Assembly (NCBI GenBank): GCA_963675595.2 | Contig: CAXXLZ010000002.1 | Span: 1,664,001 to 1,728,000, forward strand | Origin: Thermodesulfobacteriota bacterium | GTDB lineage: Bacteria; Desulfobacterota; Desulfarculia; JACQYL01 | Length of the DNA stretch: 64,000 nt | Direction: 5' to 3' | Part shown: positions 1 through 64,000 of the stretch, one piece after another | How positions within the stretch are numbered: position 1 is the stretch's first letter | How the letters are laid out: the number at the start of each line of letters is the position of its first letter | Notes under the pieces: generated by a model | The model's input: only the letters and a program-made list of their open reading frames with translations | Told to the model about the DNA's origin: nothing | The model's database searches: none | Position numbers and translations under genes: made by a program

Positions 1-66
1 GAAGGATGCCGAGTCTGTGAGCATTGCGATTTGATGGTTCCGAGATGAGATCGCTTGCGATGTCTC

Positions 67-492
67 CTACTGGACACCAAGCACCCTGCCAACGTCCTCC
101 TGCTTTATAGGACCTTGTACATCCGTTAGATATGGGTTGTCCGGTTTGCCAAGGACAAAGCAAGGTACGTAATCGGGCAAACCGTTAAGAGCCGCAAAAA
201 GGGGAATATAGTCGTCAGACACAACGAACCATACTCCGCGGGGATAGACTAAAAGTTTTTGAAATATTTTTTGCTTGCCTTTCTCGAAGCTGTCCTTGAT
301 TGCAGCTTTTCCGGTCGGATGTAAGTCAGGACGATAGTCCATGTCGAAGGGCACAATCAGGGCGGTTGGAACAGCGGCAAAATAGATAGGCAGATTGCCC
401 TGCATGGCTTGTTCCATTAAACTTAGCAAAATTTCGTCCCTCTTCGGTGTTAATTCGGGCAACGTCTTGATTTCATGCTTTCTCACATACAT
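67..492 (-). CDS. Hypothetical protein, 141 aa; weak ParB/sulfiredoxin-like pattern
   Basis: ORF with purine-rich RBS (GGGAGAAG) downstream of the rebuilt UDG gene; LLVY...FVVSDD..PLFAAL..L...VPCFV loosely resembles the ParB/Srx core. Confidence 0.6.
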   Translation of the reverse strand: MYVRKHEIKTLPELTPKRDEILLSLMEQAMQGNLPIYFAAVPTALIVPFDMDYRPDLHPTGKAAIKDSFEKGKQKIFQKLLVYPRGVWFVVSDDYIPLFAALNGLPDYVPCFVLGKPDNPYLTDVQGPIKQEDVGRVLGVQ

Positions 493-920
493 TAATCTTC
501 TCCCTAAGCCGCCAAATTGAAAGGTTACCGATAAGCCATATAGAGCCTATCTCAAATCTTGCTCTTGAAGCCAATTGATTATGCTGATAATAGTATGTTC
601 CCCGACCGAGCAATGAACCCAAATTGCATAACGGGCTTCCCCAGTCGTTCTTAAGTCTTGTTCGGATAGGCCAAAATCCTTACAAAACGTTTCGATATGT
701 AAAAGGCCTTTTTTTTCCAATTTTCTAAGTTTATTGAATTGAAACCATTCTGGATTTGCAATGGGGTGAATATTGACTACTTCGTTATCCAGTTTCCATC
801 CTTTCTTGGTCTTTTGGACTCCCTTACTAGCAGCTCCCAGTTTAATGAGATGTTCCGTTACTTTTCTAACGACTATGTCGCGGAATGTGTCAATGAAAAT
901 GAGACACCTGTTTTCAGAAA

Positions 921-1916
921 TTAGACTCCCACGTCATCGCTCGACGGTTTGTTGATCCACGCGGCCTTGGGCAATTTTGGCGGCTGTGGCACCTTTCCTT
1001 TGAAACGGTTGGGGTTGCTCCGGAAGGCAGCCCGAAGAACTTGGCTGCGACACGCTACAATGTCCTGTGCGAGTCCGTAATGGAGCTGTTCGGGTGTGAC
1101 CAACCCGATGCCTGAATGCCGATGCTCGGGGTTGTACCAGGAGAAGAACTCCCGGCAGAAAGACCGGGCATCCTGGATTGATCCAAACCGTTTCGGAAAT
1201 TTCGGGCAATACTTGAGGGTTTTAAACTGCGCCTCCGAGTAGGGGTTATCATTGCTGACATAGGGTCGGCTGTGGGTCTTGGTCACTCCAATGTCTCCCA
1301 TGAACTCGGCTACGGACTTCGCTTTCATCGCCGGGCCTCGATCCGCATGGATGATGAGTTGGCCGGGCTTGATATCCTGCTTGAAGCACGTCTCTTCGAT
1401 GAGTTGCCTGGCCAAAGCGGCGTTTTCCCGATGGGCCACCATCCAGCCGACCACGTAGCGGCTGAAGATGTCCATGATCACGTAAAGATGGAAATAGGTC
1501 CACTTCACAGGCCCTTTTAGCTTCGTAATATCCCAGGACCACACTTTGTTGGGTCCGGTCGCAAGCAACTCGGGCTTTTTATAGACAGGCCGCCGCGCCT
1601 GCTTTCTTCGCTCTTTGACATCACCGGATTCCGCTTTGAGAATCCGGTACATGGTCCGGATAGAGCAGTAGTACTGTCCTTCATCGAGCAAGACGGCAAA
1701 GACCTGACGGGGAGCATCATCCTGAAAACGGGAGCTGTTAAGCAGATCGACCACGGTTTCCCGCTCCCGGGGGTTCAGAGCCAAGGGAGGCGCCGGCCGC
1801 GGTGTGCGGGCCGCCGCCGGCTTCAGGCGGCGATAGAAACTCGCACGGGGCAGGCCCATGGCTCCACATGCCTGCACGGTTCCTACCTCGGTGCGCAACT
1901 CCATCGCCGCGCTCAT
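921..1916 (-). CDS. IS3-family transposase OrfB (DDE)
   Basis: VWSWDIT...DIFSRYVVGW...HADRG...DNPYSEAQFKTLK integrase core. Confidence 0.95.
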   Translation of the reverse strand: MSAAMELRTEVGTVQACGAMGLPRASFYRRLKPAAARTPRPAPPLALNPRERETVVDLLNSSRFQDDAPRQVFAVLLDEGQYYCSIRTMYRILKAESGDVKERRKQARRPVYKKPELLATGPNKVWSWDITKLKGPVKWTYFHLYVIMDIFSRYVVGWMVAHRENAALARQLIEETCFKQDIKPGQLIIHADRGPAMKAKSVAEFMGDIGVTKTHSRPYVSNDNPYSEAQFKTLKYCPKFPKRFGSIQDARSFCREFFSWYNPEHRHSGIGLVTPEQLHYGLAQDIVACRSQVLRAAFRSNPNRFKGKVPQPPKLPKAAWINKPSSDDVGV

Positions 1917-2404
1917 GAACTGCTCCCGACGTCGTCCAGGTCCGGCTGAGCGATCCCCAGTATCTCCGAGATTTTTTTTTGAACTTCGATGATGGTTCGC
2001 GCCTGTTTCAGTTGATTCTCGAGACGGCGATTCTCCCTTTCAAGCCGGGCCACCCGCTCTGCCATAGGGTTCTTCTGCTTGGGCTTCCGGCCTCGCTTCT
2101 TTGGCCCAAGCGCACTCAACTGCCCCTGGTCACGTTGTCTACGCCATGTCGCCAGACTCGAAGAATACAGGCCTTCTCGCCGAAGTAGAGCCCCGAGCCG
2201 GCCCGGTTCAGTACACGCATCGGCTTCCTCCAGGATTCTCAGCTTGTACCGGGCTGTAAATCTGCGACGAGGCCTCTTCTCTGGAACCTCCGGGTCGGGG
2301 ACCGTGACGTGCTTCCCGATCGTGGTAACTCCGGTCGTCCTACGGACTCCCTCCGTTACCACGATTCCCTCATCCGGATTCTCTTTCTCTCTGTGCCTCA
2401 TCAT
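1913..2404 (-). CDS. IS3-family transposase OrfA
   Basis: RRRFTARYKLRIL HTH, leucine-zipper tail; A9 run at 1972-1980 links to the orfB frame by a -1 shift. Confidence 0.9.
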   Translation of the reverse strand: MMRHREKENPDEGIVVTEGVRRTTGVTTIGKHVTVPDPEVPEKRPRRRFTARYKLRILEEADACTEPGRLGALLRREGLYSSSLATWRRQRDQGQLSALGPKKRGRKPKQKNPMAERVARLERENRRLENQLKQARTIIEVQKKISEILGIAQPDLDDVGSSS

Positions 2405-3258
2405 GCTCCATCTCCTACCCGCCCTACACTAATTTATCAACGGGTAGGTGTCTCACTCTCATTGGCACAGAGGGTCGTATGAATCCATTTTGCTGTCCAT
2501 AGCCGGAACAGGCATATTTTTATTTTTTATAGAAGGCTCTCCGGTAGGTTTTGAAATGTCATAGCCGGTTACAGTGGATACTTTGTTTTTTGTACCAGGA
2601 TTGCCACCGATAATAGATTGAAGTGACGACTGGATAGATTCGATGATTTCGCCTTGATTCACCTTAAAATAAGCTCCAGTTGGATTTGGGCTTACAACCA
2701 TAGGAATACCATTCCAATTAATGATACGGCCTGCGTCTTTGCCTACGCGAATGCTTTTACCAGTCAACTCATTGATTGTTGGTTCCCCACAGGCAATGAT
2801 TACCTTTGGTGATTTGAACTTAATTTGCTGATAAAGAAAGCCTTTACAATTGTTTGTCTCTTCACTCGTGCTTTTACGGTTTTCTTTTGCAGCACACTTT
2901 ACAAGATTTGAAAAATAGACTCTATTAAAATCAAGGTCAAGCTTCTCAAGAAAGTATCCATAATAATTTTTTTTTACTCGTTCTTCATACTCAGCATCAG
3001 TTAGTTCAAGGCTTTCCCCCGCTGCTTGCCCAGGCCGCTCACCTATCACAAATATGTATTGATCAGGTCTGCTGACAGTTCCAAACCTACGCGTAAGGAT
3101 GATGTCATCAACATAATTCTTACATTTGGAGCATCCTGCAACTTCATGTCTAATTTGATCCATGGTAAGCACATTGGGTTTGTTCATGTGAACAGACTCC
3201 TTACTGTTGAGATTCTAAAATAGGTGTCTCCAAAGGGATCGAGTTGAAATAGTAACTA

Positions 3259-4269
3259 TCAGCGCTCCCTCATTCGTTGCGGGATTGCAGTCTCACTATC
3301 GTATAGCATTCGAGCTCCGGATAGATCGGCCAAAACCAGCTCGATCAATTCCGTGGGTTCCATTACCACTGCCTGAGGCCCCAAGCTTAGGACCCACTGC
3401 TTGATCTCCTCAAGACCGGCCACCTGGAAGGTCAAGTCGAGACGCCCGTCGGGCAGTTTCTCCGCTTTCTGGCTTTCATGCCAAATCTTCTCGCCGATGT
3501 ACCGGGCCCATTCGGCGGATATCCTGATCCGGACCGTGTAAAGGTCTCCCTGCATCACTTTGAAGCTGTGCTTCATGTAATCCTCCAGACTGAAGTCCGG
3601 AGGAATTTCAAAGTGTTCCTCGGTCAAGCGCAACATTCGGATTCGGTCGAGCACGAAGGTTCGGACCTCCTCTCGTAGATGACAATGCCCGATCAGGTAC
3701 AGGGTTCCATCGAAAAACCAGACTTTGTAGGGATCGACTTTTCTTAGGGCTTCCGTTTCACTGGTCAGCGACTTGTAGGCGATCTCCAAACGCAGCGACT
3801 CCAGGGCGGCCCGATTTACCTGGCTGAGAATCTCGCGAAACCTGCCGTATTCCTTGAAGGGTTTGATTCCCACTTGGAAGGTGGATTGGATGGTGTTCAA
3901 ATAGTTGAGTGCTTGGGGCGGCAGGGTGACTCGCACCTTCTTGAAGAGCGACTCCAAGGCTTCATAGAAAGGCGTCCCTCGGAATACTCGCACCAGGTCC
4001 GAGTACAGATGAAGGGACATCAGTTCGGTCACGGTAAAGGGTTGGGGTACCTTGAATTTGTAGGTATCGACGAAAAACCATCGATTGGAACCCTCAAATT
4101 TTTCATAATATAAAGGAAATCCCGCAGCCTGCAGCGCTTCGATATCCCGGTAGGCGGTGCGCAGGGATATCTCCTCCTGCTCGGCGATCTCGGCGATGGT
4201 CAAACCGTTCTTATCCGCTTCGATCGCCCGTAGAATTCTCCATTGTCTGGCCAGCTGGTCACCGCGCAT
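3259..4269 (-). CDS. HTH-WYL-WCX transcriptional regulator (WYL-B)
   Basis: N-terminal wHTH (SLRTAYRDIEALQAAGFP), RKVDPY...LYLIGHCHLREEVRTFVLDRI, C-terminal WVLSLGPQAVVMEP. Confidence 0.92.
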   Translation of the reverse strand: MRGDQLARQWRILRAIEADKNGLTIAEIAEQEEISLRTAYRDIEALQAAGFPLYYEKFEGSNRWFFVDTYKFKVPQPFTVTELMSLHLYSDLVRVFRGTPFYEALESLFKKVRVTLPPQALNYLNTIQSTFQVGIKPFKEYGRFREILSQVNRAALESLRLEIAYKSLTSETEALRKVDPYKVWFFDGTLYLIGHCHLREEVRTFVLDRIRMLRLTEEHFEIPPDFSLEDYMKHSFKVMQGDLYTVRIRISAEWARYIGEKIWHESQKAEKLPDGRLDLTFQVAGLEEIKQWVLSLGPQAVVMEPTELIELVLADLSGARMLYDSETAIPQRMRER

Positions 4270-4360
4270 CCGGACTTACCTATGCTGAAGTGAGAGGGGA
4301 ATCCTGTTCATGAGTCCTTTTATAGGTAGCAGAACCGCGTTTTGGGATCAACTTCGCAGA

Positions 4361-5350
4361 TTACTGCGCCCGTCGAGAACGTCTGTCGGAAAACCGATCG
4401 TAATGTCCCTTCCCGGAGTTGCCTGAACTCTCCTTTTTGAAAACCGAAAGGTGCAGAACTTTTTCATTGAAGGCCAAGGCGGCGCCGGTTAGGAAATCAG
4501 ATTCAAGCCTGAAATCGTGTCCCAAGGCTAGGGAGTTTCGGACTTCGGTGTCGGCGGTGCCAACGGATTCCATGAACGCTCTCGCCTTTTCGGCAGTGGC
4601 CTTGGAAGGGGACTCCTGCTCGAACCAGTCAATGGCGTCCAGAGCGTAACTGCGGATCAGCTTTTTGAAAAAGCCGGCAAACGTGTGCTTGAATCCGAAA
4701 CACTCGGCTCCCAGGATTTTGCCGTTGACGCCGAAGACGGCTCCCACCTGCGCGTCCGTCAAGCGGAATGCTCGTTCATATTCGGAAAGACGAGGTTCCT
4801 CCTTTTGATAGATGTCCGCCATGGCTCCGGTGGCGGACTCTGTGTGCAAACGTTCTCCTTTGGCGGATATCTGCTCCCATAAGGTGTTTTGATCGGACCG
4901 AAATCCTTGATCACGTCTCAGGCTTGTACGAACAGCTTGCTGATGTGCCCGCTTAAGGCTCGGGGGCATCATTTGTCCGCCGGAACGAAATCGCTCGGAT
5001 CGATAGCCCCATCGTCCCTGCTCTACGCAACTGACCGGGATCACGAGCTCGCAAGAGCCGTCTACCAGGAACGTCGAGTTGACGATTCGGTTCTGTTTGG
5101 CTCCATGAAGTTCTTCGCCCTCTACGATCAGCACTTGTTGCTTTCCCCGATTGATCAGTTTCAATTCCGGAACACTGCCCGAGGAGCTCACCTCGGTTAC
5201 CTCGATCTGCTCTCGTTCCAGAGCCTCGTCGAGGGTCAGGTACTCCGGTTCTCCGTTGTCGGGAGCCAGCAAGGGAAAGAGGGTCATGTTGAGATATGCC
5301 TGTTTTCTTCCCACCTTGACGTACGCCAGGTATTCACGAATCGGTTCCAT
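4361..5350 (-). CDS. ARPP-1/DUF6569-family protein
   Basis: YLTLDEAL...EVSSSGSVPELKLIN...GEELHGAKQNRIVN...IPVSCVEQGRW pattern; RBS GGAGG. Confidence 0.75.
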   Translation of the reverse strand: MEPIREYLAYVKVGRKQAYLNMTLFPLLAPDNGEPEYLTLDEALEREQIEVTEVSSSGSVPELKLINRGKQQVLIVEGEELHGAKQNRIVNSTFLVDGSCELVIPVSCVEQGRWGYRSERFRSGGQMMPPSLKRAHQQAVRTSLRRDQGFRSDQNTLWEQISAKGERLHTESATGAMADIYQKEEPRLSEYERAFRLTDAQVGAVFGVNGKILGAECFGFKHTFAGFFKKLIRSYALDAIDWFEQESPSKATAEKARAFMESVGTADTEVRNSLALGHDFRLESDFLTGAALAFNEKVLHLSVFKKESSGNSGKGHYDRFSDRRSRRAQ

Positions 5351-5373
5351 GGGTCACCTCCATTTTTTTCATA

Positions 5374-5408
5374 ATGGGTAACCCACGGGGTTGTCAGATC
5401 AGGACAAA
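5374..5408 (-). promoter_or_regulatory. Palindromic operator TTGTC-N7-GACAA (5391-5407) plus putative -10 for the ARPP-1/WYL-B unit
   Basis: Minus strand reads TTTGTC CTGATCT GACAAC CCCGTGGGT TACCCA ... GGAGG ... ATG. Confidence 0.55.
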
Positions 5409-5528
5409 AAGGAGAGCGAATTTTCTTGGGGTGATGATTTCGCGACGCGCCTTTCAGGTGATCGGCTGACACGGCGACCACGTGAAGTATCCCTCAAATT
5501 ATTTTCAGCTCCGGTAGAGAAGAATTCT

Positions 5529-5564
5529 ATCATTCCGAAATCTGGAATGATGTCGTGCTAATCT
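5529..5564 (+). promoter_or_regulatory. Palindromic operator 1 plus -10 box upstream of the GGCT gene
   Basis: ATCATTCC GAAATCT GGAATGAT; TAATCT lies 9 nt after GGAATG. Confidence 0.7.
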
Positions 5565-5628
5565 TTCCGAATGATGAGAAGCTGGTGTTGAGGCATGAAT
5601 TGGCAGTTAGCTGTTGGAGGGAGGCCGG

Positions 5629-6506
5629 ATGGACAATCTATATTTTGGATATGGTTCCAATCTGAACTTCGATGATCTGAAAAGGTGGTGTGCTCGGAAA
5701 AAAACGGCCCCATCGAGGGTGTGGTAGGGAAGGCCTTCTTGCCGGATTTTGGTCCTGTATACAATTATCTCTCCCGGACCCGTGGCGGTGGTGTTCTAAA
5801 TATCCGCGAGGAGATCGGGCAAGTTGTGCCGGGTGTGCTTTTCGAGATTCGGCCCGATGGGCGGGCAACGCTCGACCGAAAAGAAGGATACCCGAGTGTT
5901 TATACCCGGATCGAAATCACTTGTCTCCTGCAAGACGGCGATACGGCGGACGCCTTCACCTATATGGTCCGAGACATTCACTCCCGGGGGGGATTTGTAA
6001 AACCGTCGCCCGATTATGTCCAAATTGTAAGAAGGGGATTGAATGCTCACGGCGTCATCGAACACCTCCACAAGACGGCGGAAAAGGGAGCGAATACGCC
6101 TTACCTGATCGACCGGATATTCTGCTATGGGACTCTGATGTCCGGTGAATCCAGAGGAGCACTCCTGGAGACCTTCGGAAAGCCTGAAAAACGCCTCAAC
6201 GGAGTGACGCCCGGGCGTCTCTACGATCTGGGCGGATTCCCGGCAATGTCCATGAGTTCATCTTCTGAAGAAATCGTTCACGGAAAGCTCGTTCAAGTGA
6301 AGCGCATCGGGGACTTGCTCGCTTTCCTCGATGGAATCGAGGGCTTCCGCGGATATGGGTGTGAATCATCTCTGTTTGAGCGTCGGATCGTGCGGGTCCG
6401 AACCGAAGCTGGTGACGAATTCGCATGGGTGTATGTCATGGTCGACCCCGGAGACGCTCCAATGATCGTCGATGGGAAGTGGCGTGGAAGGTCCATCATC
6501 CTTTGA
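5629..6506 (+). pseudogene. Tandem gamma-glutamylcyclotransferase (GGCT/AIG2-like) protein, frameshifted near an A7 run
   Basis: RBS GGAGGGAGG plus ATG at 5629 encodes MDNLYFGYGSNL (GGCT start motif) but stops after 32 aa; the rest (5685-6506, LDRKEGYP, second domain IFCYGTL...LDGIEG) is in the -1 frame; A7 at 5698-5704. Confidence 0.8.
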
Positions 6507-6558
6507 ACCCAATCGTCGGCATAAGTTCCAGCGGTGCGGGTCCAGCCAAGGATAACGC

Positions 6559-7566
6559 CTACTCAGGATCACCATATAGGACGGACATATCCCTTATCGA
6601 CGAACGGATTTCAGACCTGAGATCTTCCGGTTCCAGGAGTTCGGCCTGGGAACCGAAACCTAATACCCAGGAAAGCACTTCGAGTCGGCTCGTGGCGGTG
6701 AATTCCAGAATGACGCCGCCGTCGGGTTGGGGAACCATTTGTTGTCCCTCGCTCCAGTTACGCTCCTTGATGTAAACGGCCGCACTGGGACGAAAGGCCA
6801 CCCGGACCTGAAAAGGCTCCCCATCGATGAGTCCGAAACGAATCGACTGCTCGTCCAGGAAGTCCTTCTTCTCGTATTTGTGTTCCGTCGTTTCCGCGGA
6901 AACCAACCGGTGGAGGGCCAGAGTCATTTTGTGCGGGTCGTCGGGAACGGCGTCTTCCCATAAATACCAGGCCAGGACGTAGACGCATTCACCGGAGAGC
7001 ATCAAACGAAAAGGGGCCACGTAGTGGGTGGCCGGTTGTTCCTGGCCCGGCTTGGCATAACGGATTTTGCAGACCTGATGATCCTTCATGGCGGCGAGGA
7101 GTCGCTGGAAGATGTCCTGCTTCCCGGAGTAATCGATGGCTCCTTTGGGCCGGGCCCATGCGCATTTTTCCGGAAGCTCGTCCAATACGGCATCATCGGG
7201 AAGCAGCGCAGTCGCCTTTCTGATCGTGTCGCTGATCCCGTTTCGCAGGGAATCGGGAAGAAGATTCCAAACCAAGTCCCGGCAAAGCAGCAGATGATGA
7301 ATTTGTTCAGGGTCCAACGTCACGTTGAACGCTCCACGGGGTGGCCGAGCTCGGTAATACTTTTCCCGCCCTTGCGTCGAAGTTTCGATCTTAACGTTGC
7401 GGATCAGTTGGAGCTGTTCCACATATCGAATCACGGTCTGTTTCGAACATCTAAGGTCGCCGGCCAGCTTGCTCAATGAATACTTCCGCCTGCTGAACAG
7501 GAGGAGACAAAAAAGACCTAAGGCCTTCATGGCTGGTGTTGAATAGGGGTCCTTTTTCTCTGGCAT
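6559..7566 (-). CDS. HTH-WYL-WCX transcriptional regulator (WYL-A)
   Basis: HTH (LSKLAGDLRCSKQTVIRY), VAPFRL..CVYVLAW..TLALHRL, C-terminal WVLGFGSQAELLEPEDLR. Confidence 0.88.
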   Translation of the reverse strand: MPEKKDPYSTPAMKALGLFCLLLFSRRKYSLSKLAGDLRCSKQTVIRYVEQLQLIRNVKIETSTQGREKYYRARPPRGAFNVTLDPEQIHHLLLCRDLVWNLLPDSLRNGISDTIRKATALLPDDAVLDELPEKCAWARPKGAIDYSGKQDIFQRLLAAMKDHQVCKIRYAKPGQEQPATHYVAPFRLMLSGECVYVLAWYLWEDAVPDDPHKMTLALHRLVSAETTEHKYEKKDFLDEQSIRFGLIDGEPFQVRVAFRPSAAVYIKERNWSEGQQMVPQPDGGVILEFTATSRLEVLSWVLGFGSQAELLEPEDLRSEIRSSIRDMSVLYGDPE

Positions 7567-7718
7567 GGGGCTTTATCCTCCGAAAGTCTGAGATTCTCGT
7601 ATCTGTAGGGTGCCGGGACTATTATTCTGTGGTATCCTGCCTTATTTCAACACGCGTCATACCAAAAGAATAGAACGTTCGGTTCGTCCGCCGGGACCCC
7701 AAACGTTCCAGCTCACAC

Positions 7719-10001
7719 CTACCCACGTGCGGGATTCGACGGAAGCTCTTGGCGCCGCAGATCGGGCGCCTGCGAAGCGGGCCGGAAGCCGACCTCCGTT
7801 GATCCCTTTTGGTATCGTTTGATTCGGGATTCGCTTTCCAGCGCTTCGACCAAGATCGAATGGCTCTCCGGTTTATGGAAACGGAACCGGTCCCTGACCA
7901 CGGCGAAGTCTCCCGGAGCCAGGTCTCGAATCGTTCGTATCCGGGCGATGTCTTCATCGCTGATGAGACCAACCACCAGCGGCTCCAGCATTCGTCGATA
8001 AAACAGCAGATTACCGGACGGCTCCAAGAAATCGAAGCCGACCTTGTGGGTGAATCGGCGAACGGCGGCCTCGTCCACATCCAACAAACGGTTGGTGGTG
8101 CAGATCAGAATTCCTCGGTATGCTTCCATGCTGGAAAGCAGTTCATTGGTGAAGCTCACTTCCCAGGATCGTTGGGCCCGTGACCGGGGAAACAACAGGC
8201 TGTCCGCTTCGTCGATGAGCAGAACCGCCTCGTCGTCTTCCGCACGCCTGAAAGCCTCCCTGATTCGTCTTTCAGTCATGCCCACATAAGGGTCCAGAAT
8301 ATCGCCGGCCCTGCGGACAACCAGGTCGCGTTCCAGCACTCGGGCCAGATGGTGCGCCAGGGCTGTTTTCCCGGTTCCGGGAGGACCATGGAACAGCATT
8401 CGCAGCCCACCCATCACCTCATCGCTCTGATTCAAGCTGCAGCAGGTGAAGGCTCGGGCGTCTTCCATGAGCCGCTCGAAGTCCTGATCCGTATGGAGTC
8501 CTTCCAAAGAGTATTCGGTCTCCGACTTGCGATGGGTCTTGGAGGAAGCATCGGTCGGACCCATGGCCATATAGGCATCAAGGGCCAGGCGAACCGCTTT
8601 TCCGAAATCCTGAGGATTTTCGTCACAGGCGAGCTTGGCCTTCTTGACCGACATGTCGATGACCCCCGCACTCACTTCGAACCTTGAGGCCAATTCCATC
8701 ACATCCGCTTCCTCGATCAAGTCCGAACAATCGTTTCGGGTGAGGATCGAACGCCAAAGACCTTCCCTCTGGGTTCGGTTGAATGGACGGAATCGGATGC
8801 TGAAGGCCATGCGACGTTTGATCGTATCGGGAAGGGATTCGACGTTGTTCACGATCCAGATCATGCGAATGCCCGGACGTTCCAGGAGCTGGTTCAACCT
8901 GCCTTTTTTGTTTTCACGACCCGAGAGGAACCAGGGAACCTCCGTTCCCAGGATTTCGTCCGCTTCGTCCACTACGATGATTGACCCTTCCTTGCTTTGG
9001 TTCGTGAAATTAAGACAGGTGAGAACAGCGTTGAGCTTTGCTGAGGATTCCTTGCCTTTTTCGGCGTAAATCTCATATGCGGGGGTCGGAAGTTCGCTTG
9101 CCAGCCCCCTGGCATAGGAGGTCTTCCCCGTCCCCGAGGGGCCGTAAAGGAGAACATGCGTTGGGGAGTCGGTCCGCCGGGAAAGCAAGCCCATGACATG
9201 AGCCGTTATCTCCTGTGGAACCATATGGTTGGAGAGAGGAATGTCACTCGGAGGAAGCGGTCGGTACCCTTTGCGCCCGATCTCGTGTTGACCGCACTTC
9301 TGCAACAGAATCAAGTAGTCCTGTTCCATCTTGATCCAGTATCCGTTCGACCATATCTCAACGATTTCAAGTTGAGAAAGCCTTGAAAAGACCATGGTGT
9401 CAAGGTGCGATGTCGATACGTTTAAAGCATGGGCAAGGTACTTACGCCCACTGAACCGGAGGCATTCCAGGTGTCTCTCGAAATAGTCCTCAGCCGCCTC
9501 CCAGGCTTGGCACATGAACAGAATCCTGCAAAGTTCGGTTTCCTCGGGTGTCAGGTCGAAGAGCTTTCCGAATTCATGGAACCCGCCTTCAAGGCTGGAC
9601 CCGCTAGACGAGCACAGAAGACCGTCCTTCTCCAGGAGTTTCTCCTGAAGGAGCTTCAAAAGCTTCAATTTGGAGCGCCTGGAACCATGTGTTGAGACCT
9701 TCACCAACAGATCGAAGTCAAGCTCGTCAAAATAGGACATATCGTAGGATTCTCTCGTCAGAACTTCCAGTTCTTTCTGATTCAGGACGCGATACTTGAC
9801 CATCCATTCCTTTATCTCTTCCGGGCTCGGTTCGAGAAGCTTGAAAGCAAATTCCAGCGTCTCCCGGTCCAATCGTCCCGATCCGTTCAAGATTCGCAGC
9901 AGATAGAGAATCGCCTTCTTTCGAAGGAAGCATTCATCCGAGCCGAGGGTTTCCACTCCTTCGTGGAGAACGGTTCTTCTTTTCCTGCGGGTAGGCGCCA
10001 T
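7719..10001 (-). CDS. Double-ring AAA+ ATPase with long N-terminal domain
   Basis: Two Walker A/B sets: GPSGTGKT/IIVVDEAD and GPPGTGKT/LLIDEAD; DEAAVRRF arginine-finger region. Confidence 0.9.
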   Translation of the reverse strand: MAPTRRKRRTVLHEGVETLGSDECFLRKKAILYLLRILNGSGRLDRETLEFAFKLLEPSPEEIKEWMVKYRVLNQKELEVLTRESYDMSYFDELDFDLLVKVSTHGSRRSKLKLLKLLQEKLLEKDGLLCSSSGSSLEGGFHEFGKLFDLTPEETELCRILFMCQAWEAAEDYFERHLECLRFSGRKYLAHALNVSTSHLDTMVFSRLSQLEIVEIWSNGYWIKMEQDYLILLQKCGQHEIGRKGYRPLPPSDIPLSNHMVPQEITAHVMGLLSRRTDSPTHVLLYGPSGTGKTSYARGLASELPTPAYEIYAEKGKESSAKLNAVLTCLNFTNQSKEGSIIVVDEADEILGTEVPWFLSGRENKKGRLNQLLERPGIRMIWIVNNVESLPDTIKRRMAFSIRFRPFNRTQREGLWRSILTRNDCSDLIEEADVMELASRFEVSAGVIDMSVKKAKLACDENPQDFGKAVRLALDAYMAMGPTDASSKTHRKSETEYSLEGLHTDQDFERLMEDARAFTCCSLNQSDEVMGGLRMLFHGPPGTGKTALAHHLARVLERDLVVRRAGDILDPYVGMTERRIREAFRRAEDDEAVLLIDEADSLLFPRSRAQRSWEVSFTNELLSSMEAYRGILICTTNRLLDVDEAAVRRFTHKVGFDFLEPSGNLLFYRRMLEPLVVGLISDEDIARIRTIRDLAPGDFAVVRDRFRFHKPESHSILVEALESESRIKRYQKGSTEVGFRPASQAPDLRRQELPSNPARG

Positions 10002-10130
10002 GGGTGGTTCTCCTTATTGGTGTCTCTTTGTGCGTGATTAGCCGGCCTTGGCGCGCTCCGGGCGCTGTGGCTTCATCAGGGCGGAGGCTGGAAATGGAGC
10101 GCAAGGCCTGAAATCCTCATCGCCATGAAC

Positions 10131-10165
10131 AGGATAAAACAGGATCGTTCCAGATTACGGAACGA
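10131..10165 (-). promoter_or_regulatory. Palindromic operator 2 plus -10 box upstream of the AAA-WYL-A unit
   Basis: Minus strand TCGTTCC GTAATCT GGAACG ATCCTGTTT TATCCT. Confidence 0.7.
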
Positions 10166-10392
10166 AAAATATTTTATCTCTGTGGAAGTTGGGGACGCGT
10201 TTGAGGGAGGCTACGCGTTTACTGCATGGCGGAACTCTCGGGTGGGTTGAAGGTCGGTTCTCCTCGATAGCCTGGGAGAAGTCTCGTCATGCGTTGAACA
10301 GGCTGAAAAGGGGTTTCGATCTCGGAAAAACTTTCATTGCCGTTTCCTTTCGGCTCAAGAAAGTGATTTTCGAGGACGGCGAAAAAATCTGG

Positions 10393-10428
10393 AACGTTCC
10401 GGAATCTGGAATGTTGGGGGTGTATGTT
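10393..10428 (+). promoter_or_regulatory. Palindromic operator 3 plus -10 box upstream of the small membrane gene
   Basis: AACGTTCC GGAATCT GGAATG TTGGGGGTG TATGTT; an extra half site AATCTGGAACG lies immediately upstream. Confidence 0.7.
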
Positions 10429-10510
10429 CGTGCCGTATCGAAAAGGCGTTGAAGCTGAGTATCCGTAATCTCGGTCGGTCGGCAATGATTGGACAAAAGG
10501 AAAAGGAGGG

Positions 10511-10858
10511 TTGGAAATGAATGATTTCAGCATCAAGAAGTTGGATACGGACCTGGACGCTACGGGCGCCCTGGGGCATGTGATTCTGTGGTTCATCATC
10601 ATGGTGGTCACGTTGGGGTTCGGAGCGTTCCTGTTTCCCTACGCCTTCACCAAGACGGTCATCAACAAGACCTACCTGGTGGACGCCCAGGGTCGTCGGG
10701 TCGGCCGGTTGAAATGCGACCTGGATTTGGGGAGTCAGATCGGCCACGCCATCATCTGGTTCATCCTTTCGATCATCACTTTTGGATTCGCGTACTTGAT
10801 CTACTTCTACAAGGTTTTCCAGTACGCCATCAAAAAAACTACGGTGGAACCCGTGTAA
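10511..10858 (+). CDS. Small membrane protein with internal duplication (DUF6693-like)
   Basis: RBS AAGGAGG; two repeats GHxIxWFIxxxxTxGF. Confidence 0.7.
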   Translation: MEMNDFSIKKLDTDLDATGALGHVILWFIIMVVTLGFGAFLFPYAFTKTVINKTYLVDAQGRRVGRLKCDLDLGSQIGHAIIWFILSIITFGFAYLIYFYKVFQYAIKKTTVEPV

Positions 10859-11134
10859 CGGAAACGGTTTGGCTCGACCGAGAGCCTGCTGCTTCAACGC
10901 CTTCGGTTTGGAATGCAGTATCGGGCTCGGGGCTCCGAGCCTTGCAAGCTACTGAGAGAAATTTTCTTCCCAACACGATTGTCGTCGCCTCATTCGGGTT
11001 GATATCACATATTCCAAAACAGAATATTTAGGGGGGATATCGGTAGGTATGAGGGTGCTGGAGGCGATGGATAGGATTATCAGTGAAGAACAGAAAGATT
11101 CATCCACAGCATTTGACGTCAACGGAAAATTCCT

Positions 11135-11854
11135 ATGCAAAGAGACATTGAAATAAGAAAAGATTTCATCCAGACTTTCCGAATCAAACGTGTCGGCCTC
11201 GCACGAATCTGGAAAGACTGGGAGAACAGCGCAATACTGCTGATTTCCGGCTATCGGATTTCGGATACCGACGATCACGAGAACAGAATCAGGACCGAGA
11301 AAGAAAAGAACCTGGAGAAGACTCTCGAGCTCATCAAGGCGGCGGACCGTCCCGTTTACCGCACCGTACTGACTGAGGGGATCTGGACCGGCCATCACAC
11401 CGGAAGACGTTATGTTGAGGACATGCTTCTCATTAGAGCCGGGGTCAAGGAAGTCGATATGCTTTTTGAAGACTGCATGAACTGGATGGCCGTATATGAG
11501 CAAAAAGCCGCAGCCTTTAAATATCCCGGCGACGAACGCGCCCATATCGTGTTCAATAATGGGTCTCTCAAACCGGCAGGCATCCGGAATCCCGGTAAGG
11601 TTACGGAAGATTTCGCCGAGCTCAGAAACACCGACAAGTTTGTTCACGCTCATTTGTACGGAGGTCGCGGCTTGATGGGCGCGCGTCTTTGGTCGGCAAT
11701 CATCAAGAACCTGGGGCCGGAATCCGACAGGGTCATTGAAGCCCATATCCACAAACCAATGAACGTAATCTGCTATAAGCTTTGGAAGGCGGCAGGACAC
11801 CAAATCAATCGTGAGAGTGCCAAGTATCTATTGAAAGGTGAATTGCGGGAATAG
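11135..11854 (+). CDS. Hypothetical protein, 239 aa
   Basis: Long ORF with protein-like composition; no confident domain. Confidence 0.6.
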   Translation: MQRDIEIRKDFIQTFRIKRVGLARIWKDWENSAILLISGYRISDTDDHENRIRTEKEKNLEKTLELIKAADRPVYRTVLTEGIWTGHHTGRRYVEDMLLIRAGVKEVDMLFEDCMNWMAVYEQKAAAFKYPGDERAHIVFNNGSLKPAGIRNPGKVTEDFAELRNTDKFVHAHLYGGRGLMGARLWSAIIKNLGPESDRVIEAHIHKPMNVICYKLWKAAGHQINRESAKYLLKGELRE

Positions 11855-12127
11855 TAAGGTTTCATCCGGGTACCATAATACTGAGCGGGAGTGGTTGCAA
11901 ATAAACAACATCCCGAAATAATACTCATAGATATAATGGGCGTATATCATAGTTATATGGATGTATGTCAAATATTGACTTATGGTTGTGTTCCATCGCA
12001 CTCAATAAACAAATTTGTACACCCCCTTGAAACGGGGTATGGAAACCCTTTACCATCTGTGATCTCGTTTGGTATGAAGATGTTCGTACTATGTTCTAAA
12101 TGCTTTTGAAACCCGGAGCAATAATAG

Positions 12128-13420
12128 ATGACAATTACATGGGGTATTCTGGGTCCCGAATTCTTGCCGAATGCGCGCCGTACGAGAACCCTTGGACTGG
12201 GTGCGTCAGTGCGTTCATTTAATGATCTTGCCGTTCCGGGTCTGGGTGGTGTGTGGTATGGCAAGCAATTGCTGCTGGCGTCACTCGGTGTCGCCGTAGC
12301 GGAGGAGGCACGCAGCCGGGGGGCAAAAGTACAGAATATTGAAGTGGCCAACGCGATTGAAGCGTTGGCCTGTTGGCTGGCCTTCAAGAGCAACGGCTGG
12401 AGTCGCGATGATCGTTTGCGGGGGAATACCAAGTTGCACGGCAAAGACGATTTCAGCTTCCGGCGTGTGCGGCAGCGAAACTTCTACATCACGCAACCTA
12501 TGCGAATGGCGACTGTCCAGGCATTACCGGCCCTTGGCTTTGTCGAATCCGACAGTGCGCGCTTCAACGCATTTCGTTGTTCGGTTCCAGGAAAGGCCTT
12601 TATCGAACAAGCTACTGAGGACTATCGTCCGTATAACAGGTCAGTTATTGATCATCTAACGTCTTGGGTGCAGATGAAAGTTGATCGTGTCGATACGGAT
12701 GCACTTCAAAATGTCTTGTCTCCACTGAATCGACTTCCCGGAAAAGCAATACCGTTGCTTCGCGAAAGAATAAAGCAAGGTGGGAATGAAAGGCATGAAG
12801 ACAAGGAACGCCGATGCGATTCACTAAACTGGGTCGAGGCACTCCGAGTAAAAAGCCTGGATAGGCAGACGTGGGAGCACCGACCAAGAGAAGTTTCGGA
12901 GAAGCATTGGCATGACCTCCAGGCGGGGGCTTTGTTCTTTGAAACACGCGAATCCGCTATTGCGGTACTCGATGCAGCAGAAGCCCACATCGGAAACCAG
13001 ACAATCAGTCAGTCTTGTTGCTTGGCGCATATTCCGGAAGTACTGAACTCTTCGATTGAAAAACTGAAATCAACGGCAAATGAGTATTTGATGTCTAAAC
13101 ACACGGATGAAGAAGCCAACAAATTCTGTCGCGAGTGCGTAGATGACGACCCATCCACTATCTTGCGGACTTTGGTGAAACGAGACGGTCATGTGTTGCG
13201 TTTGGTGGGTGAAGACGTAAAGCCGGGGCCGGCATTTCGCGGTCCGATAATTCAGACCCGATCCGAGGAAGGCGAGGATCAAGACACGCCGCAAGCAATG
13301 GAAATTCCAGTGCCAGAGAGCATTTCCTACCGTGTGCGCAATCTATATCTCTTGAATCTCGATATGCACGGTAAACTGGATGGATGGCTGAAACCATATC
13401 CGAACGGGGGTGAAGCGTGA
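12128..13420 (+). CDS. Hypothetical protein, DUF6361-like N-terminus (Azaca-like component)
   Basis: RTLGLGASVRSFNDLAVPG resembles the LGxG..R..F.D...PG start of DUF6361; GTGA overlap with the next gene. Confidence 0.55.
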   Translation: MTITWGILGPEFLPNARRTRTLGLGASVRSFNDLAVPGLGGVWYGKQLLLASLGVAVAEEARSRGAKVQNIEVANAIEALACWLAFKSNGWSRDDRLRGNTKLHGKDDFSFRRVRQRNFYITQPMRMATVQALPALGFVESDSARFNAFRCSVPGKAFIEQATEDYRPYNRSVIDHLTSWVQMKVDRVDTDALQNVLSPLNRLPGKAIPLLRERIKQGGNERHEDKERRCDSLNWVEALRVKSLDRQTWEHRPREVSEKHWHDLQAGALFFETRESAIAVLDAAEAHIGNQTISQSCCLAHIPEVLNSSIEKLKSTANEYLMSKHTDEEANKFCRECVDDDPSTILRTLVKRDGHVLRLVGEDVKPGPAFRGPIIQTRSEEGEDQDTPQAMEIPVPESISYRVRNLYLLNLDMHGKLDGWLKPYPNGGEA

Positions 13421-15435
13421 GTCGCAGTAGCGAAACTTTGAGACCGCCATCTTTGGCTCAGCATTTCGATGCACCGGATGATTTCACCGGACATTTCGGC
13501 TGGCTGTGCGGCTACTCAGCGGATGCACCATTCCTTGATGAAGCCACTGAACGTTTTTCCCGGCTTACCCGTTCCCAACGCGGCCACGAGGGCCGCATTT
13601 TTCTCGCCGTGGTGCTTGATCCGCATAACCCTCCCGTTTCTCTAACGGATGTGCCAGGGGTGGCGCATTTACGGATGATCAAGGATGCTAATAAGCCATT
13701 CCGGCTGCTGCATGCAAAGGTCGCGTTGCTGGGGTTCCGCCATCAGGAAAACCCCGCAAACTGGCAATTACGCTTGCTGGTGTCTACCGGCAATTGGACA
13801 CGGCAGACGCTCGAAGAGAGTATAGATATGGGGTGGCGTATTGATATCACCAGTGAATCGCTCAGCAACCCGGACGCAGATATCGATCAAGCCTGCACGG
13901 ACATCAAGGCTGCCTGGGATCTATTGAAATGGATTCAGCGGTTCTTCGACTTCCAGCTGCTCAATGCGGCTGGCAATGGTTATATCAATGAAACGAAAAA
14001 ATCATTGCAACAGGTCAACCAATGGATTGATGCATGTTCGAAAAAGGCACAAAGTCGACCGAGGTTCTTAGACAATCGGAGCAAGTCCCTGCTGTCTCAA
14101 CTGCCCGAGAAAGTAAAGGCCTGTTGCGAGGTGAAGCGCAATTACCTAGCCATGGGGTCAGGGTTTTACGAAGAGTCGGCCGATCAGGGAACAGCTCCTA
14201 AATTACCCGTCGCGATCGTTAGATCGCTGCAAAGTGAGGGCTTGCTGACCAAGAATCCGGAAGTGGACCTTTATGTCAATCCTATAGCCTGCCAAGCGAT
14301 AGCAACATCTGTAAACTCATTGCAGTCATTTGGTATCACGATCCGACCTGCGTTTATACCGCTAGTTGTGTTTGGAGAAGGAGCACAGCGTAGCTTGCAC
14401 GCCAAGTTCCTGTTCAGTGCCAACCATCGTGACAGCTCCAATATCTGTGCAAGTGCCTGGATTTATATGGGTTCCGCCAACTTGACCAAGCCGGGTTTTG
14501 ACAATCCAATGAGCGCTGATGCGGGCAACCTCGAGGCGGGGGTCGTGTTTGCTCCGAGCACATTGTATTGGAGTAAAGACAAAACAACTCAAAGTGTTCT
14601 GGTGGTGACGAACCTGCTTCCTATTCAGTGGGACGAGGAGATTGGAGACACGAGCCATTTGTCTGCAGGCTCGGGTATTGAACAACGGGATGAAATCTAT
14701 CTTGCGCCCCCTATTGCCTTTCTCACATGGCACGACAGTGTACCGGAATTACGAACAGATGAACCCGCTGACTATGTCGATGTGCTCGATTCAGCAGGAG
14801 TCGTCTGTTCAAGAAGAGAAAGCGGATTTCAGTGGTGCGAAGCTCAACCCCGGCAAGTTCGCATTCGCTGGCAAGCAAACGATCAGACACTCGAATCCAT
14901 GATACCCATAGTCGATCAATATGGGCGCATAGCCGCCACTGAGCTACCCTTTATTGATATCGATCAGGCATGGTGGCAACTCGCGGATTTTCCAATGCCC
15001 CCGAATGAAGATGACGGAGACGGCGGAAGCGATGAAATTGAAGGCAAGCACAAAGTGCAAGGGCGTTCAGCAGAGATAACCAACTATCCGATACGGCAGA
15101 TGATGGAATTGATTGAAAACATCGCCGCCAAACAAACCAAGATCGACAAATTGGATTTGGATTTCTGGTGCAACCGCCTCGAGCAAACCTTAGGACAAAC
15201 AGCCGAAAGCATTCCCGTGTGATATTTTCGCGACGAGCTTAAGGTGAACCCGTTGAGTCCGCTGCGACACGAGCCATTTCGTCCGTCGTTTGCGGAAAAC
15301 AGTGATTCAGAGCCGGGGAGATTGTACGATAAGACCTTGGATCGGATCGAAGAGATGTGGAAGGTTGATGAATTAGAACGCTTGGGGACTTGCAATGAAT
15401 CGAAAATTCAAGGGCTGGAAAATAGTTGCAGATGA
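13417..15435 (+). CDS. Phospholipase D-fold nuclease with two HxK motifs; in-frame TGA at 15220-15222
   Basis: LLHAKV...VSTGNWT and SLHAKF...MGSANLT; the same frame stays open from 15223 to 15435. Confidence 0.75.
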
Positions 15436-18052
15436 ACTTCGCGCGCTTGCAGATGATCGAGTCATGGAACTCAACGACGGGCAAGTAGCGAGCCTGCATG
15501 CACTTGCCGATCGACTAACCAAGAACGGCGTGATCATTGCGGACGAAGTCGGCATGGGAAAGACTCGGATTGCTACAGCGGTCGCACGTTGTGTGATTGC
15601 GGCTGGAGGGCGAGTTGCGATACTGGCGCCACCGGGGTTGGGCTATCAATGGGGCGACGAATTACGGAACGCCGAAGTCGACGCACCACCAATCTTGCGC
15701 AGCCTCTGGCAATATTTCCAGGCATGGGAGACCGAGGAGAAGTGTGTCCCTTGGTTTCAAGAGTCAGCTCTGGTAGTCTCGCATTCTTTTGCGAACTGGC
15801 GGCTTGGAGAGAAAACTGATCCTTGGCGTTGGGCTTTGCTACCGGAAATATACTATAGATGGCGCAAGCAAACGAACGGACGTTGGCCGCGGGACTACTG
15901 CGGAAACAAAATACTTGGCGACGAGAGGGTTCGACGAGCTGCCGAAAGCATTGTTGGCGCAATAAGCGCCAGCCCAGAAGTGCACCCTGTGCGAAGGTTT
16001 ATTCGCGAATTGGCCGAAAACACGCCGTGGCCAAGTGCGCTCACTGCTGTCGAATATGCGAGTAACGCACAACTGCGGCCCTGGCTGGAACGTGCGGTGG
16101 GACTTGGGATGGGATTGTTTGATTTGGTTATTGTTGATGAAGCACACAAAAGCCGCGGCCAAGGCAGTGGCTTGAATCGATTGCTAAAAAAGGTGGTTTT
16201 GGAATCTACCTTTGCACGCTGCTTAGCAATGACGGCCACTCCCGTGGAGCTTGATGTGGAACAGTGGACGCAGATGTTAGAGCGTATCCAAGTCGAGGAA
16301 TTATCGAAAGAAGCGGCGACCCAGGCAATTAGAGATTACGCTCAAAAAGTAGATAGGGTGAGGCAATGCCCGAGCGACAAAGAGGTGCGTGAGAAATACA
16401 AGCGATCAGCTAAGACTTTCGAACAAGCACTAATTCCTTATATCCTGCGACGTGATAAACGAGAAGAGCCAGCGGTCAAGAAGTTTCAACAAATATCTGG
16501 CGAGGGCTATCACGCCTACCGAGATGAAAAGGAAATACTGATTGATACTGCGCGACTGATTCCCGAATGGAAACATGCGGTGTGCGCTGCGGAAGCCTTG
16601 TCTTTTGTCACACGTCAATCCGACAATACGGCGGCCAAGCGGCTTCGTCTGACCATAGGCAATGGTCACGGAATCGCAGCCCTGATTGATCAATTGCAAA
16701 GAGATGATTTAGATGACCATAGACAAATGAAATCCGATTGCCTCCCTGAGATTACTACACAGAATAACATCGAATCAGAACTTTCCGATGACAAGCGACT
16801 GCTACGTGCAGACTGGTGGCAGAATGTCATGATCAAACCATTCATGAACGATGGATCGACGTTATTCAATCACCCTGCTATTCTGAAAGCAGTCGAAGAG
16901 ATTGAGAAAGCCTGCCGGCGAGGGGAGAAGGTACTGGTGTTCGGGCGCTTTACTCGACCGCTACGCGCGTTGGTGCAATTGCTCAATGCTCGGGAAATGC
17001 TGCGCTGCTTGGAAAACAACCGACTTTGGCCACAATCCAAAGTGCATGAAAACGAAGAATGGGATGCTGTTTTGGCTGCTCGTCGGCAGCTGCAAATACA
17101 AGGAGAATTGGATAGGAATCTTCTGGATCAAGCTCTTGCTAAGCAGTACCAAGTGCTTGAGAATCAGCGCCGTAATATTCGGGGAAAGCTAATTAGACAC
17201 ATCGAAGAAGGGCTCAACAACAACAAGTCGGAGAAGCGTGTGCGAGCACTATTTGATGCTTTCAGGAGGTCGGCTACGGAGGTTCCAAAACAGCTTCAAG
17301 ACAACGACGATCATGCATTGGCTGTAGTGTCTCGGGCGATGCACGAATTGATAGGATCAAGCATTGAGAATGCAGCGTCCTCCGACTTCGCGCAGGCTTT
17401 TACTGAGCTGGTGGTGGCAGCAAGCGATCGCGATGAGGGGGATGCAGACGGCGATGGTCAGCTAGATGAAGATGAAGCCTCTGATCTTTGGGCCGATCTC
17501 AGAAAAAGGTTAGATGAGGAATATAACCGCCCAGAAGGAAGATATGCGCGACTCATGTATGGAGCGACAAAACCCGCAACTCGGCGCTTCCTGCAACTTT
17601 CCTTTAATCGAAAGCAAGGGCACCCGAAGGTACTAGTGGCACAATCACTAGTGGGTCGTGAAGGGCTTAATCTTCACAAGGCATGCCGAACTGTTGTGCT
17701 GTTGCATCCCGAGTGGAATCCAGGTGTTGTTGAACAGCAGATTGGTAGAGTCGACAGGATCGGCAGTCTTTGGGAGGAGAAATTGAACCAGGTGATCGCC
17801 GATAAGCAAACGACTAGCGATCTCCCAAGAATTGAAATCCGCCCGGTCGTTTTTGGCGGTACGTATGATGAGAAAAACTGGCAGGTGCTTCATCACCGAT
17901 GGGATGATTTGCGTGCGCAACTTCACGGAATCGTCCTTACTTCACGCATCGCTGAAAAATATTCGAATGCAGATGAATTGGTCATTGAAATAAATGAAGC
18001 TGCTCCAAACTTTTCACCATTGACCCAGGTATCCTTTTCAGAAGGGGTTTGA
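15395..18052 (+). CDS. SNF2-family (SF2) helicase
   Basis: ADEVGMGKT, VDEAH, MTATP, VGREGLNL, WNPGVVEQQIGRVDRIG. Confidence 0.9.
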   Translation: MNRKFKGWKIVADELRALADDRVMELNDGQVASLHALADRLTKNGVIIADEVGMGKTRIATAVARCVIAAGGRVAILAPPGLGYQWGDELRNAEVDAPPILRSLWQYFQAWETEEKCVPWFQESALVVSHSFANWRLGEKTDPWRWALLPEIYYRWRKQTNGRWPRDYCGNKILGDERVRRAAESIVGAISASPEVHPVRRFIRELAENTPWPSALTAVEYASNAQLRPWLERAVGLGMGLFDLVIVDEAHKSRGQGSGLNRLLKKVVLESTFARCLAMTATPVELDVEQWTQMLERIQVEELSKEAATQAIRDYAQKVDRVRQCPSDKEVREKYKRSAKTFEQALIPYILRRDKREEPAVKKFQQISGEGYHAYRDEKEILIDTARLIPEWKHAVCAAEALSFVTRQSDNTAAKRLRLTIGNGHGIAALIDQLQRDDLDDHRQMKSDCLPEITTQNNIESELSDDKRLLRADWWQNVMIKPFMNDGSTLFNHPAILKAVEEIEKACRRGEKVLVFGRFTRPLRALVQLLNAREMLRCLENNRLWPQSKVHENEEWDAVLAARRQLQIQGELDRNLLDQALAKQYQVLENQRRNIRGKLIRHIEEGLNNNKSEKRVRALFDAFRRSATEVPKQLQDNDDHALAVVSRAMHELIGSSIENAASSDFAQAFTELVVAASDRDEGDADGDGQLDEDEASDLWADLRKRLDEEYNRPEGRYARLMYGATKPATRRFLQLSFNRKQGHPKVLVAQSLVGREGLNLHKACRTVVLLHPEWNPGVVEQQIGRVDRIGSLWEEKLNQVIADKQTTSDLPRIEIRPVVFGGTYDEKNWQVLHHRWDDLRAQLHGIVLTSRIAEKYSNADELVIEINEAAPNFSPLTQVSFSEGV

Positions 18053-18675
18053 TCCGGCCTTGTTGCGGATTTATTCAACTCACCCCGTTAGACTTGATGA
18101 AGGGTCCGAAAAATTGTCTCCAAGATTCCAGCATGGACGGTTCATGAGTAACCACATAATTACTCTTCCCAAGGCGGATGAATGCATTGCTCGCCATAGT
18201 ATGACAATTTGAGATTACCGAAACCGAAATGAAAGCTCGGCAATGAAGCACACAATTTCCTTAGGAAATCCGAGGTGTTGGGACATAAGAAGCTCCGGCT
18301 GTACCAGAGTCCGGGTTCGTTTGCCGCTTACTTCCTGGGTATGGCAGATATCGATCCTTTAGTAAATGATCTGTCATTCGAGTTCTTGCTGAATCCGAAC
18401 GGGAAGAGCATTGAGACAATCTTCGCGGTCCCTTTCGGGAGGAGCTTTTTCATGCCCTGCAGAAGCATATTTCCAAGTTCGAAGTGAACTTCACATCGAA
18501 ATCTGACTGGCTTCAAATGGCATAAAGATGTCATCATAGAAAATAGAATATCTGTAATTTCTCCCAAAAGACGAGCTCTCAATGGAAACTAATGAACACC
18601 TCCGTACCTTATTCCGACAAAAGCGTGAAGCCGCTGGTCTTCGTCCCTCCGAACTGGCGGAAAAGATCGTGTCGG

Positions 18676-18794
18676 GGTAGTGTCCAGAATTTTTCGCACT
18701 TTGTAGGAGTCGTCCCTCGCGCGTTGGTTTGAGTAGGCAGCCCCGGGTCCCATGCGCCGGGGCTGCCGGTCGATATCAGCAGGCGACGTTGAGC
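18676..18794 (-). mobile_element. Remnant of an IS256-family 3' end
   Basis: Close match to 36946-37064 (GGTAGTGTCCAGAAT.TTTCGCACTTTGTAGGAGTCGTCCCTCGC...CGATATCAGCAGGCG). Confidence 0.85.
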
Positions 18795-18921
18795 TTCGAT
18801 TATCTGTTCTGAATTCAATCGATCTGCGGTTTTCTATCGTTCTTGAAGAGCTTCCTCTATACCCCCGGCTGAAGCAAGGTTAAACCACATGTGTGCTTGT
18901 ACATAGTCTTGCGGGACGCCA
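18783..18921 (-). pseudogene. Fragment of a Sel1-repeat protein
   Basis: Translates as GVPQDYVQAHMWFNLASAGGIEEALQER*KTADRLNSEQIIEAQRR, a typical terminal Sel1 repeat plus capping helix. Confidence 0.7.
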
Positions 18922-19066
18922 TATGAATTCACAGAGTAGTTTATCCAAACCTAAACAAATATTCTACAAAATGTCAGCTGTTCAATACTATGTAGTGTTA
19001 TAAGCCATCATATCTCATGCATATCCATACTGTTTAAGACAAATAACTATATTGTGTAGTATTTCA

Positions 19067-20467
19067 TTAACAGGCTGATAGTAAGTCTAGTTTCAGTCCA
19101 ATTCTATGGCATATATCTGCAACCACGCAGTCGGATCTGATATTCTTGTCCGGGAAGAAACCCGAGCAGGCTGCACAAGAATTGGATATTGATGGCTTTG
19201 TAGATATGTAGAACGGACAACGAGTTCTGGCACGTTCGAACAATCCGGTGATTATATAGGAACGTGTAGTGTAATGAAGGTGATTCTGAAGAGCTACCGC
19301 GAGCCAACGGCGAGCTTCTTTGTCGCTCGACTCTCCTATGTCTTCAGGCCGGAAGTTCGGTATATTTAGATAGCCTTCTTCGCGTAGTTTAGGGTGAGTT
19401 GACTTTCGAAACCATAGCTTAATTAGAGGGACAGAGGATATGATTGACATAGGCCCAACAGGCCAGTACAAGGCGTGGAACTTGTTCTCCAACTGCCAAG
19501 TGATCGCTCTACGAGCAATCCAATTTATCGAGCTGACTTCACCCCGTGCCCTATCGTCATCCTCCAACAAACCTCTAAGATCATCGAGTGTAGTAAATGG
19601 ATTTTCTAAACTCGCTTTATCGCATATCGTTTCGATAGCTGCCGATAGCTCATGCTCATCCTTTGGCTTTTTCAACTTGCCAATATGGTCGAAGGCTCGA
19701 AAAACTCTTCGTAAGTTTCGGATGAGCGTATACTCCCCGAGTCGCCCGAAGAAGCCATCTATGGGCTGGTTCAGCAGGATGAAGAATATGAGCTCTTTTA
19801 TATGTGATAACTGGACAAAATCCAAGTAAACTGAAATCGCATTGTATCGAGCGCAGTCCGGTCCTTTCAGCGCGACGAAATATTTGTTGATCAGTCTATC
19901 CGCTATTTCAGTTGATGGAGAGCGCCAATGCAAGAACATCGCTTGGTTGCACGCGGCATGCCCCTCGAGCAAGCTTTCGCCGAGAAGGGGATATGCTGAT
20001 CGCCCATTTGCGACGTGGAATGTCGATGTTATTAGGGGCCTTTCCGGGCCCTCCCAAATGGGCATGTAAGAGAATTCGGGGAACGTCCACCCGTAAATCT
20101 CTTCCTGGAAATAGCGCCATGCAAACATGTATGAGCTGAAGGTCTCCAGTTCTTTGTCTGTATCAACGCAAAAGCGCAGATCAACGCCAGCCTGTGAGAC
20201 CGGACACGAACGTACGCCCCTTTCGACCATGCGCGAAACTATTCTCTCAAGAAATTCAACTCGGCCATAGATCGCATGGACGTATCCAATCCCCAAAGCT
20301 GATCCATAAAACTGCATGTAATGGGTCAATTCGTGAACAAACACAGACCAGTCAGCGGTGCTATCCTCGTTTTCCAACTTCATCTGGTCGAAGTACGCGG
20401 GTGCGTGCAATCCTAAACTAACCGGATCAAAGTGCCCGCGGAATCCTCCTGCGGGAAGTACTGTCAT
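19067..20467 (-). CDS. HExxH (gluzincin-like) hypothetical protein with C-terminal Cys cluster
   Basis: VFVHELTHYMQ..GS..G, downstream LLEGHA; likely start ATG 20467. Confidence 0.65.
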   Translation of the reverse strand: MTVLPAGGFRGHFDPVSLGLHAPAYFDQMKLENEDSTADWSVFVHELTHYMQFYGSALGIGYVHAIYGRVEFLERIVSRMVERGVRSCPVSQAGVDLRFCVDTDKELETFSSYMFAWRYFQEEIYGWTFPEFSYMPIWEGPERPLITSTFHVANGRSAYPLLGESLLEGHAACNQAMFLHWRSPSTEIADRLINKYFVALKGPDCARYNAISVYLDFVQLSHIKELIFFILLNQPIDGFFGRLGEYTLIRNLRRVFRAFDHIGKLKKPKDEHELSAAIETICDKASLENPFTTLDDLRGLLEDDDRARGEVSSINWIARRAITWQLENKFHALYWPVGPMSIISSVPLIKLWFRKSTHPKLREEGYLNIPNFRPEDIGESSDKEARRWLAVALQNHLHYTTRSYIITGLFERARTRCPFYISTKPSISNSCAACSGFFPDKNIRSDCVVADICHRIGLKLDLLSAC

Positions 20468-21088
20468 ATAGTTGTCCCCATCTGTTTGATATTTTCTCGA
20501 TCGAACGAACGATATATTTATGGTTATGATATCGACCGAAAAGCTCGGATTGCGTTGAACCGCCGAGCCGTTAAACACAGGGAGCGAAGAAGGGATATGG
20601 GAATTAGTTGTGAGTGGACTCACGTTTTATGTGGATAACTTTAGACCGTAGTGCCATCTGATGCAAGGCATGCGTAGATAACCTTTGCAACGAGCCAAAT
20701 AACCCGTTTTGGTCTTTCTCGCCTACAAAAGGGCCAGGAAACGCCGCTCTCAAGCCACTCTCATTTGAAAAGGCAATTGCCCTCCTAAAATTCGGGACCC
20801 ATCAGAAATCCGTTCTCGTCGAGAAGCCTATTTCTTGGATCCGGTTTGGCAATGAATCTACCTTGATGAGCACGATTTCCACGGAATCGCACGGTTTTTG
20901 GGAAATACGCAGTTATCAGTAAAGGGTCTTGATGCGTGAAGTTTTTTTAACAGGTCGTCCAAGTGACAGCACACCATCTTTGGCTGGATTTGCCGCCAAG
21001 AGGGTGGCTTATGGATCACCTTCCTCTTCTATTCACTCGGGTGTGGCGGATTTACAATTGCCGGCCAGATGTCGGAATTCTCATACTG

Positions 21089-24000
21089 CTACCCAGCCGC
21101 CGCAGAGGCGGGTCGCTTCGCGTATTCTTCACGCCAGTTTTTTAGCGAATTCATGTCTTCCAGAATATCCTCTGGCTTCGGCAATTCCACTGGTGATTCT
21201 GTAGGCTGCGAGTGTTCAAACCCAGAGTATTTGGTCATGAGCGAATCAAGAAGATTACAATCCGTCTCTTTCAACTTGGCCAGATCCTTGAGCTTCAACG
21301 TATGGACCGGTCGTTGGAATCTTTGAACCACCCCGCACAGCAGATCATTTTCAATAGAGCGCTCCACCAACGTCCTGAAGTCGCTGCATATCGACTTCAG
21401 CAGGATTTCGGCATGTTCAAATTTGTCGCTCTCACTTGCCTTCTTAGCATCCTGATACCGCTGATTCATGAGTGTGTTCAGCGCGGATTTGATGTCACTC
21501 TGTGAAAGTGGAATGGGGGCTGGCTCTCCGGTACCCCAGTCCGCAGAGCGAATGCTCACCACATCGGGCTTGATGGTCTTTTTCTCGGCAAAATGCCTGA
21601 CCGTTCCCAGCAAGGACAGACGGTGAGTAAAGACAATGACCTGTTTATCCTGAGACAACTCGATCAGCCTTTGAACCACGGCCTCCTCGTAGCTTTGGTC
21701 GAGCGAGGATATTGGATCGTCGAAGATAAACGGGGCCTGGTTACTCTTGCCGGTGACGTCGGCCAAAAATGCCGCAATGGAAACGATCCGATTTTCTCCC
21801 TCGCTCAGAACATCGGCGAGCCCATTCTGAGAGGCCCCCCGGAGCTGGAGCTTATGAAGGACGCGGCCCTTGGAGACTTTTGATTTCACGAGCTCAACCT
21901 TCACCTGAGACGCGCCGAGGGTCTTGAGTTCCGCCTTGAATCTTTGCACGAACGCATCCGTGATCAAGGCTTCTGCCAGCTCCCCTTTTTTCTGGGACAG
22001 GGCTTTGGTATTGGTCAAATTCTTGGCTTCCTGAATCTGGCTCAGTAACTTCAATCGGGTGACTTCTTCATCAATGGCGGCGCGGTGCTCAGACAACCAC
22101 TTTCTTGCCTGCAGGCTGTTTAGCTTTTTTTTGATCTCCTCTCGATTGTCGCTTTTGGCGTCTTCGTCATATTTTGCCGCGAGTTCACCGAGGCTTTTCG
22201 TCTGGGCGTTGGCTTCTTCGATCCATTTAGGTGTGAGCAGAGGGTCGGGAATGGCTTCTTCGGAATCGATCCCAGGGAGCAGGTCTTTTCTGGCCTGCAA
22301 TTGAGCAAAGAAATCCGTCACTTGGCTGGCGACTTCATCCTGTGGAATGCCAGCCGCATCGATACGTGTCTTCAGCGTCTCCGATGTCGGTAGCACCTCG
22401 ATAGTTTGACCGGCGGCCTCGTATTCCTTGGCCGCATCCGTTGCGGCTTTCTGCATTTCGCCCTTCATGAAGCTTTCGAAGGAGATCAATCGGTCCTTGG
22501 CCTCCTGAGTCAAGGTCTGATGGCACAGGACACAACGGGAACCATCAGAGACATTCGGGTACTCGGCTTCTTTGTAGGCAGCCGATGCGGAGTAGTTCCG
22601 GGCCGCTTCCCAAAGCTCTTTCCAAACATCAGACCCGATGCCTTCCAACTCGCTGCCGGAGAACACCTTTTCCGCCGCCGTATCTGCCGCTGCCTTCTTG
22701 AGGATCAACTTCTTTTTGGCAGCAATGATCCGGCGATAATTCTCATCCGATAATTGCTTAAGATACTTCTGGGCGGAATGTGTCAATGAAAATGAGACAC
22801 CTGTTTTCAGAAATTAGACTCTCACGTCATCGCTCGACGGTTTGTTGATCCACGCGGCCTTGGGCAATTTTGGCGGCTGTGGCACCTTTCCTTTGAAACG
22901 GTTGGGGTTGCTCCGGAAGGCAGCCCGAAGAACTTGGCTGCGACACGCTACAATGTCCTGGGCGAGTCCGTAATGGAGCTGTTCGGGTGTGACCAACCCG
23001 ATGCCTGAATGCCGATGCTCGGGGTTGTACCAGGAGAAGAACTCCCGGCAGAAAGACCGGGCATCCTGGATTGATCCAAACCGTTTCGGGAATTTCGGGC
23101 AATACTTGAGGGTTTTAAACTGCGCCTCCGAGTAGGGGTTATCATTGCTGACATAGGGTCGGCTGTGGGTCTTGGTCACTCCAAGGTCTCCCATGAACTC
23201 GGCTACGGACTTCGCTTTCATCGCCGGGCCTCGATCCGCATGGATGATGAGTTGGCCGGACTTGATATCCTGCTTGAAGCACGTCTCTTCGATGAGTTGC
23301 CTGGCCAAAGCGGCGCTTTCCCGATGGGCCACCATCCAGCCGACCACGTAGCGGCTGAAGATGTCCATGATCACGTAAAGATGGAAATAGGTCCACTTCA
23401 CAGGCCCTTTTAGCTTCGTAATATCCCAGGACCACACTTTGTTGGGTCCGGTCGCAAGCAACTCGGGCTTTTTATAGACAGGCCGCCGCGCCTGCTTTCT
23501 TCGCTCTTTGACATCACCGGATTCCGCTTTGAGAATCCGGTACATGGTCCGGATAGAGCAGTAGTACTGTCCTTCATCGAGCAAGACGGCAAAGACCTGA
23601 CGGGGAGCATCATCCTGAAAACGGGAGCTGTTAAGCAGATCGACCACGGTTTCCCGCTCCTGGGGGTTCAGAGCCAAGGGAGGCGCCGGCCGAGGTGTGC
23701 GGGCCGCCGCCGGCTTCAGGCGGCGATAGAAACTCGCACGGGGCAGGCCCATGGCTCCACATGCCTGCACGGTTCCCACCTCGGTGCGCAGCTCCATCGC
23801 CGCGCTCATGAACTGCTCCCGTCGTCGTCCAGGTCCGGCTGAGCGATCCCCAGTATCTCCGAGATTTTTTTTTGAACTTCGATGATGGTTCGCGCCTGTT
23901 TCAGTTGATTCTCGAGACGGCGGTTCTCCCTTTCAAGCCGGGCCACCCGCTCTGCCATAGGGTTCTTCTGCTTGGGCTTCCGGCCTCGCTTCTTTGGCCC

Positions 24001-25262
24001 AAGCGCCCTCAACTGCCCCTGGTCACGTTGTCTACGCCATGTCGCCAGACTCGAAGAATACAGGCCTTCTCGCCGAAGTAGAGCCCCGAGCCGGCCCGGT
24101 TCAGTACACGCATCGGCTTCCTCCAGGATTCTCAGCTTGTACCGGGCTGTAAATCTGCGACGAGGCTTCTTCTCTGGAACCTCCGGGTCGGGGACCGTGA
24201 CGTGCTTCCCGATCGTGGTAACTCCGGTCGTCCTACGGACTCCCTCCGTTACCACGATTCCCTCATCCGGATTCTCTTTCTCTCTGTGCCTCATCATGCT
24301 CCATCTCCTACCCGCCCTACACTAATTTATCAACGGGTAGGTGTCTCACTCTCATTGGCACAGAGGGGGGCATCCTGAACCAGAGTGTCGATATGCTGTT
24401 TCTGTTTCCTCAGCTGCTTCGCTTTTTCCGCTGGTGCCTGTTCGGTAAGGCGCTGCTGCAGCGTTTGCATCTCGGTCTCGTCAGCGCTGCTAAATGTGCA
24501 ATGCTTGTCGATGTCCTGGATGCTGGTCTTGGCGCTGATGGTTTCGTACCAGAGGCCTTCTGGAGTGACCTTTTTGTCAGCTGGGATATTCGGTTTTTTG
24601 GATTGGTGTCGATTAGCCTCGGCGTCCAGAGCTGATGCCACCTTCTCACAAGCGAGGGTGAGCGAGCTGAAAAACGATAATACCGGCGGCTCGTAGCTCA
24701 CCTCATCTTCGCTACCGACAAAGACCTTGCCAAACGAGGTGTCGAAAATATCAACGCTGTTTAGGTCATCGCAGATACCTTGCCCTGACCAGGTATGACT
24801 CTTCGGAATGCCGTCCTGCTCAAACGAAATGCAAGCTTTCTGTACGGCAGAGCCGGGTTTATAGACATTGCGGTGAAGGGTACCCGTCTCGCGGGCACCG
24901 CATACATGTTTAAGGAGTCTGACGTATCCGGATTTGCCTGACCCATTCTTGCCATAAACAATCGTGATGTTGCCTTTGCCAAACTTAAGTGGCTTTTTCG
25001 GAGCAAGAGCGTTAATTCCTTCGACATCACTGATTGAACATAAACGCAAGGTGCCTGCAGCGCCCTGGGAGAACGCGGTAGCTGGAAAAGAACAGGTCAC
25101 TTTTGGCAACTTTCCGTCTGCTTCCTGCCAGCACAGGGTTGCGAGCTCAGAGACTTCTTTGTCAGTCAGCTCAGACTGCTGAAGCAGCCGAGCAGCCCCA
25201 ATCTGGAGCCACTGGGGACGCTCTGAAAACCATTTGGTCAGCAATGCCGAGATATCGCTCAT
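21089..25262 (-). pseudogene. RloC-like ABC/SMC ATPase (zinc hook, possible HEPN-like tail) split by IS3 copy 2
   Basis: GKNGSGKS, CVLC hook, LSEGE, FDDPISSLD, VFTH; removing 22774-24367 plus one GGG restores ...LVQDA-QKYLK... in frame, 858 aa; ATGA overlap with res. Confidence 0.75.
22774..24367 (-). mobile_element. IS3-family insertion sequence, copy 2 (1594 bp); orfB 22814-23809, orfA 23806-24297
   Basis: Near-identical to copy 1; 3-bp duplication GGG (22771-22773, 24368-24370). Confidence 0.95.
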
Positions 25263-28200
25263 GCTCTTGCCCCTCCCATACCAACAATCTCCATCAGCTT
25301 CCCGTAGCTGGTCACCACGTCATACTTTACGTGTTCGGGATCAAGCTTGCGATTTAGTTCTTCGAAGAACTTGCGGGCGCATTCGATTTTGGTTTGCTCG
25401 ATTGCCCGCAACTCCATGCTGGACATGGAGCCTTTGGTCTCGGCGACGAAATAGATGTACTTGACCGTGCCTTCCTTGAAGGAAATGGCCCAGTCCGGGT
25501 TGTAGTCGCCGACGGGGGTCGGAATCAGGAATCCTCGGGGGAGCTTCGCATAAACGACCACCTCGGTGCTGGTATCCAGTTCCTTCACAAAATCCCGTTC
25601 AACTTTGGAGTCGGTGATCGCGTAGTCGTAGATATGGTTCTTCAGCTTCTCGCTGGCCTTGGTGAAGTCCTGCTTGCTCTGGCCTGCGGTGAAAATGTCG
25701 ATATCATGGTGCTCTGCAATCCCGTCATAGCTCAGGCGCTCGATGATGATCGTTGCCTTTTGCTCGTTGATCAGACGTGTCGCCTCAGCCAAAAAATGTT
25801 CCGGGTTCTGTTTGAACTGTTTGAATACGCCCGGCTGAATGCCGCCCAGCATTTCGGCGATGGTCTTTCGGGTCAGCTGTGTGTTCTCTGCCAGCTTGCC
25901 CAATAAGTCATACCTGACCATCGAGTGAATCGAGGCGTTATACTCCTCCGTAGCGGTTTCCCGGACTTCAAATCCCCGGCCGGCTTTTAATTGATCATAC
26001 GTTGCCTGATCGACCTGCTGGCCCCCCTGGATGGTGTATTGCAAAGGAGTCACCCTTAGCTCTTTGTCGATTGCGCGGATGCTGTTTCGAATGAGTTCAC
26101 TGGAATCGAATTCAACACGGTAGACCGCCCTCTGATTGATCCGGTTCCAGAGCGCCTTGAACTCTTTTTTCTCGAAGTTGGCATTCAGCGGGTTGGTCTT
26201 CGGCTTGCGGTCATCACCCACGTCGGGCAGCTGGGACTCGCTGAACACGCTGTCGATCAGGCTGAAAATGTGTTCCGCGTGAGGGGCGAGCTCGGGCGGA
26301 AGCGCAGCCAACGTTCCGCCGGCTTTTGCCTCGTGGTAGGCTTCGGCAACCTGATCCGCGTCATCGGTATAGTCGTTCTTGAGAAGGTATTTGTATATCT
26401 GCTTGGCCATGACCGGGGTAATTTCCACTGTCCCAGCTTCGGTGGTGATGACCTTCCCGGTGAAGTAAGCCTCGTCCGCCTTGCGGGGGCGAGCCGAGAG
26501 GGAGTCGCTGATCTCACGCTGAAGATTTCCGACAAAGTCCCTGTAGCTCTCGCTCGCGACAACGGTCAGGATGTTCACGTCGTGGACCGTTGCCGGGTTG
26601 TCCATGCGATCCCCGAGCTGGTTGACACTAATCCGCAATCCCCGGCCGACCTCCTGGCGGCGAGAGATGGTGTTGTCGCTGTGCTTGAGCATACACATGA
26701 CGAAGACATTGGGATTGTCCCAGCCTTCCCGCAGGGCGGAGTGGGAGAAAATGAACCGGACCGGTTCAGCAAAAGAGAGCAGCCTCTCTTTATCCTTCAG
26801 GATCAGATCATAGGCATCCACGTCATCGGAAAGCCCGGCGTCTTCTCCACGCGTCTTGAAGCTCGGATCGGTGAGCCTCTTGGTCTTCTTGTCGATGGAG
26901 AAGTAACCGTTGTGGGTACGGCCGACGGGAATTCCTTTCAGATACTCCTGAAACGCGCCTCCATCCAAAGGTAGCAGGCTCGAATATTCGTCTTTGAGCT
27001 GTTCGTACTCCTCTTCGAAGATTCGGGCATATTCGCCCTGCTCATCGGCCTGCCCGTAGTCACGGTATTTGGCGACTTCATCAATAAAGAACAGGGACAG
27101 CACCTTGATGCCCTGGGCAAAGAGAACCTGCTCCTTCTCAAGGTGAGCCCTGATCGCCTCCCGGATCTGAATCCGCCGGATAGCCATTTCAGTGATGTCG
27201 CCGGTTGCATCACCCGCACTCAGAACATGGCCATTGGTGAACTCCACCGTGTCATTGTTCGCGTCAATCTGGGCGAGGACAAAGCCGCGATATTGGTCCA
27301 GCTCGTTTGATTCAACGAAAATATCTCTGCCGCGTTCCAGGCGTTTGACGATCCGCTTGATCCCGCCGCCCTGGCGCACTTCCATTTCGATTCGGGCAAC
27401 CGGCGCCTTCTTGGAAACTTCGATGGATTCCAGGTAGAGATAGGCGTTGGTGCCTGCCAGGCCCTTGACGGCGATGCCGCGCACCGCGATTTTTTTCACC
27501 AACTTCTGGTTGTAGGCGTCCAGGGCGTCGAGGCGGTGGATCTTGTTGTGCGTGGTCCGGTGGGTGGCCGAGTAGCGCAGGATCATCAGCGGCTTGAACT
27601 TGGATAACGCATCCAGCGTCTTTTTGCCCTCCATCTTCTGAGGTTCATCCAGAATCAGGATGGGGCGGTTGCTGCTGATCACATCGATAGGCTTGCGCGA
27701 TTGGAAGTCGTCCAACTCGTCATAGATGCGGCGGTTATCCTTCCCTGTTGCGTTGAACGCCTGGATATTGATGACCATGACGTTGACGCCCGCATCGGAG
27801 GAAAAGCTTTCTAGGTGGTGCAGCTGCTTGGAGTTGTAGGCAAAAAAGCGGGCCTTCTTCCCGTAGCTCTCGGTGAAGTGTTCGGCGGTAATCTCCAGTG
27901 ATTTGAGCACGCCCTCACGGATGGCAATGCTGGGCACCACCACGATGAACTTGGTCCAGCCGTAACGCTTGTTCATCTCGAAGATGCTCTTGATATAGCA
28001 GTAAGTCTTGCCGGTGCCGGTTTCCATCTCCACATCGAGGTTGATCTTGCACCCGGCGCTTGTCGCCAGTTTGTCGGACAACGGCAGGTTCTGGCGTCGC
28101 TGCACGGCATGGATGTTTCCAATCAACTGAGTATCGGTCAGTTGTACGTCGGCGTTCTTGAAACCCTCATATTCCAGAAAACTGGTTTGCTGTTGACCGG

Positions 28201-28330
28201 ATTCATTCTTTATCACGCCAGGGTCAATCCGATAGGCAATGCCGGAGGTACTGATCTGCCCCGCAAAGCAGTCCACAACGGTTTCCACCGCGCTGGTCTG
28301 GTAGGGCTGGACTTTAAACTTCAGTTTCAT
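25259..28330 (-). CDS. res: Type III restriction endonuclease Res subunit
   Basis: [35 protein letters not shown]-terminal YNPDW...AETK nuclease. Confidence 0.93.
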
Positions 28331-28342
28331 GCCAAGCCCTCC

Positions 28343-30232
28343 TTATATCGACTTCACTTCGGTGCCCGGAGACATCTGCTTGAAGATCTGCTCCACGTTG
28401 ATCTTGACGGCGTCTGAGATAAAGCCGGTGTCGCGGAACACAACCCGCAGCGGTTCAAACCGGGCCAGCTCCTTGACCAGGTCCTCATTCACGCCGGTGT
28501 CGAAGCAGGCGACAAGATCGTAGGGCGGCTCATTGACGAAAAAGACGGTCTTGCCCTGGATGTTCTCTTTTCGGATCGGCAGTGAAATATCCACGCCCCA
28601 GTCCAGCAATACCTGGAATAGCAGGTCTTCGGGCTTGCGGTCCGGCTTGATGTTGTCCGTGAAGATTTTGAGCTGGCCTTGCTCGATGGTGTCCGGCGTA
28701 TAGTAGACGTCGGCCATGTTGGATGTGTCGATTCGCAGCACACGAAAACCCAAATCCTCCTTGCTGTCACTGGACATATCCAGTCTGGAAAGGATCTCAT
28801 CGGCGTAGTTGCGAACGCGGGTCAGGCCCATTTCGAAGATTGAGCCGAGCTTGGGTTCCGGTTTGGGCAGAGCTTCCGATATCTGGATGCCGATGAAGCG
28901 GCGGTTACCTCCGTCCTCGTGGTTCTGTTTCAGCACCGCATGGGCGGTGACGGCACTGCCGCTGAAGAAGTCCAGCACGGTGGCATTTTCATCCGGCTCA
29001 CCAGCCAGTTGCAGGATGCGCTGAATCAGCTCCACCGGCTTTACCGAGTTGAGTACATTCTCCGTGTGCTGGAAGGAGACGTACTTGAGCAGGGTCTTCT
29101 TGGCGTCCTGGGTGTGGCCAACTTCCTTCCAAGACCAAAATGTCTGAGGTGTTCTGCCCTGTTTGACCTCCGACAGAAAACGCTTCAGTCGAGGCATGTT
29201 ATTCCCATCTTCGCCCCACCAAATGCGATTATCTTTATCAAGTTCCAGGAACCGTTCTTTACTGTTTCGCCAATAGGTTCCAGTAGGCGGGCCTTCAATG
29301 ACTCTGCCCGAGGGGCAAGTTATTGGGTACAGTCCCGCATCATAGCGATTCCTAGCCGCTAAGTCTGAAGACGTCCAAGGCCCTCGTGGATCGTTATCTG
29401 GATTCTTGTAGCGCGCAACCATCTCTTCAGTTTGGGGGAGCATTTTAGGCTGCCATGTGATCTTGTTCTTCGCGTAAACAAGGATGTAGTCATGATCCTC
29501 CGAAAACCATTTTGCGGTATTCTTGGGAGCAAAAACCTTCTGCCAAATCACAGCCGCAACGAAGTTGTCCTCGCCATATATCTCGTCGCAGACCTTGCGT
29601 AGGTTCTCTACCTCGTTGTCGTCGATAGAGATAAAGATCACCCCGTCGTCACGTAGCAGGTTGCGGGCGAGTCGCAACCGGGGATACATCATGGTCAACC
29701 AGTCGGAATGGAAACGGCCGTTGGCGTCGGTGTTGGCCACCAACCGGTTACCGGCCTCGTCTGCCTGATTGGAACGGGCGAAGTAGGACTCAATGTCGTC
29801 CTTGAAGTCGTCGTCGTAGATGAACTCGCGACCGGTGTTATACGGCGGGTCAATGTAGATCATCTTGACCTTGCCGAGGTAGGTCTCCTGGAGCAGCTTC
29901 AGCGCTTCCAGATTGTCGCCCTCGATGAACAGATTTTTCGTGGTGTCGAAATCCACACTCTCTTCCCAGCAGGGACGCAGGGTCCTGGCAATAGGCGCGT
30001 TGGCGGTGAGCAGGGCTTCCCGCTTGCCTGGCCAGTTGAGGTGGTAGCGCTCCTGCGGACCTTCCACGATGGACTCGGATAACTCCTGCCTCAGCTGGTC
30101 GAAATCCACCGCAAGCCTCAGCTTACCGTCTTCGCCCTGGGCCTCGGTCACGCAGCCGGGAAACAGCTCGCGGATACGGGCGATGTTTTGCCGGGTAAGG
30201 TTCGGGGAATGCATTTTCATCTTTTCCATCAT
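28343..30232 (-). CDS. mod: Type III R-M adenine methyltransferase Mod subunit
   Basis: IEGDNLEALK, YIDPPYNTG, LDFFSGS (beta-class order). Confidence 0.93.
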   Translation of the reverse strand: MMEKMKMHSPNLTRQNIARIRELFPGCVTEAQGEDGKLRLAVDFDQLRQELSESIVEGPQERYHLNWPGKREALLTANAPIARTLRPCWEESVDFDTTKNLFIEGDNLEALKLLQETYLGKVKMIYIDPPYNTGREFIYDDDFKDDIESYFARSNQADEAGNRLVANTDANGRFHSDWLTMMYPRLRLARNLLRDDGVIFISIDDNEVENLRKVCDEIYGEDNFVAAVIWQKVFAPKNTAKWFSEDHDYILVYAKNKITWQPKMLPQTEEMVARYKNPDNDPRGPWTSSDLAARNRYDAGLYPITCPSGRVIEGPPTGTYWRNSKERFLELDKDNRIWWGEDGNNMPRLKRFLSEVKQGRTPQTFWSWKEVGHTQDAKKTLLKYVSFQHTENVLNSVKPVELIQRILQLAGEPDENATVLDFFSGSAVTAHAVLKQNHEDGGNRRFIGIQISEALPKPEPKLGSIFEMGLTRVRNYADEILSRLDMSSDSKEDLGFRVLRIDTSNMADVYYTPDTIEQGQLKIFTDNIKPDRKPEDLLFQVLLDWGVDISLPIRKENIQGKTVFFVNEPPYDLVACFDTGVNEDLVKELARFEPLRVVFRDTGFISDAVKINVEQIFKQMSPGTEVKSI

Positions 30233-30939
30233 GTCTGTCCTTTAGGGTGTGACTGCCGCCCGCTGGCAGACAGCGGACGGGTCAGATTCTCAAGTTCTTG
30301 TTTCAGGTCACGCACCTCAGCGTTGATTGCGACCTTGAGGTTGAATTGTTTCTCTTTCCGGAGCCGAGCCTCACAGCGCTCCAGCTCCCGTTGCTTGAGG
30401 CTAATGAGCTCCATCCGTTCCACCCACGCCTGCAATTCTTCAGCCGGTCGTGCCGGGTACGGCATCAGGGGCATCAGCAAATGGCCATAGAGCGTCTCGA
30501 GGTCGAAAACCATCGGCAGAGGCTTGCGTGGCGTATCGCCGGGAGCCCAGTCGCCATCGAAATATTCACTGATGATCCACTTGCCGGCATCCGCTTCACT
30601 CGGCCGTTTATAGGCGGCGACGGGTTTTACTTTGCCGTCATACCTGAGCTCAAAGAGGATCGGAAAGGGAATGGCCTGGTCGATGCAGCGCAGCACCTCC
30701 GTCTTGAGTTCGCCATCCTTGAGAGAAATGCTGAAAACCTGAATTTCTGGAACAGACGGCGTGCCTTTGATATTGATGGTTTCCGGGGAGAGTTTGTACT
30801 GCCAGACGATCTGCTCCACCTGCCGAACGAAAAGCTCCTTGGTCGCCGTGCCGGGACTCCCGTGCTCATAAATTTTGCTTTTGGGCAGCACGCGGCCGAA
30901 GGCCGCATTCCCGGGATATTCAAAAAGCATTGTCGTCAT
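30229..30939 (-). CDS. DUF4391-family protein
   Basis: GRVLPKSKIY...EQIVWQYKLSPETINI...EIQVF...IDQAIP...EKQFN.KV.IN; ATGA overlaps on both sides. Confidence 0.8.
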   Translation of the reverse strand: MTTMLFEYPGNAAFGRVLPKSKIYEHGSPGTATKELFVRQVEQIVWQYKLSPETINIKGTPSVPEIQVFSISLKDGELKTEVLRCIDQAIPFPILFELRYDGKVKPVAAYKRPSEADAGKWIISEYFDGDWAPGDTPRKPLPMVFDLETLYGHLLMPLMPYPARPAEELQAWVERMELISLKQRELERCEARLRKEKQFNLKVAINAEVRDLKQELENLTRPLSASGRQSHPKGQT

Positions 30940-33900
30940 CCTTCCTCCTGTACCACCAGGAAGGCGACGAGTTCGAAGTCGTCGAGGCCTGAAATCGTGT
31001 TGAGCAGCGCCGTCGTTTTGCCTCCGGTAAAGAGGCTGTCGAGGTCCTTTTCCTCTTTCACGTCGATCATGGAGCGGATGGCCGTGCCGAGCAGGTCGGA
31101 ATAGGCCTTCATGTTCCGGCCTTCGTCGGTCTGCTGATTGAACAGGCGGCAGACCGCCTGAATGGGCTCCGATTGCCCCTTGCAACTGGATCGTACCAGG
31201 TCGAGCAGTGTTTTGACCTCAGTGTGGTTGGCGATGACTTGGCCCTCGCCGGAGATATAGATCAGGTAATAAGGGTGCAGCCGGTTCTGCTGATTGATGT
31301 TGATCGCATGGTTGCGGTTGCGCAGTGCGAAGATGACACCGGGGTGCAATCCCATTGCGGGCCGGGCTGGGACAACCGCATGCATGCCATTGGGCGCGTT
31401 GGCAAGGTCGCCATTGGTTTTGACATAGTTCAGCAGATCCATGCGAAAGTCGTTCAGGCCGAGATCGGTGATAGACACGCCCGTTTTCACGTCTTCCAGT
31501 TCGATCACCTCTTCCTGCAGCCGACGAAGTTGCTCTTTCCGATACGAAATCTCGCTGCTTTTTGCCGTGAGGACGTTATCGTCGCCGGTGGCCGTCACGT
31601 CGGCAATAATCATCCGGTTTTCGACCCGTTCCTTGAGATTGATGTATTCATCCAAAGAAATATCGGGCCAGTAGTTCACCAGCTGGATGGTCTTGTTGAT
31701 GGAGCCGATGCGGTCGATCCGGCCGAATCGCTGAATGATGCGGACCGGGTTCCAGTGGATGTCATAGTTGACCAGGTAATCGCAGTCCTGAAGGTTCTGT
31801 CCTTCGGAGAGACAGTCGGTGCCAATCAGCACGTCCAATTCAGCCGGTTCATTTGGAAGCACCTGAGCCTTCTCTTTGGCGCGAGGAGAAAAAAGCGTCA
31901 ACAGCGAGTGGAAATCATAATTCTTTTTGAGGGTTGATTTCGGTGTATCCTTGCCGGTTACTCTTCCGGTGTGCAGTCCCTCTCTTGCCAGTATGGTATC
32001 CGCCAGGTTGTTGTAAAGGTAATTCGCAGTATCGGCAAAGGCAGTGAAAACAAGGACTTTTCTGTTGCCGACATTGATGGGGTTTTCAATCTTGCTGAGA
32101 ATCAGGGCCTTCAGGTGTTGCAGCTTGGCGTCGGCCTCGGGAGTGACTTTTGCCATGGACTCCAGCAAGACGTTAATGACTTCCAGATCAACCTTCAGGT
32201 CATGTTCCCACGATGGAAGATCCATATCCGCAAGGTTGATTTTGACCTTACCGCCAATTTCGGCGTCACCCGTAACCGGGATATCGTCCTCCTCGGCTTC
32301 GAGGTTTGCCAGGCTATCGGTCCAGTCGGAGACACTGCCAGCATCGCCTGCGACCCTGAATGAATTGATTTTGCTCAGGGTGCGGGTGTGGTTGTCGTGC
32401 AGGCTTTTCAGGGTAAGCCGAAAAGCCTCGACCGAGCTTTCCAGTCGCTTGAGCAGATTGGTCGTCATCAATGCCTGCAGGCTTCGTTCGCGGTCTGCCT
32501 GCTTCAGCTTCCCTTTGCCGCCTTCCACCTGCGTGTCGTACAAGTCTTCATATTTTTTGAGCCGACTGGGCAGGATGTAGCTGATCGGGGCATAGACGGC
32601 GAGCTTGAGCAGCGAGAGCTGTTCAAAGATTTCGTTAAAGTTCATGACATCCGTGCGCCCGGTCAGTGGCGAATGGAATGACAGAGGTTTACGGCGCTCG
32701 GGAAACTGGCCTATGTCACTGGTGTCGTAAAAGGTCTGGATGTGCTTACGCGAACGGGCAATGGTGACGCTGTCAAGCAGTTCAAAAAAGTCAAAATCAA
32801 GGGAATCCAGAATAGCTCGCGCCGTGCGATCCTCCGGCGCCAATTTTGACCATTGGTTGAAAATCCTTTGGGCATTGCGGAAGATTTCTTCCACCGATCT
32901 GCCCGTGCGCAGCTTCTTGCTGAGATTTTCGGAATCGCCTTCGTAAGCCAGTGCGAGTTGGTTGCGCAGATCATTGAAGCGGTTGTTGACCGGGGTGGCT
33001 GACAGCATCAGAACCTTGGTTTTAACGCCCTGGCGCACAACCTGATTCATCAGTTTCTGGTAACGGGTTTCCCGGTCTTTGACGGCATCGTTGTTGCGGA
33101 AATTATGCGATTCGTCGATAACGACGAGATCATAATTGCCCCAGTTAACGCGGTTCAGAGGAATGCCGAACGACTCGCCCGAGGTGCGGGAAAGGTCGGT
33201 GTGGCACAGAACGTCGTAATTGAAGCGATCCCTGGAGAAGATATTGGTCGTCAGGTTGCAGTTGTAGTTCAGCCAGTTGTCCGCGAGCTTCTTGGGGCAC
33301 AGAACAAGTACCGAACGGTTCCGCAGTTCGTAGTATTTTACAACGGCCAAAGCCGTGAATGTTTTACCAAGCCCAACGCTGTCGGCCAAGATGCAGCCGT
33401 TGTAGGTTTCCAGCTTGTTGATAATGCCTATGGCGGCATCACGCTGAAAGTTGAAAAGCTTGTTCCAGACCAGCGTATCCTGATAACCCGTGCGGTCGTT
33501 GGGCAGGACGTCTTCGTCGATATCATCGAGAAAATCACTAAAGATGTTGTAAAGCATCAGAAAGTAGATGCGTTCAGCTGAATTTTCCTGATAGACCGAT
33601 GCAATGTGGTCACAGATCGCCGCCGTAACATCTTCGAGTTTCTCGGGGTCGCTCCAGATCTGGTCAAAAAGCTGAAGGTATGTCGACGTAAAGGCCATCT
33701 CGTCTACCCGGTTGACGATGTTGGAAACGGCATCCCCCTGCTGATATCCCAAATCCACGGCGGTGAAACCATGTAAAGGCATATATGCCGCTTCCAGCGA
33801 AGGCCCCTGAATGCAGGCAAACTGCTGCATCGGAGATTTGGTTTTGTTGGAGCGGAATCTGGCTTTGCGGCGCATCCATTCGGCACACTCGCGGGCAATG

Positions 33901-34208
33901 GCGCGCTGGGTGAGTTTATTGCGAAGCTGGATTTCAAATTCGGAGCCGTAGAGGCTGCGTTCCCGGTTGGCCTTAGGGATGAAAAATTCTCGACGTTCTT
34001 TTCTGAGCTTGTCGGTGACTTCGTTGGGCACGAAGGTCGGTGCAGTGAAGATGAATTCCAACGACTCAATCTTTGCGAGCTCGGACTTTAGGGCCTCATA
34101 CGCATAAATCGAAAAGCACGATGCCGCGATCTTCAATTTGGCCTTGGGGTGGATGGAAGCCTTCAGATCGTCGCCCAGCAAAGAATTGATATTGTCGATG
34201 ATCTTCAT
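30936..34208 (-). CDS. SNF2-family helicase associated with type III R-M
   Basis: ADSVGLGKT, IDESH, LSATP, SEGQNLQD, WNPVRIIQRFGRIDRIG. Confidence 0.92.
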   Translation of the reverse strand: MKIIDNINSLLGDDLKASIHPKAKLKIAASCFSIYAYEALKSELAKIESLEFIFTAPTFVPNEVTDKLRKERREFFIPKANRERSLYGSEFEIQLRNKLTQRAIARECAEWMRRKARFRSNKTKSPMQQFACIQGPSLEAAYMPLHGFTAVDLGYQQGDAVSNIVNRVDEMAFTSTYLQLFDQIWSDPEKLEDVTAAICDHIASVYQENSAERIYFLMLYNIFSDFLDDIDEDVLPNDRTGYQDTLVWNKLFNFQRDAAIGIINKLETYNGCILADSVGLGKTFTALAVVKYYELRNRSVLVLCPKKLADNWLNYNCNLTTNIFSRDRFNYDVLCHTDLSRTSGESFGIPLNRVNWGNYDLVVIDESHNFRNNDAVKDRETRYQKLMNQVVRQGVKTKVLMLSATPVNNRFNDLRNQLALAYEGDSENLSKKLRTGRSVEEIFRNAQRIFNQWSKLAPEDRTARAILDSLDFDFFELLDSVTIARSRKHIQTFYDTSDIGQFPERRKPLSFHSPLTGRTDVMNFNEIFEQLSLLKLAVYAPISYILPSRLKKYEDLYDTQVEGGKGKLKQADRERSLQALMTTNLLKRLESSVEAFRLTLKSLHDNHTRTLSKINSFRVAGDAGSVSDWTDSLANLEAEEDDIPVTGDAEIGGKVKINLADMDLPSWEHDLKVDLEVINVLLESMAKVTPEADAKLQHLKALILSKIENPINVGNRKVLVFTAFADTANYLYNNLADTILAREGLHTGRVTGKDTPKSTLKKNYDFHSLLTLFSPRAKEKAQVLPNEPAELDVLIGTDCLSEGQNLQDCDYLVNYDIHWNPVRIIQRFGRIDRIGSINKTIQLVNYWPDISLDEYINLKERVENRMIIADVTATGDDNVLTAKSSEISYRKEQLRRLQEEVIELEDVKTGVSITDLGLNDFRMDLLNYVKTNGDLANAPNGMHAVVPARPAMGLHPGVIFALRNRNHAININQQNRLHPYYLIYISGEGQVIANHTEVKTLLDLVRSSCKGQSEPIQAVCRLFNQQTDEGRNMKAYSDLLGTAIRSMIDVKEEKDLDSLFTGGKTTALLNTISGLDDFELVAFLVVQEEG

Positions 34209-34229
34209 CGACCACGGTCCTTTTTGCTG

Positions 34230-34400
34230 CTTTCAACCGTGCCGCCGGTCTTCACAGAATGGTTGATCTTGTTTTCTTCAACTTTCAAAGCAGGCCCATG
34301 CGATGGGCGGGCATCGCCTGCTTGTCCATCCACTTGTACACGCTGTCGTTGCAGAGCCGAGGTACTTCCGCGTTTCAGTTGTTGATGACCAACATACTGT
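34230..34400 (-). pseudogene. Degraded excisionase-type HTH (HTH_17-like) regulator gene
   Basis: Frames give ...KYLG / NDSVYKWMDKQAMPAHRMGLL*KLKK... with frameshifts and a stop. Confidence 0.65.
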
Positions 34401-34994
34401 TTTGTTTTCATTTTTTTGCTCCATAGATGCTGTGGTTGGCCACCACCGCCGAAGCCGAAACGGGAGAGATCGGGTGCACTTCTTCCCACGTCAAAGACGT
34501 CCTCAACGTACAAATGGATTACGTGGTACGTGCAAACGATTTGTATCGATTTCAGCCGATCATTGTCAATGACGCTCGATGCCGGACGCCGGTATCGAGC
34601 CGTGGGGCCCTTATCAATGCGCCGTATCCGGCAGGACCAGAATGGGATGACTGCACCCTCCACGGGAATGGCCCGGGGAGGCGTTTGATGGTCCTTGCCG
34701 AGTCGTCCTAAGAATTGTCATGTTGAGAAATCCTGGACCCGAGCCATGGATCTGGCCGTAATACAACGTCCAGACGACAGGCTCCGCAAAATATGCAAGA
34801 CGAACGTGCCAGAAAGCTCTGCCAAAACCGACAGAGGCTTGTTTCTTGGCCCCCTGTTCAGGACAGGATGTGAGAGGGAAGCAGGACAGAAAATACGTCA
34901 CAACGACGGCCCACCTTAGCTCACAGCGCTTGTTAGCGCATCATATTTCAGTCTGGATGGACGAATGCCTACCGAAAGAGATCGTATCTTCCGG

Positions 34995-36173
34995 TCAGTT
35001 GCTGTTCATCGCATCCTCTTTCATTTTTGAGAGCTTTCCAAGCTCTTTCTCAAGACCCTGAACGCTATTCAGCTCCAGCCGAACCTCCTCGTCGATCTGC
35101 ATTGCTCGCTGCAAGTATGGCCGGGCATCAAGAGGATAGGCGGACCTGCCGATAACTTCGGCTGCTGATCGGAGAGAAGCCTTGAACTCCTCCATCAAAG
35201 CGGCAATCCGTTGGCCGAGGGTTTCGACTGCTTGGTGAAGTCGGAGTGTTTCGCTTTCCAGTTCGATTTCCCTTTGCAGCCTTTCCTTTTCCTTGCCATG
35301 GGCTGTGCTCATCCGGTCTCTGAGTTGGGTGAGATGGTAGGCATCGGATCGTTTGAGGTCAGCGTTGGAGGACTCGAGCTGTTTCATGCGTTTTTCGATT
35401 TGGTGTTCCGAATCCGCGATGGAGACCAATCTGTCCGCGATCTTCTTCCTCGCGAAAGGCGTTACTCCTTCTGTTTCAAGAATCCTGAGGATCGATACGA
35501 TACGTTGGAGGATATCTTCTGAATCTCCCCGGCTTTTCTTGGAGAGCTTTCCCTGTTTCTTCGAGGACTTGATCTCCTGTTCCTCGAATTCGACATCCCG
35601 ATCAATCTGTTGGGTGAATTCAGGGTTTGCTTCAATCTTGGATGCGAGGGACGTGATCGAGGTTTTTGAGAAGATCGTGTGAAAGATCGAATAGAGGAGC
35701 TTTCCGGCAGCGAACACGAAGACGAAGAAAAGCGTGGTCCTGAGCCAGGGCGCCCTTTGGTGGACAAAGTCCATGATGGACGGCGACACTGCCTGGATGG
35801 AGAAATAGATCATAACGAACGCGAGGGACAAAGCCGTCGACGCATGGAAACCCAGGTGCCGGGCGAGTTGATACAGCACCAAGCCGACGATGAAGAGAAG
35901 GAAGAAGATTGCCATCGGGCCAAAGGAAGCGAGACTGAACCTGAGCCGTGATTCAGCGACAGATAATCCTACAGACAAGAGAAGCGATACGGCGACTGTG
36001 AGAAGGCTCCCGCCTTTGCCTGTGAAACGCTTGCCGAGAGTGACCTGGCTGACTCCAAGGAAGAAGAGAAAAGCGAGGACGAAATCGACTCCCACAGCGT
36101 AGCGGTCGTAGATGTACGGGATATCGAATATTGAAAGGAGTTCCCAGATTTCATCGAGTCCGCTGCCGGCCAT
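34995..36173 (-). CDS. Membrane protein with about 5 N-terminal TM segments and a long coiled-coil C-terminus
   Basis: Hydrophobic residues ~25-165, then heptad-rich charged helices. Confidence 0.75.
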   Translation of the reverse strand: MAGSGLDEIWELLSIFDIPYIYDRYAVGVDFVLAFLFFLGVSQVTLGKRFTGKGGSLLTVAVSLLLSVGLSVAESRLRFSLASFGPMAIFFLLFIVGLVLYQLARHLGFHASTALSLAFVMIYFSIQAVSPSIMDFVHQRAPWLRTTLFFVFVFAAGKLLYSIFHTIFSKTSITSLASKIEANPEFTQQIDRDVEFEEQEIKSSKKQGKLSKKSRGDSEDILQRIVSILRILETEGVTPFARKKIADRLVSIADSEHQIEKRMKQLESSNADLKRSDAYHLTQLRDRMSTAHGKEKERLQREIELESETLRLHQAVETLGQRIAALMEEFKASLRSAAEVIGRSAYPLDARPYLQRAMQIDEEVRLELNSVQGLEKELGKLSKMKEDAMNSN

Positions 36174-36271
36174 ACCGGATGATCGGGAAGCGCGGGTATA
36201 AATAGTTTTCGGATGTCGGTGGAGATGACCACCGGGAAAGGGAGATAGGGTCTTCCTATGATCAAGGCCTG

Positions 36272-36916
36272 CTATCGAGGAAACCGTGTCTCTCTTCTAG
36301 CGTTTTTCCAAGCAAGACAGGCGATGGTGAGGATGGCGGAAACGAGGGCCAAGCCTGTAAGCGTTCCTGCGATGGGGCCTATTTTGTCGGTCTTCATGAC
36401 GTTGTCATCGATCAGTTCGCGGTACCAGGCCGGGATTTGGACAGCGTAAGATTTCGATTTCAGTTCGCCGAAGCTGTCTGCGTAGCGGCTTTGGTAGGAG
36501 ATCGCATGCCGTCCGATTGAGAGGTTCGAAGCGCCGGTATCTCTCGGCCTTGATTGAACGGCGTTTACGAATTGTTCGGGGAAGACGAAGTGCGCATGCC
36601 AGAGTCCGTCCCGGTTCGTGAATCCCTGAAAGAATCGGTCGAGCTTGGAGCCTGTGAAATGGGACTTGGTTTTGATGCGGTCGTATTTGAGGACGAAGTC
36701 GTTGACTTCGGACTCGGAGAGGACTTCGACTCCGCCGAAGAGTTCGCTGATCTGGCGGATGCCGTCCCTTAGAGCGTTTGCTGGATTTGTCCCAATTCCT
36801 ACGATTTCAAAGCCGTCAGAAGCAATGCCCTGGCCACCAGCAAAGAAAACAATGATAAGTAGGACGGCGATTGATGAAGACAGGCGCATGGCACTCACCA
36901 GACAAAGACTTATCAT
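36272..36916 (-). CDS. Hypothetical exported protein with signal peptide and C-terminal TM anchor
   Basis: Hydrophobic N-terminus; IAGTLTGLALVSAILTIACLAW followed by a basic tail. Confidence 0.65.
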   Translation of the reverse strand: MISLCLVSAMRLSSSIAVLLIIVFFAGGQGIASDGFEIVGIGTNPANALRDGIRQISELFGGVEVLSESEVNDFVLKYDRIKTKSHFTGSKLDRFFQGFTNRDGLWHAHFVFPEQFVNAVQSRPRDTGASNLSIGRHAISYQSRYADSFGELKSKSYAVQIPAWYRELIDDNVMKTDKIGPIAGTLTGLALVSAILTIACLAWKNARRETRFPR

Positions 36917-36945
36917 ACAATAACTTATAGTTCACCTGACTAATT

Positions 36946-38381
36946 GGTAGTGTCCAGAATATTTCGCACTTTGTAGGAGTCGTCCCTCGCACGGTGGTTT
37001 GAGGAGGCAGCCCCGGGTTCCATACGCCGAGGCTGCCGGTCGATATCAGCAGGCGGCTTTGAGCCTTTCTTCCTGCTCGTTAAGACGATCCATATTCAAG
37101 TACGCCCGGGTGCCCCACCGGGTGCCGACTATGTGACGCAGTCGGGCTGAGACGAGCATGAGGGCGGATTGCCCGTCGGGAAAGCACCCTACCACCCGAG
37201 TCCTGCGACGGATTTCCCGCATGAGGCGTTCCATGGGATTATTGGTACGCAGGCTCCGCCAGTGTTCTCTGGGGAAGGCGTAGTACCTCAACGTTTCTTC
37301 CGCTCCATCCCGCACGAGACGGGCCGCCTTGGGAAGTTTCATGGTTTCGAGTTTTCGTGTCACGGACTCGACCTTTTCCAGGGCCGCTTGACGATCCTCT
37401 TGGGCGTGGATCGCCTTGAGCATCGCCGCCACTTCCTTCACCTTGCCTTTGGGAACCGCCGTGAATACGTTGCGATAGAAATGGACGGCGCACCGTTGCC
37501 AAAGAGCCTCGGGATAGAACTCCGCCAGGGACTCGATCAGGCCGAGGCATTTGTCGCTGATGATGAGTTCAACGCCCCACAGGCCCCGGCGCTTGAGATG
37601 CCGCAGGAAACGGCTCCAGCTTTCCTTGTCTTCCTTGGTCCCTTCCACAACGCCGAGAACTTCTCGAAACCCCTCGACGTTGACCCCGACGGCCACCAGT
37701 ACCGATACGTTGCGGACTTCCCCTCCCCAACTCCGTTTCAGCCACACCCCATCCAAGTACACGTAGGCGTACTTTCCCTCGATCGGCCGATCCAGCCAAT
37801 CCTGTATCCGCACATAGAGCTTCTTGTTGAGTTCACTCACCGTGGACGGACTGACCCGCGTTCCCCAAAGCGCTTCCGTGATGTCTTCCACGCGCCTCAC
37901 CGAAACTCCGGCCAAATACATTTCGATCAGCGCTTCCTCCACGGAAGACTCTCGTCTCCGGTATCGTTCGATAATCGCGGTTTCGAAAGTCAGGGTTCGC
38001 AACTTGGGTACCTTCAGCTCCACTTCTCCCGCCTTGGTATGCAAACTCCGCTTATAATGACCCGCCCTCGTGTCCTTACGGCCTTCCGTTCGTTCGTATC
38101 GATCCGCGCCGCACAACACCGCCGCTTCCGATTCCAGTAGGGCGTTCAGCGTTTCTTCCACCGTCCCCCGAACCACTTCGTCCAAATGCCGATGAAGAGC
38201 GGCTTCCTCAATCTTGATGATTTCTCCCTGTCCCCGGCCTTCACTTCCCGATCCACTCCTGTTATCTTCCATTCCGTAGCCCTCCTTCTCGGTCCTCGGT
38301 TCTAGTTCTTTCTCAAACCAAACCGTACCCGATCGAGGGCTACCCCTTCTACGAAATCTGCGAAATATTCCCTACCTTATC
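36946..38381 (-). mobile_element. IS256-family insertion sequence (1436 bp)
   Basis: Imperfect IRs containing GAATATTTCGCA; 8-bp duplication GACTAATT (36938-36945, 38382-38389). Confidence 0.93.
37046..38272 (-). CDS. IS256-family transposase
   Basis: EMYLAGVSVRRV, YVYLDG, ISD, WQRC.VHFYRN, RTNNPMERLMREIRRR. Confidence 0.95.
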   Translation of the reverse strand: MEDNRSGSGSEGRGQGEIIKIEEAALHRHLDEVVRGTVEETLNALLESEAAVLCGADRYERTEGRKDTRAGHYKRSLHTKAGEVELKVPKLRTLTFETAIIERYRRRESSVEEALIEMYLAGVSVRRVEDITEALWGTRVSPSTVSELNKKLYVRIQDWLDRPIEGKYAYVYLDGVWLKRSWGGEVRNVSVLVAVGVNVEGFREVLGVVEGTKEDKESWSRFLRHLKRRGLWGVELIISDKCLGLIESLAEFYPEALWQRCAVHFYRNVFTAVPKGKVKEVAAMLKAIHAQEDRQAALEKVESVTRKLETMKLPKAARLVRDGAEETLRYYAFPREHWRSLRTNNPMERLMREIRRRTRVVGCFPDGQSALMLVSARLRHIVGTRWGTRAYLNMDRLNEQEERLKAAC

Positions 38382-38579
38382 GACTAATTACAGCTTTTAT
38401 TATTTACAGTTTAAACAGATAGACCCTGGATATCAAGCAAAAGGCTTTGTACAACACCTGTATAGGCGGATATACATGGCGTTGTACTTTGAGTCCGTCG
38501 AGAAATATCGATAAAGCTTCAATGTGGTGTATGGAATTATGAAAATACATACTATTTGATATAGGGGAATCTTCCTAAA

Positions 38580-40205
38580 TCAGTGCTCATTCGATTTTAG
38601 CATATCGTAATTGTCAAAAAACAGCGCAAGTAAGCTCTTGTGGAGGTCGTTACATTTATTGTAATCTAAAGGTTTACTGAGGTCACATTGTAGGTAATTA
38701 TTGCAGAATTCCGTATTTCTGTCGAAATAACTAAAATGCTTCCGCATGACGCAATAAATGTATTTCGAGTACATAAATTGCTGTATGTAGCTCGCCCATC
38801 CCAAAAGCTTTTCCTGAGCTTCATTACGGTTCTTCCAGCCAACTATATCTCCACCTATGAATAGTGGGAGTGGAATCATATCAAGAGGAAAATACCCATT
38901 GATAAATTCGATCATATTCTTATCCTGATATCTCAGGAGCTGGATCGACATATCTATGAAAAAGCCGGTGTCAAAGAAAAAGTTAAATGATATATGAGTA
39001 TTTCTTTTGACTTGTTCCAAGAAGTCAATTGTGGCATCAATCGTTGTGGATACCTGTGGCCATCCGAGAATATCCGGTATATTATTTACAATATTAATTG
39101 TTTTGATTAATATATTATTGCATCTAAATCTATCCAATAATTTATCTATACTTAAAACCATTTGCAGGAAAAATAAGCATGGGCTTCCTATCAAGGCCAT
39201 TTCATGATCATACTGATCAAAACCATAAAATGGATTATCTTGAGTCGGAAATCTCAGTAGAAAAGAAGTTTCTTTTGTTGTGAGTCCACTCTGCATCATG
39301 GCTAAATAAAGAAAAGGCTTGAATAGTTTTTCTGTTATTTTTTCTAAGCTATCCTTGAAGTAATCGAGTCTATGGTTTTTGTCGAACTTACTTATATGCA
39401 AGTACAGCAATCGATTCAATAAATAATATGATGTATTCGAAACCCTAATTCTAAGCCTATCATTAAGCGAAGATATTATGTTGCTGGCTTCTTGTAATTC
39501 GCAATAATTAGCAAAAAGGTCGGCTTGGCTTCCTGCCATGGATGATAGTATCGTCTTTCCAAGAAAATGATTTAGGAATATGTTATTAGCCAGAGAGTGA
39601 GCATATGATTCAAAAACCTGTACAGACCCTATATTAAGTCTTTGTTCTTTCCCATCATAGTCTTGCAATATCACCGTTGGAGTATCATAGCCATACCGGC
39701 CGATTTGATGGTGCTCTATTTCCAAAGACCAGTCGGTGATCCGGTCCAGTTGAAGGTTAACAGGCCAAACATCGGTACCTGAGAGCTTTTCCAAGACTTG
39801 GCCCACTTTGTAAGCGTTCCATAGAATATGGTCGAAGTTGGTGCCGTATTTGTTGCGATAGCCGCGCACATCTTCGGCCGTAAGCGGACTGTGTTCATAA
39901 CCTCTGTATCGGTTCAGGTGGTGCGTAAAGGGCAAAATAATCGGCTGTCCCTCCTCAGCCATGGATCGGACCCTGAGATTCAGCGGTATCAAAGCGTGAA
40001 ATTTGAAAAGGGTAGTGAGTATTCCGTGCGTCGTGCCGAGAGAGTGGATGTAGTGGACGAATTCGTGGAAGAGATTGTGCGTCAGATCTACGTGGTTTTG
40101 TGAAAGCGGAGAATCAACATCCGGATCGTACGAAAGAGGTTTCCCGGTAAAGACGCAGAGGCTGAGTAAGTCGAAAACACTGCGGTTACTTCGAAGGCTC
40201 ATCAC
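38580..40205 (-). CDS. HExxH (gluzincin-like) hypothetical protein, AT-rich
   Basis: LFHEFVHYIH..GT..G, downstream VFESYA; RBS GGAGG; C-terminal Cys residues. Confidence 0.65.
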   Translation of the reverse strand: MMSLRSNRSVFDLLSLCVFTGKPLSYDPDVDSPLSQNHVDLTHNLFHEFVHYIHSLGTTHGILTTLFKFHALIPLNLRVRSMAEEGQPIILPFTHHLNRYRGYEHSPLTAEDVRGYRNKYGTNFDHILWNAYKVGQVLEKLSGTDVWPVNLQLDRITDWSLEIEHHQIGRYGYDTPTVILQDYDGKEQRLNIGSVQVFESYAHSLANNIFLNHFLGKTILSSMAGSQADLFANYCELQEASNIISSLNDRLRIRVSNTSYYLLNRLLYLHISKFDKNHRLDYFKDSLEKITEKLFKPFLYLAMMQSGLTTKETSFLLRFPTQDNPFYGFDQYDHEMALIGSPCLFFLQMVLSIDKLLDRFRCNNILIKTINIVNNIPDILGWPQVSTTIDATIDFLEQVKRNTHISFNFFFDTGFFIDMSIQLLRYQDKNMIEFINGYFPLDMIPLPLFIGGDIVGWKNRNEAQEKLLGWASYIQQFMYSKYIYCVMRKHFSYFDRNTEFCNNYLQCDLSKPLDYNKCNDLHKSLLALFFDNYDMLKSNEH

Positions 40206-40252
40206 GAACCTCCAAACCGACTTTGAGGTTACGCTTTTCTTGGACTGCGGTA

Positions 40253-40834
40253 TTAGGCGATGCCTTTGGATTTTTTCCTGAGGACGTAGATAACCTCCTC
40301 ATTCCCGAGCAGCAATTCGATCTGTAAATCTCCCACTTCCCAGTTGCCCAATTCCGTGAGATCATCTCCTTCCAAATCGGGACTATGAAGGACAGTACCT
40401 CCGTACGAACCTTGGCGGCCGGCTTGGTCAAGCAATTTCGGGATGTCCAGAAGTTTTTCGAAAAGAACCGCTCCGTCTGCGGATTCGATTACAAATCGTG
40501 AGGAGGTAGGGGTCGAAAGCGTTCCGACGAATTCCGTGACGTTGGACAGGTCAATTTCTTCCATTTGAGAAGCGAAGTTAACTACATATACGCTTTCCTT
40601 GTTTATCGAAGCGCTTTCTGGCGTGGCTCCCTGCAATTCTTCTCGCATGCTCGGAATGACCCGTCTAAGCAATTTGTCTATCCCTCTGAAGTTCTCTTCC
40701 TCCTGTTCGATAGTCATAGCAAGCTCAGAGCATTCGTTGCATTCAAGAAGATGGATAGCCATCTCGTCATCCATTTCCGTTCCATCGAGGATGGATTCCA
40801 ATATCTTTTCTCTCATCACATCGTGAGTCGTCAA
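40253..40834 (-). CDS. Zinc-binding anti-sigma factor-like protein (ZAS)
   Basis: HLLECNEC = HxxxCxxC near the N-terminus; TTG start overlaps the sigma stop (TTGA) with GGAGG upstream; no TM segment. Confidence 0.65.
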   Translation of the reverse strand: MTTHDVMREKILESILDGTEMDDEMAIHLLECNECSELAMTIEQEEENFRGIDKLLRRVIPSMREELQGATPESASINKESVYVVNFASQMEEIDLSNVTEFVGTLSTPTSSRFVIESADGAVLFEKLLDIPKLLDQAGRQGSYGGTVLHSPDLEGDDLTELGNWEVGDLQIELLLGNEEVIYVLRKKSKGIA

Positions 40835-41634
40835 AGCAGATCCTCCCTCTTTGGAAGTTGTTTTTTTAATTCCTCGCGAAACATGCTCACTGCGGTTCTC
40901 ACTCGATATATAGTACACTCAAACCGTTCAGCGGTCTCGCTATAAGTACATTCATCGAAATATATGCTTCTTACAATATCAGCATAATTTCTTGGCATAA
41001 TTTCTAGGACTTTTTCAATACATTTCCGTACGATAGAATCGCGGATATTTCTCTCTATATCATCGTAAATATTATGTTCTTCCGGCAAACCATATCTGTC
41101 ATAAGATGTAGTCTTAAGCTGACCAAGTAAATTATCAATATATGAGTCAATTTCAGATAGTTTATTAAAAAGCTTAGAAAGCGCCTTTTGAAGTTTGGTC
41201 GATATGATTTTATCTTTAGCAATATTTGAAGTCATGTATTTAGTTGTAAGCTTACTGAGTCTCGTTATCCTTTTTTTCAGCTTTGATCTCCTTTTGAATA
41301 TTCTATCTAGTTCAGGCAAATGAACTTCCTTTTTTAGCATATCCACTCTGGAGCTTCTCAAGTGCATGAATATGAATCTTGCGATCGGAGTATCACCTAT
41401 GTATGATATGTAAGTTATTACCCTTATAAATGTCTCCTGGATTATGTCTTTTCTTAAATTTTCGAAGTAAACGTGTCTTGTCCCATCAGGATTATGGGAC
41501 TTCCTGTCATACATTCCATACTTATTTCTGAGGATATAATCGCATTTCCTGTAATAAGTGCTGTAAAGCTCCCCGAAAGCTAACTCATTCCCGGAATTCA
41601 ACGTTTCTACGAAATCCCTTTTGTTGTCAATCAT
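40831..41634 (-). CDS. ECF-type sigma-70 factor with long basic linker
   Basis: GNELAFGELY...DIIQETFIR (region 2); LEIMP...IVRSIYFDECTYSETAERFECTIYRVR (region 4). Confidence 0.75.
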   Translation of the reverse strand: MIDNKRDFVETLNSGNELAFGELYSTYYRKCDYILRNKYGMYDRKSHNPDGTRHVYFENLRKDIIQETFIRVITYISYIGDTPIARFIFMHLRSSRVDMLKKEVHLPELDRIFKRRSKLKKRITRLSKLTTKYMTSNIAKDKIISTKLQKALSKLFNKLSEIDSYIDNLLGQLKTTSYDRYGLPEEHNIYDDIERNIRDSIVRKCIEKVLEIMPRNYADIVRSIYFDECTYSETAERFECTIYRVRTAVSMFREELKKQLPKREDLL

Positions 41635-41824
41635 GGCGTCGCCTTCGCTTTCATGATTCTGCTCCACGAAATGACACTCAGATTTTTGAGCACGGAGATT
41701 GTTTCTCTCAGATAGAGAAGGGGAAGACCACGTTGCGGGCATTCCCGGTGAAGACCTCGAATGGCCCTCTGCGGTTAGTTATAGCTCGCATCTTTGATTC
41801 GCTGCAATTGGCAAAGGAGACCAC

Positions 41825-42136
41825 ATGGCAAATTTCAGCATTTTCGGCAAAGGCGATCAGGCAGGTCATGTGCAGACCACTCTGAAATCACAGGAACTAC
41901 CTGATGGAACAATCATCTACTTTATCGAGGAATATGTCAAGTTTATTAGCCCTGATGGCGTTTTGCACGAGCAGACGACGATTCAGTTCATCTGCAGTTC
42001 CTGCGGCTCAGGACCTGTGATCGTCGGTCAGACCGGTGCTCTGGTGGACGGCAGACCCGTCTGCGCGAAGTGTTCAGGTTTAGTGAGCGGGACGCTCCGA
42101 CAGGTCAGGTCGTTCTTCCTGAAGCCGGCTGAATAG
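41825..42136 (+). CDS. Small zinc-finger-like protein
   Basis: RBS AAGGAG; CSSC...CAKC. Confidence 0.65.
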   Translation: MANFSIFGKGDQAGHVQTTLKSQELPDGTIIYFIEEYVKFISPDGVLHEQTTIQFICSSCGSGPVIVGQTGALVDGRPVCAKCSGLVSGTLRQVRSFFLKPAE

Positions 42137-42147
42137 GGTTGTTTCTT

Positions 42148-42186
42148 AGGGTCCGGCATAGCAAAAGTCTCCGATTGCCGGGCCCT
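42148..42186 (+). other. Inverted repeat / stem-loop
   Basis: AGGGTCCGGCA-N17-TGCCGGGCCCT between the first two genes of the module. Confidence 0.45.
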
Positions 42187-42242
42187 GGAGTAAATGCAGC
42201 GGCTTGCGGTTACCTAAACCATCCCTGGTTGGAGGAAAGAAC

Positions 42243-42464
42243 ATGAGATTCAGAGTGCTGGATAACAAGCCTGAGGAAGACTTCGACCCTCTTGAGGAAT
42301 TGACCGAGGCTGAACTCGTGAAGCTTCTGAGCGATGCGGAGAAGCCTTTTGAAGAACACTGGCCCGACGGAACCATTGTCAGGGAAATCCAAGACGACAT
42401 CGAATACCCGGATTCCTTCGTCAATGAGATCAGAGAGGAGATCAAGAAGAAAGCGAGGAAATGA
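42243..42464 (+). CDS. Small acidic hypothetical protein
   Basis: RBS GGAGG plus ATG 42243. Confidence 0.6.
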   Translation: MRFRVLDNKPEEDFDPLEELTEAELVKLLSDAEKPFEEHWPDGTIVREIQDDIEYPDSFVNEIREEIKKKARK

Positions 42465-42479
42465 TTTGATTGAAAGGCA

Positions 42480-44600
42480 ATGCTTCACTTGGAGGTGGGC
42501 GTGGGCTCTGATGAAATCAAACAGGTGCTAGAACTGCTGGACACCGATCTGAAGAATGACCCGTTCTTCGCGAGTCATGTCAGGACTGCAAGGGTCACCA
42601 ATAACTGGGATCATGTTCTGGAATATGTCCGAAAGAACGATCGTTTGATCGGTCAGGTAAGGAACGAGAAAGCGGTTCAGCACCGGTTCAAGGGCCTTTG
42701 CCCCTTCTATCCCTTCCCGGAATCCCAGGATCTTTTGGAGTTCGGCGGAGACCTCAAGTTCGGGGTGGTCAACAACAGCGGCGACTTTTTCTCGATCAAC
42801 CCGGATGACCTTGCCATGCATCTCATGCTGCTCGGAAGAACCGGCGCTGGAAAAAGCTGGTTCATTCTTCATGCCATCGAGCAGCTCTGCAGCATGACCG
42901 GTTTCAATATTGTGCTTCCGGACAGAAAGCAATACTACAGGCGAGCTGTTTCTAAAATCTCCAGACTCAAAGTCCTGCCTTTCGAAAGACTCCTCTTCAA
43001 TCCTCTTCAGGTCCCGGATTGGATGCATCCGAGAGATTTCTGTTTTGTTTGGGCCAAGGCGTTCGTCGCGGACAATCTCCTGGGGCCGCCGACTGAAGGT
43101 CTTCTAAGGCAGGTCATCATGCGGCTTTTTACCGAAAACGGCGTTCTATCTGGAAGCAAGTATTACCCCACGATGAGTGAGCTCTACAAACACCTGGAAA
43201 AGATTCGGAGTTCTCCGAGGAATCCGTTGACCTTCAGGTACCGGGAGTTCTTGGAGTCTGCCTGCAATCGGCTGGAGCCGTATACCTATTTCTTCCAGTT
43301 CAATGAACGGCTCGGAGTCGGCCATGAAATCTTCGAGAACGACCACGTGGTGCTCGAACTTCCTGCGCATAAGCTGTCGAGCCAAATGCACAATTTCATC
43401 ATCAGCCTGATCGTGAACACGCTGTTCGCAAAACGCCAGCAATTCCAGCTCAGGGGAAATCAGCTTCGAACTCTCTTCATCGTGGACGAGGCGTCAAGCT
43501 ATATGAGCGCCAACCGGGAGCATACGGACCTTCAATGGATCGAGCCGGGTGTGAACGACATCGCGCGCATGGGAAGGGAATTCGGAATCGGTCTATGGAT
43601 GTGCAGTCAGGAATCGAAGAGCTTCAATTACGTCTTCAGGGCGAACTGTTTCACCAAAGTCGCGTTTCCGCTCACTGAAGGCCAGGATGTGAAGGATATC
43701 CAGGACAGTTTCGGGCTTTCGAACGAACAAAGGGATTATTTGTACGAACTGCCGAGCAACAGAGTCGCTGTCGTGCGGTACGCAAGATACCCAAAACCCT
43801 TCATCCTGGAGGTGCCTCTTCTGTCAGGCTACGACGACATTCCGGGTGACCGTGATCTTGAAGATGCGATGTCGGATTGGCTTTCCGATGTTGTGCCGAA
43901 AATCAGTCTGGTGCCTGATGTGAGTACTAAGGAAGACACAACAGGTCAGACCGAGGCACCGGGACCAGAGGACCGTGAATGGTCGATCTTTTCATCGGGT
44001 CAGGCTTTGCCCAAGAAAGAGTTGAACGCTCTCCTGATCATCAAAGCGCTTCAGAAAAAGCCCTTCCTGAAGAAGAAGGAACTCTTCGATGAAATCGGCA
44101 TCGGAACAGAAGACGCTGAATCCGCGAGAAGCCGTTTAATCGAACTCGGATACATCGAATCGCACAAAATCGGTCTGAAACCCGGTGCACCGGGTGAGTA
44201 CTCGGAATTGAAATCTCCGGCGTTCGAGAAATTCGGCGGAAGTCCTCCTCCGGGAAGAGGCGGGTTCAGGCATAAGTGCCTCTGCAACTTTGCCCAGGAG
44301 TGTCTTGAAGCTGAAGGATTCAAGACCAGGCTTGAAGGCTCCTTGAAAGGCATGCATGGGGCATTCGATATTCTGGCGGTGAAGGGCAAGGAGAAGATGG
44401 GTTACGAGATCACACTATCGTTCGATAATTTACTCGACAATGTCAGGGACGGCCTTGCATCCGAAGCAACGAAATTGGTGGTGGTCTGCCAAAACAGAGA
44501 GGAATTGGAGCGGGCGAAGGAAATCGTTTCCAAGGAGTATGGTGAAGAAGGTCGATTGGAGTTCAGAACCATCTTCGATTTCTCGAGGAAATCCAAATAA
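42480..44600 (+). CDS. HerA/FtsK/VirB4-superfamily ATPase with C-terminal wHTH and PD-(D/E)xK-like domain
   Basis: GRTGAGKS, FNPL, FIVDEA, RMGREFGIG..SQ; C-terminal AFDILAVK...GYEITLS. Confidence 0.75.
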   Translation: MLHLEVGVGSDEIKQVLELLDTDLKNDPFFASHVRTARVTNNWDHVLEYVRKNDRLIGQVRNEKAVQHRFKGLCPFYPFPESQDLLEFGGDLKFGVVNNSGDFFSINPDDLAMHLMLLGRTGAGKSWFILHAIEQLCSMTGFNIVLPDRKQYYRRAVSKISRLKVLPFERLLFNPLQVPDWMHPRDFCFVWAKAFVADNLLGPPTEGLLRQVIMRLFTENGVLSGSKYYPTMSELYKHLEKIRSSPRNPLTFRYREFLESACNRLEPYTYFFQFNERLGVGHEIFENDHVVLELPAHKLSSQMHNFIISLIVNTLFAKRQQFQLRGNQLRTLFIVDEASSYMSANREHTDLQWIEPGVNDIARMGREFGIGLWMCSQESKSFNYVFRANCFTKVAFPLTEGQDVKDIQDSFGLSNEQRDYLYELPSNRVAVVRYARYPKPFILEVPLLSGYDDIPGDRDLEDAMSDWLSDVVPKISLVPDVSTKEDTTGQTEAPGPEDREWSIFSSGQALPKKELNALLIIKALQKKPFLKKKELFDEIGIGTEDAESARSRLIELGYIESHKIGLKPGAPGEYSELKSPAFEKFGGSPPPGRGGFRHKCLCNFAQECLEAEGFKTRLEGSLKGMHGAFDILAVKGKEKMGYEITLSFDNLLDNVRDGLASEATKLVVVCQNREELERAKEIVSKEYGEEGRLEFRTIFDFSRKSK

Positions 44601-44711
44601 GGAGTGATCGATTCCGACACACTTCAATGTTCGAGCAGATATTTCTTTTCAGGAGGAGGCGAAGCTGACGAAGTCGCCTGACGCAAAAACTTCTGAATGA
44701 AGGAGCAAGGT

Positions 44712-44927
44712 ATGGGACGTGAGTTTGATCCATCGGACGTTATCGAGATTTCGAATGACTTCATCGAAGAGGAGCTTGACCTCACTCTCGATGACTTAAT
44801 CGACGAGCAAATCCATTTACTCGAAGAGAAAGAGAAGGCTTCAGAGAAGATGAGGGAGATCATTCGTGAGATTGAGGAGCTACCCCAGGATCATTACTGG
44901 GACGATGTCACGAATCGGAAATCATAA
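44712..44927 (+). CDS. Small acidic hypothetical protein
   Basis: RBS AAGGAG plus ATG. Confidence 0.55.
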   Translation: MGREFDPSDVIEISNDFIEEELDLTLDDLIDEQIHLLEEKEKASEKMREIIREIEELPQDHYWDDVTNRKS

Positions 44928-44942
44928 TGAAAGGAGGGGGAA

Positions 44943-45185
44943 ATGCAGGTTAATTGGAGACACGTGCTTTTCGTTTTCCTTCTTCTCCTTCTTGCGTTCT
45001 ATCTCCCAGACCTTCTTCGAACAGTGGCTGAAGTAGTTCGGGAGTTTTCGGATGCGCTGAGTGCTTCGTGGCATGCAGGGTACAGAGGCCGATCTCATAG
45101 TGGCAGTGAAATTGAATCCATAGCCAAACTTGCAGTTATCGGAATCATCATCATAGGTATCATACGATTACTGAAACAGAAATAG
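44943..45185 (+). CDS. Small 2-TM membrane protein
   Basis: RBS AAGGAGG; two hydrophobic segments. Confidence 0.7.
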   Translation: MQVNWRHVLFVFLLLLLAFYLPDLLRTVAEVVREFSDALSASWHAGYRGRSHSGSEIESIAKLAVIGIIIIGIIRLLKQK

Positions 45186-45202
45186 CGATAATAGGAGTCG
45201 TC

Positions 45203-46747
45203 ATGAAAAATAATAAGACATCCCGGCAGTTAAAATTGTTGGAAGTGTGTTCTGGCTTCTACATTTTCTCTTTAATTTGCGTTGTTGGAGAGTGTTGCAC
45301 AGGTATGATCAGTCAATATTCTGACCATTTTTGGAGATGCACCGTAACTTTGTGTCAAGCCCCCAGTTTTTGGTCCAGGAGTTATGAGAGTTTTATCATG
45401 ACTCGCGGTTTTCCATCCCCGGCCCTTGGGGCCACGGCGAAGCCGAGCTGAGCGAGGCGGAGTCGAGGCCCCAAGGGCTCGCCGCGAACTGGGCCGGGGT
45501 CATGTAATTCAATGCACTGTGCGGTCTTTCCTCGTTATAGACTTTCCGCCATTTGGCGGCCAGAGTCTGCGCTTCCTTGATGTTGTTGAAAATTTCCATG
45601 TTCAAGAATTCATCCCGAAAACGGCTGTTGAAACTTTCCACGTACCCGTTCTGCCAAGGGGCTCCCGGCTCGACGAAAAAGGTTCCCACTCCCAGGTCTT
45701 TCAGCCAATTTCTCACCTTTTGGGCTATAAATTCGGGACCGTTATCCGATCGAATGCCCGTTGGAACTCCCCGCTCGCCCATCAATCGGCTCAGCTCGTT
45801 CAAAACGTCTTCACCCGTAATGGAGCGGTTGATCCTCAGGGCCAGGTTTTCCCGAGTAAACTCGTCGACAATGGCCAAGCACTTGAACTGACGGCCGTCG
45901 ACCAAGCGGTCATGAATGAAATCCAACGTCCAGACATCATTTGCAAAAGCCGCCTTACGCTTGTTGCACGCATTGGCATCAACTCCCAGGAAGCGTTTCT
46001 TCTTGGCTTTTCGAGGTACCTTGAATCCTTCCTCTTTCCAAAGTCTATGAATTCGCTTGTAGTTTACCGCCCACCCCGCATCACGCAGCAGCCGAGTGAT
46101 CCTACGGCATCCAAAACGGGGATGTTCTCCAACCAACCGGTGAAGAGCCTTGATCAGTTCCACCTCATCGTCCCGTTCCTTCGGCTCATAACGTTGGGTG
46201 GATCGGTGTTGACCGGCTACGCGGCAGGCCCGACGCTCTGAAGCGGCATGTTCACTTCGAACATAATCAACCGCTTTCCTACGACGCGCCGGGCTTAGAA
46301 GTTTCCCTCCGCAAGATCCTTCAGCATTGCCTTGTCCAACATCAGATCGGCGACCAGCTTTTTTAAGCGTGCATTTTCCTTTTCCAGTTCTTTTAGCCGT
46401 TTGGCCTCCTCAGCCTTCATCCCCCCATACTGGTTTCGCCACCGGTGGTACGTCGCCTCGCTCACCTCCAGCGATTGGCAAACCTGCGCTATCGTCTGCC
46501 CTGCCGTCAGACGACGGTCCGCGTCTTCAAGTTTCCGGATGATTTGCTCCGCGCTGTGTCTCTTTCTCTTGGCCATGCAAAAAGTCTCCTTCCGTTCTTT
46601 GGGCATTCAGACTCTCATTATACATGGACCAATTATCGGGGGGCATTCCATTTGGTCATGTGCGTCTTCGTATTCGTCGGATCATTGTACATCTTATCGA
46701 AGTATATCCAGATTGTTCGAAGAGAAGAAGAGCAGTCGAAATCCTGA
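45203..46747 (+). pseudogene. Small 2-TM membrane protein (80 aa) split by an IS3-family element
   Basis: ...RCTVTL joins VMCVFVFVGSLYIL...QSKS-stop in frame after removing 45353-46650 plus one TTTG. Confidence 0.75.
45353..46650 (-). mobile_element. IS3-family (IS407-group-like) insertion sequence, 1298 bp; orfA 46295-46576, orfB ending 45396
   Basis: TG...CA ends with imperfect IR, 4-bp duplication TTTG, orfA ending EGNF with GGGAAAC slip site, DDE core WTLDF...SDNGPEF...NGYVESFN. Confidence 0.93.
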
Positions 46748-46764
46748 AGGGCATTGCTTGACTT

Positions 46765-47151
46765 ATGACCGAGAGTCCTCTAATCCAAACCCCTGAGGAA
46801 GTCGCCAGGTTTCTGAAAAAAAGCCGGAGTTGGGTCTACCGGCATTGGAAGGAACTTGGCGGTCGGAAGCTTGGGGGTTCTCTTCTTTTTCCGTCAAAGG
46901 AGGACCTCTATGAGCGTATTTTTCGTTCAAAACAAAGGCTGGAGGTACAATTTCTACCTCAACAAAAACCGCTACGCAAAAGGATTCTACGCGACGAAGA
47001 ACGAAGCGAGGATAGCGGAATCGAAAAGAAAGGAGGCGATACAAAAGGGACTGCCGGATCCCGAAGAAGAACGAAGGATCGAGATCCGGGAGGAACCGAC
47101 AGTGGCGGCGGAGACGACCCCAACAGGCATGGCCTTCTTGGACCTCGTTAA
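46765..47151 (+). CDS. Excisionase-like HTH protein overlapping the integrase
   Basis: TPEEVARFLKKSRSWVY...LGG.K.GG...F. Confidence 0.7.
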   Translation: MTESPLIQTPEEVARFLKKSRSWVYRHWKELGGRKLGGSLLFPSKEDLYERIFRSKQRLEVQFLPQQKPLRKRILRDEERSEDSGIEKKGGDTKGTAGSRRRTKDRDPGGTDSGGGDDPNRHGLLGPR

Positions 47152-48070
47152 CCTGAGGCTGGATCATGTGCGGGCTTATAACTCACAGAAGCATTACCTG
47201 GACACGTACTACATCTGCCGGAGGTGGATCAAAGTCTGGGGCAAGCTGATGTGCGAAGATATCAACCGTGACTTGGTACAATCCTATGTTTTTGTTCGTG
47301 CAAAGAAGTCGAACCAGACAGCGAACAAAGACCTCCGGTATCTCAGAGCTCTCTTCAACCACGGCATCAAGAAAGACTGGATCCCGGAAAACCCAACCAA
47401 GGGGATCGATTTCCTTCCAGTCGAAAGAAAGCTCCGGTACGTGCCGCCCAAAGAAGATGTTCTTAAGGTCATCCTGGCTGCGGGGCCTGAGGAACAGGAT
47501 TACCTGTACTGCATCAAAGAAACCATGGGAAGAGTGGGAGAGATCAACCGACTCACCTGGGAGGATGTGGATTTCACGAATCGCTGCGTAGCGCTTTACA
47601 CCAGGAAGAAGAGGGGCGGGAATCTCACTCCCCGGCGGGTTCCGATGACCAACAAGCTCTTCGAAGTGCTTTCCAGGAGATATGCGGCAAGGGACAAGTC
47701 ACAACCCTGGGTTTTCTGGCATACCTGTTGGAGCAGTAAGACCGGTGAGAAGATCGTAGGACCTTACGCAGACCGGAAACGAATGATGCGCACTCTTTGC
47801 AGAAAAGCCGGAGTGAAATACTTCAGGTTTCATGCTCTGAGACATTTCGGAGCATCGGTCCTGGACGGTGCGAATGTGAACATTGGAAGCATCCAGCGTA
47901 TCTTGGGGCATGAACGAAGGACTACAACCGAGATCTACCTGCACAGCATCGGGACCGCGGAAAGGGCCGCGATGGAGGTCTTCGAAGCTGAGACAAACGG
48001 TGAGATTCAAAAAGTGACACACCAAGTGACACACCTGGAGGAGAAGCCCAATAAAAAGAGGGCTAAGTAG
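46910..48070 (+). CDS. int: Tyrosine recombinase/integrase
   Basis: RBS AAGGAGG plus ATG 46910; GRVGEI..L.W.D, HALRH, LGH....TT.IY. Confidence 0.93.
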   Translation: MSVFFVQNKGWRYNFYLNKNRYAKGFYATKNEARIAESKRKEAIQKGLPDPEEERRIEIREEPTVAAETTPTGMAFLDLVNLRLDHVRAYNSQKHYLDTYYICRRWIKVWGKLMCEDINRDLVQSYVFVRAKKSNQTANKDLRYLRALFNHGIKKDWIPENPTKGIDFLPVERKLRYVPPKEDVLKVILAAGPEEQDYLYCIKETMGRVGEINRLTWEDVDFTNRCVALYTRKKRGGNLTPRRVPMTNKLFEVLSRRYAARDKSQPWVFWHTCWSSKTGEKIVGPYADRKRMMRTLCRKAGVKYFRFHALRHFGASVLDGANVNIGSIQRILGHERRTTTEIYLHSIGTAERAAMEVFEAETNGEIQKVTHQVTHLEEKPNKKRAK

Positions 48071-48088
48071 CCCTCTAACTGTTTGATA
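48012..48088. promoter_or_regulatory. att-arm elements: tandem 12-bp repeat, hairpin and IHF-consensus site
   Basis: AAGTGACACACC x2 (48012-48035); GAGGGCTA-AG-TAGCCCTC; minus-strand TATCAA ACAG TTA (48076-48088) matches WATCAANNNNTTR. Confidence 0.6.
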
Positions 48089-48092
48089 TCAT

Positions 48093-48168
48093 TGGCGCGC
48101 CCGGCATGATTCGAACATGCGACCTACGGATTCGTAGTCCGGCGCTCTATCCACTGAGCTACGGGCGC
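48093..48168 (-). tRNA. tRNA-Arg(ACG)
   Basis: GCGCCCGTAGCTCAGTGGATAGAGCGCCGGACTACGAATCCGTAGGTCGCATGTTCGAATCATGCCGGGCGCGCCA, 76 nt cloverleaf with encoded CCA. Confidence 0.97.
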
Positions 48169-48177
48169 TTGGGTGTC

Positions 48178-48206
48178 CTTATAATGAATCCGGGATTCCG
48201 AATCAA
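48178..48206 (-). promoter_or_regulatory. Putative sigma70 promoter of the tRNA
   Basis: TTGATT-N17-TATAAG. Confidence 0.5.
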
Positions 48207-48330
48207 GCAGAACTTTGACGCCGGGGCAACTTTCGCCCGGCGGTTCAATCAAGGCGCGAAACGCCGACCGGGGGAGAGGCGGGGGCACGGGCCGTTCTCC
48301 CTGCCCCGCATGCCAACCTTTTGTGAGTAG

Positions 48331-48478
48331 TCAGGGGGGTATCCGAAGGAACCCTTTTTGAAAGAAGGGCTCTCCCGGGCTCCTTCCCATACTTTGGGTA
48401 TTTTAACAGGTTGGACGGCACATGCCGCTCGCTTTGCCAATCCCGTACGCGATTCGTAAAAGCGCAACGGGGGTCCGG
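48331..48478 (+). repeat. Intergenic repeat, copy A
   Basis: GGGGTATCCGA.GGAACCCTTTTT...TTGGACGG.ACAT.C.GCTCG...AACGGGGGTCCG, also at 51107-51226. Confidence 0.7.
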
Positions 48479-48554
48479 GGGGCCATGGGTCCCCCGGCGG
48501 GGGTTGCGGGGGACGACTTTCCCGAAAGCCCTTCCCACAAACGCCGGCCCTCTT

Positions 48555-49337
48555 TCACATCCACATGGCGATGGCCGCCATGATGCCAAGGCCCATGGCC
48601 AGCAGCCAGAATTTGGACCAACGCCGATCCGGGGAGGCGAACTCCTCCACGATGATGTCCAAGGAAGCAATGTAGACAAAGGTCCCTGCGGCCAACCCGT
48701 CGAAGACGCCTTCAAACATCCTTTCCCCGCTCCCCGTGAGCAACGCTTCGAACGCCACGCCCAAGAGCACGCCCAACGGAGTCATCATGCTGAAGAATAT
48801 GATGCCCCGAAAAGCGGCCTTGTGGCTCAGACCGTTTCGCACCAGGCTCACCGCGAGGGCGAAAGCCGCGGACCCTTTGTGGGCCACGATGGCCAGGAAG
48901 ATCACCAGGGACCCGGTAATGGTGTCGTCGGATCCCAAGGCCGCTCCGGCCAGCACGGAATGGATGGACAAAGCCGTGGTCAATGCCAGAACGGACACGG
49001 AACTCTTGTGAGCCGAGGCGGAGATCTCGTCTTCGAGACTCGCCGACGCCAGGAGCACCCTTTCCAGAAAAAGAATCATGATACACCCCGACGCGGCCAG
49101 CATGGCCGCCAGGGGATAGTCCAGGTGCGGCAGTGTTTCCGCAAAGGCCGCCGTGGAATCCGGAAGCAGGTGAATCAATCCGGCGCCCAGGAAGACGCCG
49201 CCCGCGAGAGCGCTTCCCAAAGAAAAGAACAGCCCCGCCTTGGCGGTCTTTTCCAGACGGAGTGCGGCCGAACCGCCGCAGAGCCCCACCAGGAAGATGC
49301 CCACCATGAAGGCCAGCTTGATTTCAACATTGCTCAC
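48555..49337 (-). CDS. ZIP-family metal transporter
   Basis: AGGVFLGAGLIHLLP, LSIHS, AIVAHK, AGTFVYIA. Confidence 0.88.
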   Translation of the reverse strand: MSNVEIKLAFMVGIFLVGLCGGSAALRLEKTAKAGLFFSLGSALAGGVFLGAGLIHLLPDSTAAFAETLPHLDYPLAAMLAASGCIMILFLERVLLASASLEDEISASAHKSSVSVLALTTALSIHSVLAGAALGSDDTITGSLVIFLAIVAHKGSAAFALAVSLVRNGLSHKAAFRGIIFFSMMTPLGVLLGVAFEALLTGSGERMFEGVFDGLAAGTFVYIASLDIIVEEFASPDRRWSKFWLLAMGLGIMAAIAMWM

Positions 49338-49534
49338 AAACGCCCCCCTTTTGCTCCCAAGGTCCATTCCCGATGCATGGAACCATGGTATCATATTTCA
49401 GGGTTCGATCCGACGGAATCGGCTTCCCGGCGTCCGGATCCTTCCATCTTCAACGCCTTCGCCTCGGCCGGGCTTGACACGTCCGGAACAACCGCCTATT
49501 GAACAAGAGCTTTCCCTCAACCCACGGTGATTCT

Positions 49535-50980
49535 ATGACTGGGCCCTCCCCCACACCTTCTCCCCCATCGGCCGGCAAATGGTGGATCGCCACCGGCATA
49601 GGCCTCGGCGTGCTCATGGCCACGGTGGACGCGAGCATTGTGAACGTTTCCCTGCCCACGGTGGCGCAATCCCTACACGCCGACTTCGCCGCGGTGCAAT
49701 GGGTGATCCTGAGCTATATCCTGATGCTGACCTCGCTCCTGCTCAGCATGGGCAGGCTCGGAGACCTGTTCGGCAAGAGACGCATCTACCTGCTGGGTCT
49801 CGCAGTGTTCACCACCGGATCTTTTCTGTGCGGAGCGGCCCCGACCGTGGGGTGGCTCACCGGCTTCCGTGCTTTCCAGGGAGTGGGCGCCGCCATGATG
49901 CAGGGGCTGGGCGCCGCCATCCTCACGGAGAGCTTCCCTCCGTCGGAACGCGGCAAGGCGCTGGGAATCATGGGAGCGGTGGTTTCCGTGGGCCTGGCCA
50001 TGGGTCCTCCCCTGGGCGGCATGATTATCGGACTGGCCGGCTGGCGGTGGATCTTCTACGTCAACGTTCCTCTAGGGTTCCTGGCGTGGATGGTTACGAT
50101 GCGGAACGTGCCCGAATCCGCCCCCCATGAAGGTTCCAAACGTTTCGACGCCGCCGGCGCCCTGCTCCTGCTGATGTTCTTGTGCAGTTACGCCGTGGCC
50201 ATGACCATGGGTCAGCGATGGGGGTATGCGAACGGCAAGACGCTCCTGTTCCTGGCCGCCGGCGTGATCTTTCTGGCTTCTTTCGTCATGGTGGAAAAAC
50301 GAATCCAAGCGCCCATGGTGGACCTCAATCTTTTCCGGAACGCCCTGTTCAGTCTGAATCTGCTCATGGGCCTGTTCGTCTTCATCGTTTTGGGCGGAAC
50401 GGTGATCCTTCCCTTCTATTTGGAACTCGTCCGACATTATCCCACCGAAAAGGTCGGACTGTTCATGGTGGTGGTTCCACTGACCATGGGCGCAATCGCG
50501 CCCGTGTCCGGAACTCTTTCCGACCATTGGGGTTCCCGCGGCATCAGTATCGCCGGACTGCTCGTGGTGGTGGTGGGTTGCCTCGCCTTGAACGGGCTGA
50601 CCACGCAAACCACCGGATGGGAATACATCCTTCGCATCATCCCTTTGGGCGTGGGTTTGGGATTGTTCCTTTCCCCCAACAACAGCGCCATCATGGGGGC
50701 CGCCCCCACAAAGCACCTCGGGGTGGCCTCGGGCCTCCTTTCCCTGTCCCGCACTTTGGGTCACGCTTCGGGCGTTCCCCTCATGGGAGCCGTTTTTTCC
50801 GCTCAAACGCTGGCCGTTGCGGGGCTTCCAGCCGGCTCGGACACCATCAGAGCCCCGGTATCCGCCATGGCGCGGGGGGTCGCCCATACGTTCGGCTTCG
50901 GCGCCGCCCTGGTGCTGCTTCCCACTTTGCTGGCCGTGGCGGCGTGGATCATCGACCGAAGGAACGGTGTCCGCGACTGA
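49535..50980 (+). CDS. MFS drug:H+ antiporter (DHA2, 14-TM)
   Basis: DASIVNVSLP, GRLGDLFGKRR, FPPSERGKA, WRWIFYVNVP. Confidence 0.92.
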   Translation: MTGPSPTPSPPSAGKWWIATGIGLGVLMATVDASIVNVSLPTVAQSLHADFAAVQWVILSYILMLTSLLLSMGRLGDLFGKRRIYLLGLAVFTTGSFLCGAAPTVGWLTGFRAFQGVGAAMMQGLGAAILTESFPPSERGKALGIMGAVVSVGLAMGPPLGGMIIGLAGWRWIFYVNVPLGFLAWMVTMRNVPESAPHEGSKRFDAAGALLLLMFLCSYAVAMTMGQRWGYANGKTLLFLAAGVIFLASFVMVEKRIQAPMVDLNLFRNALFSLNLLMGLFVFIVLGGTVILPFYLELVRHYPTEKVGLFMVVVPLTMGAIAPVSGTLSDHWGSRGISIAGLLVVVVGCLALNGLTTQTTGWEYILRIIPLGVGLGLFLSPNNSAIMGAAPTKHLGVASGLLSLSRTLGHASGVPLMGAVFSAQTLAVAGLPAGSDTIRAPVSAMARGVAHTFGFGAALVLLPTLLAVAAWIIDRRNGVRD

Positions 50981-51106
50981 CGCCGCGCCTCTGTTCCATT
51001 GTCGGTCATGATTCGGGGGAGAAGCAACGCTCCCCCGAAAACCCTGCGAATAAGAACCGTTTCCGTGAAATCGACTCCCCGTCCCCCGCTCGTTTGAAAT
51101 GAGCAT

Positions 51107-51226
51107 TCAGAGGGGTATCCGAGGGAACCCTTTTTAACAACTTTAGGCATCTTAGCATGTTGGACGGTACATACTGCTCGTTTTGCAAATTTCCTAAGCG
51201 ATTCGCACGATCGAAACGGGGGTCCG
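51107..51226 (+). repeat. Intergenic repeat, copy B
   Basis: Imperfect direct copy of 48331-48478. Confidence 0.7.
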
Positions 51227-51489
51227 TTCCTTCCGGGACGAAGCCGAGCTTGGGAACCTCTTTGCCGATTCAGCAGATGTAACAAGCGTTGGGAATGAGT
51301 GAGGAAACGTGAATGCATACCGTTTGAAATCCCCCCCGACGCAGCCCGTAATCCGGGCCCAAACCCGAGGCTTGACTTCTCCGAAGGGACCATGATAGGG
51401 GATCGTGGACTGAATGAGCACTCATTTTCTATCGTGGAGACTTACCGGCATCGAGAGCGTCATCTCGGCCGTCTTACAAGGAGTTGGAC

Positions 51490-52641
51490 ATGGCACAAAT
51501 TCCGTTTTACGAAGTCAACGAGGCCATCGTTGCCATGGGGGGAGAGGACCTCAACCTTTGTATGCAGTGCGGAACCTGCTCGGGAACCTGTCCCTGGCGT
51601 CTTGTGGACGGGGAATTCTTTACCCGGCAAATGATCCGCATGGGTCAACTCGGCCTGGAAGGGTACGAATCCGACGATATTCTGTACGGCTGCACCACCT
51701 GCGGCCTCTGTCCCGAAAGATGCCCTCGCGGAGTCAAGATCATCGACGTGATGCGCGCCATGCGAAGCCTGATCGCCGAGGCGGGCGCCATCCCCGCCGG
51801 TTTGAAGACGGTCCTGGGAAGCGTCCACGGTAAAGGCAACCCCTGGTCCGAAGACCGCGAAAAGCGCGTATCCTGGACCGAGGGTCTGGATGTCCCCACT
51901 TTCTCCGAAGGCATGGAATATTTCCTTTCCATATGCTGTACTTCGGCTTACGATGTTCGCTCCCGGAAGATCGCCAAAGCCCTGGCGGGTATCCTGAACA
52001 CGGCCGGCGTCGGATACGGCATCATCGGCAACGAGGAAAGCTGTTGCGCCGAATCGGTCCGCAAGATCGGGGACGAAGAGTTGTTCGGAAAGATGGTGGA
52101 AAAGAATTCCCAGCTGCTCTCCGACCGAGGCGTGAAGCGGATGATCGTCAATTCTCCTCACTGCTTGTACACCTATCGGGAAGAATATCCCGCTATGGGT
52201 GGAGAATTCGAGCCGCGCCACCACACGGAAATCATTGCCGAGCTCATTGAATCCGGGAAGATCAAATTGGAAAAACCGATGGAAGCCAAGATCACTTTCC
52301 ATGATCCTTGTTACCTGGGCAGACACAGCGGGCTTTATGACGTACCCCGCAAGATTATCCAGGCGATCCCCGGCGCCGAACTGGTGGAAATGGGAAGAAA
52401 TCGGCATAACAGCCTCTGCTGCGGGGCCGGAGGCGGCCGTCTGTGGATGGAAACCGCCCCGGAACAACGTTTTTCCGACCTGAGAGTTCGAGAGGCGGCC
52501 GCCACCGGCGCCCAAATCCTCGCCACGGCGTGTCCCTACTGCGTCAGTATGCTCGAGGACAGCCTCAAGTCCACCAACCTGGAAGACACGCTAAAGGTGA
52601 TGGATGTGGCCGAACTGACGGCCTCCTGCATGGGACTCTGA
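51490..52641 (+). CDS. HdrD/GlpC-like Fe-S oxidoreductase (ferredoxin plus two CCG domains)
   Basis: Two CxxCxxCxxxCP motifs, ESCC, HDPCYLGR, CCGAGGG, TACPYC. Confidence 0.9.
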   Translation: MAQIPFYEVNEAIVAMGGEDLNLCMQCGTCSGTCPWRLVDGEFFTRQMIRMGQLGLEGYESDDILYGCTTCGLCPERCPRGVKIIDVMRAMRSLIAEAGAIPAGLKTVLGSVHGKGNPWSEDREKRVSWTEGLDVPTFSEGMEYFLSICCTSAYDVRSRKIAKALAGILNTAGVGYGIIGNEESCCAESVRKIGDEELFGKMVEKNSQLLSDRGVKRMIVNSPHCLYTYREEYPAMGGEFEPRHHTEIIAELIESGKIKLEKPMEAKITFHDPCYLGRHSGLYDVPRKIIQAIPGAELVEMGRNRHNSLCCGAGGGRLWMETAPEQRFSDLRVREAAATGAQILATACPYCVSMLEDSLKSTNLEDTLKVMDVAELTASCMGL

Positions 52642-53034
52642 TCTCGGGGAAGAGGAAACCGCCCTGCACCGTCCCGGGGAAATTCGGTATCTTTTTCCCG
52701 GGACCTACAAATAATGGGGATTACTTTCCCGAAAGATGGATCCCCGAACCTGAAAAAAGAACGCTGCGCGAGACCGAATCCTGCGAGGCACAGCGATTTC
52801 GGGAAGATAGGCACGCATCTTGCATAAGTGTAATACAAAGGGCCTGAAGGCTGAAGCATTTGCATGAGAGTACACGAACTCCCGGAAATGTCGGAGTGGT
52901 AAGTGGTGCAATCGGAGAGCGTGGTGGATCTGAATTGTAACCCCGGGGACGGCCAGGTGATCTACCCGGCGACTTCGGGGAACACGGCAAACCTTCCCAG
53001 CACGGGAAGCAGGGTCGGACCGGAGAAGGGTCAG

Positions 53035-53187
53035 ATGGCCAAAGAAGAAAACGCTCTTGTCAGGGAAACGCTGGTCTGTCCCCGTTGCGGCATGAAAATT
53101 CTTTTCTGCCGCATGGACATCAAGCAGTTTCGCTGTGCCTGTGGGCGGGTGTTCTCATCCCACCCTCAGGAGATGCAAGAGAAGTAG
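53035..53187 (+). CDS. Small zinc-ribbon protein
   Basis: CPRCG...CACG; purine-rich RBS. Confidence 0.5.
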   Translation: MAKEENALVRETLVCPRCGMKILFCRMDIKQFRCACGRVFSSHPQEMQEK

Positions 53188-53400
53188 ATTTCGGCCGGAT
53201 CCGGCCGGTGACGGCCGGGAACAGCCGTCGGATTCCTCCCGCACTTTCCTCGAGTCGGCGGCGCCCCTCACTCTACTCGAGCGAAACAAGGAAGAACAGG
53301 CTTTCGACTCAACCTTCGCACCTCGCAGCCGATCCGTTTGTTTTCGACATCTTTCTCAATCCTTTCCATAAAATAGCCTCTCTCATCAAAGCGGGTTTAC

Positions 53401-54633
53401 ATGCAAGTCTCGAAGTTCATCGGTTTTGACGAGGCGTTACGGTTCGTCGTCGAAAACGTTCGCCCATCGAAGCCGGAAACGATCCCCCTTTCAGAAGGGG
53501 TCGGTTTCGTGATCGCCGAGGCCCTCCAGGCCCGTGTGAGCTGCCCTTCCCTGGCGTCTTCGTTAAAGGACGGTTACGCGGTGGTTTCCAAAGACGTGGA
53601 GAACGCTTCGGATGGGATTCCTTCGCGGCTTCGGGTGATCGGACGAATGGAAGCCGGAACCGGGGATCGTCTCTCCATCACCTCCGGACATGCCGTGGAA
53701 GTGACCACCGGAGCTCCCCTACCGGAGGGAGCGGACGCCGTTTTGGCGGTGGAGTTCACCCACCGAGAGGGCGACGAAATCAGCTGTTACCGCGACGCCG
53801 GCCCGGGGAGAAACATCCTCGCCGCCGGAGCCGATGCGGCGTTGGGTGAAATCGTGGCGATCAAGGGCACCCGCCTGACCCCGCCTCTGGTGGGCCTGGC
53901 CGCGGCCTCCGGCGTGGACCGTGTCTCCGTGTTCCCACGCCCCAAGGTGTCGGTACTGGCCACCGGAACGGAAATCGTGGCTCCGGGCCTGCCGTTGCGC
54001 CCGGGTCAGCTTTACGCGAGCAACATGGTGACCCTCCGTTCCTGGCTCAAGCAGTTCAATATGGAGTGTTCCTGCCTGATCGCTCCCGACGAGGCGGAAG
54101 CCATCCGCGACGCCGCCCGGCGAGCCGTTGAAGTTTCCGACGTATTGATTACCAGCGGCGGCGCCTGGAAGAGCGATCGCGACCTTACCGTCAATGTGCT
54201 TCGCGACATGGGTCTCGAACTCCTTTTCCGGCGAGTCCGCATGGGACCGGGCAAGGCGGCGGCTTTCGGATTCATCAAGGACACACCCGTCTTCTGCCTG
54301 CCCGGCGGTCCTCCTTCCAACGAGATGGCCTTCCTGCAGCTGGCGCTACCCGGACTCTTGGCCATGGCCGGCCTTCCCTCCGCACCTTTTTCAACACTCG
54401 AGGCGATTCTGACGGAAGAGGTGTCGGGCGACGAAGATTGGACCCAGTTCATCCACGCGGACTGGGTCGACCAAGATCGCCGGCGGCACGTGACGCCCAT
54501 TGGTCTGACCAGTCGGCTGCAGTCCCAGGCTCGGGCAACGGCCTTGATTCGCATCCCGGAGGGAACCACGAATTTCCGAAAAGGGGAGGAAATCGAAATC
54601 CAAATTTTGCATCGACCTATGGGTTTGTGCTAA
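53401..54633 (+). CDS. moeA: Molybdopterin molybdotransferase
   Basis: SLKDGYAV, TGAPLPEGADAV, ATGTEI, ITSGG, PGK, CLPG. Confidence 0.9.
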   Translation: MQVSKFIGFDEALRFVVENVRPSKPETIPLSEGVGFVIAEALQARVSCPSLASSLKDGYAVVSKDVENASDGIPSRLRVIGRMEAGTGDRLSITSGHAVEVTTGAPLPEGADAVLAVEFTHREGDEISCYRDAGPGRNILAAGADAALGEIVAIKGTRLTPPLVGLAAASGVDRVSVFPRPKVSVLATGTEIVAPGLPLRPGQLYASNMVTLRSWLKQFNMECSCLIAPDEAEAIRDAARRAVEVSDVLITSGGAWKSDRDLTVNVLRDMGLELLFRRVRMGPGKAAAFGFIKDTPVFCLPGGPPSNEMAFLQLALPGLLAMAGLPSAPFSTLEAILTEEVSGDEDWTQFIHADWVDQDRRRHVTPIGLTSRLQSQARATALIRIPEGTTNFRKGEEIEIQILHRPMGLC

Positions 54634-54726
54634 TTTTCTAAGTCACCCTAAAATTATTCGGCCGGTGTGAGGCGTTGCCTCAAGCTCGACACTGTAGTCC
54701 GGCCGACCCGTTGGGAGGCTGTTTTC

Positions 54727-55251
54727 GTGGTGCGTCCGTCCATAGTAGGCATCGTGGGCAAATCGGACTCGGGGAAGACCACCCTGATCGAAAAGCTCGT
54801 TCCGGAGCTGAACCGCAGGGGGCTGCGCGTGGGTACCGTCAAGCACGACGTCCACGGGTTCGAAATGGACAGGGAGGGGAAGGACAGCTATCGCCACAAG
54901 CATAGCGGGGCCCGAATCAGCCTCATTTCCTCCCCATCCCGCATCGGCATGGTACGGGACGTGGAGCGAGATCATACCGTGAAGGAACTGGCGGAACGGT
55001 ATTTCGACGACGTGGACCTGATTTTGACCGAGGGGTACAAAAGGGAGCACATGCCCAAGGTGGAAGTGCACCGAAAAGAACTGATGAGAGGCCTGTTGAG
55101 TTCGCCCGAGGACGGACTCATCGCTTTGGCCACGAACGAACCTTTGCGGGTGGAGGTCCCCTCCTTTGATTTGGAGGACGCCCCCGGTCTCACCCAATTC
55201 CTCATCGACTATTTCCAGCTGAAGTCGGGAGACTCGGATCATGAAAAGTAA
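54727..55251 (+). CDS. mobB: Molybdopterin-guanine dinucleotide biosynthesis protein B
   Basis: GKSDSGKTT, VKHDVH, D.EGKDS, EGYK. Confidence 0.92.
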   Translation: MVRPSIVGIVGKSDSGKTTLIEKLVPELNRRGLRVGTVKHDVHGFEMDREGKDSYRHKHSGARISLISSPSRIGMVRDVERDHTVKELAERYFDDVDLILTEGYKREHMPKVEVHRKELMRGLLSSPEDGLIALATNEPLRVEVPSFDLEDAPGLTQFLIDYFQLKSGDSDHEK

Positions 55252-55675
55252 GGAAGAAGGTACGCACTCTACAAAGGCCGATCCCGGTGGTTCTCCCGAC
55301 CCGGAACTCGCCGACGCGTTGCGCGCGAAAAGTCCGGATGGGAGAATCGGTTGCGCTCAGGCGTTCGACACGGCCCGGTCCACGGGTCGCTCCCCCGCCG
55401 TGGTGGGGAAGGCGCTGGACGACCTGGAAATCCGCATTACCCGCTGCCAACTGGGACTCTTCGGATACACGCCGAACAAGAAAGTGGTGGAACCGGCCGG
55501 GGAAGCTCTCCCGGATATTGAGAAGGACGTGCTGGCGGCGTTGGTAAACAATGCGCTTCCCTGCGGTCGAGCATGGGAGATCGCTTCGCTTCACCGCACA
55601 CCCAAAATGACGGTTTCCGCCGTGTGCGAGCGTCTGGGGATCAAAATCTCCCCTTGCCAACTTGGAGCTTTTTGA
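55241..55675 (+). CDS. Conserved hypothetical protein with duplicated Cys motif
   Basis: Two repeats ending CQLGLF / CQLGAF. Confidence 0.75.
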   Translation: MKSKEEGTHSTKADPGGSPDPELADALRAKSPDGRIGCAQAFDTARSTGRSPAVVGKALDDLEIRITRCQLGLFGYTPNKKVVEPAGEALPDIEKDVLAALVNNALPCGRAWEIASLHRTPKMTVSAVCERLGIKISPCQLGAF

Positions 55676-55788
55676 GCTACCAAGAGACGCTCCTTGGAAT
55701 GCGGACAGAGTGACGATCAGGAGATTCTCGGCCGGACTTTTCACTACACAACAACTGCGGATGAACTTCGACGCCGAGCGGTGAACGC

Positions 55789-57003
55789 ATGGAAATCAAC
55801 CCTGAACAAATAAAAAAAGCGGATATCGTTTTCTGTATCCCTTCCAGGAACCTTGCGGGTTCAATATTCAGAACCGCGGAAATCGCTTCCATCGGACTTG
55901 TAAATTATTTCGGGCACTTGAATTCCGTAATCGTCAACTGCGATTGGGGCTCCACGGATCGGACGCCGGACCTCTTTTTGGAGGCGCCCACCGAAGTTCC
56001 CAAGATATCCCTTCGGCCCGAAGGGGGGATTACCAATCGCGGCGATTGCTTCAGGGAACTGTTCCGCAAGGCTCTGGATCTGGGAGCTACGGCCGTGTTG
56101 GTGGCGGGCGCCGCCTCTCGGAACCTCACTCCCGACTGGATTCACCAAATGGGCGCTCCCCTGCTGGATTCTTTCGAGTACGTGTCGCCCCTGTATGTCC
56201 GGCACAAGTATGACGGCTTGGTCAACAATAATCTGGTTTATCCCATGACCCGCGCCCTGTACGGAAGGAGGATCCGGCAGCCCATTGCCGGAGAATCCGC
56301 GTTCAGCGGGCGACTTGCGGAGTTGTTCCAGAAATGCAATGGTTGTGATCGGGACGGAATGGGTCCCGGGGTCGACCTGTGGATGGCCACCCTCGCCCTC
56401 AGCAGAAACGCCGCCTGTTGTCAGGCGTTCCTGGGTTGCCCCAAACCGGGCTCCTCTTCCGTGAACGGCGTCTATTCGGAATCGCTCTTCAGAGAGCTGG
56501 TGGAGACCATGTTCAACCTGATGATCGACAACGAGTCATTCTGGGAAAGAGTCAAATGGAGCAGGCCTACCGCTGTTTGGCGTAACGGGGGAAGCCGTCC
56601 GGAGCTCACTCCCCCCGAGCCTAAGGTGGAAGATCCCGATGAACTTTTCGACCGGTTCCGGGAAGCGTTCCCTCTTTATGCCGAATTATGGCGAAAAGTG
56701 TTCAAAGAAGATGTGCGCCGGGAACTGGATCACATCAGGGATTCACCCAAATCCCATGTGGAGTTCCCAGCCAACCTCTGGGCAAGAGTTCTTTTCGACT
56801 CCGCCGTGGCGTATCGGCAGAGCACGGAGATAAGGGATGAACTTGTGGCGTCCCTCCGCTTCCTTTATTTCGGGAAAGCATCCTCCTACATGAAACAAAC
56901 CGACCGCATGACTTCCGCACAGGCCGAATTGTTTGTGGAACAGGAGTGCGACGTCTTCGAGGAAGTCAAATCCTATCTCATCCGAAGGTGGAAAGGAGAC
57001 TAA
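55789..57003 (+). CDS. GT2-family glycosyltransferase (glucosylglycerate synthase-like)
   Basis: D.GSTD.T, PLYVRHKYDG, YGRRIRQPI.GE. Confidence 0.75.
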   Translation: MEINPEQIKKADIVFCIPSRNLAGSIFRTAEIASIGLVNYFGHLNSVIVNCDWGSTDRTPDLFLEAPTEVPKISLRPEGGITNRGDCFRELFRKALDLGATAVLVAGAASRNLTPDWIHQMGAPLLDSFEYVSPLYVRHKYDGLVNNNLVYPMTRALYGRRIRQPIAGESAFSGRLAELFQKCNGCDRDGMGPGVDLWMATLALSRNAACCQAFLGCPKPGSSSVNGVYSESLFRELVETMFNLMIDNESFWERVKWSRPTAVWRNGGSRPELTPPEPKVEDPDELFDRFREAFPLYAELWRKVFKEDVRRELDHIRDSPKSHVEFPANLWARVLFDSAVAYRQSTEIRDELVASLRFLYFGKASSYMKQTDRMTSAQAELFVEQECDVFEEVKSYLIRRWKGD

Positions 57004-57393
57004 ATGGCCAAGATACTCATCGTGGATGACGAAGAGCACATAAGGCTCCTCTATTCCGAAGAATTGAAAGAGGAAGGGTACGAGGTCATCACCGCCGACA
57101 GCGGGTACAAGCTCATCGAAACCATCCAGGAGCAAGAGCCGGATCTCGTGGTTCTCGACATCAAAATGGTCGATTACAACGGCCTGGACCTGCTTCAGGA
57201 TATTCGCAACAAGTACTATGATCTCCCGGTGGTCCTTTGTACCGCCTATGATGCCTTCAAAGAGGACATCAAGAGCGTGGCGGCCGACTTCTATGTCGTC
57301 AAGTCCTTCGACTTGACCGAACTGAAACAGAAGATCGCCAAGGCTTTGGAGGCGAGAATCCCGGCGCCCACGCCTGAAGAGAAGGAAAAGTAA
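57004..57393 (+). CDS. Single-domain response regulator
   Basis: ILIVDDE, LVVLDIKM, CTAY. Confidence 0.92.
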   Translation: MAKILIVDDEEHIRLLYSEELKEEGYEVITADSGYKLIETIQEQEPDLVVLDIKMVDYNGLDLLQDIRNKYYDLPVVLCTAYDAFKEDIKSVAADFYVVKSFDLTELKQKIAKALEARIPAPTPEEKEK

Positions 57394-57396
57394 TCC

Positions 57397-58476
57397 TTAT
57401 TGCGGCAGGTAGGAAAACATGGTCAGTCCACCGAAAAAGAAGATCAAGTTGGCCAGCCAAGCCGCGAACATGGGAGGAAGCAACCCCGAATGGCCTAAGG
57501 ACAACGCCAGGCTGAGCAGGACCCAATAGGTGAAGGCGAGTCCGATGCTCATGCCGACTCCGGCAGCCACCGCTGCTCCTCCCCGTTGACGAAGGGCAAG
57601 GGCAAACCCGGTCAAGGTCATGATGACGCAAACAAACGGAAGGGCGACCTTGGCGTCCAAATCCACAACGTATTTTGATGCGTCATAGCCGTCGCTCTCG
57701 ATTTTTTGTATGTAGCTTTTCAGCTCGGTGAAGCTCAACTCTTCCGGGTTTCGGATGATGTGGCGAAAATCGTCGGGTTTTTCGTGGAGGTTGAGCCTCA
57801 GCTGCGCGAATTTCTCGGAATGCATCGCACCATCCCGTTCCAGATTCTGTTTGAGCCCCTCATAGAAAACCCAATCGTTGCCGTCCCATCGAGCTTCCCG
57901 CGCATCGATTCGTTGCGTCAGTCCGAAAGGTTGCCCAAATCGGTATAGCGTCACGCCTTTGAGCGCTTGGGTCGCTTGGTCGTACAGCGTCACATGGTAG
58001 ATGACGTCCCGGCCCCTGTACCAGAAACGCTCGTTCCGAAAGAACGTGTTCAAGGGGCGTTTCTGCACTTCGATGTTCCAGATGTGGTTCATCCGCCGGC
58101 TTGCCGCGGGCAACACATTTTCGTTCAGAAAAAACATGCCGAAAGAAAGGCAAAGGCTCACGAGCAGATAGGGCACGAAGAGACGATATAGACTGATGCC
58201 GTTGCCCCTGAAAACGACGATCTCACGATTCCGCGCCATTGCACTCAAAGAGAGAATGGCACCCATGAGGATCGCCGCGGGCGTGAGTTGCTGAATCATC
58301 AAAGGAAGCTTGAGTATCAGGAATTCGCCCAACCGCCAGAGAGATACCTTCGCTTCAATGAAATTGTCCACAATCTCAAAGAAATCCACCAGGACATAGA
58401 TGCAGATAAACGCGGCCATGCAGAGACCGAACAGCTTCAGCAGCTCATGCACCAGATATCTGGAAATCACATTCAC
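57397..58476 (-). CDS. lptG: LPS export ABC transporter permease LptG
   Basis: ISRY...VDFFE, EIVVFRGNGIS, LGHSGLLPP..AAW.AN. Confidence 0.85.
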   Translation of the reverse strand: MNVISRYLVHELLKLFGLCMAAFICIYVLVDFFEIVDNFIEAKVSLWRLGEFLILKLPLMIQQLTPAAILMGAILSLSAMARNREIVVFRGNGISLYRLFVPYLLVSLCLSFGMFFLNENVLPAASRRMNHIWNIEVQKRPLNTFFRNERFWYRGRDVIYHVTLYDQATQALKGVTLYRFGQPFGLTQRIDAREARWDGNDWVFYEGLKQNLERDGAMHSEKFAQLRLNLHEKPDDFRHIIRNPEELSFTELKSYIQKIESDGYDASKYVVDLDAKVALPFVCVIMTLTGFALALRQRGGAAVAAGVGMSIGLAFTYWVLLSLALSLGHSGLLPPMFAAWLANLIFFFGGLTMFSYLPQ

Positions 58477-58762
58477 TTGCTTCCTCCAGCCGGCAGGTTA
58501 TATCACGATTGTTCCGCCATACCAATCCTCCTTGGGCGTGTGTGGCGGAAGCTCGGGAAAGGCAACGCGGATCAAACGCCTCCGTAAGAGGCGCAGGAGT
58601 TTGTAGCCGAAGATATCCGCGGGAGGCGATCTCCGGCATTGTTCGAGACAGGCCTGATGGGTGCGGCGAATCCCGAAAGATCGTCGGCCGACGGGGCCTC
58701 GAATGCCAATGAATTCCCCCGATCCGGGGGCTTGCGATTACCAAAGCGGAACGGACAAGAAT

Positions 58763-59830
58763 ATGCGGAACACCTTGCCGGTACAAGAGAAAACCATTCG
58801 CGAAGAAATCGAGGAATTGGAGGGAAGAGAGCTTTCACCTTTCGCCGCGTTGAGTGCCCGCACGCAGGGACGACTGCACCCGGAACCGGAATGCGATCTC
58901 CGCCCTGCGTATCAACATGATAGGGACCGAATCGTTCATTCCAAAGCCTTTCGACGGTTGAAGCACAAGACCCAGGTTTTCCTCGCGCCCACCGGAGATC
59001 ACTACCGAACACGACTGACCCACACACTCGAGGTGTCACAGATCGCCCGGACGGTGGCCCGCTGTTTGCGCCTTAACGAGTCCCTGACCGAGGCCGTCGC
59101 ATTGGGACACGATCTGGGACATACCCCCTTCGGCCACGCCGGTGAAGACGTTTTGAACCGCATCGTGCCCGGAGGTTTCACACATCACCGCCAGAGTCTT
59201 CGGGTCGTGGACGAGTTGGAGCGCGGCGGCCGCGGCCTGAATCTCACCATGGAGGTCAGGGACGGAATTCTGAAACACTCCAAAGGCAAAGGGCCCATTC
59301 TTTCCCCCTCCAAAGAAAACAGCCCCATGACCCTTGAGGGCCAAGTGGTGCGCGTCGCCGACATCATCGCCTACATCTGCCACGATATCGAGGACGCCGA
59401 GCGTGGGGGCGTGGTGGAACGCGGCCACATCCCGAAAGCCTGCATAAAGCTCCTGGGCGACACCAGCTCTCGGCGGATCGATGCCATGGTTCGTGATGTG
59501 GTGGGATGCACCCGAAAGGCCGACGACGGATGCCTTCACATGAGCGACGCGGTCATGGAGGCCATGTCGGAATTGCGGGAATTCCTATACGTTCATGTGT
59601 ACCAGGTTTCCTGGATTCGCAGCAATTTTCAGCGTGCCACTAAGATTCTTTCCGAATTGTACGATTCTTTTCTTAACGACGACCACTGGTTTGCCGAAGA
59701 AATCGGTCCGCAGAATGGAGAGATTCAAAGACACCGGATGGTCTGTGATTTCATTGCGGGCATGACGGACCGTTACGCTTTGGACCTGTATGAAAGAATC
59801 TTCCTGCCCAAGCCTTGGAAGGTTCTTTGA
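58763..59830 (+). CDS. dgt: Deoxyguanosinetriphosphate triphosphohydrolase-like protein
   Basis: [45 protein letters not shown]. Confidence 0.92.
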
Positions 59831-60036
59831 AAACGCCGCTGCTTGACGCATTTGAAGCTCCTGTGATAGACGGCGTGAAGATCATTCGGGAAGCCCTCTT
59901 CGATGGTCGGCTGCAGATTTCAAGCAGGTCCTTGAGGCGGATGAACCGTAGCGGTAAACCCTTGCCGGACCCAAGGGAGAACATGCGCGATCCTATCCGG
60001 CCGACCGAATCTCCTCCCTGATTGGGGGAAGCAATC

Positions 60037-60696
60037 ATGGGCGAAAACGACGACATCCTGGAATTGACGGAGATCGTGGAGGACGCCGAAGAGGAAGGCG
60101 TCGAAGAGGAAGCCATCCGGGAAGCTTTTGAGGCGGATGATTTTTTCTCCAATCTCGAGGAAACGGACGGAGCGTCCGTGTCCCTGGAATCCCTCGATTC
60201 AACAGCCGACCCCTCGACGGAAGACGGAGAGGAAATCGAGGCGCTGACCGAACTTGTGGAGATTCTCGAAGAAGGCAGTCTACAGCCGGCCGTCTCCGGC
60301 AAGGCTTCCTCCTCTGCGGAGGGCCGCTCGGGCAAAGTCGATATCGACCCCTTCGACGGCTTGGACAAGGTTTTAGGCGAACAACGGGAGTCCGGCGAGA
60401 AACAGGGAGCCGGGGGCCTTTCGGAGTCGGAAGACGACGAATTCGAGGGACTCGGCGACTTCAAACTAGACGTTCCTTTCCTGAAGGAAGAGAGCACAGC
60501 CCCCCCGGAGGTTTCCGGGCCCTCGAAGCGGCCGGCGGATTCCATTGAACCCGCCGTGATCGAAGCTGCCGTGGAGCGGGCCGTCAGGGAGGTACTGCCC
60601 TCCATTGCGGAAAAAGTGCTTGCCGGCACCCTCGAGAAAGTGCTTAAAGAGGAGATTTCCAGACTCGAGAAAAGAATCCGGGAACTTCAGAAGTGA
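60037..60696 (+). CDS. Acidic, low-complexity hypothetical protein (PopZ-like architecture)
   Basis: DDILELTE N-terminus, D/E-rich middle, helical C-terminus ending EEISRL; upstream of valS. Confidence 0.6.
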   Translation: MGENDDILELTEIVEDAEEEGVEEEAIREAFEADDFFSNLEETDGASVSLESLDSTADPSTEDGEEIEALTELVEILEEGSLQPAVSGKASSSAEGRSGKVDIDPFDGLDKVLGEQRESGEKQGAGGLSESEDDEFEGLGDFKLDVPFLKEESTAPPEVSGPSKRPADSIEPAVIEAAVERAVREVLPSIAEKVLAGTLEKVLKEEISRLEKRIRELQK

Positions 60697-60884
60697 GATT
60701 ATCCTGGTGATCCGAGGGTGGTCCAGGGGGGGGTCGGCAGCCGAGATCCCCTTTTGTGTTAATGGAGTTCCCCCCAACGTCGCGATCAGTTCCTTTCAGG
60801 AGGACACCCGTTACTTAACGGGATGCTTTTGTTTACGCCTCCCCGATCGATCCGGCTCGATATGCGCGAAACGCGGAGTTCAGA

Positions 60885-63536
60885 ATGTCAAATCAAGACA
60901 TGCCGAAGGCATACGATTTTAGTACGGTGGAACCCAAGTGGTACAAGTATTGGGAGGAAAACAACCTTTTCCGCGCGGAGACCGTGCGCGACAAACCCGC
61001 CTTTTCCATTGTCATCCCGCCTCCCAACGTCACCGGCTCGTTGCACATGGGCCATGCCCTGAACAACACGCTTCAGGATATTCTTTGCCGTTACAAACGT
61101 CTGAAGGGATACAACGTACTTTGGATGCCGGGAATGGACCACGCGGGAATCGCCACGCAAAACGTGGTCGAACGCAATCTCGCCGCCGAAGGTCTGGACC
61201 GTCACCAGCTCGGCAGGGAAGGTTTCATCGAACGCGTTTGGGAGTGGCGGCACGAATACGGCGGCAAGATTCTGAACCAGCTCAAACGATTGGGTTCTTC
61301 ATGCGATTGGAGCCGTGAACGCTTCACCATGGATGAAGGCCTCTCGAAAGCCGTACGCAAAGTGTTCGTGGAGCTCTACGAAGAAGGTTTGATTTACCGC
61401 GGGGACTACATCATCAACTGGTGTCCCAGATGCCGTACCGCTCTGGCGGACCTCGAAGTGGACCACCATACCCAAGAGGGCAACCTCTACCATTTGCGCT
61501 ATCCGTTCAAGAACGGCCAAGGACACGTTGTGATCGCCACAACGAGACCGGAAACCATGCTCGGCGACACCGCCGTGGCCGTGAACCCGGAAGACCCCCG
61601 ATTCCAGACGCTGGGTGATGAGGAATTGGTGCTTCCCTTGGTGGGCCGCTCTCTCAAAATTATCCGAGATTCCTATGTGGACACGGAATTCGGTACGGGG
61701 GTCCTGAAGGTAACCCCGGCCCATGACGCCAACGACTTCGTGATCGGTGAACGCCACGGCCTCGACTCCATCGTAATTATGGACGAAGATGGCCGCATGA
61801 ACGCCGAAGCGGGCTCCTATCAAGGCCTCGATCGATTCGAAGCACGAAAGAAAATTGTAGCGGACCTGGAGGCTCAGGGATTTCTGGAGAAGATCGAGCC
61901 TTACCAGCATAGTGTGGGACATTGCTACCGCTGCAAAACCATGATCGAGCCCATATTATCCAAACAGTGGTTCGTCAAGGTCGAGCCCTTGGCCAAAGCC
62001 GCCGCCGACGCGGTGCGATCCGGAGAGACCCGAATCGTTCCCAAAATGTGGGAAAAGACCTATTTCGACTGGATGGACAACATCCGCGACTGGTGCGTTT
62101 CCCGACAGATCTGGTGGGGACATCGGATTCCGGCGTGGTATTGCCGCGAGTGTGGAGAAATCGTCGTCTCCATGGAAGACCCGGATCAATGCCCACGATG
62201 CCAAGGTGAGTTGGTCCGGGAAACGGACGTGTTGGACACCTGGTTCAGTTCGGCCTTGTGGCCCTTTTCCACCATGGGTTGGCCCGATCAGGCCCCCGAG
62301 TTGGACATCTTCTACCCCACCAGCGTTTTGGTGACGGGATTCGACATCCTGTTCTTCTGGGTGGCCCGCATGATGATGATGGGGATTCATTTCATGCACG
62401 ACGTCCCCTTTAAGGACGTTTACATCCACGCTTTGGTCCGCGATGCCGAAGGCCAGAAGATGAGTAAGTCCAAGGGGAACGTCATCGACCCTCTGACCAT
62501 CATGGACCAATACGGCACCGATGCCTTCCGGTTCACCCTGGCCGCTTTCGCCGCCCAGGGACGAGACGTGCTGATGAGCGAGGAACGCGTCGAGGGCTAT
62601 CGGCACTTCGTGAACAAAGTCTGGAACGCCGCTCGGTTCGCTCTGATGAACCTCCAGGACATGGACTCGGGAGTCGCCGTCGCCCCGGAAGATCGTACGT
62701 CCGCCGACAAGTGGATTCTCAGTCGAGCCTCCAAAGTGTCCGACCAGGTTTCCGTCGCTTTGGACGAGTATCGCTTTAACGATGCGGCGGCCACGCTCTA
62801 CCACTTCGTTTGGCACGAATTTTGCGACTGGTATTTGGAGGAAGCGAAGCTGACTTTGTACGGCAAGTATCGGCCCGAAAGCCGGCCGGCCACACAGAAG
62901 ACGCTTCGGGACGTTCTTTCAGCCGTTCTAAAGATGCTCCATCCGTTCATGCCCTATGTGACGGAGGAAATATGGAGTCTGTTGCCCGGGACGGAAGGAA
63001 GCGTCATGCAGGGCGGCTACCCTCGCATGGAAGACTGGAACGACGACCAAGTGGAGGCGGAAATGGGCCTCCTGATGGAAACCGTATCCGCAGTGCGCAA
63101 CATTCGCGGCGAAATGCAGATTCCGCCTTCAAGGGAGATACAATTACGTTTCTTTTCCAACGATTCGGACTCGTTGAACAAACTTGAAACCCAAGGCGCA
63201 TACATCTCCGAGTTGTGCCGAGCCTCCGACATCCTGTGGGAGGGGTCCGGCGATCGGCCCAGAAAAGCGGCCTCGGCGGTTTGCCAGAACGTGGAAGTCT
63301 TCATTCCCCTGGAGGGTTTGATCGACTTCGACTTCGAAAAGAAACGACTGAAAAAGGAAATCGATAAAACCGGCAAGGAGTTGGGATACGCCAATAAGAA
63401 GTTGTCCAATGAGGACTTTCTTACCCGAGCACCGGAACACGTAGTCGATAAGGAACGTGAAAAGGCCAAGGAACTGGAAATCAGGTTGAAGAAGCTGGAA
63501 ACGAACTACGAGCGAATTGTCGCCATGTCTTCGTGA
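60885..63536 (+). CDS. valS: Valyl-tRNA synthetase
   Basis: PPPNVTGSLHMGH, DHAGIATQ, KMSKS, C-terminal coiled coil. Confidence 0.98.
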   Translation: MSNQDMPKAYDFSTVEPKWYKYWEENNLFRAETVRDKPAFSIVIPPPNVTGSLHMGHALNNTLQDILCRYKRLKGYNVLWMPGMDHAGIATQNVVERNLAAEGLDRHQLGREGFIERVWEWRHEYGGKILNQLKRLGSSCDWSRERFTMDEGLSKAVRKVFVELYEEGLIYRGDYIINWCPRCRTALADLEVDHHTQEGNLYHLRYPFKNGQGHVVIATTRPETMLGDTAVAVNPEDPRFQTLGDEELVLPLVGRSLKIIRDSYVDTEFGTGVLKVTPAHDANDFVIGERHGLDSIVIMDEDGRMNAEAGSYQGLDRFEARKKIVADLEAQGFLEKIEPYQHSVGHCYRCKTMIEPILSKQWFVKVEPLAKAAADAVRSGETRIVPKMWEKTYFDWMDNIRDWCVSRQIWWGHRIPAWYCRECGEIVVSMEDPDQCPRCQGELVRETDVLDTWFSSALWPFSTMGWPDQAPELDIFYPTSVLVTGFDILFFWVARMMMMGIHFMHDVPFKDVYIHALVRDAEGQKMSKSKGNVIDPLTIMDQYGTDAFRFTLAAFAAQGRDVLMSEERVEGYRHFVNKVWNAARFALMNLQDMDSGVAVAPEDRTSADKWILSRASKVSDQVSVALDEYRFNDAAATLYHFVWHEFCDWYLEEAKLTLYGKYRPESRPATQKTLRDVLSAVLKMLHPFMPYVTEEIWSLLPGTEGSVMQGGYPRMEDWNDDQVEAEMGLLMETVSAVRNIRGEMQIPPSREIQLRFFSNDSDSLNKLETQGAYISELCRASDILWEGSGDRPRKAASAVCQNVEVFIPLEGLIDFDFEKKRLKKEIDKTGKELGYANKKLSNEDFLTRAPEHVVDKEREKAKELEIRLKKLETNYERIVAMSS

Positions 63537-63801
63537 CGGGTAAGACAATCGAGCCCTCCTCGCGGAGTATCCACTGAAACCGGTCTTCGGAGTTCCGAAA
63601 AACGGCAAAGAAAGACCGATAGGTAGGACTCTTCGCGAGGATTCACCGCTGGAAGCTCCAACCAGGTCACCCGCTTAGTCCACCGGAATTCCTCGATTCA
63701 ACGCTTCCTACCCCGGTAGTGGGAAAATGATCGTGAAACCGAGAAGTGCCGACTTTCCTTCGGCCGTCGGCGCACGGCAACCGTGAGGACCCACGGCATA
63801 A

Positions 63802-63952
63802 CGGCCCGTTGGAAAAGGCCGCTTGCCACGGGCCGGTGAAGAACGATGATATGCGCGGCGGGCGGATCCCGAGCAATGAGGCGCACGTAGATTTACGTCG
63901 CAGTGACGAGGGATGAAGCGCAATCCTGTAGACCGCGTTTTCCAACGGCCTG
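63802..63952. repeat. MITE-like element with terminal inverted repeats
   Basis: CGGCCCGTTGGAAAA ... TTTTCCAACGGCCTG enclosing ~120 bp of non-coding, partly palindromic DNA. Confidence 0.6.
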
Positions 63953-64000
63953 ATTTGGGACGGTTTTCGGTGTTCCACCGCAAACCGGTCGGTGATTCGG

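Follow-up and report, generated by a model that had tools for sequence, protein, structure and literature searches.

An insertion element splits a gene for a family-4-like UDG with an orphan C-terminal domain, a putative defence glycosylase

The window analysed here, a 64,000-nucleotide stretch of the genome of a Thermodesulfobacteriota bacterium, contains a minus-strand gene that is interrupted by an IS3-like element of 1594 bp (881-2474), which is flanked by a 3-bp target duplication, TCG. The features discussed below are listed in window coordinates.

67..492, minus strand: orphan gene encoding 141 aa, 54 bp downstream of the C-terminal piece, a possible accessory gene
547..879, minus strand: C-terminal piece, codons 238-347 and the stop, encoding the orphan C-terminal domain; its first own start codon is a TTG at 720
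878..880, no strand: left copy of the target duplication TCG, from direct repeat comparison
881..2474, minus strand: IS3-like insertion sequence with orfA, orfB and imperfect inverted repeats (886-909 and 2446-2469)
921..1916, minus strand: orfB of the insertion sequence, 331 aa, rve integrase core
1913..2404, minus strand: orfA of the insertion sequence, 163 aa, HTH_Tnp_1
2475..2477, no strand: right copy of TCG; the intact paralogue has one copy (the matches overlap, L024 9634-9637)
2477..3187, minus strand: N-terminal piece, codons 1-237, encoding the family-4-like UDG domain (1-200) and most of a disordered linker
3259..4269, minus strand: HTH_11-WYL-WCX regulator (WYL-B), 71 bp upstream of the UDG gene
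4361..5350, minus strand: ARPP-1 domain protein (PF20208, E 9.1e-98), in a duplicated cassette
5685..6506, plus strand: GGACT/AIG2-like protein, in the duplicated cassette

Nine full-length copies of the insertion sequence, at 99-100% identity, are found in the genome together with partial ones, and since all nine share the same ends (cggaaTGTG...CACAgaggg), the boundaries of the element are 881 and 2474. The contigs carrying the other copies part from the window sequence exactly at 880/881 and 2474-2476, and a perfect 3-bp direct repeat flanks six of the nine. A 24-nt inverted repeat (TGTG...CACA, 88% complementary) is set back by 5 nt from the ends that all copies share. The element has traits of IS3, in that orfA (HTH_Tnp_1) overlaps the orfB behind it, which has a DDE/rve core, the target duplication is short (3 bp) and there are multiple identical copies. 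A run of nine A (A9) is present on its coding strand at 1971-1980, within the end of orfA.

Once the element is removed, positions 3187..2477 (237 codons) and 879..547 (110 codons plus the stop) join into a single frame of 1044 nt and 347 aa, as an earlier note on this DNA had proposed. A search for an intact homologue, which the same note had advised, found one in the same genome (G000:C2:4715924; L024 8924..9967), where a 347-aa ORF free of the element runs through the same junction sequence, reading ...MDSYDIVVRKV... across the insertion point. This paralogue sits in a duplicate of the island of about 17 kb and differs from the rebuilt gene at 27 of 1044 nt (97.4% DNA identity), with 16 non-synonymous and 11 synonymous changes between the copies (pN/pS ~0.39). 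The intact twin proves the 347-aa rebuilding, and the joined frame is not a product of chance.

The insertion point coincides exactly with the boundary between the linker and the C-terminal domain. The present-day UDG ORF on the minus strand (2459..3187) encodes 242 aa, of which the last five come from the target duplication and the insertion sequence, while 547-879, read from a start codon, yields just a 57-aa ORF. In the intact copy, three ATG codons lie just ahead of the C-terminal domain, none of them with an evident Shine-Dalgarno sequence. Other than the insertion, the window copy contains no stop or frameshift, and the UDG gene's own ATG is preceded by GGAG 9 nt upstream. Because 242 aa is about the size of its stand-alone relatives (188-215 aa), the window copy (UDG domain plus linker) may be de-fused rather than dead. 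Neither an IS-free allele nor a joint across the element was seen in four contig-type runs of one study, whose cover was patchy. Given that one of the two copies tolerates the insertion, the full-length form is not essential, at least while the gene is duplicated, and the intact and split copies offer a natural pair of fused and de-fused genes for testing the role of the extra domain.

The encoded protein consists of a family-4-like UDG domain (1-200), a disordered linker (201-237) and the orphan domain (238-347). The first of these matches Pfam UDG (PF03167) with 37.9 bits against a cut-off of 24.3 (E 2.4e-9), and both gene copies score 38-39 bits in a whole-genome scan. Its profile matches in the PDB are the family-4 UDGs 4zbx and 1l9g (E 1.7e-12 each), although the NCBIfam cut-offs for family 4 are missed (TIGR00758, 49.9 against 125.3 bits; NF040953, 55.3 against 250 bits). 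Modelled alone, the N-terminal piece gave a poor structure (pLDDT 59), and a model from an 18-row alignment was used instead. The fold search suggested in the earlier note gave a clear answer for one domain only: the predicted structure contains the alpha/beta UDG fold (Foldseek match to 1l9g, E 1.3e-8), but the matches listed, comprising 50 from the wide search and those of Foldseek, cover residues 3-204, and none of them reaches the C-terminal domain.

The alignment agrees with the earlier claim that the cysteines of family 4 and the GExPG motif are retained around an altered active site. The four cysteines (CxxC at 19-22, C98 and C114) are invariant in all 12 aligned sequences, including seven canonical family-4 enzymes, and presumably hold a 4Fe-4S cluster. 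Motif A reads GERPG (49-53) where canonical enzymes have GE[AG]PG, and while E50, P52 and G53 are invariant (12/12), the Arg51 at its third position is an invariant of the clade. CAAK stands in place of the canonical CRPP. In motif B, SPNP (166-169) replaces [YF]HP[AS], with Asn168 in the column of the histidine; this residue is kept in five of six clade sequences, the remaining one (P0005) diverging ahead of the motif. In one alignment the canonical UDGs were cut before motif B, and in another our own sequences were cut to the UDG domain. As for the uracil-stacking motif, which the earlier note had described as lacking, PFVG is indeed absent by letter, and the loop after motif A, longer by five residues, has an invariant EYE in its place. 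Nevertheless, HMMER (though not MAFFT) aligns the invariant Tyr67 of EYE with Phe55, the stacking residue of S. tokodaii UDG, so base stacking by an aromatic side chain may be retained.

Catalysis by this domain is not assured, because there is neither a motif-B histidine nor an Arg-Pro-Pro behind the third cysteine, and an arginine occupies the third position of motif A. The changes in motifs A and B, together with the loss of PFVG, would suit a non-catalytic reader. In that case the UDG domain would only hold a flipped-out base, modified or damaged, and the signal would be relayed by the C-terminal domain, perhaps along with the 141-aa protein or the WYL regulator, the whole acting as a sensor rather than an enzyme. 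The fusion of the UDG domain to an orphan domain that also occurs alone and the adjoining ligand-sensing WYL regulator are in line with such a role. We consider it very unlikely, however, as all members of the clade keep Glu50, Asn94 and Tyr67, which an active pocket needs, and no effector domain is evident. Moreover, TDG and MUG enzymes are active without the motif-B histidine, and four close relatives do without the C-terminal domain, so that the UDG domain must work alone.

The pocket also bears on the base that might be recognised. Asn94, invariant across the clade, aligns with N82 of S. tokodaii UDG, which reads the Watson-Crick face of uracil (PMC11078745). The earlier note had proposed a non-uracil base in general; instead, with Asn94 retained, a base of the uracil or thymine type is suggested.

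The C-terminal domain, which the earlier note had flagged as unannotated, is real: it is present in the intact paralogue and has two homologues of ~50% identity. These are the only relatives of residues 238-347 in a set of 1.84 billion representative proteins, and both of them lack a fused UDG domain. Searched as a single sequence or as a four-row profile, the domain has no significant match in Pfam, NCBIfam, PADLOC, PHROGs or the PDB, and the Atlas gave no usable match, with none among longer proteins. Its model is of moderate confidence (pLDDT 50-72). Many lysine, arginine, tryptophan and phenylalanine residues are invariant, and the tail is weakly HTH-like (HTH_36, E 0.06-0.1, under the cut-off), although, taken over its full length, the domain in this genome is not basic (pI 8.0). 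For this orphan domain, of which four sequences are known, the present locus provides the first context. Homologues ending before the junction were an outcome that the earlier note had named as counting against its proposal, and all four of the close UDG relatives examined (193, 215, 188 and 203 aa) do end there. Because these four stop near residue 200, the fusion is lineage-specific: by the sequences compared, UDG and C-terminal domain are joined in this genome alone, and the UDG clade as such does not include the fusion.

This clade is extremely rare. The UDG domain has three relatives in 5.8 billion clusters plus one further metagenome locus, and its identity to canonical family-4 enzymes does not exceed 33%. 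In the same phylum, 136 of 400 further genomes have a match, all at ≤33% identity. No locus for the UDG or the C-terminal domain was found in one genome each of 185,579 species, and viral contigs held neither of these domains nor the 141-aa protein. On plasmids and phages, there are only ordinary family-4 and polymerase-fused UDGs (≤31% identity), with matches that never reach the C-terminal domain. Metagenome contigs yielded only two loci, L025 and L026. The first of these has a metallophosphatase, a coiled coil, an ATPase fragment and an IS200-like transposase as neighbours, and since this single other neighbourhood seen shares nothing with the present locus, a conserved system cannot be claimed.

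The composition of the gene is likewise unusual. Both pieces have a GC content of 0.39, in agreement with the earlier description of an AT-rich gene following WYL-B, whereas neighbouring genes have 0.53-0.55 and the window 0.529; for a metagenome relative, the corresponding values are 0.554 for the gene and 0.612 for its contig. This GC content, 14 points under that of the neighbours, and the rare, patchy distribution of the clade both speak against an accessory repair enzyme, that is, a third divergent UDG acting on uracil, hypoxanthine, oxidised pyrimidines or mismatches in the cell's own DNA and placed in the island by an accident of horizontal transfer, as a generally useful repair enzyme would be expected to be widespread. 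Furthermore, the genome already encodes two canonical family-4 UDGs (136 and 118 bits, with GE[GA]PG, RPFVG and YHPA). Such a role is unlikely in our view, but it would account for what is conserved from the family-4 repair enzymes (the iron-sulphur cysteines, Glu50 and Asn94), and Asn-Pro in motif B is the state of MUG-type repair enzymes. Even antiviral relatives of the superfamily can keep such an activity: Brig1 and Brig3 retain residual activity on uracil (bioRxiv 10.64898/2026.02.25.707755). If the protein were an ordinary uracil glycosylase, our analysis would amount to an annotation fix, with one gene in place of two fragments, plus an insertion sequence.

The surroundings of the gene are of a defence type, with two WYL/WCX regulators, ARPP-1, an IetA-like AAA ATPase, PLD and SNF2 helicase genes (ZacB/ZacC/DrmD-like), type III R-M and UvrD/PD-(D/E)XK genes. 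WYL-B itself has clear HTH_11 (E 3.5e-9), WYL (1.1e-19) and WCX (5.9e-19) domains and a PADLOC WYL match (E 1.1e-41), and an HTH-WYL-WCX regulator next to the glycosylase gene is what WYL-regulated defence modules (BrxR/CapW-like) require. A 9-nt repeat over the ATG of the UDG gene is the sole operator-like palindrome near the two genes, and a scan for promoters and terminators near the genes gave nothing above chance. PADLOC has no match for the glycosylase, and the literature on ARPP-1 and on UDGs with WYL regulators offered nothing useful.

On the downstream side, the 141-aa gene is found as two identical copies in this genome and is absent from 400 others searched within the phylum. Its product has a weak PADLOC match to SduA/DUF4263 (E 6.2e-7) and Atlas leads to ParB_N-like and VapB-like clusters, while Pfam, NCBIfam, PHROG and PDB searches gave no match. 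A complex prediction for the full-length protein with the 141-aa protein was uninformative (score 0.00, mark 0.32). One could imagine a two-gene selfish or abortive module in which the glycosylase is toxic to host DNA and the orphan is an inhibitor, an immunity protein or a finishing nuclease. The two genes share a strand, are separated by 54 bp and are never found apart; both copies have the pair, and the 141-aa protein is 100% identical between them. Its absence from the 400 other genomes and its weak matches would fit as well. Likewise, Brig3 acts with a small accessory protein of its operon (bioRxiv 10.64898/2026.02.25.707755). Nevertheless, we rate this module as highly improbable, given the different GC contents (0.467 against 0.39 for the glycosylase gene), the missing database matches, the lack of a 141-aa homologue in the relatives' loci seen, and an insertion that left the UDG ORF intact with no visible compensating change.

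Because of the low GC content, the rarity, the WYL neighbour and the defence-type genes nearby, the reading that we favour is a Brig-like defence function against a modified pyrimidine, and we see about an even chance that this protein of UDG domain, linker and orphan domain, now split by an insertion sequence, arrived by horizontal transfer and serves as a Brig-like defence glycosylase. Under this favoured reading, the UDG domain would flip out a base of phage DNA, most likely a 5-substituted uracil- or thymine-type base, given that Asn94 and Tyr67 are kept, the loop is five residues longer and motif B has an asparagine for the histidine. It would then cut the glycosidic bond, and the resulting abasic sites could keep the phage from replicating. 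A probable role of the C-terminal domain is to bind DNA or a partner, considering its invariant lysine, arginine, tryptophan and phenylalanine residues and its weakly HTH-like tail, and the upstream WYL regulator may control expression. A more ambitious proposal, which we regard as quite unlikely, is that a family-4-derived iron-sulphur glycosylase recruited for immunity, the captured orphan domain, the 141-aa gene and the WYL regulator would together form a new multi-part anti-phage system against a hypermodified thymine- or uracil-type base.

Several known glycosylases invite comparison. UdgX (M. smegmatis, 6AIL) keeps the context of the motif-B histidine and acts by covalent cross-linking, nothing here suggests the latter, and the score for its family (TIGR03914) is 29.5 bits against a cut-off of 189.95. 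MUG and TDG (family 2) have GINPG as motif A and are without iron-sulphur cysteines, whereas the present protein has the family-4 glutamate in motif A, and its fold match to them is weaker than that to family 4.

Brig1, Brig2 and Brig3 are UDG-superfamily antiviral glycosylases; the best structural match of Brig1 is the S. tokodaii family-4 enzyme, and relatives of Brig2 lie in A/T-rich, mobile regions (PMC11078745; bioRxiv 10.1101/2025.10.29.685425; bioRxiv 10.64898/2026.02.25.707755). The present protein shares with them the superfamily fold, a tyrosine proposed as the stacking residue, and a single gene in A/T-rich, mobile, defence-type surroundings, likewise with a small adjoining gene in the case of Brig3. 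It differs in that homologues of Brig1 are annotated as hypothetical, whereas this protein scores as Pfam UDG and keeps the iron-sulphur cysteines, and in that Brig1 uses Glu147 for a cytosine-type base where an asparagine is found here. Moreover, for Brig1, which the earlier note had cited, the family model NCBIfam NF047634 (antiviral_Brig1) has no match at E≤1 genome-wide, and the protein itself none at E≤0.1. By these profile searches, the glycosylase is not a member of the Brig1 family, and the likeness to Brig2 and Brig3 is one of description only. Such defence enzymes have been described only from 2024, and each new clade has so far meant a new substrate.

The closest comparison is with family 4 UDGa (T. 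maritima 1L9G, T. thermophilus 1UI0, S. tokodaii 4ZBX), with which the protein shares the positions of the four cysteines, the Glu-x-Pro-Gly of motif A and the asparagine in the xNxVKC strand. Unlike those enzymes, it has GERPG, EYE for PFVG, CAAK for CRPP and SPNP for [YF]HP[AS], and it is island-borne and extended by a linker and an orphan C-terminal domain. Thus, as the clade closest to the classical iron-sulphur repair enzymes of family 4 that we found in a defence setting, it may represent an early step of repurposing, in which the cysteines, the glutamate and the asparagine were kept while the histidine, PFVG and RPP were changed.

On the minus strand, window positions 547-3187 hold one gene in two pieces with an insertion sequence (IS) between them, and the ORFs concerned are as follows.

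2459..3187, minus strand: 242-aa ORF of the ORF list, the N-terminal piece, which enters the IS
1913..2404: IS ORF of 163 aa (Pfam HTH_Tnp_1)
921..1916: IS ORF of 331 aa (Pfam rve and rve_3), overlapping the 163-aa ORF

Judging by its ORF layout, the element appears to be of the IS3 type, with imperfect 24-nt inverted repeats at 886-909 and 2446-2469. The genome carries nine full-length copies (99-100% identity), one 5′-truncated copy and one in two pieces. When the flanks of the nine full copies were compared, the common sequence reached 5 nt beyond the inverted repeats on each side (cggaaTGTG...CACAgaggg), and thus the element spans window 881..2474 (1594 bp). A search with the second window copy returned matches of 1594 bp in other copies, and public-run contigs with other IS copies part from the window sequence exactly at 880/881 and 2474-2476. 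Six of the nine lie between perfect 3-bp direct repeats, and TCG at 878-880 and 2475-2477 is the repeat of the copy in the glycosylase gene. The two-piece copy (G000:C2:1564665-1567550; query 1-1111 and 1107-1584) has its parts about 1.3 kb apart and is therefore interrupted by something else. The second window copy (22774-24367, target repeat GGG) splits another minus-strand gene (21089-25262), whose open frame is 877 aa once the IS is excised; its C-terminal piece (21089..22786), an AAA_13/SMC_N ATPase, adjoins a type III R-M pair (Res 25259..28330, Mod 28343..30232).

With the IS and a single copy of the repeat excised, the 237 codons of 3187..2477 run on into 879..547 (110 codons plus stop), a frame of 1044 nt that encodes the same 347 aa that the earlier note had rebuilt. 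A protein search of the genome also matched G000:C2:4715924-4716634, where residues 1-237 have 96% identity and the open frame is 353 codons long. In the corresponding region, L024, a 347-aa ORF is unbroken (8924..9967) and has ...AMDSRMDSYDIVVRKVTEHL... across the site of the window's IS; thus, the joined frame is not due to chance. In blastn, window -5800..880 matches L024 16314..9634 and window 2474..6489 matches L024 9637..5615 (96.2-96.3%), and the two blocks abut in the intact copy with a 3-4-nt overlap, the pattern left when an element simply inserts and duplicates 3 bp. Both copies belong to a segmental duplication of about 17 kb (window about -5800 to 11516 against G000:C2:4705694-4723314; 95-97% identity) that comprises AddB-like, UvrD-like, 141-aa, UDG-CTD, WYL, ARPP-1, GGACT, second WYL and AAA ATPase genes, and L024 alone has an extra 528-aa DUF2779/Cas4-like gene between the GGACT and second WYL genes.

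Between the two gene copies, 27 of the 1044 nt are different (15 residue changes), and pN/pS is about 0.39 overall, 0.27 in the UDG part and 0.45 in the C-terminal part, on small counts of 16 non-synonymous and 11 synonymous changes. In the window copy, the IS is the only lesion, with neither a stop nor a frameshift elsewhere, and the gene is not just a dead remnant: the 242-aa ORF retains the start (in the intact twin, GGAG lies 9 nt 5′ of the start codon), the whole UDG domain and the linker, stops 5 residues beyond the break, and is near the size of natural stand-alone UDG relatives. The first start codon of the C-terminal piece is a TTG at 720, and this piece has probably been lost from the window copy.

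Close relatives of the UDG domain, which together with the divergent gene we call the clade, are very few.

P0003: 193 aa, 55% identity
P0004: 215 aa, UDG-domain relative
P0005: 188 aa, UDG-domain relative that diverges ahead of motif B
L025 relative: 203 aa, 46% identity, from a metagenome locus

All four stop at about residue 193-200 of the 347-aa protein. The earlier note had posited a two-domain protein; in the clade, homologues do end before the junction, but the fused form is upheld by the intact paralogue, and the UDG-CTD fusion is real but particular to this genome. No relatives were found in 185,579 species (one genome each) or in viral contigs, and the plasmid (27 records, all ≤30.1% identity) and phage (13 records, all ≤30.8%) matches never span more than 51% of the query. 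Matches at E≤1e-10 occur in 136 of 400 further genomes of the phylum, all at ≤33% identity, and these are the ordinary family-4 enzyme. The window's genome itself also encodes two UDGs of canonical family 4, which score 136 and 118 bits and have GE[GA]PG, RPFVG and YHPA; the divergent gene is thus an extra one. Such a gene could be an accessory repair glycosylase, which we consider unlikely.

The domain formed by residues 1-200 has the UDG fold, and Pfam UDG matches it at 37.9 bits (cut-off 24.3). A four-row profile matched family-4 structures in PDB, namely Sulfolobus tokodaii 4zbx and Thermotoga maritima 1l9g (E 1.7e-12) and Thermus thermophilus 1ui0 (E 2.6e-8), with UdgX at about 2e-3. An AlphaFold model from an 18-row alignment has pLDDT 70-94 across most of residues 40-195, and its 36 Foldseek matches in PDB at E≤0.001 agree with the UDG fold. 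The protein falls below the NCBI cut-offs for family 4 (49.9 bits; 125.3), archaeal type-4 (55.3; 250) and UdgX (29.5; 189.95). The Brig1 family model NF047634 (NCBIfam) matched neither the protein at E≤0.1 nor the whole genome at E≤1, and PADLOC 2023 has no model for this protein.

We aligned 12 UDG domains, five from the clade (the two genome copies, P0003, P0004 and L025) and seven from canonical family-4 enzymes, two of them from the same genome. All 12 share C19, C22, C98 and C114, and likewise Glu50, Pro52 and Gly53. In contrast to family 4, the clade has GERPG for GE[AG]PG, CAAK/CAAE for CRPP, SPNP for [YF]HP[AS], and a post-motif-A loop that is 5 residues longer and lacks PFVG, and thus the alignment bears out the altered motifs and retained Fe-S cysteines of the earlier note. 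In the HMMER alignment to the S. tokodaii UDG, Asn94 corresponds to Asn82, Asn168 to the motif-B His, and the invariant Tyr67, within an invariant Glu-Tyr-Glu, to Phe55; MAFFT places the loop elsewhere, so this last equivalence is likely rather than certain. In the clade, the pocket wall near C5 and the leaving-group His have changed, and a non-catalytic reader that only binds the base is possible, if quite improbable. In the E. coli MUG, an active enzyme, motif B is also Asn-Pro. In PMC11078745, Phe55 is described as stacking against the flipped base, whose Watson-Crick face is read by Asn82, so the clade would keep an aromatic platform and a uracil-type Asn. We infer an active glycosylase for a uracil- or thymine-type base with a bulky 5-substituent, not a cytosine derivative.

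Residues 201-237 are a low-complexity linker, disordered in the model (pLDDT about 30), and residues 238-347 are a separate domain (CTD). When 1.84 billion representative proteins were searched exhaustively with phmmer, the CTD had just two relatives there, namely P0006 (116 aa, 50% identity) and P0007 (199 aa, 51% identity, with an unrelated tail). A profile run against 5.8 billion clusters recovered these two again, and in 94 further genomes of the class the CTD profile had no match. Both relatives begin 8-9 residues ahead of the point matching residue 238, and thus the IS hit exactly the linker/domain boundary. The modelled CTD has a long helix, a beta hairpin and five short helices (pLDDT 50-72), the family hints are all sub-threshold HTH matches (HTH_36, E 0.06-0.1; SelB wing, 0.1), and 44 columns, including 7 Lys/Arg and 4 Trp, are invariant across four sequences. 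With low confidence, it is probably a nucleic-acid-binding or partner-binding module.

The following genes surround the glycosylase gene.

67-492, minus strand: 141-aa orphan gene, 54 bp downstream
3259..4269, minus strand: HTH_11-WYL-WCX regulator, 71 bp upstream
Upstream, same strand: ARPP-1 protein (PF20208, E 9.1e-98)
Upstream, other strand: protein with two GGACT/AIG2-like domains
Beyond the GGACT/AIG2 gene: second WYL/WCX protein and IetA-like double AAA ATPase
Further upstream: PLD-like protein and SNF2 helicase (ZacB/ZacC/DrmD-like), AAA_13 ATPase, type III R-M pair
Other side: UvrD-type helicase-nuclease and PD-(D/E)XK protein

As previously noted, the gene is AT-rich (GC 0.39 in both pieces against 0.53-0.55 in neighbouring genes) and lies next to a WYL gene. 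The ARPP-1 and GGACT/AIG2 genes (4361-6506) are divergent between the two WYL/WCX regulators, and a plus-strand block at 12128-18052 encodes a 430-aa protein of no recognised kind, the 601-aa PLD-like protein (ZacB-like) and the 885-aa SNF2 helicase (PDC-M27C/DrmD/ZacC-like). ARPP-1 is named for its association with ADP-ribosyl glycohydrolases. Brig1 and Brig3 are reported beside such glycohydrolases in PMC11078745 and bioRxiv 10.64898/2026.02.25.707755, a link that is only nominal.

The 141-aa gene is identical in its two copies and was not found in the 400 other genomes of the phylum. Its protein has a weak PADLOC SduA/DUF4263 match (E 6.2e-7), Atlas leads to ParB_N-like and VapB-like clusters, and nothing matched in Pfam (E≤0.1), NCBIfam, PHROGs or PDB. 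A toxin-like module of the two genes seems still less probable than a base reader. L025 (relative GC 0.554, contig 0.612) is the single other neighbourhood covered. Its genes encode a metallophosphatase, a coiled-coil protein, part of an ATPase and an IS200-type transposase, and it has no WYL gene, CTD homologue or 141-aa homologue; what recurs is thus a mobile, defence-type setting and not a conserved set of partner genes. At 160-2145 of L025, the metallophosphatase, the 112-aa coiled-coil protein and the 233-aa C-terminal half of an ATPase (weak GajA/mad3 matches) look like a split SbcCD-like set.

The gene structure, fold, motif states, rarity, composition and neighbours are observed directly; catalysis, the substrate class, the defence role and the role of the CTD are inferred. 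The most likely reading, which we hold at about even odds, is a horizontally acquired, Brig-like defence glycosylase, which would cut a modified pyrimidine out of invading DNA and leave abasic sites, with the CTD helping to bind DNA or a partner and the WYL protein as a possible regulator. UDG-fold genes in defence islands are already known, as described for Brig1 in 2024 (PMC11078745) and for Brig2 and Brig3 in 2025-26 (bioRxiv 10.1101/2025.10.29.685425; bioRxiv 10.64898/2026.02.25.707755), and the clade may already be listed in the supplementary tables of the latter two. Brig1 has Tyr121 and Glu147 at the Phe55 and Asn82 places (PMC11078745); the clade probably shares the aromatic residue, as Tyr67, but has the uracil-type Asn94 where Brig1 uses Glu147. 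Particular here are three things: the clade can still be recognised as Fe-S family 4 in type, the UDG domain is fused to an orphan domain, and one genome has a natural pair of fused and de-fused genes.

Follow-up and report, generated by a model that had tools for sequence, protein, structure and literature searches.

Do the genes clustered at one end of this 64-kb stretch of DNA (the window) encode a single inducible machine, or are they separately controlled units that lie side by side? WYL regulators, two of which are encoded here, are among the commonest unexplored bacterial sensors, and bacteria employ regulators of this kind to sense DNA damage or infection by phage. To our knowledge, few WYL regulons have been worked out, namely those of PafBC, DriD, SiwR, CapW and BrxR. 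By analogy with characterized regulators, we consider it probable that the region consists of two adjacent, self-contained WYL regulons rather than one machine, each of the SiwR/DriD-like activator type, probably triggered by single-stranded DNA (ssDNA) and located in a defence and repair island. The features of the region are listed here.

67..492, minus strand: gene for a 141-aa protein without family assignment, the last on the strand that carries ARPP-1, WYL1 and the UDG-like gene; identical in both genome copies
881..2473, no strand assigned: IS element (rve integrase and HTH_Tnp_1 ORFs by Pfam), inserted in the UDG-like gene and not part of the module
2459..3187, minus strand: UDG-superfamily gene (PF03167), family-4/UdgX-like, truncated by the IS
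3259-4269, minus strand: WYL1, HTH-WYL-WCX regulator (Pfam), probable binder of operator A
4361-5350, minus strand: ARPP-1 protein, 329 aa (Pfam PF20208, E 9e-98, full profile covered)
5391..5407, minus strand: operator A of the ARPP-1-WYL1 promoter, a palindrome (TTGTCCTGATCTGACAA) separated by 10 nt from a downstream -10-like TACCCA
5533..5564, plus strand: operator B1 (5533-5547), 11 nt, then TAATCT (5559-5564), in the GGCT promoter
5629..6506, plus strand (ORF listed as 5685-6506): tandem GGCT/AIG2-like gene, frameshifted (Pfam GGACT 2e-27 in two stretches, and AIG2_2)
6559-7566, minus strand: WYL2, divergent HTH-WYL-WCX regulator (Pfam), probable binder of operator B
7719-10001, minus strand: AAA2, double AAA+ ATPase of 760 aa (Pfam: two P-loop AAA modules)
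10131..10162, minus strand: operator B2 (10148-10162), 11 nt, then TATCCT (10136-10131), in the AAA2-WYL2 promoter
10189-10452: upstream ORF, unrelated to the DUF6693 protein, containing an operator
10397..10428, plus strand: operator B3 (10397-10411), 11 nt, then TATGTT, in the DUF6693 promoter; an extra half-site AATCTGGAA precedes it
10517..10858, plus strand (ORF from 10511; ATG at 10517): DUF6693 small membrane protein, 113 aa (Pfam PF20403, 1e-40)

The gene inventory of an earlier note on this DNA was borne out by Pfam: two HTH-WYL-WCX regulators, an ARPP-1 protein, a tandem GGCT, a double AAA+ ATPase and a DUF6693 membrane protein. WYL1 (336 aa) and WYL2 (335 aa) both show the HTH, WYL, WCX order (N- to C-terminal) of DriD, SiwR and PafBC. 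WYL1 matches the HTH_11 (3.5e-9), WYL (1e-19) and WCX (6e-19) profiles and aligns over its full length with its best solved relatives, PafBC (6sj9, 5e-13) and DriD (8tp8, 3e-12). For WYL2, the corresponding matches are 1.5e-3, 6.5e-7 (partial) and 1.6e-19, PafC is the only solved protein found (1.3e-4, a weak match), and the stretch in which WYL1 and PafC align as R-x-F-x-L-D-R differs. Because of the partial WYL match, the weak PafC match and this altered stretch, the ligand of WYL2 may not be ssDNA. The ARPP-1 protein, whose predicted model has a pLDDT of 91, has invariant residues in a comparison of 34 sequences (among them K85, Q86, N87, R88, C108, E110 and Q154), and a search for a solved relative of its fold found none. 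Both modules of AAA2 carry Walker A and B motifs, whereas a Y/W-V-G pore loop was seen only in D2. Its predicted model (pLDDT 79) matches Cdc48, Rix7, NVL and p97 in Foldseek at E 1e-19, and residues 20-240 are modelled as helices with a small winged-helix-like element.

The GGCT gene was said to be broken, and comparison of the two genome copies confirmed this: its true start is the ATG at 5629, and a 4-bp deletion follows position 5707 relative to the intact sister copy. Two GGCT-fold domains are still recognized in the window copy (human GGCT matches at 3e-7), but the gene is frameshifted. Intact and frameshifted forms are both seen in contigs of public runs. The DUF6693 protein contains two hydrophobic segments by hydropathy. 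It had been described as a duplicated membrane protein, which holds for an internal repeat within the one 113-aa protein (residues 6-63 against 62-113, 33% identity, self-match E 4e-9) but not for a second gene. The unrelated ORF upstream at 10189-10452 carries no synonymous and two non-synonymous changes between the copies and is probably not a gene.

We analyzed the promoters, whose shared architecture had been taken to tie all these genes together. The shared architecture is real, but it comprises two kinds of operator, with operator A in front of ARPP-1 and WYL1, and operator B in front of GGCT, AAA2-WYL2 and DUF6693. Operator B (TTCCGnAATCTGGAA) is present in three exact copies, each separated by exactly 11 nt from a TAnnnT box downstream. 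In the 64-kb window, TTCCGNAATCTGGAA occurs exactly three times (5533, plus; 10148, minus; 10397, plus), always intergenic and inside the locus. Five matches were found when up to two mismatches were allowed, against a mean of 0.84 in shuffled sequence (n = 100), and 0 of 100 shuffles reached five. The 6.8-Mb genome holds nine exact sites, where simple arithmetic gives a chance expectation of about 0.05. Seven of the nine are intergenic (three per island copy and one beside copy 2), and for each of the four distinct intergenic sites the gap to the TAnnnT downstream is exactly 11 nt; the two exact matches inside unrelated large ORFs (C1:853995 and C3:84246) count against the pattern. Operator A is conserved in all 11 of the other ARPP-1 upstream regions examined, each time with TAnnnT 10 nt further on, although the window promoter departs from this with its TACCCA. 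Genome-wide, operator A is confined to the two ARPP-1 promoters, apart from one weaker match within an ORF. No sigma-70 -35/-10 pair was predicted at the operator-B promoters. Placing the -10 box at -12 to -7 puts the GGA of operator B at -27 to -25. Judged by sequence only, the promoter of each regulator's own operon carries a palindromic operator that adjoins the -10 box and covers the -26 region, with spacings of 10 and 11 nt to TAnnnT that are conserved across genomes.

Both operator types recur alongside the matching regulator type in other genomes. WYL1 orthologues of 62-67% identity adjoin ARPP-1 behind the operator found here, and WYL2-type genes adjoining AAA2 orthologues carry operator-B-like sites, which lie between the two genes with the same 11-nt spacing in loci L003, L084, L085, L099 and L110. 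The last of these is on a plasmid of Desulfosarcina sp. BuS5, where a Y-family polymerase gene adjoins the pair. Locus L074 has an operator-B-like site with 11-nt spacing beside a WYL2-type gene paired with ARPP-1; L070 has such a site, but its box is TTTAAT. WYL1 probably binds operator A and WYL2 operator B. Unit A would then comprise a single promoter with operator A that drives ARPP-1, WYL1, the family-4-like UDG gene (cut by the IS here) and the 141-aa gene, for which Pfam, NCBIfam and PHROG searches gave no match. Unit B would comprise three promoters with operator B at each, the first driving AAA2 and then WYL2, the second the tandem GGCT gene (followed in the sister copy by a DUF2779 nuclease-family gene), and the third DUF6693. 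By analogy with SiwR, DriD and PafBC, each regulator would form a homodimer whose WYL domain senses nucleic acid, most likely ssDNA from damage or phage replication. The ligand-bound regulator would sit on its palindrome over the -26 region and let housekeeping RNA polymerase start.

The opposite sign of regulation, which we regard as unlikely, would make WYL1 and WYL2 repressors of the BrxR/CapW kind that silence an anti-phage module until infection, with AAA2, the DUF2779 nuclease and DUF6693 as effectors that possibly kill or arrest the cell. An operator over the -35 region would also suit a repressor, and the surroundings suit a defence module: the locus is part of a defence island with a Type III RM system, an IS-split PDC-S06, an HKD+Snf2 gene and a ZacB/ZacC-like PLD + SNF2 pair, is patchily distributed and also occurs on a plasmid. 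The top-scoring PADLOC models for WYL1 are CRISPR-associated WYL models, and in one genome (L056) a Cas3 homologue next to the WYL1-ARPP-1 pair has an operator-A site in front of it, which points to immunity rather than repair. However, the spacing between operator and -10 box is exact to the nucleotide from genome to genome and a -35 box is missing, as in activator promoters of the SiwR/PafBC type, whereas a repressor needs neither feature. In addition, no protein resembles a known defence effector in PADLOC. The search (PADLOC-DB v2) returned no complete system, in agreement with the earlier note, and its generic matches were to WYL models and, on the AAA domain alone, to IetA/TRIP13 models; ARPP-1, GGCT and DUF6693 had no match. 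ARPP-1 hardly occurs in viral contigs and lacks a PHROG family, which is neutral as to defence. Defence as the role and activation as the mechanism are compatible, and only the sign of regulation is at stake. A role induced by damage or infection fits the context, with AddAB-like, UDG-like and DUF2779 genes in the island and the defence genes next door; induction itself we infer. A search upstream of the AddAB-like genes found no operator, and the repair genes of the island are thus not demonstrably in the regulon.

Returning to activation by two separate regulators, we asked how far the genes depend on one another. The earlier note had read the genes as one WYL-triggered module that removes or counters protein or nucleotide modifications. 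On that reading, all seven would make up one obligate multi-protein system acting jointly on a single substrate. The genes are indeed clustered, operator B precedes three of the four units, and the genome holds the whole island, AddAB-like and UDG-like genes included, in two copies of 96% identity. In L070 and in a metagenome contig (L121), too, ARPP-1 occurs together with a WYL gene, DUF2779 and an AAA2-like gene. Nevertheless, this reading is improbable, since no other locus examined in the neighbourhood check had the complete set. ARPP-1 and AAA2 are mostly apart, each with its own WYL gene (24 of 40 ARPP-1 loci by BLAST and 26 of 40 by clustering; 10 of 20 AAA2 loci). Of 300 other genomes in the phylum, only 2 had the tandem GGCT, in neither case near WYL, AAA2 or ARPP-1, and DUF6693 was found in 0 of 400; both look like local recruits to the regulon in this lineage only. 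The window copy itself carries three lesions: the GGCT frameshift, the missing DUF2779 and the UDG-like gene split by the IS. This last gene encodes 242 aa here against 347 aa in copy 2, and it matches the NCBIfam type-4 UDG model at 2e-15, below that model's cut-off, and PDB family-4 UDGs at 7e-10. The IS has 24-nt terminal inverted repeats (886-909 and 2446-2469), is found at 11 places in the genome, two of them in the window, and is missing from the sister copy, in which the two flanking sequences join with an overlap of 4 bp. The dN/dS values between the copies are 0.06-0.34 for the genes (0.06 for DUF6693). GGCT, DUF2779 and the UDG-like gene are therefore dispensable to the others, as they were lost or broken in the window copy while the remaining genes stay under purifying selection. 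Least probable of all is a PafBC-like heterodimer of WYL1 and WYL2 acting at both kinds of site, for which two paralogous WYL genes of nearly equal length in one locus and the PafBC precedent (PMC6789036) might speak, as operators A and B are palindromic and the PafBC site described there is not, the two genes are not adjacent, and each regulator type is found alone with its own operator in other genomes.

In the two-regulon reading, AAA2 would be a Cdc48-like protein unfoldase whose winged-helix-like N terminus might recruit it to DNA or a partner. ARPP-1 might be a cysteine-dependent enzyme acting on the sugar moiety of damaged or modified nucleic acid, and GGCT might cleave gamma-glutamyl amides. 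DUF6693 may halt division or act on the membrane, by analogy with DidA under DriD, and the UDG-like glycosylase and the DUF2779 nuclease could be further outputs. The WYL+AAA2 pair, often with DUF2779, is the second recurrent pair after WYL+ARPP-1, and a literature search found no published description of it. The WYL+ARPP pair has already been described in silico (PMC9503650). We tentatively suggest, as a possibility we would not yet favour, that a WYL2-type regulator, a winged-helix double-ring AAA+ ATPase and a DUF2779 nuclease, often accompanied by ARPP-1, make up a previously undescribed and horizontally mobile system that is triggered by nucleic acid. It might clear protein or sugar adducts from DNA (unfoldase, nuclease and a cysteine enzyme at abasic or modified sugars) or attack phage DNA, and its promoters would extend '-26 element' activation of the SiwR/PafBC type outside Actinobacteria. 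Should the constant distance between operator and -10 box reflect sigma adaptation, this mechanism would not be confined to Actinobacteria. The two regulator-operator pairs can be read straight from sequence and hold across genomes, which makes them ready probes for the roles of ARPP-1, the AAA2-type AAA+ family, DUF2779 and DUF6693. Two diverged island copies, one of them decaying, provide a natural experiment on dispensable parts.

We compared the locus to known systems. The link of ARPP-1 to ADP-ribosylglycohydrolases (ARG) and phosphatases, invoked previously, does not apply here: the ARG-centred systems that counter ADP-ribose contain ARG, usually with a rhodanese-phosphatase, as described by Iyer, Burroughs, Anantharaman and Aravind 2022 (PMC9503650), and neither Pfam domain was found in any scanned protein of the island or its flanks. 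The ARPP + WYL-TF two-gene neighbourhood of the same account resembles the locus, with the same domain pair in directly adjoining genes, an invariant Cys and Gln (C108 and Q86 here) and a predicted beta-rich fold lacking a characterized relative; the available part of that account gives no operator, AAA2/DUF2779 link or experiment. AAA2 resembles the double-ring unfoldases Cdc48, p97 and VAT in its two AAA+ modules, the Walker motifs in both and the aromatic pore loop in D2, but their N domain is beta-rich, and that of AAA2, modelled as helical with a winged-helix-like element, may differ. Its D1 has no evident aromatic pore loop, and its gene is linked to a WYL regulator. PafBC shares the domain order and a site that adjoins the -10 box where a -35 box would otherwise lie, but it is a heterodimer with a non-palindromic site (PMC6789036) and controls about 150 genes, whereas our operators are palindromic. 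Its ssDNA trigger is documented (PMC8635444, PMC11804915, PMC6789036), and the same trigger would apply here. DriD, with which WYL1 aligns over its full length, binds CGAC-N7-GTCG as a dimer with ssDNA and activates didA, recA and other genes in Caulobacter crescentus (PMC10853764). Half-sites 7 nt apart and a site in the regulator's own promoter are common to both, yet the half-sites here are TTGTC/GACAA and TTCC/GGAA, and DriD acts globally (recA, recJ and other genes) whereas our sites are confined to the island. Its targets include the small inner-membrane protein DidA; the membrane protein here is DUF6693, with no shown similarity to DidA. Another close parallel is SiwR and the dinS operon of Mycobacterium smegmatis. 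SiwR is an HTH-WYL-WCX regulator encoded next to its target genes, which it activates when the cell is under genotoxic stress; it binds ssDNA and, as a homodimer, a 19-bp palindrome that lies between -35 and -10 and has a conserved GGA at -26 (PMC10693628). The palindrome position and a GGA at about -26 are shared, and a homodimer and a genotoxic stimulus would be shared as well. The cargo differs, with DinB/YfiT-like proteins there and an AAA+ ATPase, GGCT, DUF6693 and ARPP-1 here, and in our locus, as judged from its DNA alone, one regulator serves three promoters while a second regulator with another operator is interleaved.

Open reading frame (ORF) listing and Pfam searches confirmed the genes that an earlier note had listed for 3259-10858 of the window:

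3259-4269, minus strand: WYL1, regulator with HTH, WYL and WCX domains (Pfam)
4361-5350, minus strand: ARPP-1 (Pfam PF20208, E 9e-98)
from start ATG 5629, plus strand: GGCT, tandem GGACT/AIG2 gene (Pfam)
6559-7566, minus strand: WYL2, second HTH-WYL-WCX regulator (Pfam)
7719-10001, minus strand: AAA2, 760 aa, two AAA+ modules (Pfam)
from ATG 10517: DUF6693 protein, 113 aa (Pfam)

Read from ATG 5629, GGCT has a Y-F-G-Y-G-S-N stretch among its first residues. The DUF6693 protein has two hydrophobic segments and is clearly repeated internally; this repeat accounts for the earlier description of a duplicated membrane protein. The ORF at 10189-10452 is unrelated to DUF6693. We discount this ORF as a gene because an operator lies inside it and because it carries two non-synonymous and no synonymous changes between the two copies of the island in this genome. 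A search with PADLOC-DB v2 (2023) found no complete system at the locus, in agreement with the initial failure to recognize a named defense system, and matches were limited to models of WYL proteins and, in their AAA-domain part, of IetA and TRIP13.

Two palindromes are candidate control elements of these genes. Operator A (TTGTCCTGATCTGACAA, 5391-5407) is located in the ARPP-1 promoter, 10 nt upstream of TACCCA, and is present in this genome only at both ARPP-1 promoters, plus a weaker match within an ORF. The same palindrome, with TAnnnT after 10 nt, was found in all 11 other ARPP-1 upstream regions examined. Operator B (TTCCGnAATCTGGAA) differs from operator A and occurs exactly three times in the 64-kb window, at 5533(+), 10148(-) and 10397(+), facing GGCT, AAA2 (followed by WYL2) and the DUF6693 gene. 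The 6.8-Mb genome holds nine exact matches to operator B, with ~0.05 expected by chance. Six are within the two island copies, one is intergenic just past the second copy, and two are inside large unrelated ORFs, which encode a 1035-aa protein with CarboxypepD_reg and PKD domains (G000:C1:853995) and a 773-aa GAF-PAS histidine kinase (G000:C3:84246). Because of the low chance expectation genome-wide, these last two are unexplained. All four distinct intergenic sites have a TAnnnT hexamer exactly 11 nt downstream. The other genome sites, exact or with one mismatch, reveal no DNA-repair regulon, and their neighbors are unrelated (ATP-grasp/CoA ligase, radical SAM protein, SpoIIE phosphatase, histidine kinase). 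No sigma-70 -35/-10 pair is predicted at the operator A or operator B promoters; one is predicted just upstream of WYL2 (7650-7621). In total, predicted promoters are no more numerous than in shuffled sequence. The seventh intergenic site, near the second island copy (G000:C2:4702925-4702939, or 6925-6939 of the stretch L104), has TATCCT 11 nt downstream. It precedes, by ~300 nt, a gene of 590 aa that belongs to no known family and an AAA_5 gene of 623 aa, and may mark a further regulon member without counterpart in the window copy.

We compared the operators and regulators with those of other genomes. An operator-B-like site with the same 11-nt spacing is located between a WYL2-type gene and an AAA2 orthologue in L003, L084, L085 and L099, and likewise in a plasmid of Desulfosarcina sp. 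BuS5 (L110). Such a site is also present in L070, where the box reads TTTAAT, and in L074, where it lies between ARPP-1 and a partner gene of the WYL2 type (44% identical to WYL2). Operator A is found with WYL1-type genes (62-67% identity) in L064, L068, L069 and L077. Because each operator accompanies the matching regulator type in other genomes, we infer from co-occurrence that operator B would be bound by WYL2 and operator A by WYL1. A second operator A site in L056 (G294:C42, 11553-11570) has TATGAT 10 nt downstream. It lies ahead of a 175-aa ORF and a homologue of Cas3 (PDB 4q2c, E 3e-88) beside a WYL1-ARPP-1 pair; at this locus a type I CRISPR-Cas operon may be driven by a WYL1-type regulator. 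Two more operator A sites are present in L063, ahead of genes of unknown family.

PafBC and DriD can be aligned with the whole length of WYL1; WYL2 is divergent in sequence. DriD is described as a dimer that occupies CGAC-N7-GTCG when ssDNA is present (PMC10853764), and didA, a small membrane division inhibitor, is among the genes it activates (PMC10853764; PMC9186387). For the homodimer SiwR, which binds ssDNA, the reported site is a palindrome of 19 bp that lies between -35 and -10 and has a conserved GGA at -26; under genotoxic stress SiwR switches on the genes next to it, probably via PafBC-like sigma adaptation (PMC10693628). PafBC is described as a heterodimer with a non-palindromic site (PMC6789036). 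Operators A and B are alike in their 5-bp half-sites, 7-nt separation and fixed distance to an abutting -10 box, and the GGA of operator B is found at about -26. On these grounds, WYL1 and WYL2 are probably homodimeric, ligand-activated activators of the DriD/SiwR/PafBC class. By analogy, ssDNA is most likely the ligand of both, less certainly so for WYL2.

The earlier note had read these genes as a single candidate undescribed system, triggered by WYL regulators and countering modifications or repairing damage during infection. We find no match to the 7.6-kb region in E. coli genomes. Among 401 genomes of the phylum, ARPP-1 is present in 63 (this one included) and DUF2779, encoded in the second island copy, in 54. 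ARPP-1 neighborhoods were taken at 40 places, in 39 of the 62 other genomes that have the gene, and DUF2779 neighborhoods at 40 places, in 38 of the 53 others that have it, hand-chosen with longer contigs and higher scores favored. Several contigs end close to the gene, so that absences in these counts are undercounts: a WYL gene is present at 24 of 40 ARPP-1 loci by BLAST (26 of 40 by clustering), with any other neighbor common to at most 11 loci, and of the 40 DUF2779 loci, 11 contain a WYL gene, 3 AAA2 and 1 a fragment of ARPP-1. Full-length AAA2 orthologues (34-42% identity) are found in 13 of 400 other genomes, and a WYL gene is the sole shared neighbor of AAA2 (10 of 20 loci). These neighborhoods come from the genome search, a contig scan with AAA2 alone having given a single short locus. 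A metagenome scan with an AAA2 alignment returned one close orthologue among 80 loci, because the pattern used was a generic Walker-A, together with a few distant AAA-WYL-DUF2779 sets. Sets of AAA, WYL and DUF2779 genes are found in L147, L135, L206 and L210, with looser examples in L085 and L097. ARPP-1, WYL2-like, AAA2-like and DUF2779 genes are side by side in L070 and within 7 kb on the metagenome contig L121. Tandem GGCT is present in 2 of 300 other genomes, with no locus partners nearby; DUF6693 is found in 0 of 400, and among plasmids only in Agrobacterium. As GGCT and DUF6693 lack recurrent linkage to their partners and the larger sets are partial, the seven-gene set is specific to this genome: it consists of two recurrent regulator-cargo pairs and apparent local recruits that acquired operator B. 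The genes and control elements first noted thus hold. The claim of one undescribed system is supported in part: WYL recurs with ARPP-1 and with AAA2, but the full set does not recur in the other loci examined. L103 (G054:C1) and G034:C9 each carry three tandem AAA2-like paralogues (24-34% identity to AAA2), in L103 with a WYL gene 1.2 kb from the array; this double AAA+ family can form arrays.

The island is present twice in the genome, with window coordinates -5800 to 11516 matching G000:C2:4705694-4723314 (L012) at ~96% identity. The duplicated block also contains:

AddB-like PD-(D/E)XK gene, 869 aa
AddA-like UvrD-family helicase gene, 1070 aa
family-4/UdgX-like UDG-superfamily gene
141-aa gene

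The region upstream of the AddAB-like genes yielded no operator. Compared with the second copy, the window copy has three lesions: the UDG-like gene is split by an insertion sequence (881-2473), GGCT is disrupted by the loss of 4 bp after 5707, and the DUF2779 gene (528 aa), which in the second copy lies between GGCT and WYL2 with direct repeats of 119 bp on either side, is missing. Both GGCT and the UDG-like gene are intact in the second copy. Both forms of the 4-bp GGCT stretch, with and without it, are present in contigs of four runs, which mix the two island copies. For the other shared genes dN/dS is 0.06-0.34, and these are therefore kept by selection in both copies. A dS of 0.05-0.19 suggests that the copies arose by duplication long ago or were acquired separately. 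The insertion sequence, with rve-integrase and HTH_Tnp_1 ORFs, recurs in the same orientation 20 kb away (22774-24367, 99% identical), where it splits a PDC-S06 defense gene (21089-22786 and 24330-25262), and occupies 11 places genome-wide in all. Adjoining the left end of the island, just upstream of the window (L013, 2935-4209), this bacterial genome encodes an AAA+ protein that is Orc1/Cdc6-like and carries the C-terminal winged helix of Cdc6.

For a role in repair speak the AddAB-like, UDG-like and DUF2779 genes within the island and a Y-family polymerase gene beside the plasmid pair of L110. For defense speak the neighboring Type III restriction-modification system, the split PDC-S06 gene, the HKD+Snf2 gene and the ZacB/ZacC-like pair, as well as the operator A site before the Cas3 homologue. 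The two roles are not mutually exclusive, since ssDNA arises in both. Three co-directional genes at 12128-18052 encode a 430-aa protein of no family, a 601-aa PLD/Tdp-like protein (ZacB model 1e-8) and an 885-aa SNF2-type helicase (PDC-M27C 4e-21, ZacC 2e-10), and may be an Azaca-like or PDC-M27-like defense candidate. At 25259-34208, the Type III pair (restriction subunit 1023 aa, methyltransferase 629 aa) is followed by a 1090-aa HKD+Snf2 protein (PADLOC C3a139, 1e-125).

In ARPP-1, residues C108, E110, K85, Q86, N87 and R88 are invariant in a deep alignment, and the family has been proposed to act on sugar moieties via its cysteine (PMC9503650). The ARG link behind the ARPP name, to which the earlier note appealed, fails here: an ARG-centered system is absent at the locus. 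The ARPP-1 model (pLDDT 91) is beta-rich, with a barrel inserted into the fold. Searches identified no solved relative, be it by sequence in the PDB (best matches not below E 0.16), by Foldseek on the PDB (best E 2.7e-3, TM 0.11) or by VIA-align wide (best Z 4.3, no row standing out), which does not show the predicted fold to be new. Viral contigs almost lack ARPP-1, and no PHROG family covers it. AAA2 has Walker A and B motifs in both modules, arginine fingers and a Y/W-V-G pore loop in D2, and D1-D2 of its model (pLDDT 79) resemble Cdc48, p97, Rix7 and NVL (Foldseek E 1e-19); the modeled protein is most likely a protein-threading unfoldase. Its N-terminal 260 residues have no Pfam match; residues 20-240 are modeled as helical with a winged-helix-like element, and an Atlas cluster, where the 'winged helix domain, variant' family is found in 33% of the members, provides a lead only.

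In a non-exhaustive literature search, with supplements outside it, we found nothing on an association of WYL with the AAA2 family (with or without DUF2779), on WYL paired with DUF2779, GGCT or DUF6693 or the recruitment of the last two, or on operators A and B and their fixed spacing. WYL and ARPP are already published as a conserved two-gene neighborhood (PMC9503650), and the locus as a whole is probably of a known kind, a local WYL regulon.

Follow-up and report, generated by a model that had tools for sequence, protein, structure and literature searches.

A 19-bp palindrome, CRTTCC-N7-GGAAYG, stands exactly 9 nt upstream of a -10-like hexamer at three promoters of one Thermodesulfobacteriota gene island, and the same arrangement recurs beside homologues of a single regulator, here called WYL-A, in two phyla. 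We lean toward the interpretation that WYL-A is an activator of the DriD/SiwR/PafBC type that binds over the -35 position of these promoters.

A conserved palindrome lies 9 nt upstream of the -10 hexamer at three promoters

We scanned the window, meaning the whole stretch of 64,000 nt analyzed, with the pattern CRTTCCGNAATCTGGAAYG at 0 mismatches and at up to 3 mismatches, using 100 shuffled windows as a control. Exact matches were found at 5531-5549 (+), 10146-10164 (-), and 10395-10413 (+), and allowing up to 3 mismatches added only the reverse reading of the third site. The shuffled windows gave a mean of 0.42 matches, and 0 of 100 reached 4. The sites, their hexamers, and the genes around them are as follows.

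5531 to 5549, plus strand: site 1, 19-bp palindrome with arms CATTCC/GGAATG and spacer GAAATCT; exact match, same in the paralogous island copy
5559 to 5564, plus strand: -10-like hexamer of site 1, TAATCT, 9 nt 3' of the site
10146 to 10164, minus strand: site 2, palindrome CGTTCC/GGAACG with spacer GTAATCT; faces the AAA ATPase gene (ATG at 10001, minus strand)
10131 to 10136, minus strand: -10-like hexamer of site 2, TATCCT, 9 nt 3' of the site
10395 to 10413, plus strand: site 3, palindrome CGTTCC/GGAATG with spacer GGAATCT; faces the DUF6693 gene (ATG at 10517)
10423 to 10428, plus strand: -10-like hexamer of site 3, TATGTT, 9 nt 3' of the site
10386 to 10398, plus strand: extra half-site abutting site 3 upstream; 13-nt direct repeat of 10403-10415
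2459 to 5350, minus strand: divergent operon (Pfam) of ARPP-1 (4361-5350), WYL-B (3259-4269), and a UDG-family gene (2459-3187)
5629 to 6506, plus strand: GGCT/AIG2-like gene (Pfam GGACT/AIG2_2); target of site 1
6559 to 7566, minus strand: WYL-A, a wHTH-WYL-WCX regulator and proposed palindrome binder (Pfam WYL and WCX, AlphaFold, co-location of homologues)
7621 to 7650, minus strand: sigma-70-like promoter, TTGAAA, 18 nt, AATAAT (10/12), located between the genes for the AAA ATPase and WYL-A
7719 to 10001, minus strand: two-domain AAA ATPase of 760 aa (Pfam AAA); target of site 2
10517 to 10858, plus strand: DUF6693 small membrane-type protein (Pfam DUF6693, E 1e-40; ATG at 10517 after AAGGAGG); target of site 3

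The original prediction had described three copies of the palindrome, each oriented with a gene downstream. The exact matches, hexamers, and target genes agree with that description, whereas its coordinates were about 2 nt off; the 9-nt distance that it gave for every copy can be read directly from the sequence (TAATCT, TATCCT, and TATGTT). The consensus is CRTTCC-N7-GGAAYG, frequently with AT flanks, which at site 1 lengthen the arms to 8 bp (inverted repeat 5529-5536/5544-5551). The TAATCT of site 1 is directly preceded by TGc, giving it the extended -10 form, and lies 64 nt from the GGCT ATG at 5629. At site 3, the extra half-site and the distal arm together form a zero-spacer palindrome that is kept in the second island copy. 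Alignment with that copy also shows that the GGCT gene is broken in the window by a 4-nt deletion near 5707, which causes a frameshift, and that about 1.9 kb containing a DUF2779 gene is absent near 6485; copy 2 encodes an intact 298-aa GGCT protein and a 528-aa DUF2779 protein. Searches against NCBIfam found no family for WYL-A, WYL-B, ARPP-1, or DUF6693, and every match of the AAA ATPase fell far under the cut-off.

Sites with the fixed -10 distance are confined to the two island copies

Across the whole genome (6.79 Mb), the pattern gave 6 exact matches, 2 matches with one mismatch, and 1 with two, compared with 0 for a reversed control pattern. The exact matches are the three window sites and their three counterparts in the second island copy, which is 96% identical. 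Seven sites in the genome are followed by 9 nt and TAnnnT, and they resolve into four distinct promoters in or beside the two island copies. The fourth is an intergenic one-mismatch site beside copy 2, followed after 9 nt by TATCCT, and it precedes a McrBC-like operon. The other two near-matches fall within long open frames and lack TAnnnT; apart from them, every match lies in or beside the island copies. Because TAnnnT is rare in this genome (0.0052 per position), its occurrence at exactly +9 at four distinct promoters is not attributable to chance. Outside the site and the hexamer, the flanks of the four promoters are unrelated in sequence, and thus the palindrome is not a repeat element. 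Between the two copies, the three sites show 0 changes, the 516-nt AAA/DUF6693 intergenic region 2, and the 279-nt ARPP-1/GGCT region 7, although so few changes overall carry little power on constraint.

The arms by themselves give no genome-wide signal: RTTCC-N7-GGAAY occurs 69 times, with no excess over other spacer lengths (53 to 106 times). Similarly, CGTTCC-N7-GGAACG with at most one mismatch is not enriched over its reversed control in two Nitrospirales genomes (14 versus 42 and 36 versus 25). Only sites that have the conserved spacer or adjoin a regulator gene are meaningful.

The palindrome adjoins WYL-A homologues in two phyla

Profile matches to WYL-A were found in 34 of 401 sampled Thermodesulfobacteriota genomes (about 8%; E≤1e-40) and, in the phylum of a Nitrospirales metagenome-assembled genome, in 34 of 135 genomes (about a quarter; E≤1e-60). 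The palindrome adjoins WYL-A homologues in both phyla, in line with the proposed tie between the motif and this regulator family. Among the matches listed, 10 Thermodesulfobacteriota loci have a TTCC-N7-GGAA palindrome 24 to 50 nt 5' of the regulator start codon, and in most relatives from this phylum the site is part of the leader of the regulator gene and faces away from the regulator. In three Nitrospirota loci, a single symmetric site has a -10-like hexamer 9 nt away on each side, and one hexamer of the pair drives the regulator gene. Outside this genome, the composite pattern is only weakly enriched across the phylum (11 matches versus 8 for the control). The convincing matches are in three genomes (G136, G371, and G243), and in all three a homologue (E 1e-81 to 1e-93) lies beside the site; all five distinct full sites of G136 have a -10-like hexamer at +9. 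The matches in G264 and G191 look like chance. Among the searches for related loci, the alignment query offered no usable conserved stretch, and a single-protein query returned 3 loci.

Target genes vary between loci. The commonest neighbor is the AAA ATPase, present in 10 of 23 WYL-A loci and with a site directly upstream in three genomes (G002, G043, and G090). ARPP-1 is a direct target by position in two others (G248 and G159), where the site lies 25 to 26 nt 5' of the gene. Defense-like targets include the McrBC-like operon, an SNF2/GmrSD operon, and a patatin gene.

Spacing and polarity are conserved, and the site occupies the -35 position

We quantified the spacing in two samples. The first comprised 75 loci gathered by protein search alone, with 45 palindromes and 90 site orientations; TAnnnT occurred at offset 9 in 16 of the 90 orientations (0.79 expected), at offset 1 in 8, and at every remaining offset in 0 to 4. 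We considered the offset-1 peak as a second -10 register, but it is explained by the AT extension of the palindrome together with the CATG of extended -10 elements. In the second sample, which was independent and from the second phylum (29 loci, 20 palindromes, 40 orientations), TAnnnT occurred at offset 9 in 15 of 40 orientations (0.23 expected) and at other offsets in 0 to 1 each, although the counts in both samples overstate independence because the loci share descent. The spacer asymmetry, which the original prediction noted as conserved, also predicts the promoter side: when sites were oriented solely by having G after TTCC and T before GGAA, TAnnnT was at +9 on the T-GGAA side in 13 of 20 and on the opposite side in 0 of 20.

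A site that ends 9 nt before TAnnnT covers about -40 to -22, which is where a -35 box would be. A promoter scan at the three window sites called no sigma-70-type -35/-10 pair, as expected if the site takes the place of the -35 box, and at the -35 position the conserved palindrome supplies CGNAAT, which is unlike TTGACA. A -35 element within the palindrome, or an ECF-type GGAAC -35 element, would have the wrong spacing, because a distance of 20 to 22 nt or 10 nt separates the arms from the -10 hexamer. In most relatives, a start codon with a ribosome-binding site follows 24 to 57 nt after the hexamer. Several relatives have a strong extended -10 element (TGnTATAAT), and such elements could fire without an activator. 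Promoters that have only a -10 element are common in some bacteria, such as mycobacteria, and the missing -35 box therefore does not prove activator dependence. The span from -40 to -22 is also where a dimer acting as a steric repressor would sit.

WYL-A is a predicted homodimer most similar to DriD and PafBC

Pfam identifies a WYL domain (PF13280, E 6.5e-7) and a WCX domain (PF25583, E 1.6e-19) in WYL-A but calls no helix-turn-helix. The AlphaFold model (pLDDT 78.9) contains wHTH, WYL, and WCX domains, with the wHTH at residues 11-74 (helices 11-25, 31-37, and 42-53; beta wing 59-74). A homodimer model scored 0.74, compared with 0.00 for the best control, and has a symmetric interface formed by the linker helices and WCX; among solved homo-pairs 20 of 30 reached the score mark, as did 1 of 23 single chains, and this pass may reflect likeness to dimers that are already solved. 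Contact agreement among runs was at least 71%, and partner pLDDT was at least 78. Residues Y170, H219, and R220 are invariant or nearly so. WYL-A fits the class A WYL transcription factors (wHTH-WYL-WCX) and is predicted to form a homodimer.

Foldseek places WYL-A closest to DriD (E 8e-16) and PafBC (3e-13), followed by CapW (3e-6) and BrxR (8e-6). A PDB profile search matched only PafC and DriD, with PafC best (E 1.8e-6), and gave no match to BrxR or CapW at E<0.01. Both searches thus agree with the original prediction in setting WYL-A apart from BrxR/CapW.

The best structural match, DriD of Caulobacter crescentus (PMC9186387, PMC13004042), has the same wHTH-WYL-WCX homodimer build. Its palindrome also has an N7 core (CGAC-N7-GTCG, as quoted in the sections of PMC12392091 drawn on here), and the sections of PMC13004042 used here describe sites that overlap -35 at an identical distance from -10 at every promoter that DriD regulates, none of which has a -35 box. 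The comparison concerns the fixedness of this distance. The differences are that DriD shares only 18 to 19% identity with WYL-A, whose arms are TTCC/GGAA; that the two come from different phyla; and that the DriD regulon includes didA, bapE, and recA, as opposed to the AAA ATPase, DUF2779, and ARPP-1 here.

SiwR of Mycobacterium smegmatis is a WYL activator that forms a homodimer and whose gene is divergent from the operon it controls (PMC10693628, from which the portions concerning the operator and promoter are used here). It recognizes a 19-bp imperfect palindrome with 6-N7-6 arms in an intergenic region of about 60 bp (EMSA probes TAGGAC-N7-GTCCTA), and its induction requires the -26 region. 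Judging from these probes, the palindrome of SiwR directly adjoins the -10 hexamer and has its distal arm at -26, whereas the WYL-A sites leave 9 nt between palindrome and hexamer and have the proximal arm at about -26. SiwR also differs in its arms, its actinobacterial origin, and its DinB-like targets. Mycobacterial PafBC, in the parts of PMC8635444 and PMC11804915 considered here, is a WYL activator of promoters without a -35 box, and its -26 element at -23 to -28 (PMC8635444) lies where the WYL-A sites have their proximal arm. It is, however, a heterodimer of adjacent or fused paralogues acting on a nonpalindromic element, in contrast to the one protein and palindrome described here; the adjacent or fused WYL pair that marks PafBC orthologues is not seen, with no second WYL gene beside the homologue in 23 loci and with WYL-B of the window 2.3 kb from WYL-A in a separate operon. 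Finally, DdaA of Moraxellaceae, which activates DNA damage and antiphage genes through the palindrome CGWCA-N5-TGWCG, is a precedent for a WYL activator controlling defense genes, although its site is found some 50 bp 5' of the transcript start rather than over -35 (PMC12392091).

WYL-A may activate promoters that lack a -35 box

By analogy with these systems, we infer activation, DNA binding, a ligand, and a trigger for WYL-A. The palindrome would be the operator of the WYL-A family and would be bound by the homodimer, with the promoter-proximal arm at about -27 to -22. From this fixed position, WYL-A would probably recruit RNA polymerase carrying the housekeeping sigma factor. The trigger would be a nucleic acid ligand on the WYL domain, which is single-stranded DNA in studied relatives, as for DriD, SiwR, and PafBC. 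The putative outputs are the GGCT gene (with DUF2779 behind it in copy 2) from promoter 1, the AAA ATPase from promoter 2, where transcription might continue into WYL-A, and the DUF6693 gene and the McrBC-like operon beside copy 2 from promoters 3 and 4, respectively. Positive feedback of WYL-A on its own operon, which had also been proposed, is doubtful in the window because WYL-A has a 10/12 sigma-70-like promoter of its own directly 5' of the gene; in addition, the leader sites of relatives face away from the regulator. The promoter at 7621-7650 is unaltered between the two island copies and, as judged from its sequence, is likely the constitutive promoter of WYL-A.

Activation has to be weighed first against repression, in which WYL-A would resemble BrxR/CapW and block polymerase at -10-only or extended -10 promoters until a ligand releases it. 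BrxR and CapW are likewise wHTH-WYL-WCX dimers that bind inverted repeats by defense genes, and both are repressors (PMC9122601, in the sections describing the BrxR operator). Part of the cargo here is defense-like, the sites overlap the core promoter, and many relatives have extended -10 elements. Repression would also be consistent with the site being in the leader of the regulator gene itself at most Thermodesulfobacteriota loci and with the two-sided symmetric layout of some Nitrospirota loci, which is also typical of autorepressors. However, the spacing is invariant to a single base over about 30 promoters in two phyla, which a steric block does not need, and in this genome all four promoters lack a -35 box and have a weak -10 hexamer (3 to 4 of 6), with a TG in one only. 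Operator placement differs as well: BrxR binds 11-bp repeats separated by a 5-bp spacer, 3' of the -10, and the same sections of PMC9122601 describe no fixed upstream spacing, whereas the sites here are upstream of -10, although still over the core promoter. The fold match of WYL-A to BrxR/CapW is far weaker (E 3e-6 to 5e-5), with DriD and PafBC nearer in fold and sequence by about 8 to 10 orders of E value. We regard repression as the main rival, although a fairly unlikely one.

WYL-A could also be a dual switch resembling MerR or LysR, in which promoters, including its own, are off without ligand and the same dimer activates with ligand. Besides the target promoters, the promoter of the regulator itself also has a site within or at it, and the portion of PMC9186387 concerning autoregulation suggests that DriD represses its own gene while activating others. 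This reading, which we consider improbable as stated, is a refinement of plain activation rather than an exclusive rival, and nothing in the present data separates the two.

The palindrome might instead be bound by WYL-B (3259-4269), or by a WYL-A/WYL-B heterodimer like PafBC, with WYL-A a mere neighbor. Both island copies hold the two WYL paralogues, the site is slightly asymmetric, and WYL-B has the clearer Pfam match to a helix-turn-helix. Yet a second WYL paralogue or WYL-B homologue was found within about 7 kb in 0 of 23 WYL-A homologue loci, where the palindrome and the same asymmetry are nonetheless present, and the WYL-A homodimer model passes its controls; we find binding by WYL-B very improbable.

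We give almost no credence to the palindromes being RNA hairpins (terminators or leader structures): each site has a folding energy of about -10 to -11.5 kcal/mol (z -2.8 to -4.8), and site 2 is picked up on both strands by a terminator scan, but no other site is, the sites lie in divergent intergenic regions upstream of genes rather than at gene ends as intrinsic terminators would, the arm sequence itself is kept across phyla, the fixed -10 distance, with a ribosome-binding site and then a start codon farther on, is the layout of a promoter, and Rfam gave no match at E≤1 within 5000-11200.

Implications of a WYL-A promoter rule

The promoter design favored here, an activator bound over the -35 position, is not new; in the relevant sections of the respective papers, it was published for PafBC in 2021 (PMC8635444), for SiwR in 2023 (PMC10693628), and for DriD in 2026 (PMC13004042). 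What is new is the operator and the recurrent AAA ATPase/DUF2779/ARPP-1 regulon. Among the matches listed in our literature search, we found no description of the WYL-A operator or subfamily and none pairing WYL with DUF2779.

For a WYL subfamily that has no name yet, these results supply a concrete rule for operator and promoter (palindrome, 9 nt, -10), by which regulons can be read from sequence in uncultured lineages, and they extend the DriD/PafBC/SiwR design past Alphaproteobacteria and Actinobacteria. The two-domain AAA ATPase, DUF2779, and ARPP-1 form a recurrent, unstudied effector set that is likely the output of a nucleic acid-sensing response, and the two-sided sites are a natural test of the way in which one symmetric dimer serves two polymerases. 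More tentatively, the WYL-A family may be a widespread, hitherto undescribed activator circuit by which Nitrospirota and Thermodesulfobacteriota sense stress or phage, a possibility to which we give limited confidence. A single homodimer on the 19-bp palindrome would license -35-less promoters at exactly 9 nt, on one side or both, with a one-base spacer asymmetry marking the active side; the core output would be a Cdc48-like AAA ATPase, DUF2779, and ARPP-1, with variable defense cargo (McrBC-like, SNF2/GmrSD) wired in. If true, such a circuit would constitute an SOS-independent damage or defense response of anaerobes and nitrifiers and would represent bidirectional activation of the DriD type.

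Palindromic sites and -10-like hexamers in the window

The original prediction was that three copies of a palindrome, each set 9 nt before a -10 box, precede genes of a WYL module. Three exact matches to the degenerate 19-mer CRTTCC-GNAATCT-GGAAYG are present, about 2 nt from where they had been placed, and each faces the gene that had been named for it, across 9 nt and a TAnnnT hexamer:

5531-5549 (+): site 1, then TAATCT; faces the GGCT-like gene (ATG at 5629)
10146-10164 (-): site 2, then TATCCT; faces the gene for a two-domain AAA ATPase of 760 aa (minus strand, ATG at 10001)
10395-10413 (+): site 3, then TATGTT; faces the DUF6693 gene (ATG at 10517)
6559-7566 (-): gene for the regulator WYL-A, 152 nt behind the AAA ATPase gene

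Shuffling the window left a mean of 0.42 matches to the 19-mer, even with three mismatches permitted. Across the whole source genome (G000), we found six exact, two one-mismatch and one two-mismatch matches; a reversed control pattern gave none. A fourth, intergenic site with one mismatch lies beside a second copy of the island and is again followed by 9 nt and TATCCT, with genes for a 590-aa unknown protein, an AAA_5 protein and a McrBC-component protein downstream. The other two near-matches lie inside long open frames and lack a TAnnnT hexamer. The palindrome is not the common genome-wide repeat that it might have been, because matches are few, the sequences flanking the four promoters are unrelated to each other and TAnnnT has a frequency of only 0.0052 per position in G000.

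The second copy of the island corresponds to window positions 1-880 and 2474-11516, is 96% identical and inverted (C2:4705694-4717513, the window itself being C2:1664001-1728000 of G000), and has the same three sites. The window copy is decayed: the GGCT-like gene (5629-6506) is frameshifted by a 4-nt deletion near 5707, and about 1.9 kb with a DUF2779 gene is absent near 6485 relative to copy 2, so that site 1 faces a broken gene. The AAA/DUF6693 intergenic region (10002-10517) differs between copies at 2 of 516 positions and the flanking genes at 2-5%, a near-identity that points to constraint or gene conversion. Past 11516, the two copies differ in cargo (window 11135-18052 versus positions 1-12000 of L049, the copy 2 locus).

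881-2474: IS3-type element (rve integrase and HTH_Tnp_1) splitting the island; about 10 near-identical copies in G000
22774-24367: noted alongside the element at 881-2474
45352-46650: second element, 1.3 kb; more than 20 copies in G000
Window cargo beyond 11516: unknown 239-aa and 430-aa proteins, a PLD-like protein, a SNF2/DrmD-like helicase
Copy 2 cargo (L049): small unknown proteins, the fourth promoter with a McrBC-like operon, then a sigma-54 activator

Spacing and polarity of the site in relatives

To guard against circularity, loci for the spacing analysis were taken through protein searches only, and the site was defined by TTCC-N7-GGAA alone. In set 1 (75 loci, 45 palindromes, 90 orientations), TAnnnT occurred at offset 9 in 16 cases versus 0.79 expected, a count that, like all those by offset, is not a probability because the loci are related by descent. 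Offset 1 had 8 and the remaining offsets 0-4; we set the offset-1 peak aside, as it comes from the palindrome's AT extension together with a conserved CATG, the latter an extended -10 (TGn). Set 2 is independent: its loci are new ones, drawn from the phylum to which a Nitrospirales MAG belongs, and 34 of 135 genomes sampled there match the WYL-A family at E<=1e-60. The 29 loci of set 2 (20 palindromes, 40 orientations) gave 15 hexamers at offset 9 versus 0.23 expected and 0-1 at each other offset.

When sites were oriented by spacer asymmetry only (G after TTCC, T before GGAA), TAnnnT at +9 was found on the T-GGAA side in 13/20 sites of set 1 and 5/7 of set 2, and on the opposite side in 0/20 and 0/7. 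In three Nitrospirota loci (L167, L168, L173; ~1457-1500), the site is symmetric and a hexamer lies 9 nt away on each side. The regulator-side hexamer there ends 6-7 nt ahead of the regulator ATG, suggesting that the regulator mRNA is leaderless and self-controlled.

Association with the WYL-A family and predicted regulon

Among 401 sampled genomes of Thermodesulfobacteriota, the phylum of G000, 34 match the WYL-A family profile at E<=1e-40. In a 68%-identical relative (G002), a two-mismatch site, with TATGTT 9 nt after it, is found 35 nt ahead of the AAA ATPase gene, on one short contig with the WYL-A orthologue. At 34% identity, G032 has a pair of sites, both followed by 9 nt and TAnnnT, ahead of a seven-gene operon encoding two ankyrin-repeat proteins, a SNF2 helicase, two GmrSD-like proteins, an LRR protein and the WYL protein. 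These sites (L045 5537-19931) lie between that operon and a NikA/relaxase pair, so the module rides on a mobilisable element in G032. Ten fetched loci have a TTCC-N7-GGAA palindrome 24-50 nt ahead of the regulator start codon, its -10 side facing the divergent gene rather than the regulator. Upstream of the WYL genes of G079 (L089) and G177 (L090), by eye, inner arm bases are altered, with no TTCC/GGAA, yet the outer CG and the conserved spacer of TAGCATG type are retained, as is a -10-like hexamer at the 9-nt distance; this looks like operator-regulator co-evolution.

The strict composite pattern was found in 8/401 genomes. Of five checked, G136, G371 and G243 have a strong WYL-A homologue adjoining a site, G191 has a weak match only (E 2.4e-15) and G264 none. 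In G136, a -10-like hexamer stands at +9 from each of the 5 distinct full sites.

Within ~7 kb of 23 homologues, tblastn found the AAA ATPase in 10 cases and ARPP-1 and DUF2779 in 3 cases each. With genes in relatives taken from simple ORF calls, a site stands directly ahead of the AAA ATPase in G000, G002, G043 and G090 (~280 nt ahead in G371), of DUF2779 in G043, of ARPP-1 in G248 and G159, of a cpYpsA SLOG protein gene in G136, and of a short ORF, an M20 peptidase and ribonucleotide reductase in G152. DUF2779 is the second gene of an operon in G090 and lies behind GGCT, downstream of a site, in copy 2 of G000. Going by the family, the trigger would be DNA damage or phage.

WYL-A resembles WYL activators

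Pfam matches in WYL-A are the WYL and WCX domains, and its AlphaFold model (25-sequence alignment, pLDDT 78.9) has an additional N-terminal winged HTH. Foldseek ranked DriD (8e-16) and PafBC (3e-13) far ahead of CapW (3e-6) and BrxR (8e-6), and a profile search of PDB sequences returned PafC and DriD only. The modeled homodimer scored 0.74 (best control, 0.00), a value attained by 20/30 solved homo-pairs and 1/23 single chains that indicates likeness, since similar dimers are already solved; at least 71% of contacts agree between runs, with partner pLDDT of at least 78. In 23 loci, no separate gene of the type of WYL-B (the window's second WYL gene) lies beside the WYL-A homologue, which is evidence against a PafBC-like heterodimer.

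Promoter anatomy and mode of regulation

With the hexamer at -12 to -7, the palindrome would span roughly -40 to -22, of which the proximal arm takes up about -27 to -22; the -35 position is occupied by the conserved CGNAAT, unlike TTGACA. A start codon with a ribosome-binding site follows 24-57 nt past the hexamer in relatives; in the window, the start lies 64, 129 and 88 nt past it (sites 1, 2 and 3). A consensus scan found a sigma-70-type promoter at none of the three sites, and one scoring 10/12 between the AAA ATPase and WYL-A genes (7650-7621, minus strand), from which WYL-A is probably made constitutively. Positive feedback through the AAA promoter, as originally proposed, would thus be at most partial.

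Several repeats accompany these promoters. Immediately upstream of site 3 lies an additional half-site (10386-10403; a 13-nt direct repeat, 17 nt from its partner). Paired with the distal arm it makes a zero-spacer palindrome; it is kept in copy 2 and could seat a second dimer. Just past the site 1 hexamer, 5561-5576 partially repeats the half-site, with 11 nt directly repeated at a spacing of 32 nt and 8 nt repeated at a spacing of 24 nt, and a second, weak site may cover the transcript start here. The site 2 spacer and -10 (10128-10145) are built of 8 nt directly repeated in tandem, 10 nt apart, so the -10-like sequence occurs twice there. Upstream of the sigma-70-like promoter of WYL-A, 7673-7708 holds short palindromes of the GAACGTTC type and a TGGAACG half-site.

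We consider it fairly likely that WYL-A is an activator of the DriD/SiwR/PafBC type. The spacing is invariant to a single base, the palindrome has polarity, the hexamers in G000 and Nitrospirota are weak and lack a -35, and the modeled fold is akin to activators. A steric repressor seems unlikely yet deserves consideration: the palindrome overlaps the core promoter, many relatives have strong extended -10 elements, the cargo is partly defence-like, and -10-only promoters are common in some bacteria. A dual switch is improbable, binding of the palindrome by another protein more so, and action as an RNA hairpin scarcely credible.

Activation by WYL-A would match published accounts of related regulators. 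For DriD, cryo-EM and promoter alignments place the palindrome over the -35 position; all the regulated promoters described lack a -35 and share an identical distance from site to -10, and RNA polymerase is drawn in through the beta subunit and alpha C-terminal domain (PMC13004042). At promoters without a -35, PafBC is described as reading a -26 element, from -23 to -28 (PMC8635444). SiwR is reported to activate as a homodimer; a 19-bp palindrome lies between its own gene and a divergent target, the -26 region is required, and the EMSA probes have 6-N7-6 arms (PMC10693628). DdaA is reported to act from about -50 as an activator of damage and defence genes (PMC12392091), and BrxR to act as a repressor through repeats that lie downstream of the -10 (PMC9122601). 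The proposed promoter design is therefore already established, having been published for DriD, PafBC and SiwR; what is new here is the WYL-A subfamily, its predicted operator and its lineage.

Follow-up and report, generated by a model that had tools for sequence, protein, structure and literature searches.

A candidate family of tRNA-integrating elements in Thermodesulfobacteriota that may pair its excision genes with a membrane-tethered DNA pump-nuclease

The AICEs of actinomycetes (pSAM2/pSG5-type) carry int and xis, integrate at tRNA genes and move dsDNA with a single FtsK-like motor, TraB, which has a winged-helix DNA-recognition domain and is helped by small membrane proteins. The 14.9-kb element ICETh1 of Thermus thermophilus is integrated at a tRNA gene, and its HerA/FtsK ATPase TdtA is needed, together with NurA, for a DNA donation without T4SS that is called 'transjugation' (PMC5365140). 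The pT26-2 family of tRNA-integrating archaeal plasmids has conserved membrane proteins and a HerA/VirB4-like ATPase, to which the description cited here assigns no transfer function; its core is kept even where replication genes are lost, and a variable region adjoins that core (PMC6972569). In the Ced system of Sulfolobales the HerA/VirB4-like ATPase CedB works with small 2-TM proteins, CedA1/A2, and with a polytopic membrane protein (PMC11868833).

We propose, with a probability of roughly 0.5, that the window analysed here (64,000 nucleotides of a Thermodesulfobacteriota contig) holds one copy, named E1, of a hitherto undescribed family of elements that integrate at tRNA genes and in which excision genes and a membrane-tethered DNA pump-nuclease lie in one operon. 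The operon and its right border are made up as follows.

41825..42136, plus strand: 103-aa Zn-ribbon-like protein (CxxC...CxxC), first operon gene (motif; homologues)
42204..42464, plus strand: 86-aa acidic protein (D+E 22/86; composition)
42480..44600, plus strand: 706-aa HerA/VirB4-type P-loop ATPase with MarR-like winged helix and PD-(D/E)xK-fold domain (Pfam, PDB, folds)
44697..44927, plus strand: 76-aa acidic ORF (D+E 25/76; composition), specific to E1
44943..45185, plus strand: 80-aa 2-TM protein, two hydrophobic segments (hydropathy; synteny)
45203..45451, plus strand: 82-aa hybrid ORF, probably not a gene, running from element DNA into the IS3 end
45353..46650, minus strand: IS3-family insertion sequence, orfA 46295-46606, orfB 45396-46163 (rve/rve_3/HTH_21; transpos_IS3)
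46765..47151, plus strand: excisionase-type HTH protein, xis (HTH_17 24.4 bits, below the cut-off of 27)
46856..48070, plus strand: tyrosine integrase, int, likely start ATG 46907 (Phage_integrase E 2.8e-22; phrog_1 E 2.1e-49)
48093..48168, minus strand: tRNA-Arg(ACG) (ARAGORN; Rfam tRNA 68.9 bits)

The gene run closes with int, which lies 22 nt from the tRNA-Arg(ACG); the 3' end of the tRNA faces int and forms the proximal border of E1. An earlier note had read these genes as one co-directional run with two 80-aa 2-TM genes. The Zn-finger gene, the acidic ORFs, the 706-aa ATPase, one 2-TM gene, xis and int all stand, whereas the run is broken between the 2-TM gene and xis by the IS3-family element, which has a TTTG target duplication and 24 other full-length genomic copies. 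The supposed second 2-TM gene (45203-45451) is rejected, as it has a single hydrophobic segment, consists of element DNA for its first 50 codons only before reading into IS3, and has no homologue in any related element.

The integrase has the HxxR and Tyr motifs, as read from its translation, and its start overlaps the xis tail by 245 nt in a different frame. In E2, a second full copy in the same genome at a tRNA-Val, int is 77% and xis 95% identical, and the positional xis homologue at the related locus L011 matches HTH_17 at 56 bits. The Zn-ribbon protein has homologues in E2, L010 and L011, and its gene lies upstream of the ATPase in all 4 metagenome contigs that extend 500 nt or more in that direction; its second CxxC is invariant, as is C57, the second Cys of the first pair, the first Cys of which is absent in E2. 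The 86-aa acidic protein is 35% identical to two acidic ORFs of E2 and was not found in more distant elements, and the 76-aa ORF lacks homologues in E2, L010 and L011, all of which have the 2-TM gene straight after the ATPase or nuclease gene. The 2-TM gene is the invariable downstream neighbour of the ATPase-nuclease: it occurs in E2, E3, E4, L010, L011 and L012, and lies directly downstream in 11/11 metagenome contigs with at least 100 nt of downstream sequence.

In the 706-aa protein the ATPase occupies approximately residues 100-450, and the winged helix and PD-(D/E)xK domain residues 500-706. The ATPase scores 27.3 bits with the DUF87/HerA central domain of Pfam (cut-off 23.2; E 4.7e-6) and matches HerA 4d2i in the PDB (E 2.3e-9; Foldseek E 2.8e-15, with DndH-C 7es4 and VirB4 4ag5 also found), and its Walker A (GRTGAGKS) and Walker B (FIVDEA) motifs are invariant in alignment A1. 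By hydropathy it has no TM segment of its own. For the tail we turn to the predicted structure of a free-standing homologue (pLDDT 83.6), in which residues 57-140 match MarR-type winged helices (Z about 10) and residues 147-261 match AF1548 1y88 (Z 9.9; Foldseek probability 1.0), followed by the nucleases NucS 2vld, Can2 and Bax1. The model and the fold searches support the earlier suggestion of a winged helix-turn-helix with a PD-(D/E)xK-fold domain, a putative nuclease. Tail residues H150, E171, D182 and E198 are invariant in 11/11 sequences; the canonical Lys is not conserved, the +2 position being T or E, and nuclease activity is therefore uncertain. The ATPase and the nuclease domain belong together; proteins P0001-P0165 comprise 120 fused, 22 ATPase-only, 6 tail-only and 17 partial forms, and the split forms are scattered across the tree. 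In E2 and L013, where the two are separate genes, the tail gene is immediately downstream of the ATPase gene.

The element does not begin at 41825 but reaches leftward at least to 34995 and possibly to about 20700 in window coordinates, so that it measures at least 13 kb rather than about 6 kb. The prediction that more machinery lay to the left is borne out by a sigma/anti-sigma-like pair, cargo and two further proteins.

40831..41742, minus strand: 303-aa ECF-type sigma-factor-like regulator (TIGR02937 51.3 bits against a cut-off of 42.9; Sigma70_r4_2 E 1.1e-5)
40253..40918, minus strand: 221-aa anti-sigma-like partner, HxxxCxxC motif read from the translation
38580..40205, minus strand: 541-aa cargo protein, HExxH motif (motif; slot position)
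36944..38383, minus strand: IS256-family insertion sequence, transposase 37046-38272 (Transposase_mut E 6.7e-114)
36272..36916, minus strand: 214-aa protein, N-terminal signal/anchor segment and C-terminal TM anchor (hydropathy)
34995..36173, minus strand: 392-aa backbone protein, 5 N-terminal hydrophobic segments (hydropathy; homologues)
21089..34208, minus strand: possible inserted cargo between terminal block and backbone (Pfam; position)
20700..20905, minus strand: conserved non-coding terminal block, possible distal end of E1, with the palindrome TTCTCGACGAGAA inside

The sigma-like gene is transcribed divergently from the ATPase operon and has a homologue at the same position in L011. 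We take the HxxxCxxC of its 221-aa partner to be a zinc anti-sigma signature; the partner matches L011:6395-7102 weakly (2e-4), and the neighbour in L012 carries zf-HC2. The 541-aa protein, encoded within a low-G+C stretch (39-43%), gives no match in family searches and fills a slot in which related elements have STAND/CHAT/M48 genes. Family searches with the 214-aa protein are likewise without a match; it is about 84% identical over 207 residues in E2, and only its C-terminal half is retained in E3 and E4, which are deletion derivatives at other tRNAs of the same genome. The 392-aa protein is 88-90% identical in E2, E3 and E4, and L010, L011 and L012 carry homologues of 28-30% identity at the matching distal position. 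It has no PHROG match, and its sole Pfam match, DUF4094 (E 0.0093, 16.8 bits), falls short of the cut-off of 24.5 bits. Its C-terminal half is charged and coiled-coil-like, and is predicted to be cytoplasmic from the 5 TM segments and the signal-peptide-like N-termini in L010 and L011.

The terminal block has exactly 4 genomic copies, one in each of E1-E4, and lies approximately 220-500 nt beyond the 392-aa gene in E2, E3 and E4 but 14 kb from it in E1, where homology with E2 breaks at 35071. The block may mark the end of the element, although none of the four copies yielded an att direct repeat of at least 10 nt, and the distal end of E1 is therefore a candidate only; public contigs contain no excision joint with adequate support, and the ends, excision and transfer proposed here are putative. 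The intervening stretch would belong to E1 solely by virtue of the position of the block; it encodes an AAA_13 ATPase, an IS (22814-24297), a 310-aa ORF, a ResIII/RE_endonuc helicase-nuclease and, by Pfam, an N6_N4 methylase, DUF4391 and a SNF2 helicase. The 48-kb region around E1 as a whole is full of defence-type genes. E1 carries two IS insertions (the IS256-family copy has another in the genome at 97.6% identity), and as the IS3 parts xis-int from the operon, the E1 copy may be crippled; E2 looks intact.

Gene order provides further insight into what is backbone and what is cargo. In Thermodesulfobacteriota MAGs and metagenome contigs the genes for Zn-ribbon, ATPase-nuclease, 2-TM protein, xis and int again lie in this order before a tRNA, at 30-45% identity, and in 5/5 metagenome contigs with room for it the 2-TM gene is followed by xis or int. 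Linkage of the ATPase to int and tRNA, a prediction of the earlier note that we tested, is seen at 8 of the 13 loci taken from other genomes (a tRNA is present at 7) and in all 5 metagenome contigs of sufficient length; three of the 5 loci without an integrase are on contigs of 11.7 kb or less. The tRNAs are Arg-ACG for E1, Val for E2, Phe for L010, Arg for L011, Pro for L013, Ala for L033 and L038, Arg-TCT for L037 and Glu for L039. The gaps are short (60, 27, -44 and 14 nt between the ATPase gene and the tRNA of L011), as would suit excision genes that are transcribed together with the pump. The variable genes (TPR-CHAT, NACHT-HEAT, NACHT-TPR, M48, HExxH protein) are located elsewhere in the element, which argues that the ATPase is backbone and not cargo. 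In the distant relatives L033, L036, L037 and L039 other genes are interleaved (tubulin-like GTPase, ThiF, kinases) and a 392-aa homologue is undetectable.

In agreement with the earlier note, no relaxase, T4SS or capsid module was found: Pfam finds no relaxase or T4SS family among chosen ORFs across 1-48 kb of the window, PHROGs find no capsid or portal in 13 + 38 proteins of E1 and related elements, and none of PF03135, PF03432 and PF08751 (VirB4, MobA-type and TrwC relaxase families) is matched anywhere in the genome, which is 98% complete. The packaging-class PHROGs matches are all partial, namely phrog_2666 'terminase large subunit' on ATPase residues 352-418 (4.7e-10) and two 'terminase small subunit' matches (E 0.0017, 0.0034) to IS3 orfA. 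A Rep or other replication gene was not identified, nor was a cis site that the winged helix might recognise; the host is diderm, with no evident outer-membrane component. The call of an unclassified integrative element thus keeps its linkage and its lack of a canonical module, with borders and gene list corrected; the role of the module in mobility is one that we infer, and a HerA-nuclease defence system is a rival.

Our preferred reading is built on the domain folds, the synteny, the multiple copies at different tRNAs and the lack of a detectable relaxase, VirB4, capsid or Rep. The backbone would comprise the Zn-ribbon gene, the ATPase with winged helix and PD-(D/E)xK nuclease (fused or as two adjacent genes), the 80-aa 2-TM gene, xis and int in one operon, complemented by the divergent ECF sigma/anti-sigma-like pair and the distal 5-TM coiled-coil protein, with variable conflict genes in the slots between. 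A plausible course of regulation, excision, membrane docking and DNA export is that the sigma/anti-sigma pair would switch on the operon, Xis and Int would cut the element out of the tRNA 3' end, the winged helix would locate a site on it, the nuclease domain would nick or cut there, and the hexameric ATPase would pump the DNA from the donor cytoplasm, with the 2-TM protein, and perhaps also the cytoplasmic coiled coil of the 392-aa protein, anchoring this pump to the inner membrane. Such export would be independent of T4SS and relaxase (compare TdtA+NurA of ICETh1 and TraB of AICEs), and we would give about even odds to a mode of this kind, with membership of neither group.

Compared by description, and with no sequence relationship seen beyond the superfamily, ICETh1 is similarly small, lies at a tRNA 3' end with a tyrosine-recombinase-type life style, has a membrane-associated hexameric HerA/FtsK-superfamily ATPase beside a nuclease gene, and lacks T4SS, relaxase and, apparently, replication after excision. 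However, its nucleases are described as NurA and a type IIG restriction enzyme rather than a usually fused wHTH-PD-(D/E)xK, it has 47-bp att repeats where this family has none found, and the obligatory 2-TM partner, Zn-ribbon and ECF sigma pair belong to this family and not to ICETh1 as described. Unlike AICE TraB, the E1 ATPase scores for HerA/DUF87 and not FtsK_SpoIIIE, has no TM segment and bears a nuclease domain; moreover, AICE Rep, Pif/NUDIX and Spd genes are not seen in this family, whose hosts are diderm Thermodesulfobacteriota. The pT26-2 plasmids, again by description, differ in being archaeal, 17-38 kb long, with seven core genes, an SSV-type integrase and no nuclease fusion described. 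Ced, to which the E1 ATPase has weak NCBIfam matches far below cut-offs (CedB 5.6e-7, CedD 1.8e-6), is described as chromosomal, not on an integrative element, and as importing and not exporting, with no nuclease/winged-helix tail.

A possible though less probable alternative is a defence or exclusion module, in which a HerA ring loads onto foreign DNA and feeds it to the nuclease, the 2-TM protein is a membrane anchor or abortive effector, and the island is a dedicated vehicle for the module beside STAND-type cargo. HerA-nuclease pairs are an established defence architecture, with solved HerA-DUF4297 and SIR2-HerA complexes among the fold matches, and MADS is described as having a MAD7-MAD8 ATPase-nuclease module (PMC13662399), all pairing a HerA-fold ATPase with a nuclease-fold effector. 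E1 sits in the defence-rich 48 kb, the elements carry STAND, CHAT and M48 cargo, and E3 and E4 persist without the ATPase block. However, the matches to PADLOC mad8 (3.4e-17) and HerA (4.3e-16) and to NCBIfam HerA_antiphage (5.9e-11, yet 41.6 bits against a cut-off of 800) are all partial, confined to the P-loop core and far under curated cut-offs; the nuclease belongs to a different family, with an intervening winged helix, and known effector domains, Sir2 and DUF4297 among them, were not found. The module is constant backbone whereas recognisable defence genes fill variable slots, and with its 2-TM protein it stays immediately before xis-int and in the same orientation in elements that share 30-45% identity, the gaps measuring 13-60 nt. 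So placed, a constitutively expressed defence module would also drive excision.

An unlikely alternative is a capsid-less or membrane-enveloped virus-like element (pleolipovirus-, plasmavirus-like or vesicle-borne), whose ATPase-nuclease would be a terminase-like packager into vesicles bearing the 2-TM, 214-aa and 392-aa proteins. FtsK/HerA-type ATPases are described as packaging DNA in membrane-containing viruses (PMC4158269), the backbone has three membrane proteins, motor, DNA-binding and nuclease parts would follow terminase logic, and the partial phrog_2666 match points the same way. Against this, capsid, portal and spike families are absent from the 13 + 38 proteins, the replication module is missing, the topology predicted for the 392-aa protein puts its coiled-coil half in the cytoplasm, and 2.9 million IMG/VR contigs and 50,697 phage records hold no relative of the family (plasmid records give only 5 weak generic HerA matches). 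Least probable of all is a non-autonomous IME or satellite that needs a helper conjugative element or phage and uses the ATPase-nuclease for maintenance, dimer resolution or addiction, since, notwithstanding the lack of a complete recognisable transfer apparatus and of Rep, the deletion derivatives E3 and E4, and a NikA-like gene near the ATPase in one distant relative (L039), the close family has no oriT-type or relaxase gene and a host genome without VirB4 or relaxase families leaves no resident conjugative helper evident.

That distant relatives of this compact tRNA-linked island keep its gene order may point to a mode of DNA movement or protection that has not been described before.

We refer to the element that ends at tRNA-Arg(ACG) as E1, and its genes and interruptions at the tRNA end are as follows.

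41825-42136, Zn-ribbon-like CxxC...CxxC protein, 103 aa
42204-42464, acidic ORF, 86 aa
42480-44600, HerA/DUF87 ATPase, 706 aa
44697-44927, acidic ORF, 76 aa
44943-45185, 80-aa protein with two hydrophobic segments (2-TM)
45203-45451, hybrid ORF, formerly read as a second 2-TM gene
45353-46650, IS3-family insertion sequence, strand opposite to the operon, TTTG duplication at its flanks
46765-47151, xis, excisionase-type helix-turn-helix protein (HTH_17 24.4 bits, below the cut-off)
46856-48070, int, tyrosine integrase by family scans
48093-48168, tRNA-Arg(ACG), 22 nt past int, 3' end toward int

An earlier note described these genes as one co-directional run, and ORF listing and family scans bear out most of them, but the IS3 element breaks the run. 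The supposed second 2-TM gene is probably not a gene: it has a single hydrophobic segment, runs into the IS3 once 50 codons have passed, and is matched by nothing in related elements. Other full-length copies of this IS3 in the genome number 24, of which 21 are at least 98.8% identical and three about 86%. Promoter and terminator scans gave the same counts as shuffled sequence, and across window positions 18000-49000 the tRNA alone reached an Rfam gathering score; a Plastid-ycf2 match (45.4 bits against a gathering score of 65.7) overlaps the tRNA on its opposite strand. The Zn-ribbon protein has no usable match in the ESM Atlas. A repeat of about 200 nt lies just past the tRNA (48321-48523). 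All three contigs carry copies of it, dozens in total and 78-91% identical, and it resembles a MITE or REP-type element.

The 706-aa ATPase falls in the FtsK-HerA superfamily, as its RecA-type core is HerA/VirB4-like and contains the Walker A and B motifs. It matches Pfam DUF87/HerA above the cut-off and HerA 4d2i in the PDB (E 2.3e-9), and the motifs GxxGxGKS and hhhhDE are invariant across the alignment of its homologues. Modelled at full length with AlphaFold (pLDDT 77.4, 12-sequence alignment), the protein retrieves HerA, the DndH C-domain and VirB4 in Foldseek at E 3e-15 to 1e-11/5e-11. Models for antiphage HerA, CedB/CedD, VirB4, DndH and mad8 give partial and weak matches far under threshold, and residues 352-418 give a partial PHROGs match to phrog_2666, 'terminase large subunit'.

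The winged helix and PD-(D/E)xK-like domain that the earlier note read in the tail of this protein are supported at fold level by predicted structure and fold searches. For the tail, the model is that of its free-standing homologue in E2, a second full copy of the element in this genome (pLDDT 83.6). Residues 57-140 of this model form a MarR-type winged helix (Z about 10), and residues 147-261 adopt a restriction-endonuclease-like fold nearest to AF1548 (1y88, Z 9.9 over 103 residues) and then to the NucS, Can2/Card1-type and Bax1 nucleases; Foldseek probabilities for 1y88, NucS 2vld and VC1899 1xmx are 0.97-1.0. As modelled, this alpha/beta fold places the C-terminal domain in the PD-(D/E)xK superfamily, and we regard the tail as a predicted nuclease. 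H150, E171, D182 and E198 (E2 numbering) are invariant in all 11 tail sequences, with T or E at position +2 from E198 and not the canonical K.

E2 lies at tRNA-Val in the same genome (three contigs, 6.8 Mb, 98% complete) and has the gene order of E1, with the ATPase (440 aa) and the winged helix-nuclease (264 aa) as adjacent separate genes. Identity between E1 and E2 is 32% for the Zn-ribbon protein, 43% for the ATPase, 36% for the tail, 49% for the 2-TM protein, 95% for xis and 77% for int. The tail of xis overlaps the N-terminal domain of int by 245 nt (46907-47151) in different frames, and this is the best-conserved stretch between E1, E2 and the derivative E3. The mosaic of 92-96% nucleotide identity here against 43% protein identity in the ATPase suggests recombination among co-resident copies.

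Two derivatives, E3 and E4, are integrated at tRNA-Phe and tRNA-Arg(TCG) respectively. By whole-genome BLAST, window positions 35071-36833 are 91-93% identical to the far ends of E2, E3 and E4. This block codes for two proteins. The one of 392 aa combines five hydrophobic segments with a coiled-coil-like, charged half and finds only unnamed clusters in the ESM Atlas; the one of 214 aa has hydrophobic segments at both termini. An isolated fifth fragment of the 392-aa gene is present on contig C2 (2171289-2171672, 61% identity over 132 residues). In E3 and E4 a deletion reaches from just behind the 2-TM gene to midway through the 214-aa gene, and int of E3 is split by an IS, so we rejected them as minimal autonomous forms and treat them as deletion derivatives. 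Their common distal flank (C2:4235600-4236500 and C1:1406500-1408000) contains a KaiC-like ATPase gene, truncated at E3 and full-length at E4, which is either carried by the element or part of a larger segment duplicated between two replicons. The stretch of E1 from the distal block to the operon holds the following.

36944-38383, IS256-family element
38580-40205, 541-aa HExxH protein
221-aa HxxxCxxC protein
divergent ECF-type sigma-like gene (TIGR02937 above cut-off)

E1, whose operon is cut off from xis-int by the IS3 and whose cargo slot holds the IS256, may be inactive; E2 looks intact.

A non-coding terminal block of about 230 nt, with exactly four copies in the genome, lies just past the 392-aa gene in E2, E3 and E4 and at about 20700-20905 in E1; the TCGACGAGAA motif is not enriched outside it. 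E1 may extend from about 20700 to 48092, in which case it would hold 14 kb of inserted restriction- and defence-type genes, or alternatively this copy of the block was left behind by an older neighbour. In none of the four copies did searches with 14-, 12- and 10-mers find an att repeat of at least 10 nt shared by the tRNA region and the remainder of the copy, and a 32-nt tRNA pattern with up to three mismatches, together with 8-mers at the expected ends, gave no convincing one. The best end repeat is an 8-nt A-run in E2, and matching of 5-7 nt around the tRNA CCA end, TACCAAA in E2, is too short to count. In an empty-site comparison with the nearest relative genome, homology ends 6 nt past tRNA-Val and the DNA beyond does not match the distal flank of E2; the tRNA-Arg flank is not syntenic in six relatives. 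Public contigs from four runs of one study yielded no excision joint that could be relied on: the only joints there, five in number and with depth up to 11.4, have shorter-side anchors of 26-39 nt, at most 29 nt in four of them.

The 34 kb to the left (window positions 1-34208) form a dense conflict-gene region.

2459-3187, UDG-superfamily protein
3259-4269 and 6559-7566, two WYL/WCX regulators
4361-5350, ARPP-1 protein
5685-6506, GGACT protein
7719-10001, double AAA ATPase, 760 aa
15395-18052, helicase, 885 aa
21089-22786, AAA_13 ATPase
25259-34208, SNF2 / DUF4391 / N6_N4 methylase / ResIII-RE_endonuc cluster

One rve-type IS (331-aa and 163-aa ORFs) is present here twice, at 921-2404 and 22814-24297. 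Orphan proteins of 518 aa (19067-20623) and 541 aa (38580-40205) have a common HE[FL]xHY motif near the N-terminus and no family match; their similarity is not significant (E 0.25).

A word-indexed search for relatives of the ATPase found just 19 proteins; with a full profile the number rose to 9516 at E ≤ 1e-3, and at E ≤ 1e-30 there were 625 protein clusters, nearly all without annotation, so the family is not rare in metagenomes. Of 401 genomes sampled from the phylum, nine, this one included, have a match at 1e-30. Among 165 sequences examined, 120 are fused, 22 ATPase-only, 6 tail-only and 17 partial. A quick tree places the split forms at scattered positions; contig-end artefacts probably account for some of its changes, which number at least 17.

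The neighbourhood of the ATPase was read in 14 short metagenome contigs (about 40% identity). A 2-TM gene follows it in 11 of the 11 with at least 100 nt downstream, a Zn-ribbon gene precedes it in all four with at least 500 nt upstream, and xis or int comes after the 2-TM gene in five of five with at least 300 nt beyond that gene. At 13 loci from other genomes, an integrase lies within about 8 kb downstream in eight (L010, L011, L013, L033, L036, L037, L038 and L039), and in seven of the 13 a tRNA directly follows it (Phe in L010, Arg in L011, Pro in L013, Ala in L033, Arg-TCT in L037, Ala in L038 and Glu in L039). No integrase is seen in the other five (L012, L034, L035, L040 and L041), of which L012 has an integrase fragment upstream only and L035, L040 and L041 are contigs of at most 11.7 kb. 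Intergenic gaps are short, in L011 60, 27, -44 and 14 nt, and homologues of the 392-aa protein (28-30% identity) occupy the distal end of L010, L011 and L012.

Other genes vary from element to element: TPR-CHAT in E2, NACHT-HEAT in L010, NACHT-TPR in L012 and an M48-domain protein in L011. The more distant L033 and L037 have extra tubulin/FtsZ-like GTPase, kinase, VWA and PP2C genes. In these two loci GTPase and Cds6_C NTF2-like genes beside the ATPase-nuclease (L033:12995-14203, L037:6981-7388; L033:8216-8839, L037:11603-12109) hint at a plasmid-like segregation stage in this branch. A SNF2/ResIII helicase of 740-760 aa, 38-43% identical between MAGs, is on the distal side of four loci (L011:53-2332, L010:12-893, L033:1295-3514 and L037:15846-17078) and has no homologue in the E1 genome.

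The constant backbone consists of the Zn-ribbon protein, the ATPase-nuclease and the 2-TM protein next to it, encoded together with xis and int in what appears to be a single operon, and recognisable conflict genes occupy the variable slots. With this pattern, together with a putative site-reading winged helix between motor and nuclease, a DNA-processing and export device coupled to excision fits better than cargo.

The most far-reaching reading, at a probability of roughly 0.3, is that E1 represents a self-transmissible element of diderm bacteria that, once excised, would export its dsDNA with no need of a relaxase, T4SS or capsid. In this reading a single terminase-like polypeptide would combine a site-recognising winged helix, a PD-(D/E)xK cutter and a HerA-type pump; it would dock on the 80-aa 2-TM protein, and an element-encoded ECF sigma/anti-sigma pair would switch the pump on together with xis and int.

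The main rival to a device for DNA processing and export, that the genes form a HerA-nuclease defence system, is possible though doubtful. Many such systems are now solved, but here it is conflict genes that fill the variable slots while the ATPase-nuclease belongs to the backbone. HerA_antiphage scores only 41.6 bits against a cut-off of 800, PADLOC matches are partial, and Pfam finds no effector family here, whereas the known systems employ Sir2, DUF4297 and the like. The partial matches lower the case for membership in known systems and not that for a function in defence, and if this rival were true the genes would constitute a HerA-nuclease defence type that is new and includes a membrane component.

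A capsid-less virus-like element is improbable. Membrane-containing dsDNA viruses have an FtsK/HerA packaging ATPase and a jelly-roll major capsid protein; sequence searches found no capsid family here. The earlier note's statement that relaxase, T4SS and capsid are absent holds in the ORFs scanned with Pfam, NCBIfam and PHROGs, as it does for portal and replication families; PHROGs packaging-class matches are partial only, and two weak 'terminase small subunit' matches fall on the IS3 orfA. IMG/VR and phage records hold no relative of the ATPase family, and plasmid records give five weak generic HerA matches only. Dependence on a helper is the least probable reading, and the whole genome, 98% complete, has no match to PF03135, PF03432 or PF08751 (VirB4, MobA-type relaxase and TrwC relaxase).

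The label AICE-like fits as far as int/xis and tRNA integration are concerned, but AICEs have TraB, an FtsK_SpoIIIE-family translocase, and a RepSA/RepAM/prim-pol-type replication gene, whereas the E1 ATPase matches DUF87/HerA only, with no PF01580, and no such replication gene occurs in the element ORFs (Pfam, NCBIfam, PHROGs); a sub-threshold FtsK_SpoIIIE match (2.3e-4) is seen in the distant relative L036. ICETh1 likewise has a HerA/FtsK ATPase, but with NurA as the adjacent nuclease in place of a PD-(D/E)xK fold, and with long att direct repeats that copy the 3' end of the tRNA, of which none of at least 10 nt is found in the four copies here. T4SS-based ICEs and IMEs differ in having relaxase, VirB4 and coupling protein, which are absent from the window ORFs scanned. 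AICE TraB is a functional precedent for the proposed device. So is ICETh1, with TdtA plus NurA (PMC5365140), and conceptual precedents are the archaeal pT26-2 core (PMC6972569) and Ced (PMC11868833). The E1 family is a member of none of ICETh1, AICE, pT26-2 or Ced, since its ATPase is not FtsK_SpoIIIE, its predicted nuclease is not NurA, and no Rep or long att repeats were found. In the openly accessible full-text literature searched, we found no description of such an ATPase-nuclease element family, and the ATPase family escapes ICE, phage and defence finders.

To our knowledge, T4SS-independent integrative elements comprise two narrow cases, the actinomycete AICEs and Thermus ICETh1, and the mobile elements of Thermodesulfobacteriota are poorly charted. 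A third, sequence-unrelated family in these anaerobes would make one motor plus a few membrane proteins a recurrent solution to DNA export, here distinguished by the fusion of motor, reader and nuclease and by a 2-TM partner that is strictly co-inherited, in a simple and genetically tractable form of about eight backbone genes. As the elements carry STAND, CHAT and restriction-type cargo, they are also vehicles for immune genes. If true, self-export of this kind would be a third conjugation-like transfer route, beside T4SS conjugation and actinomycete TraB.
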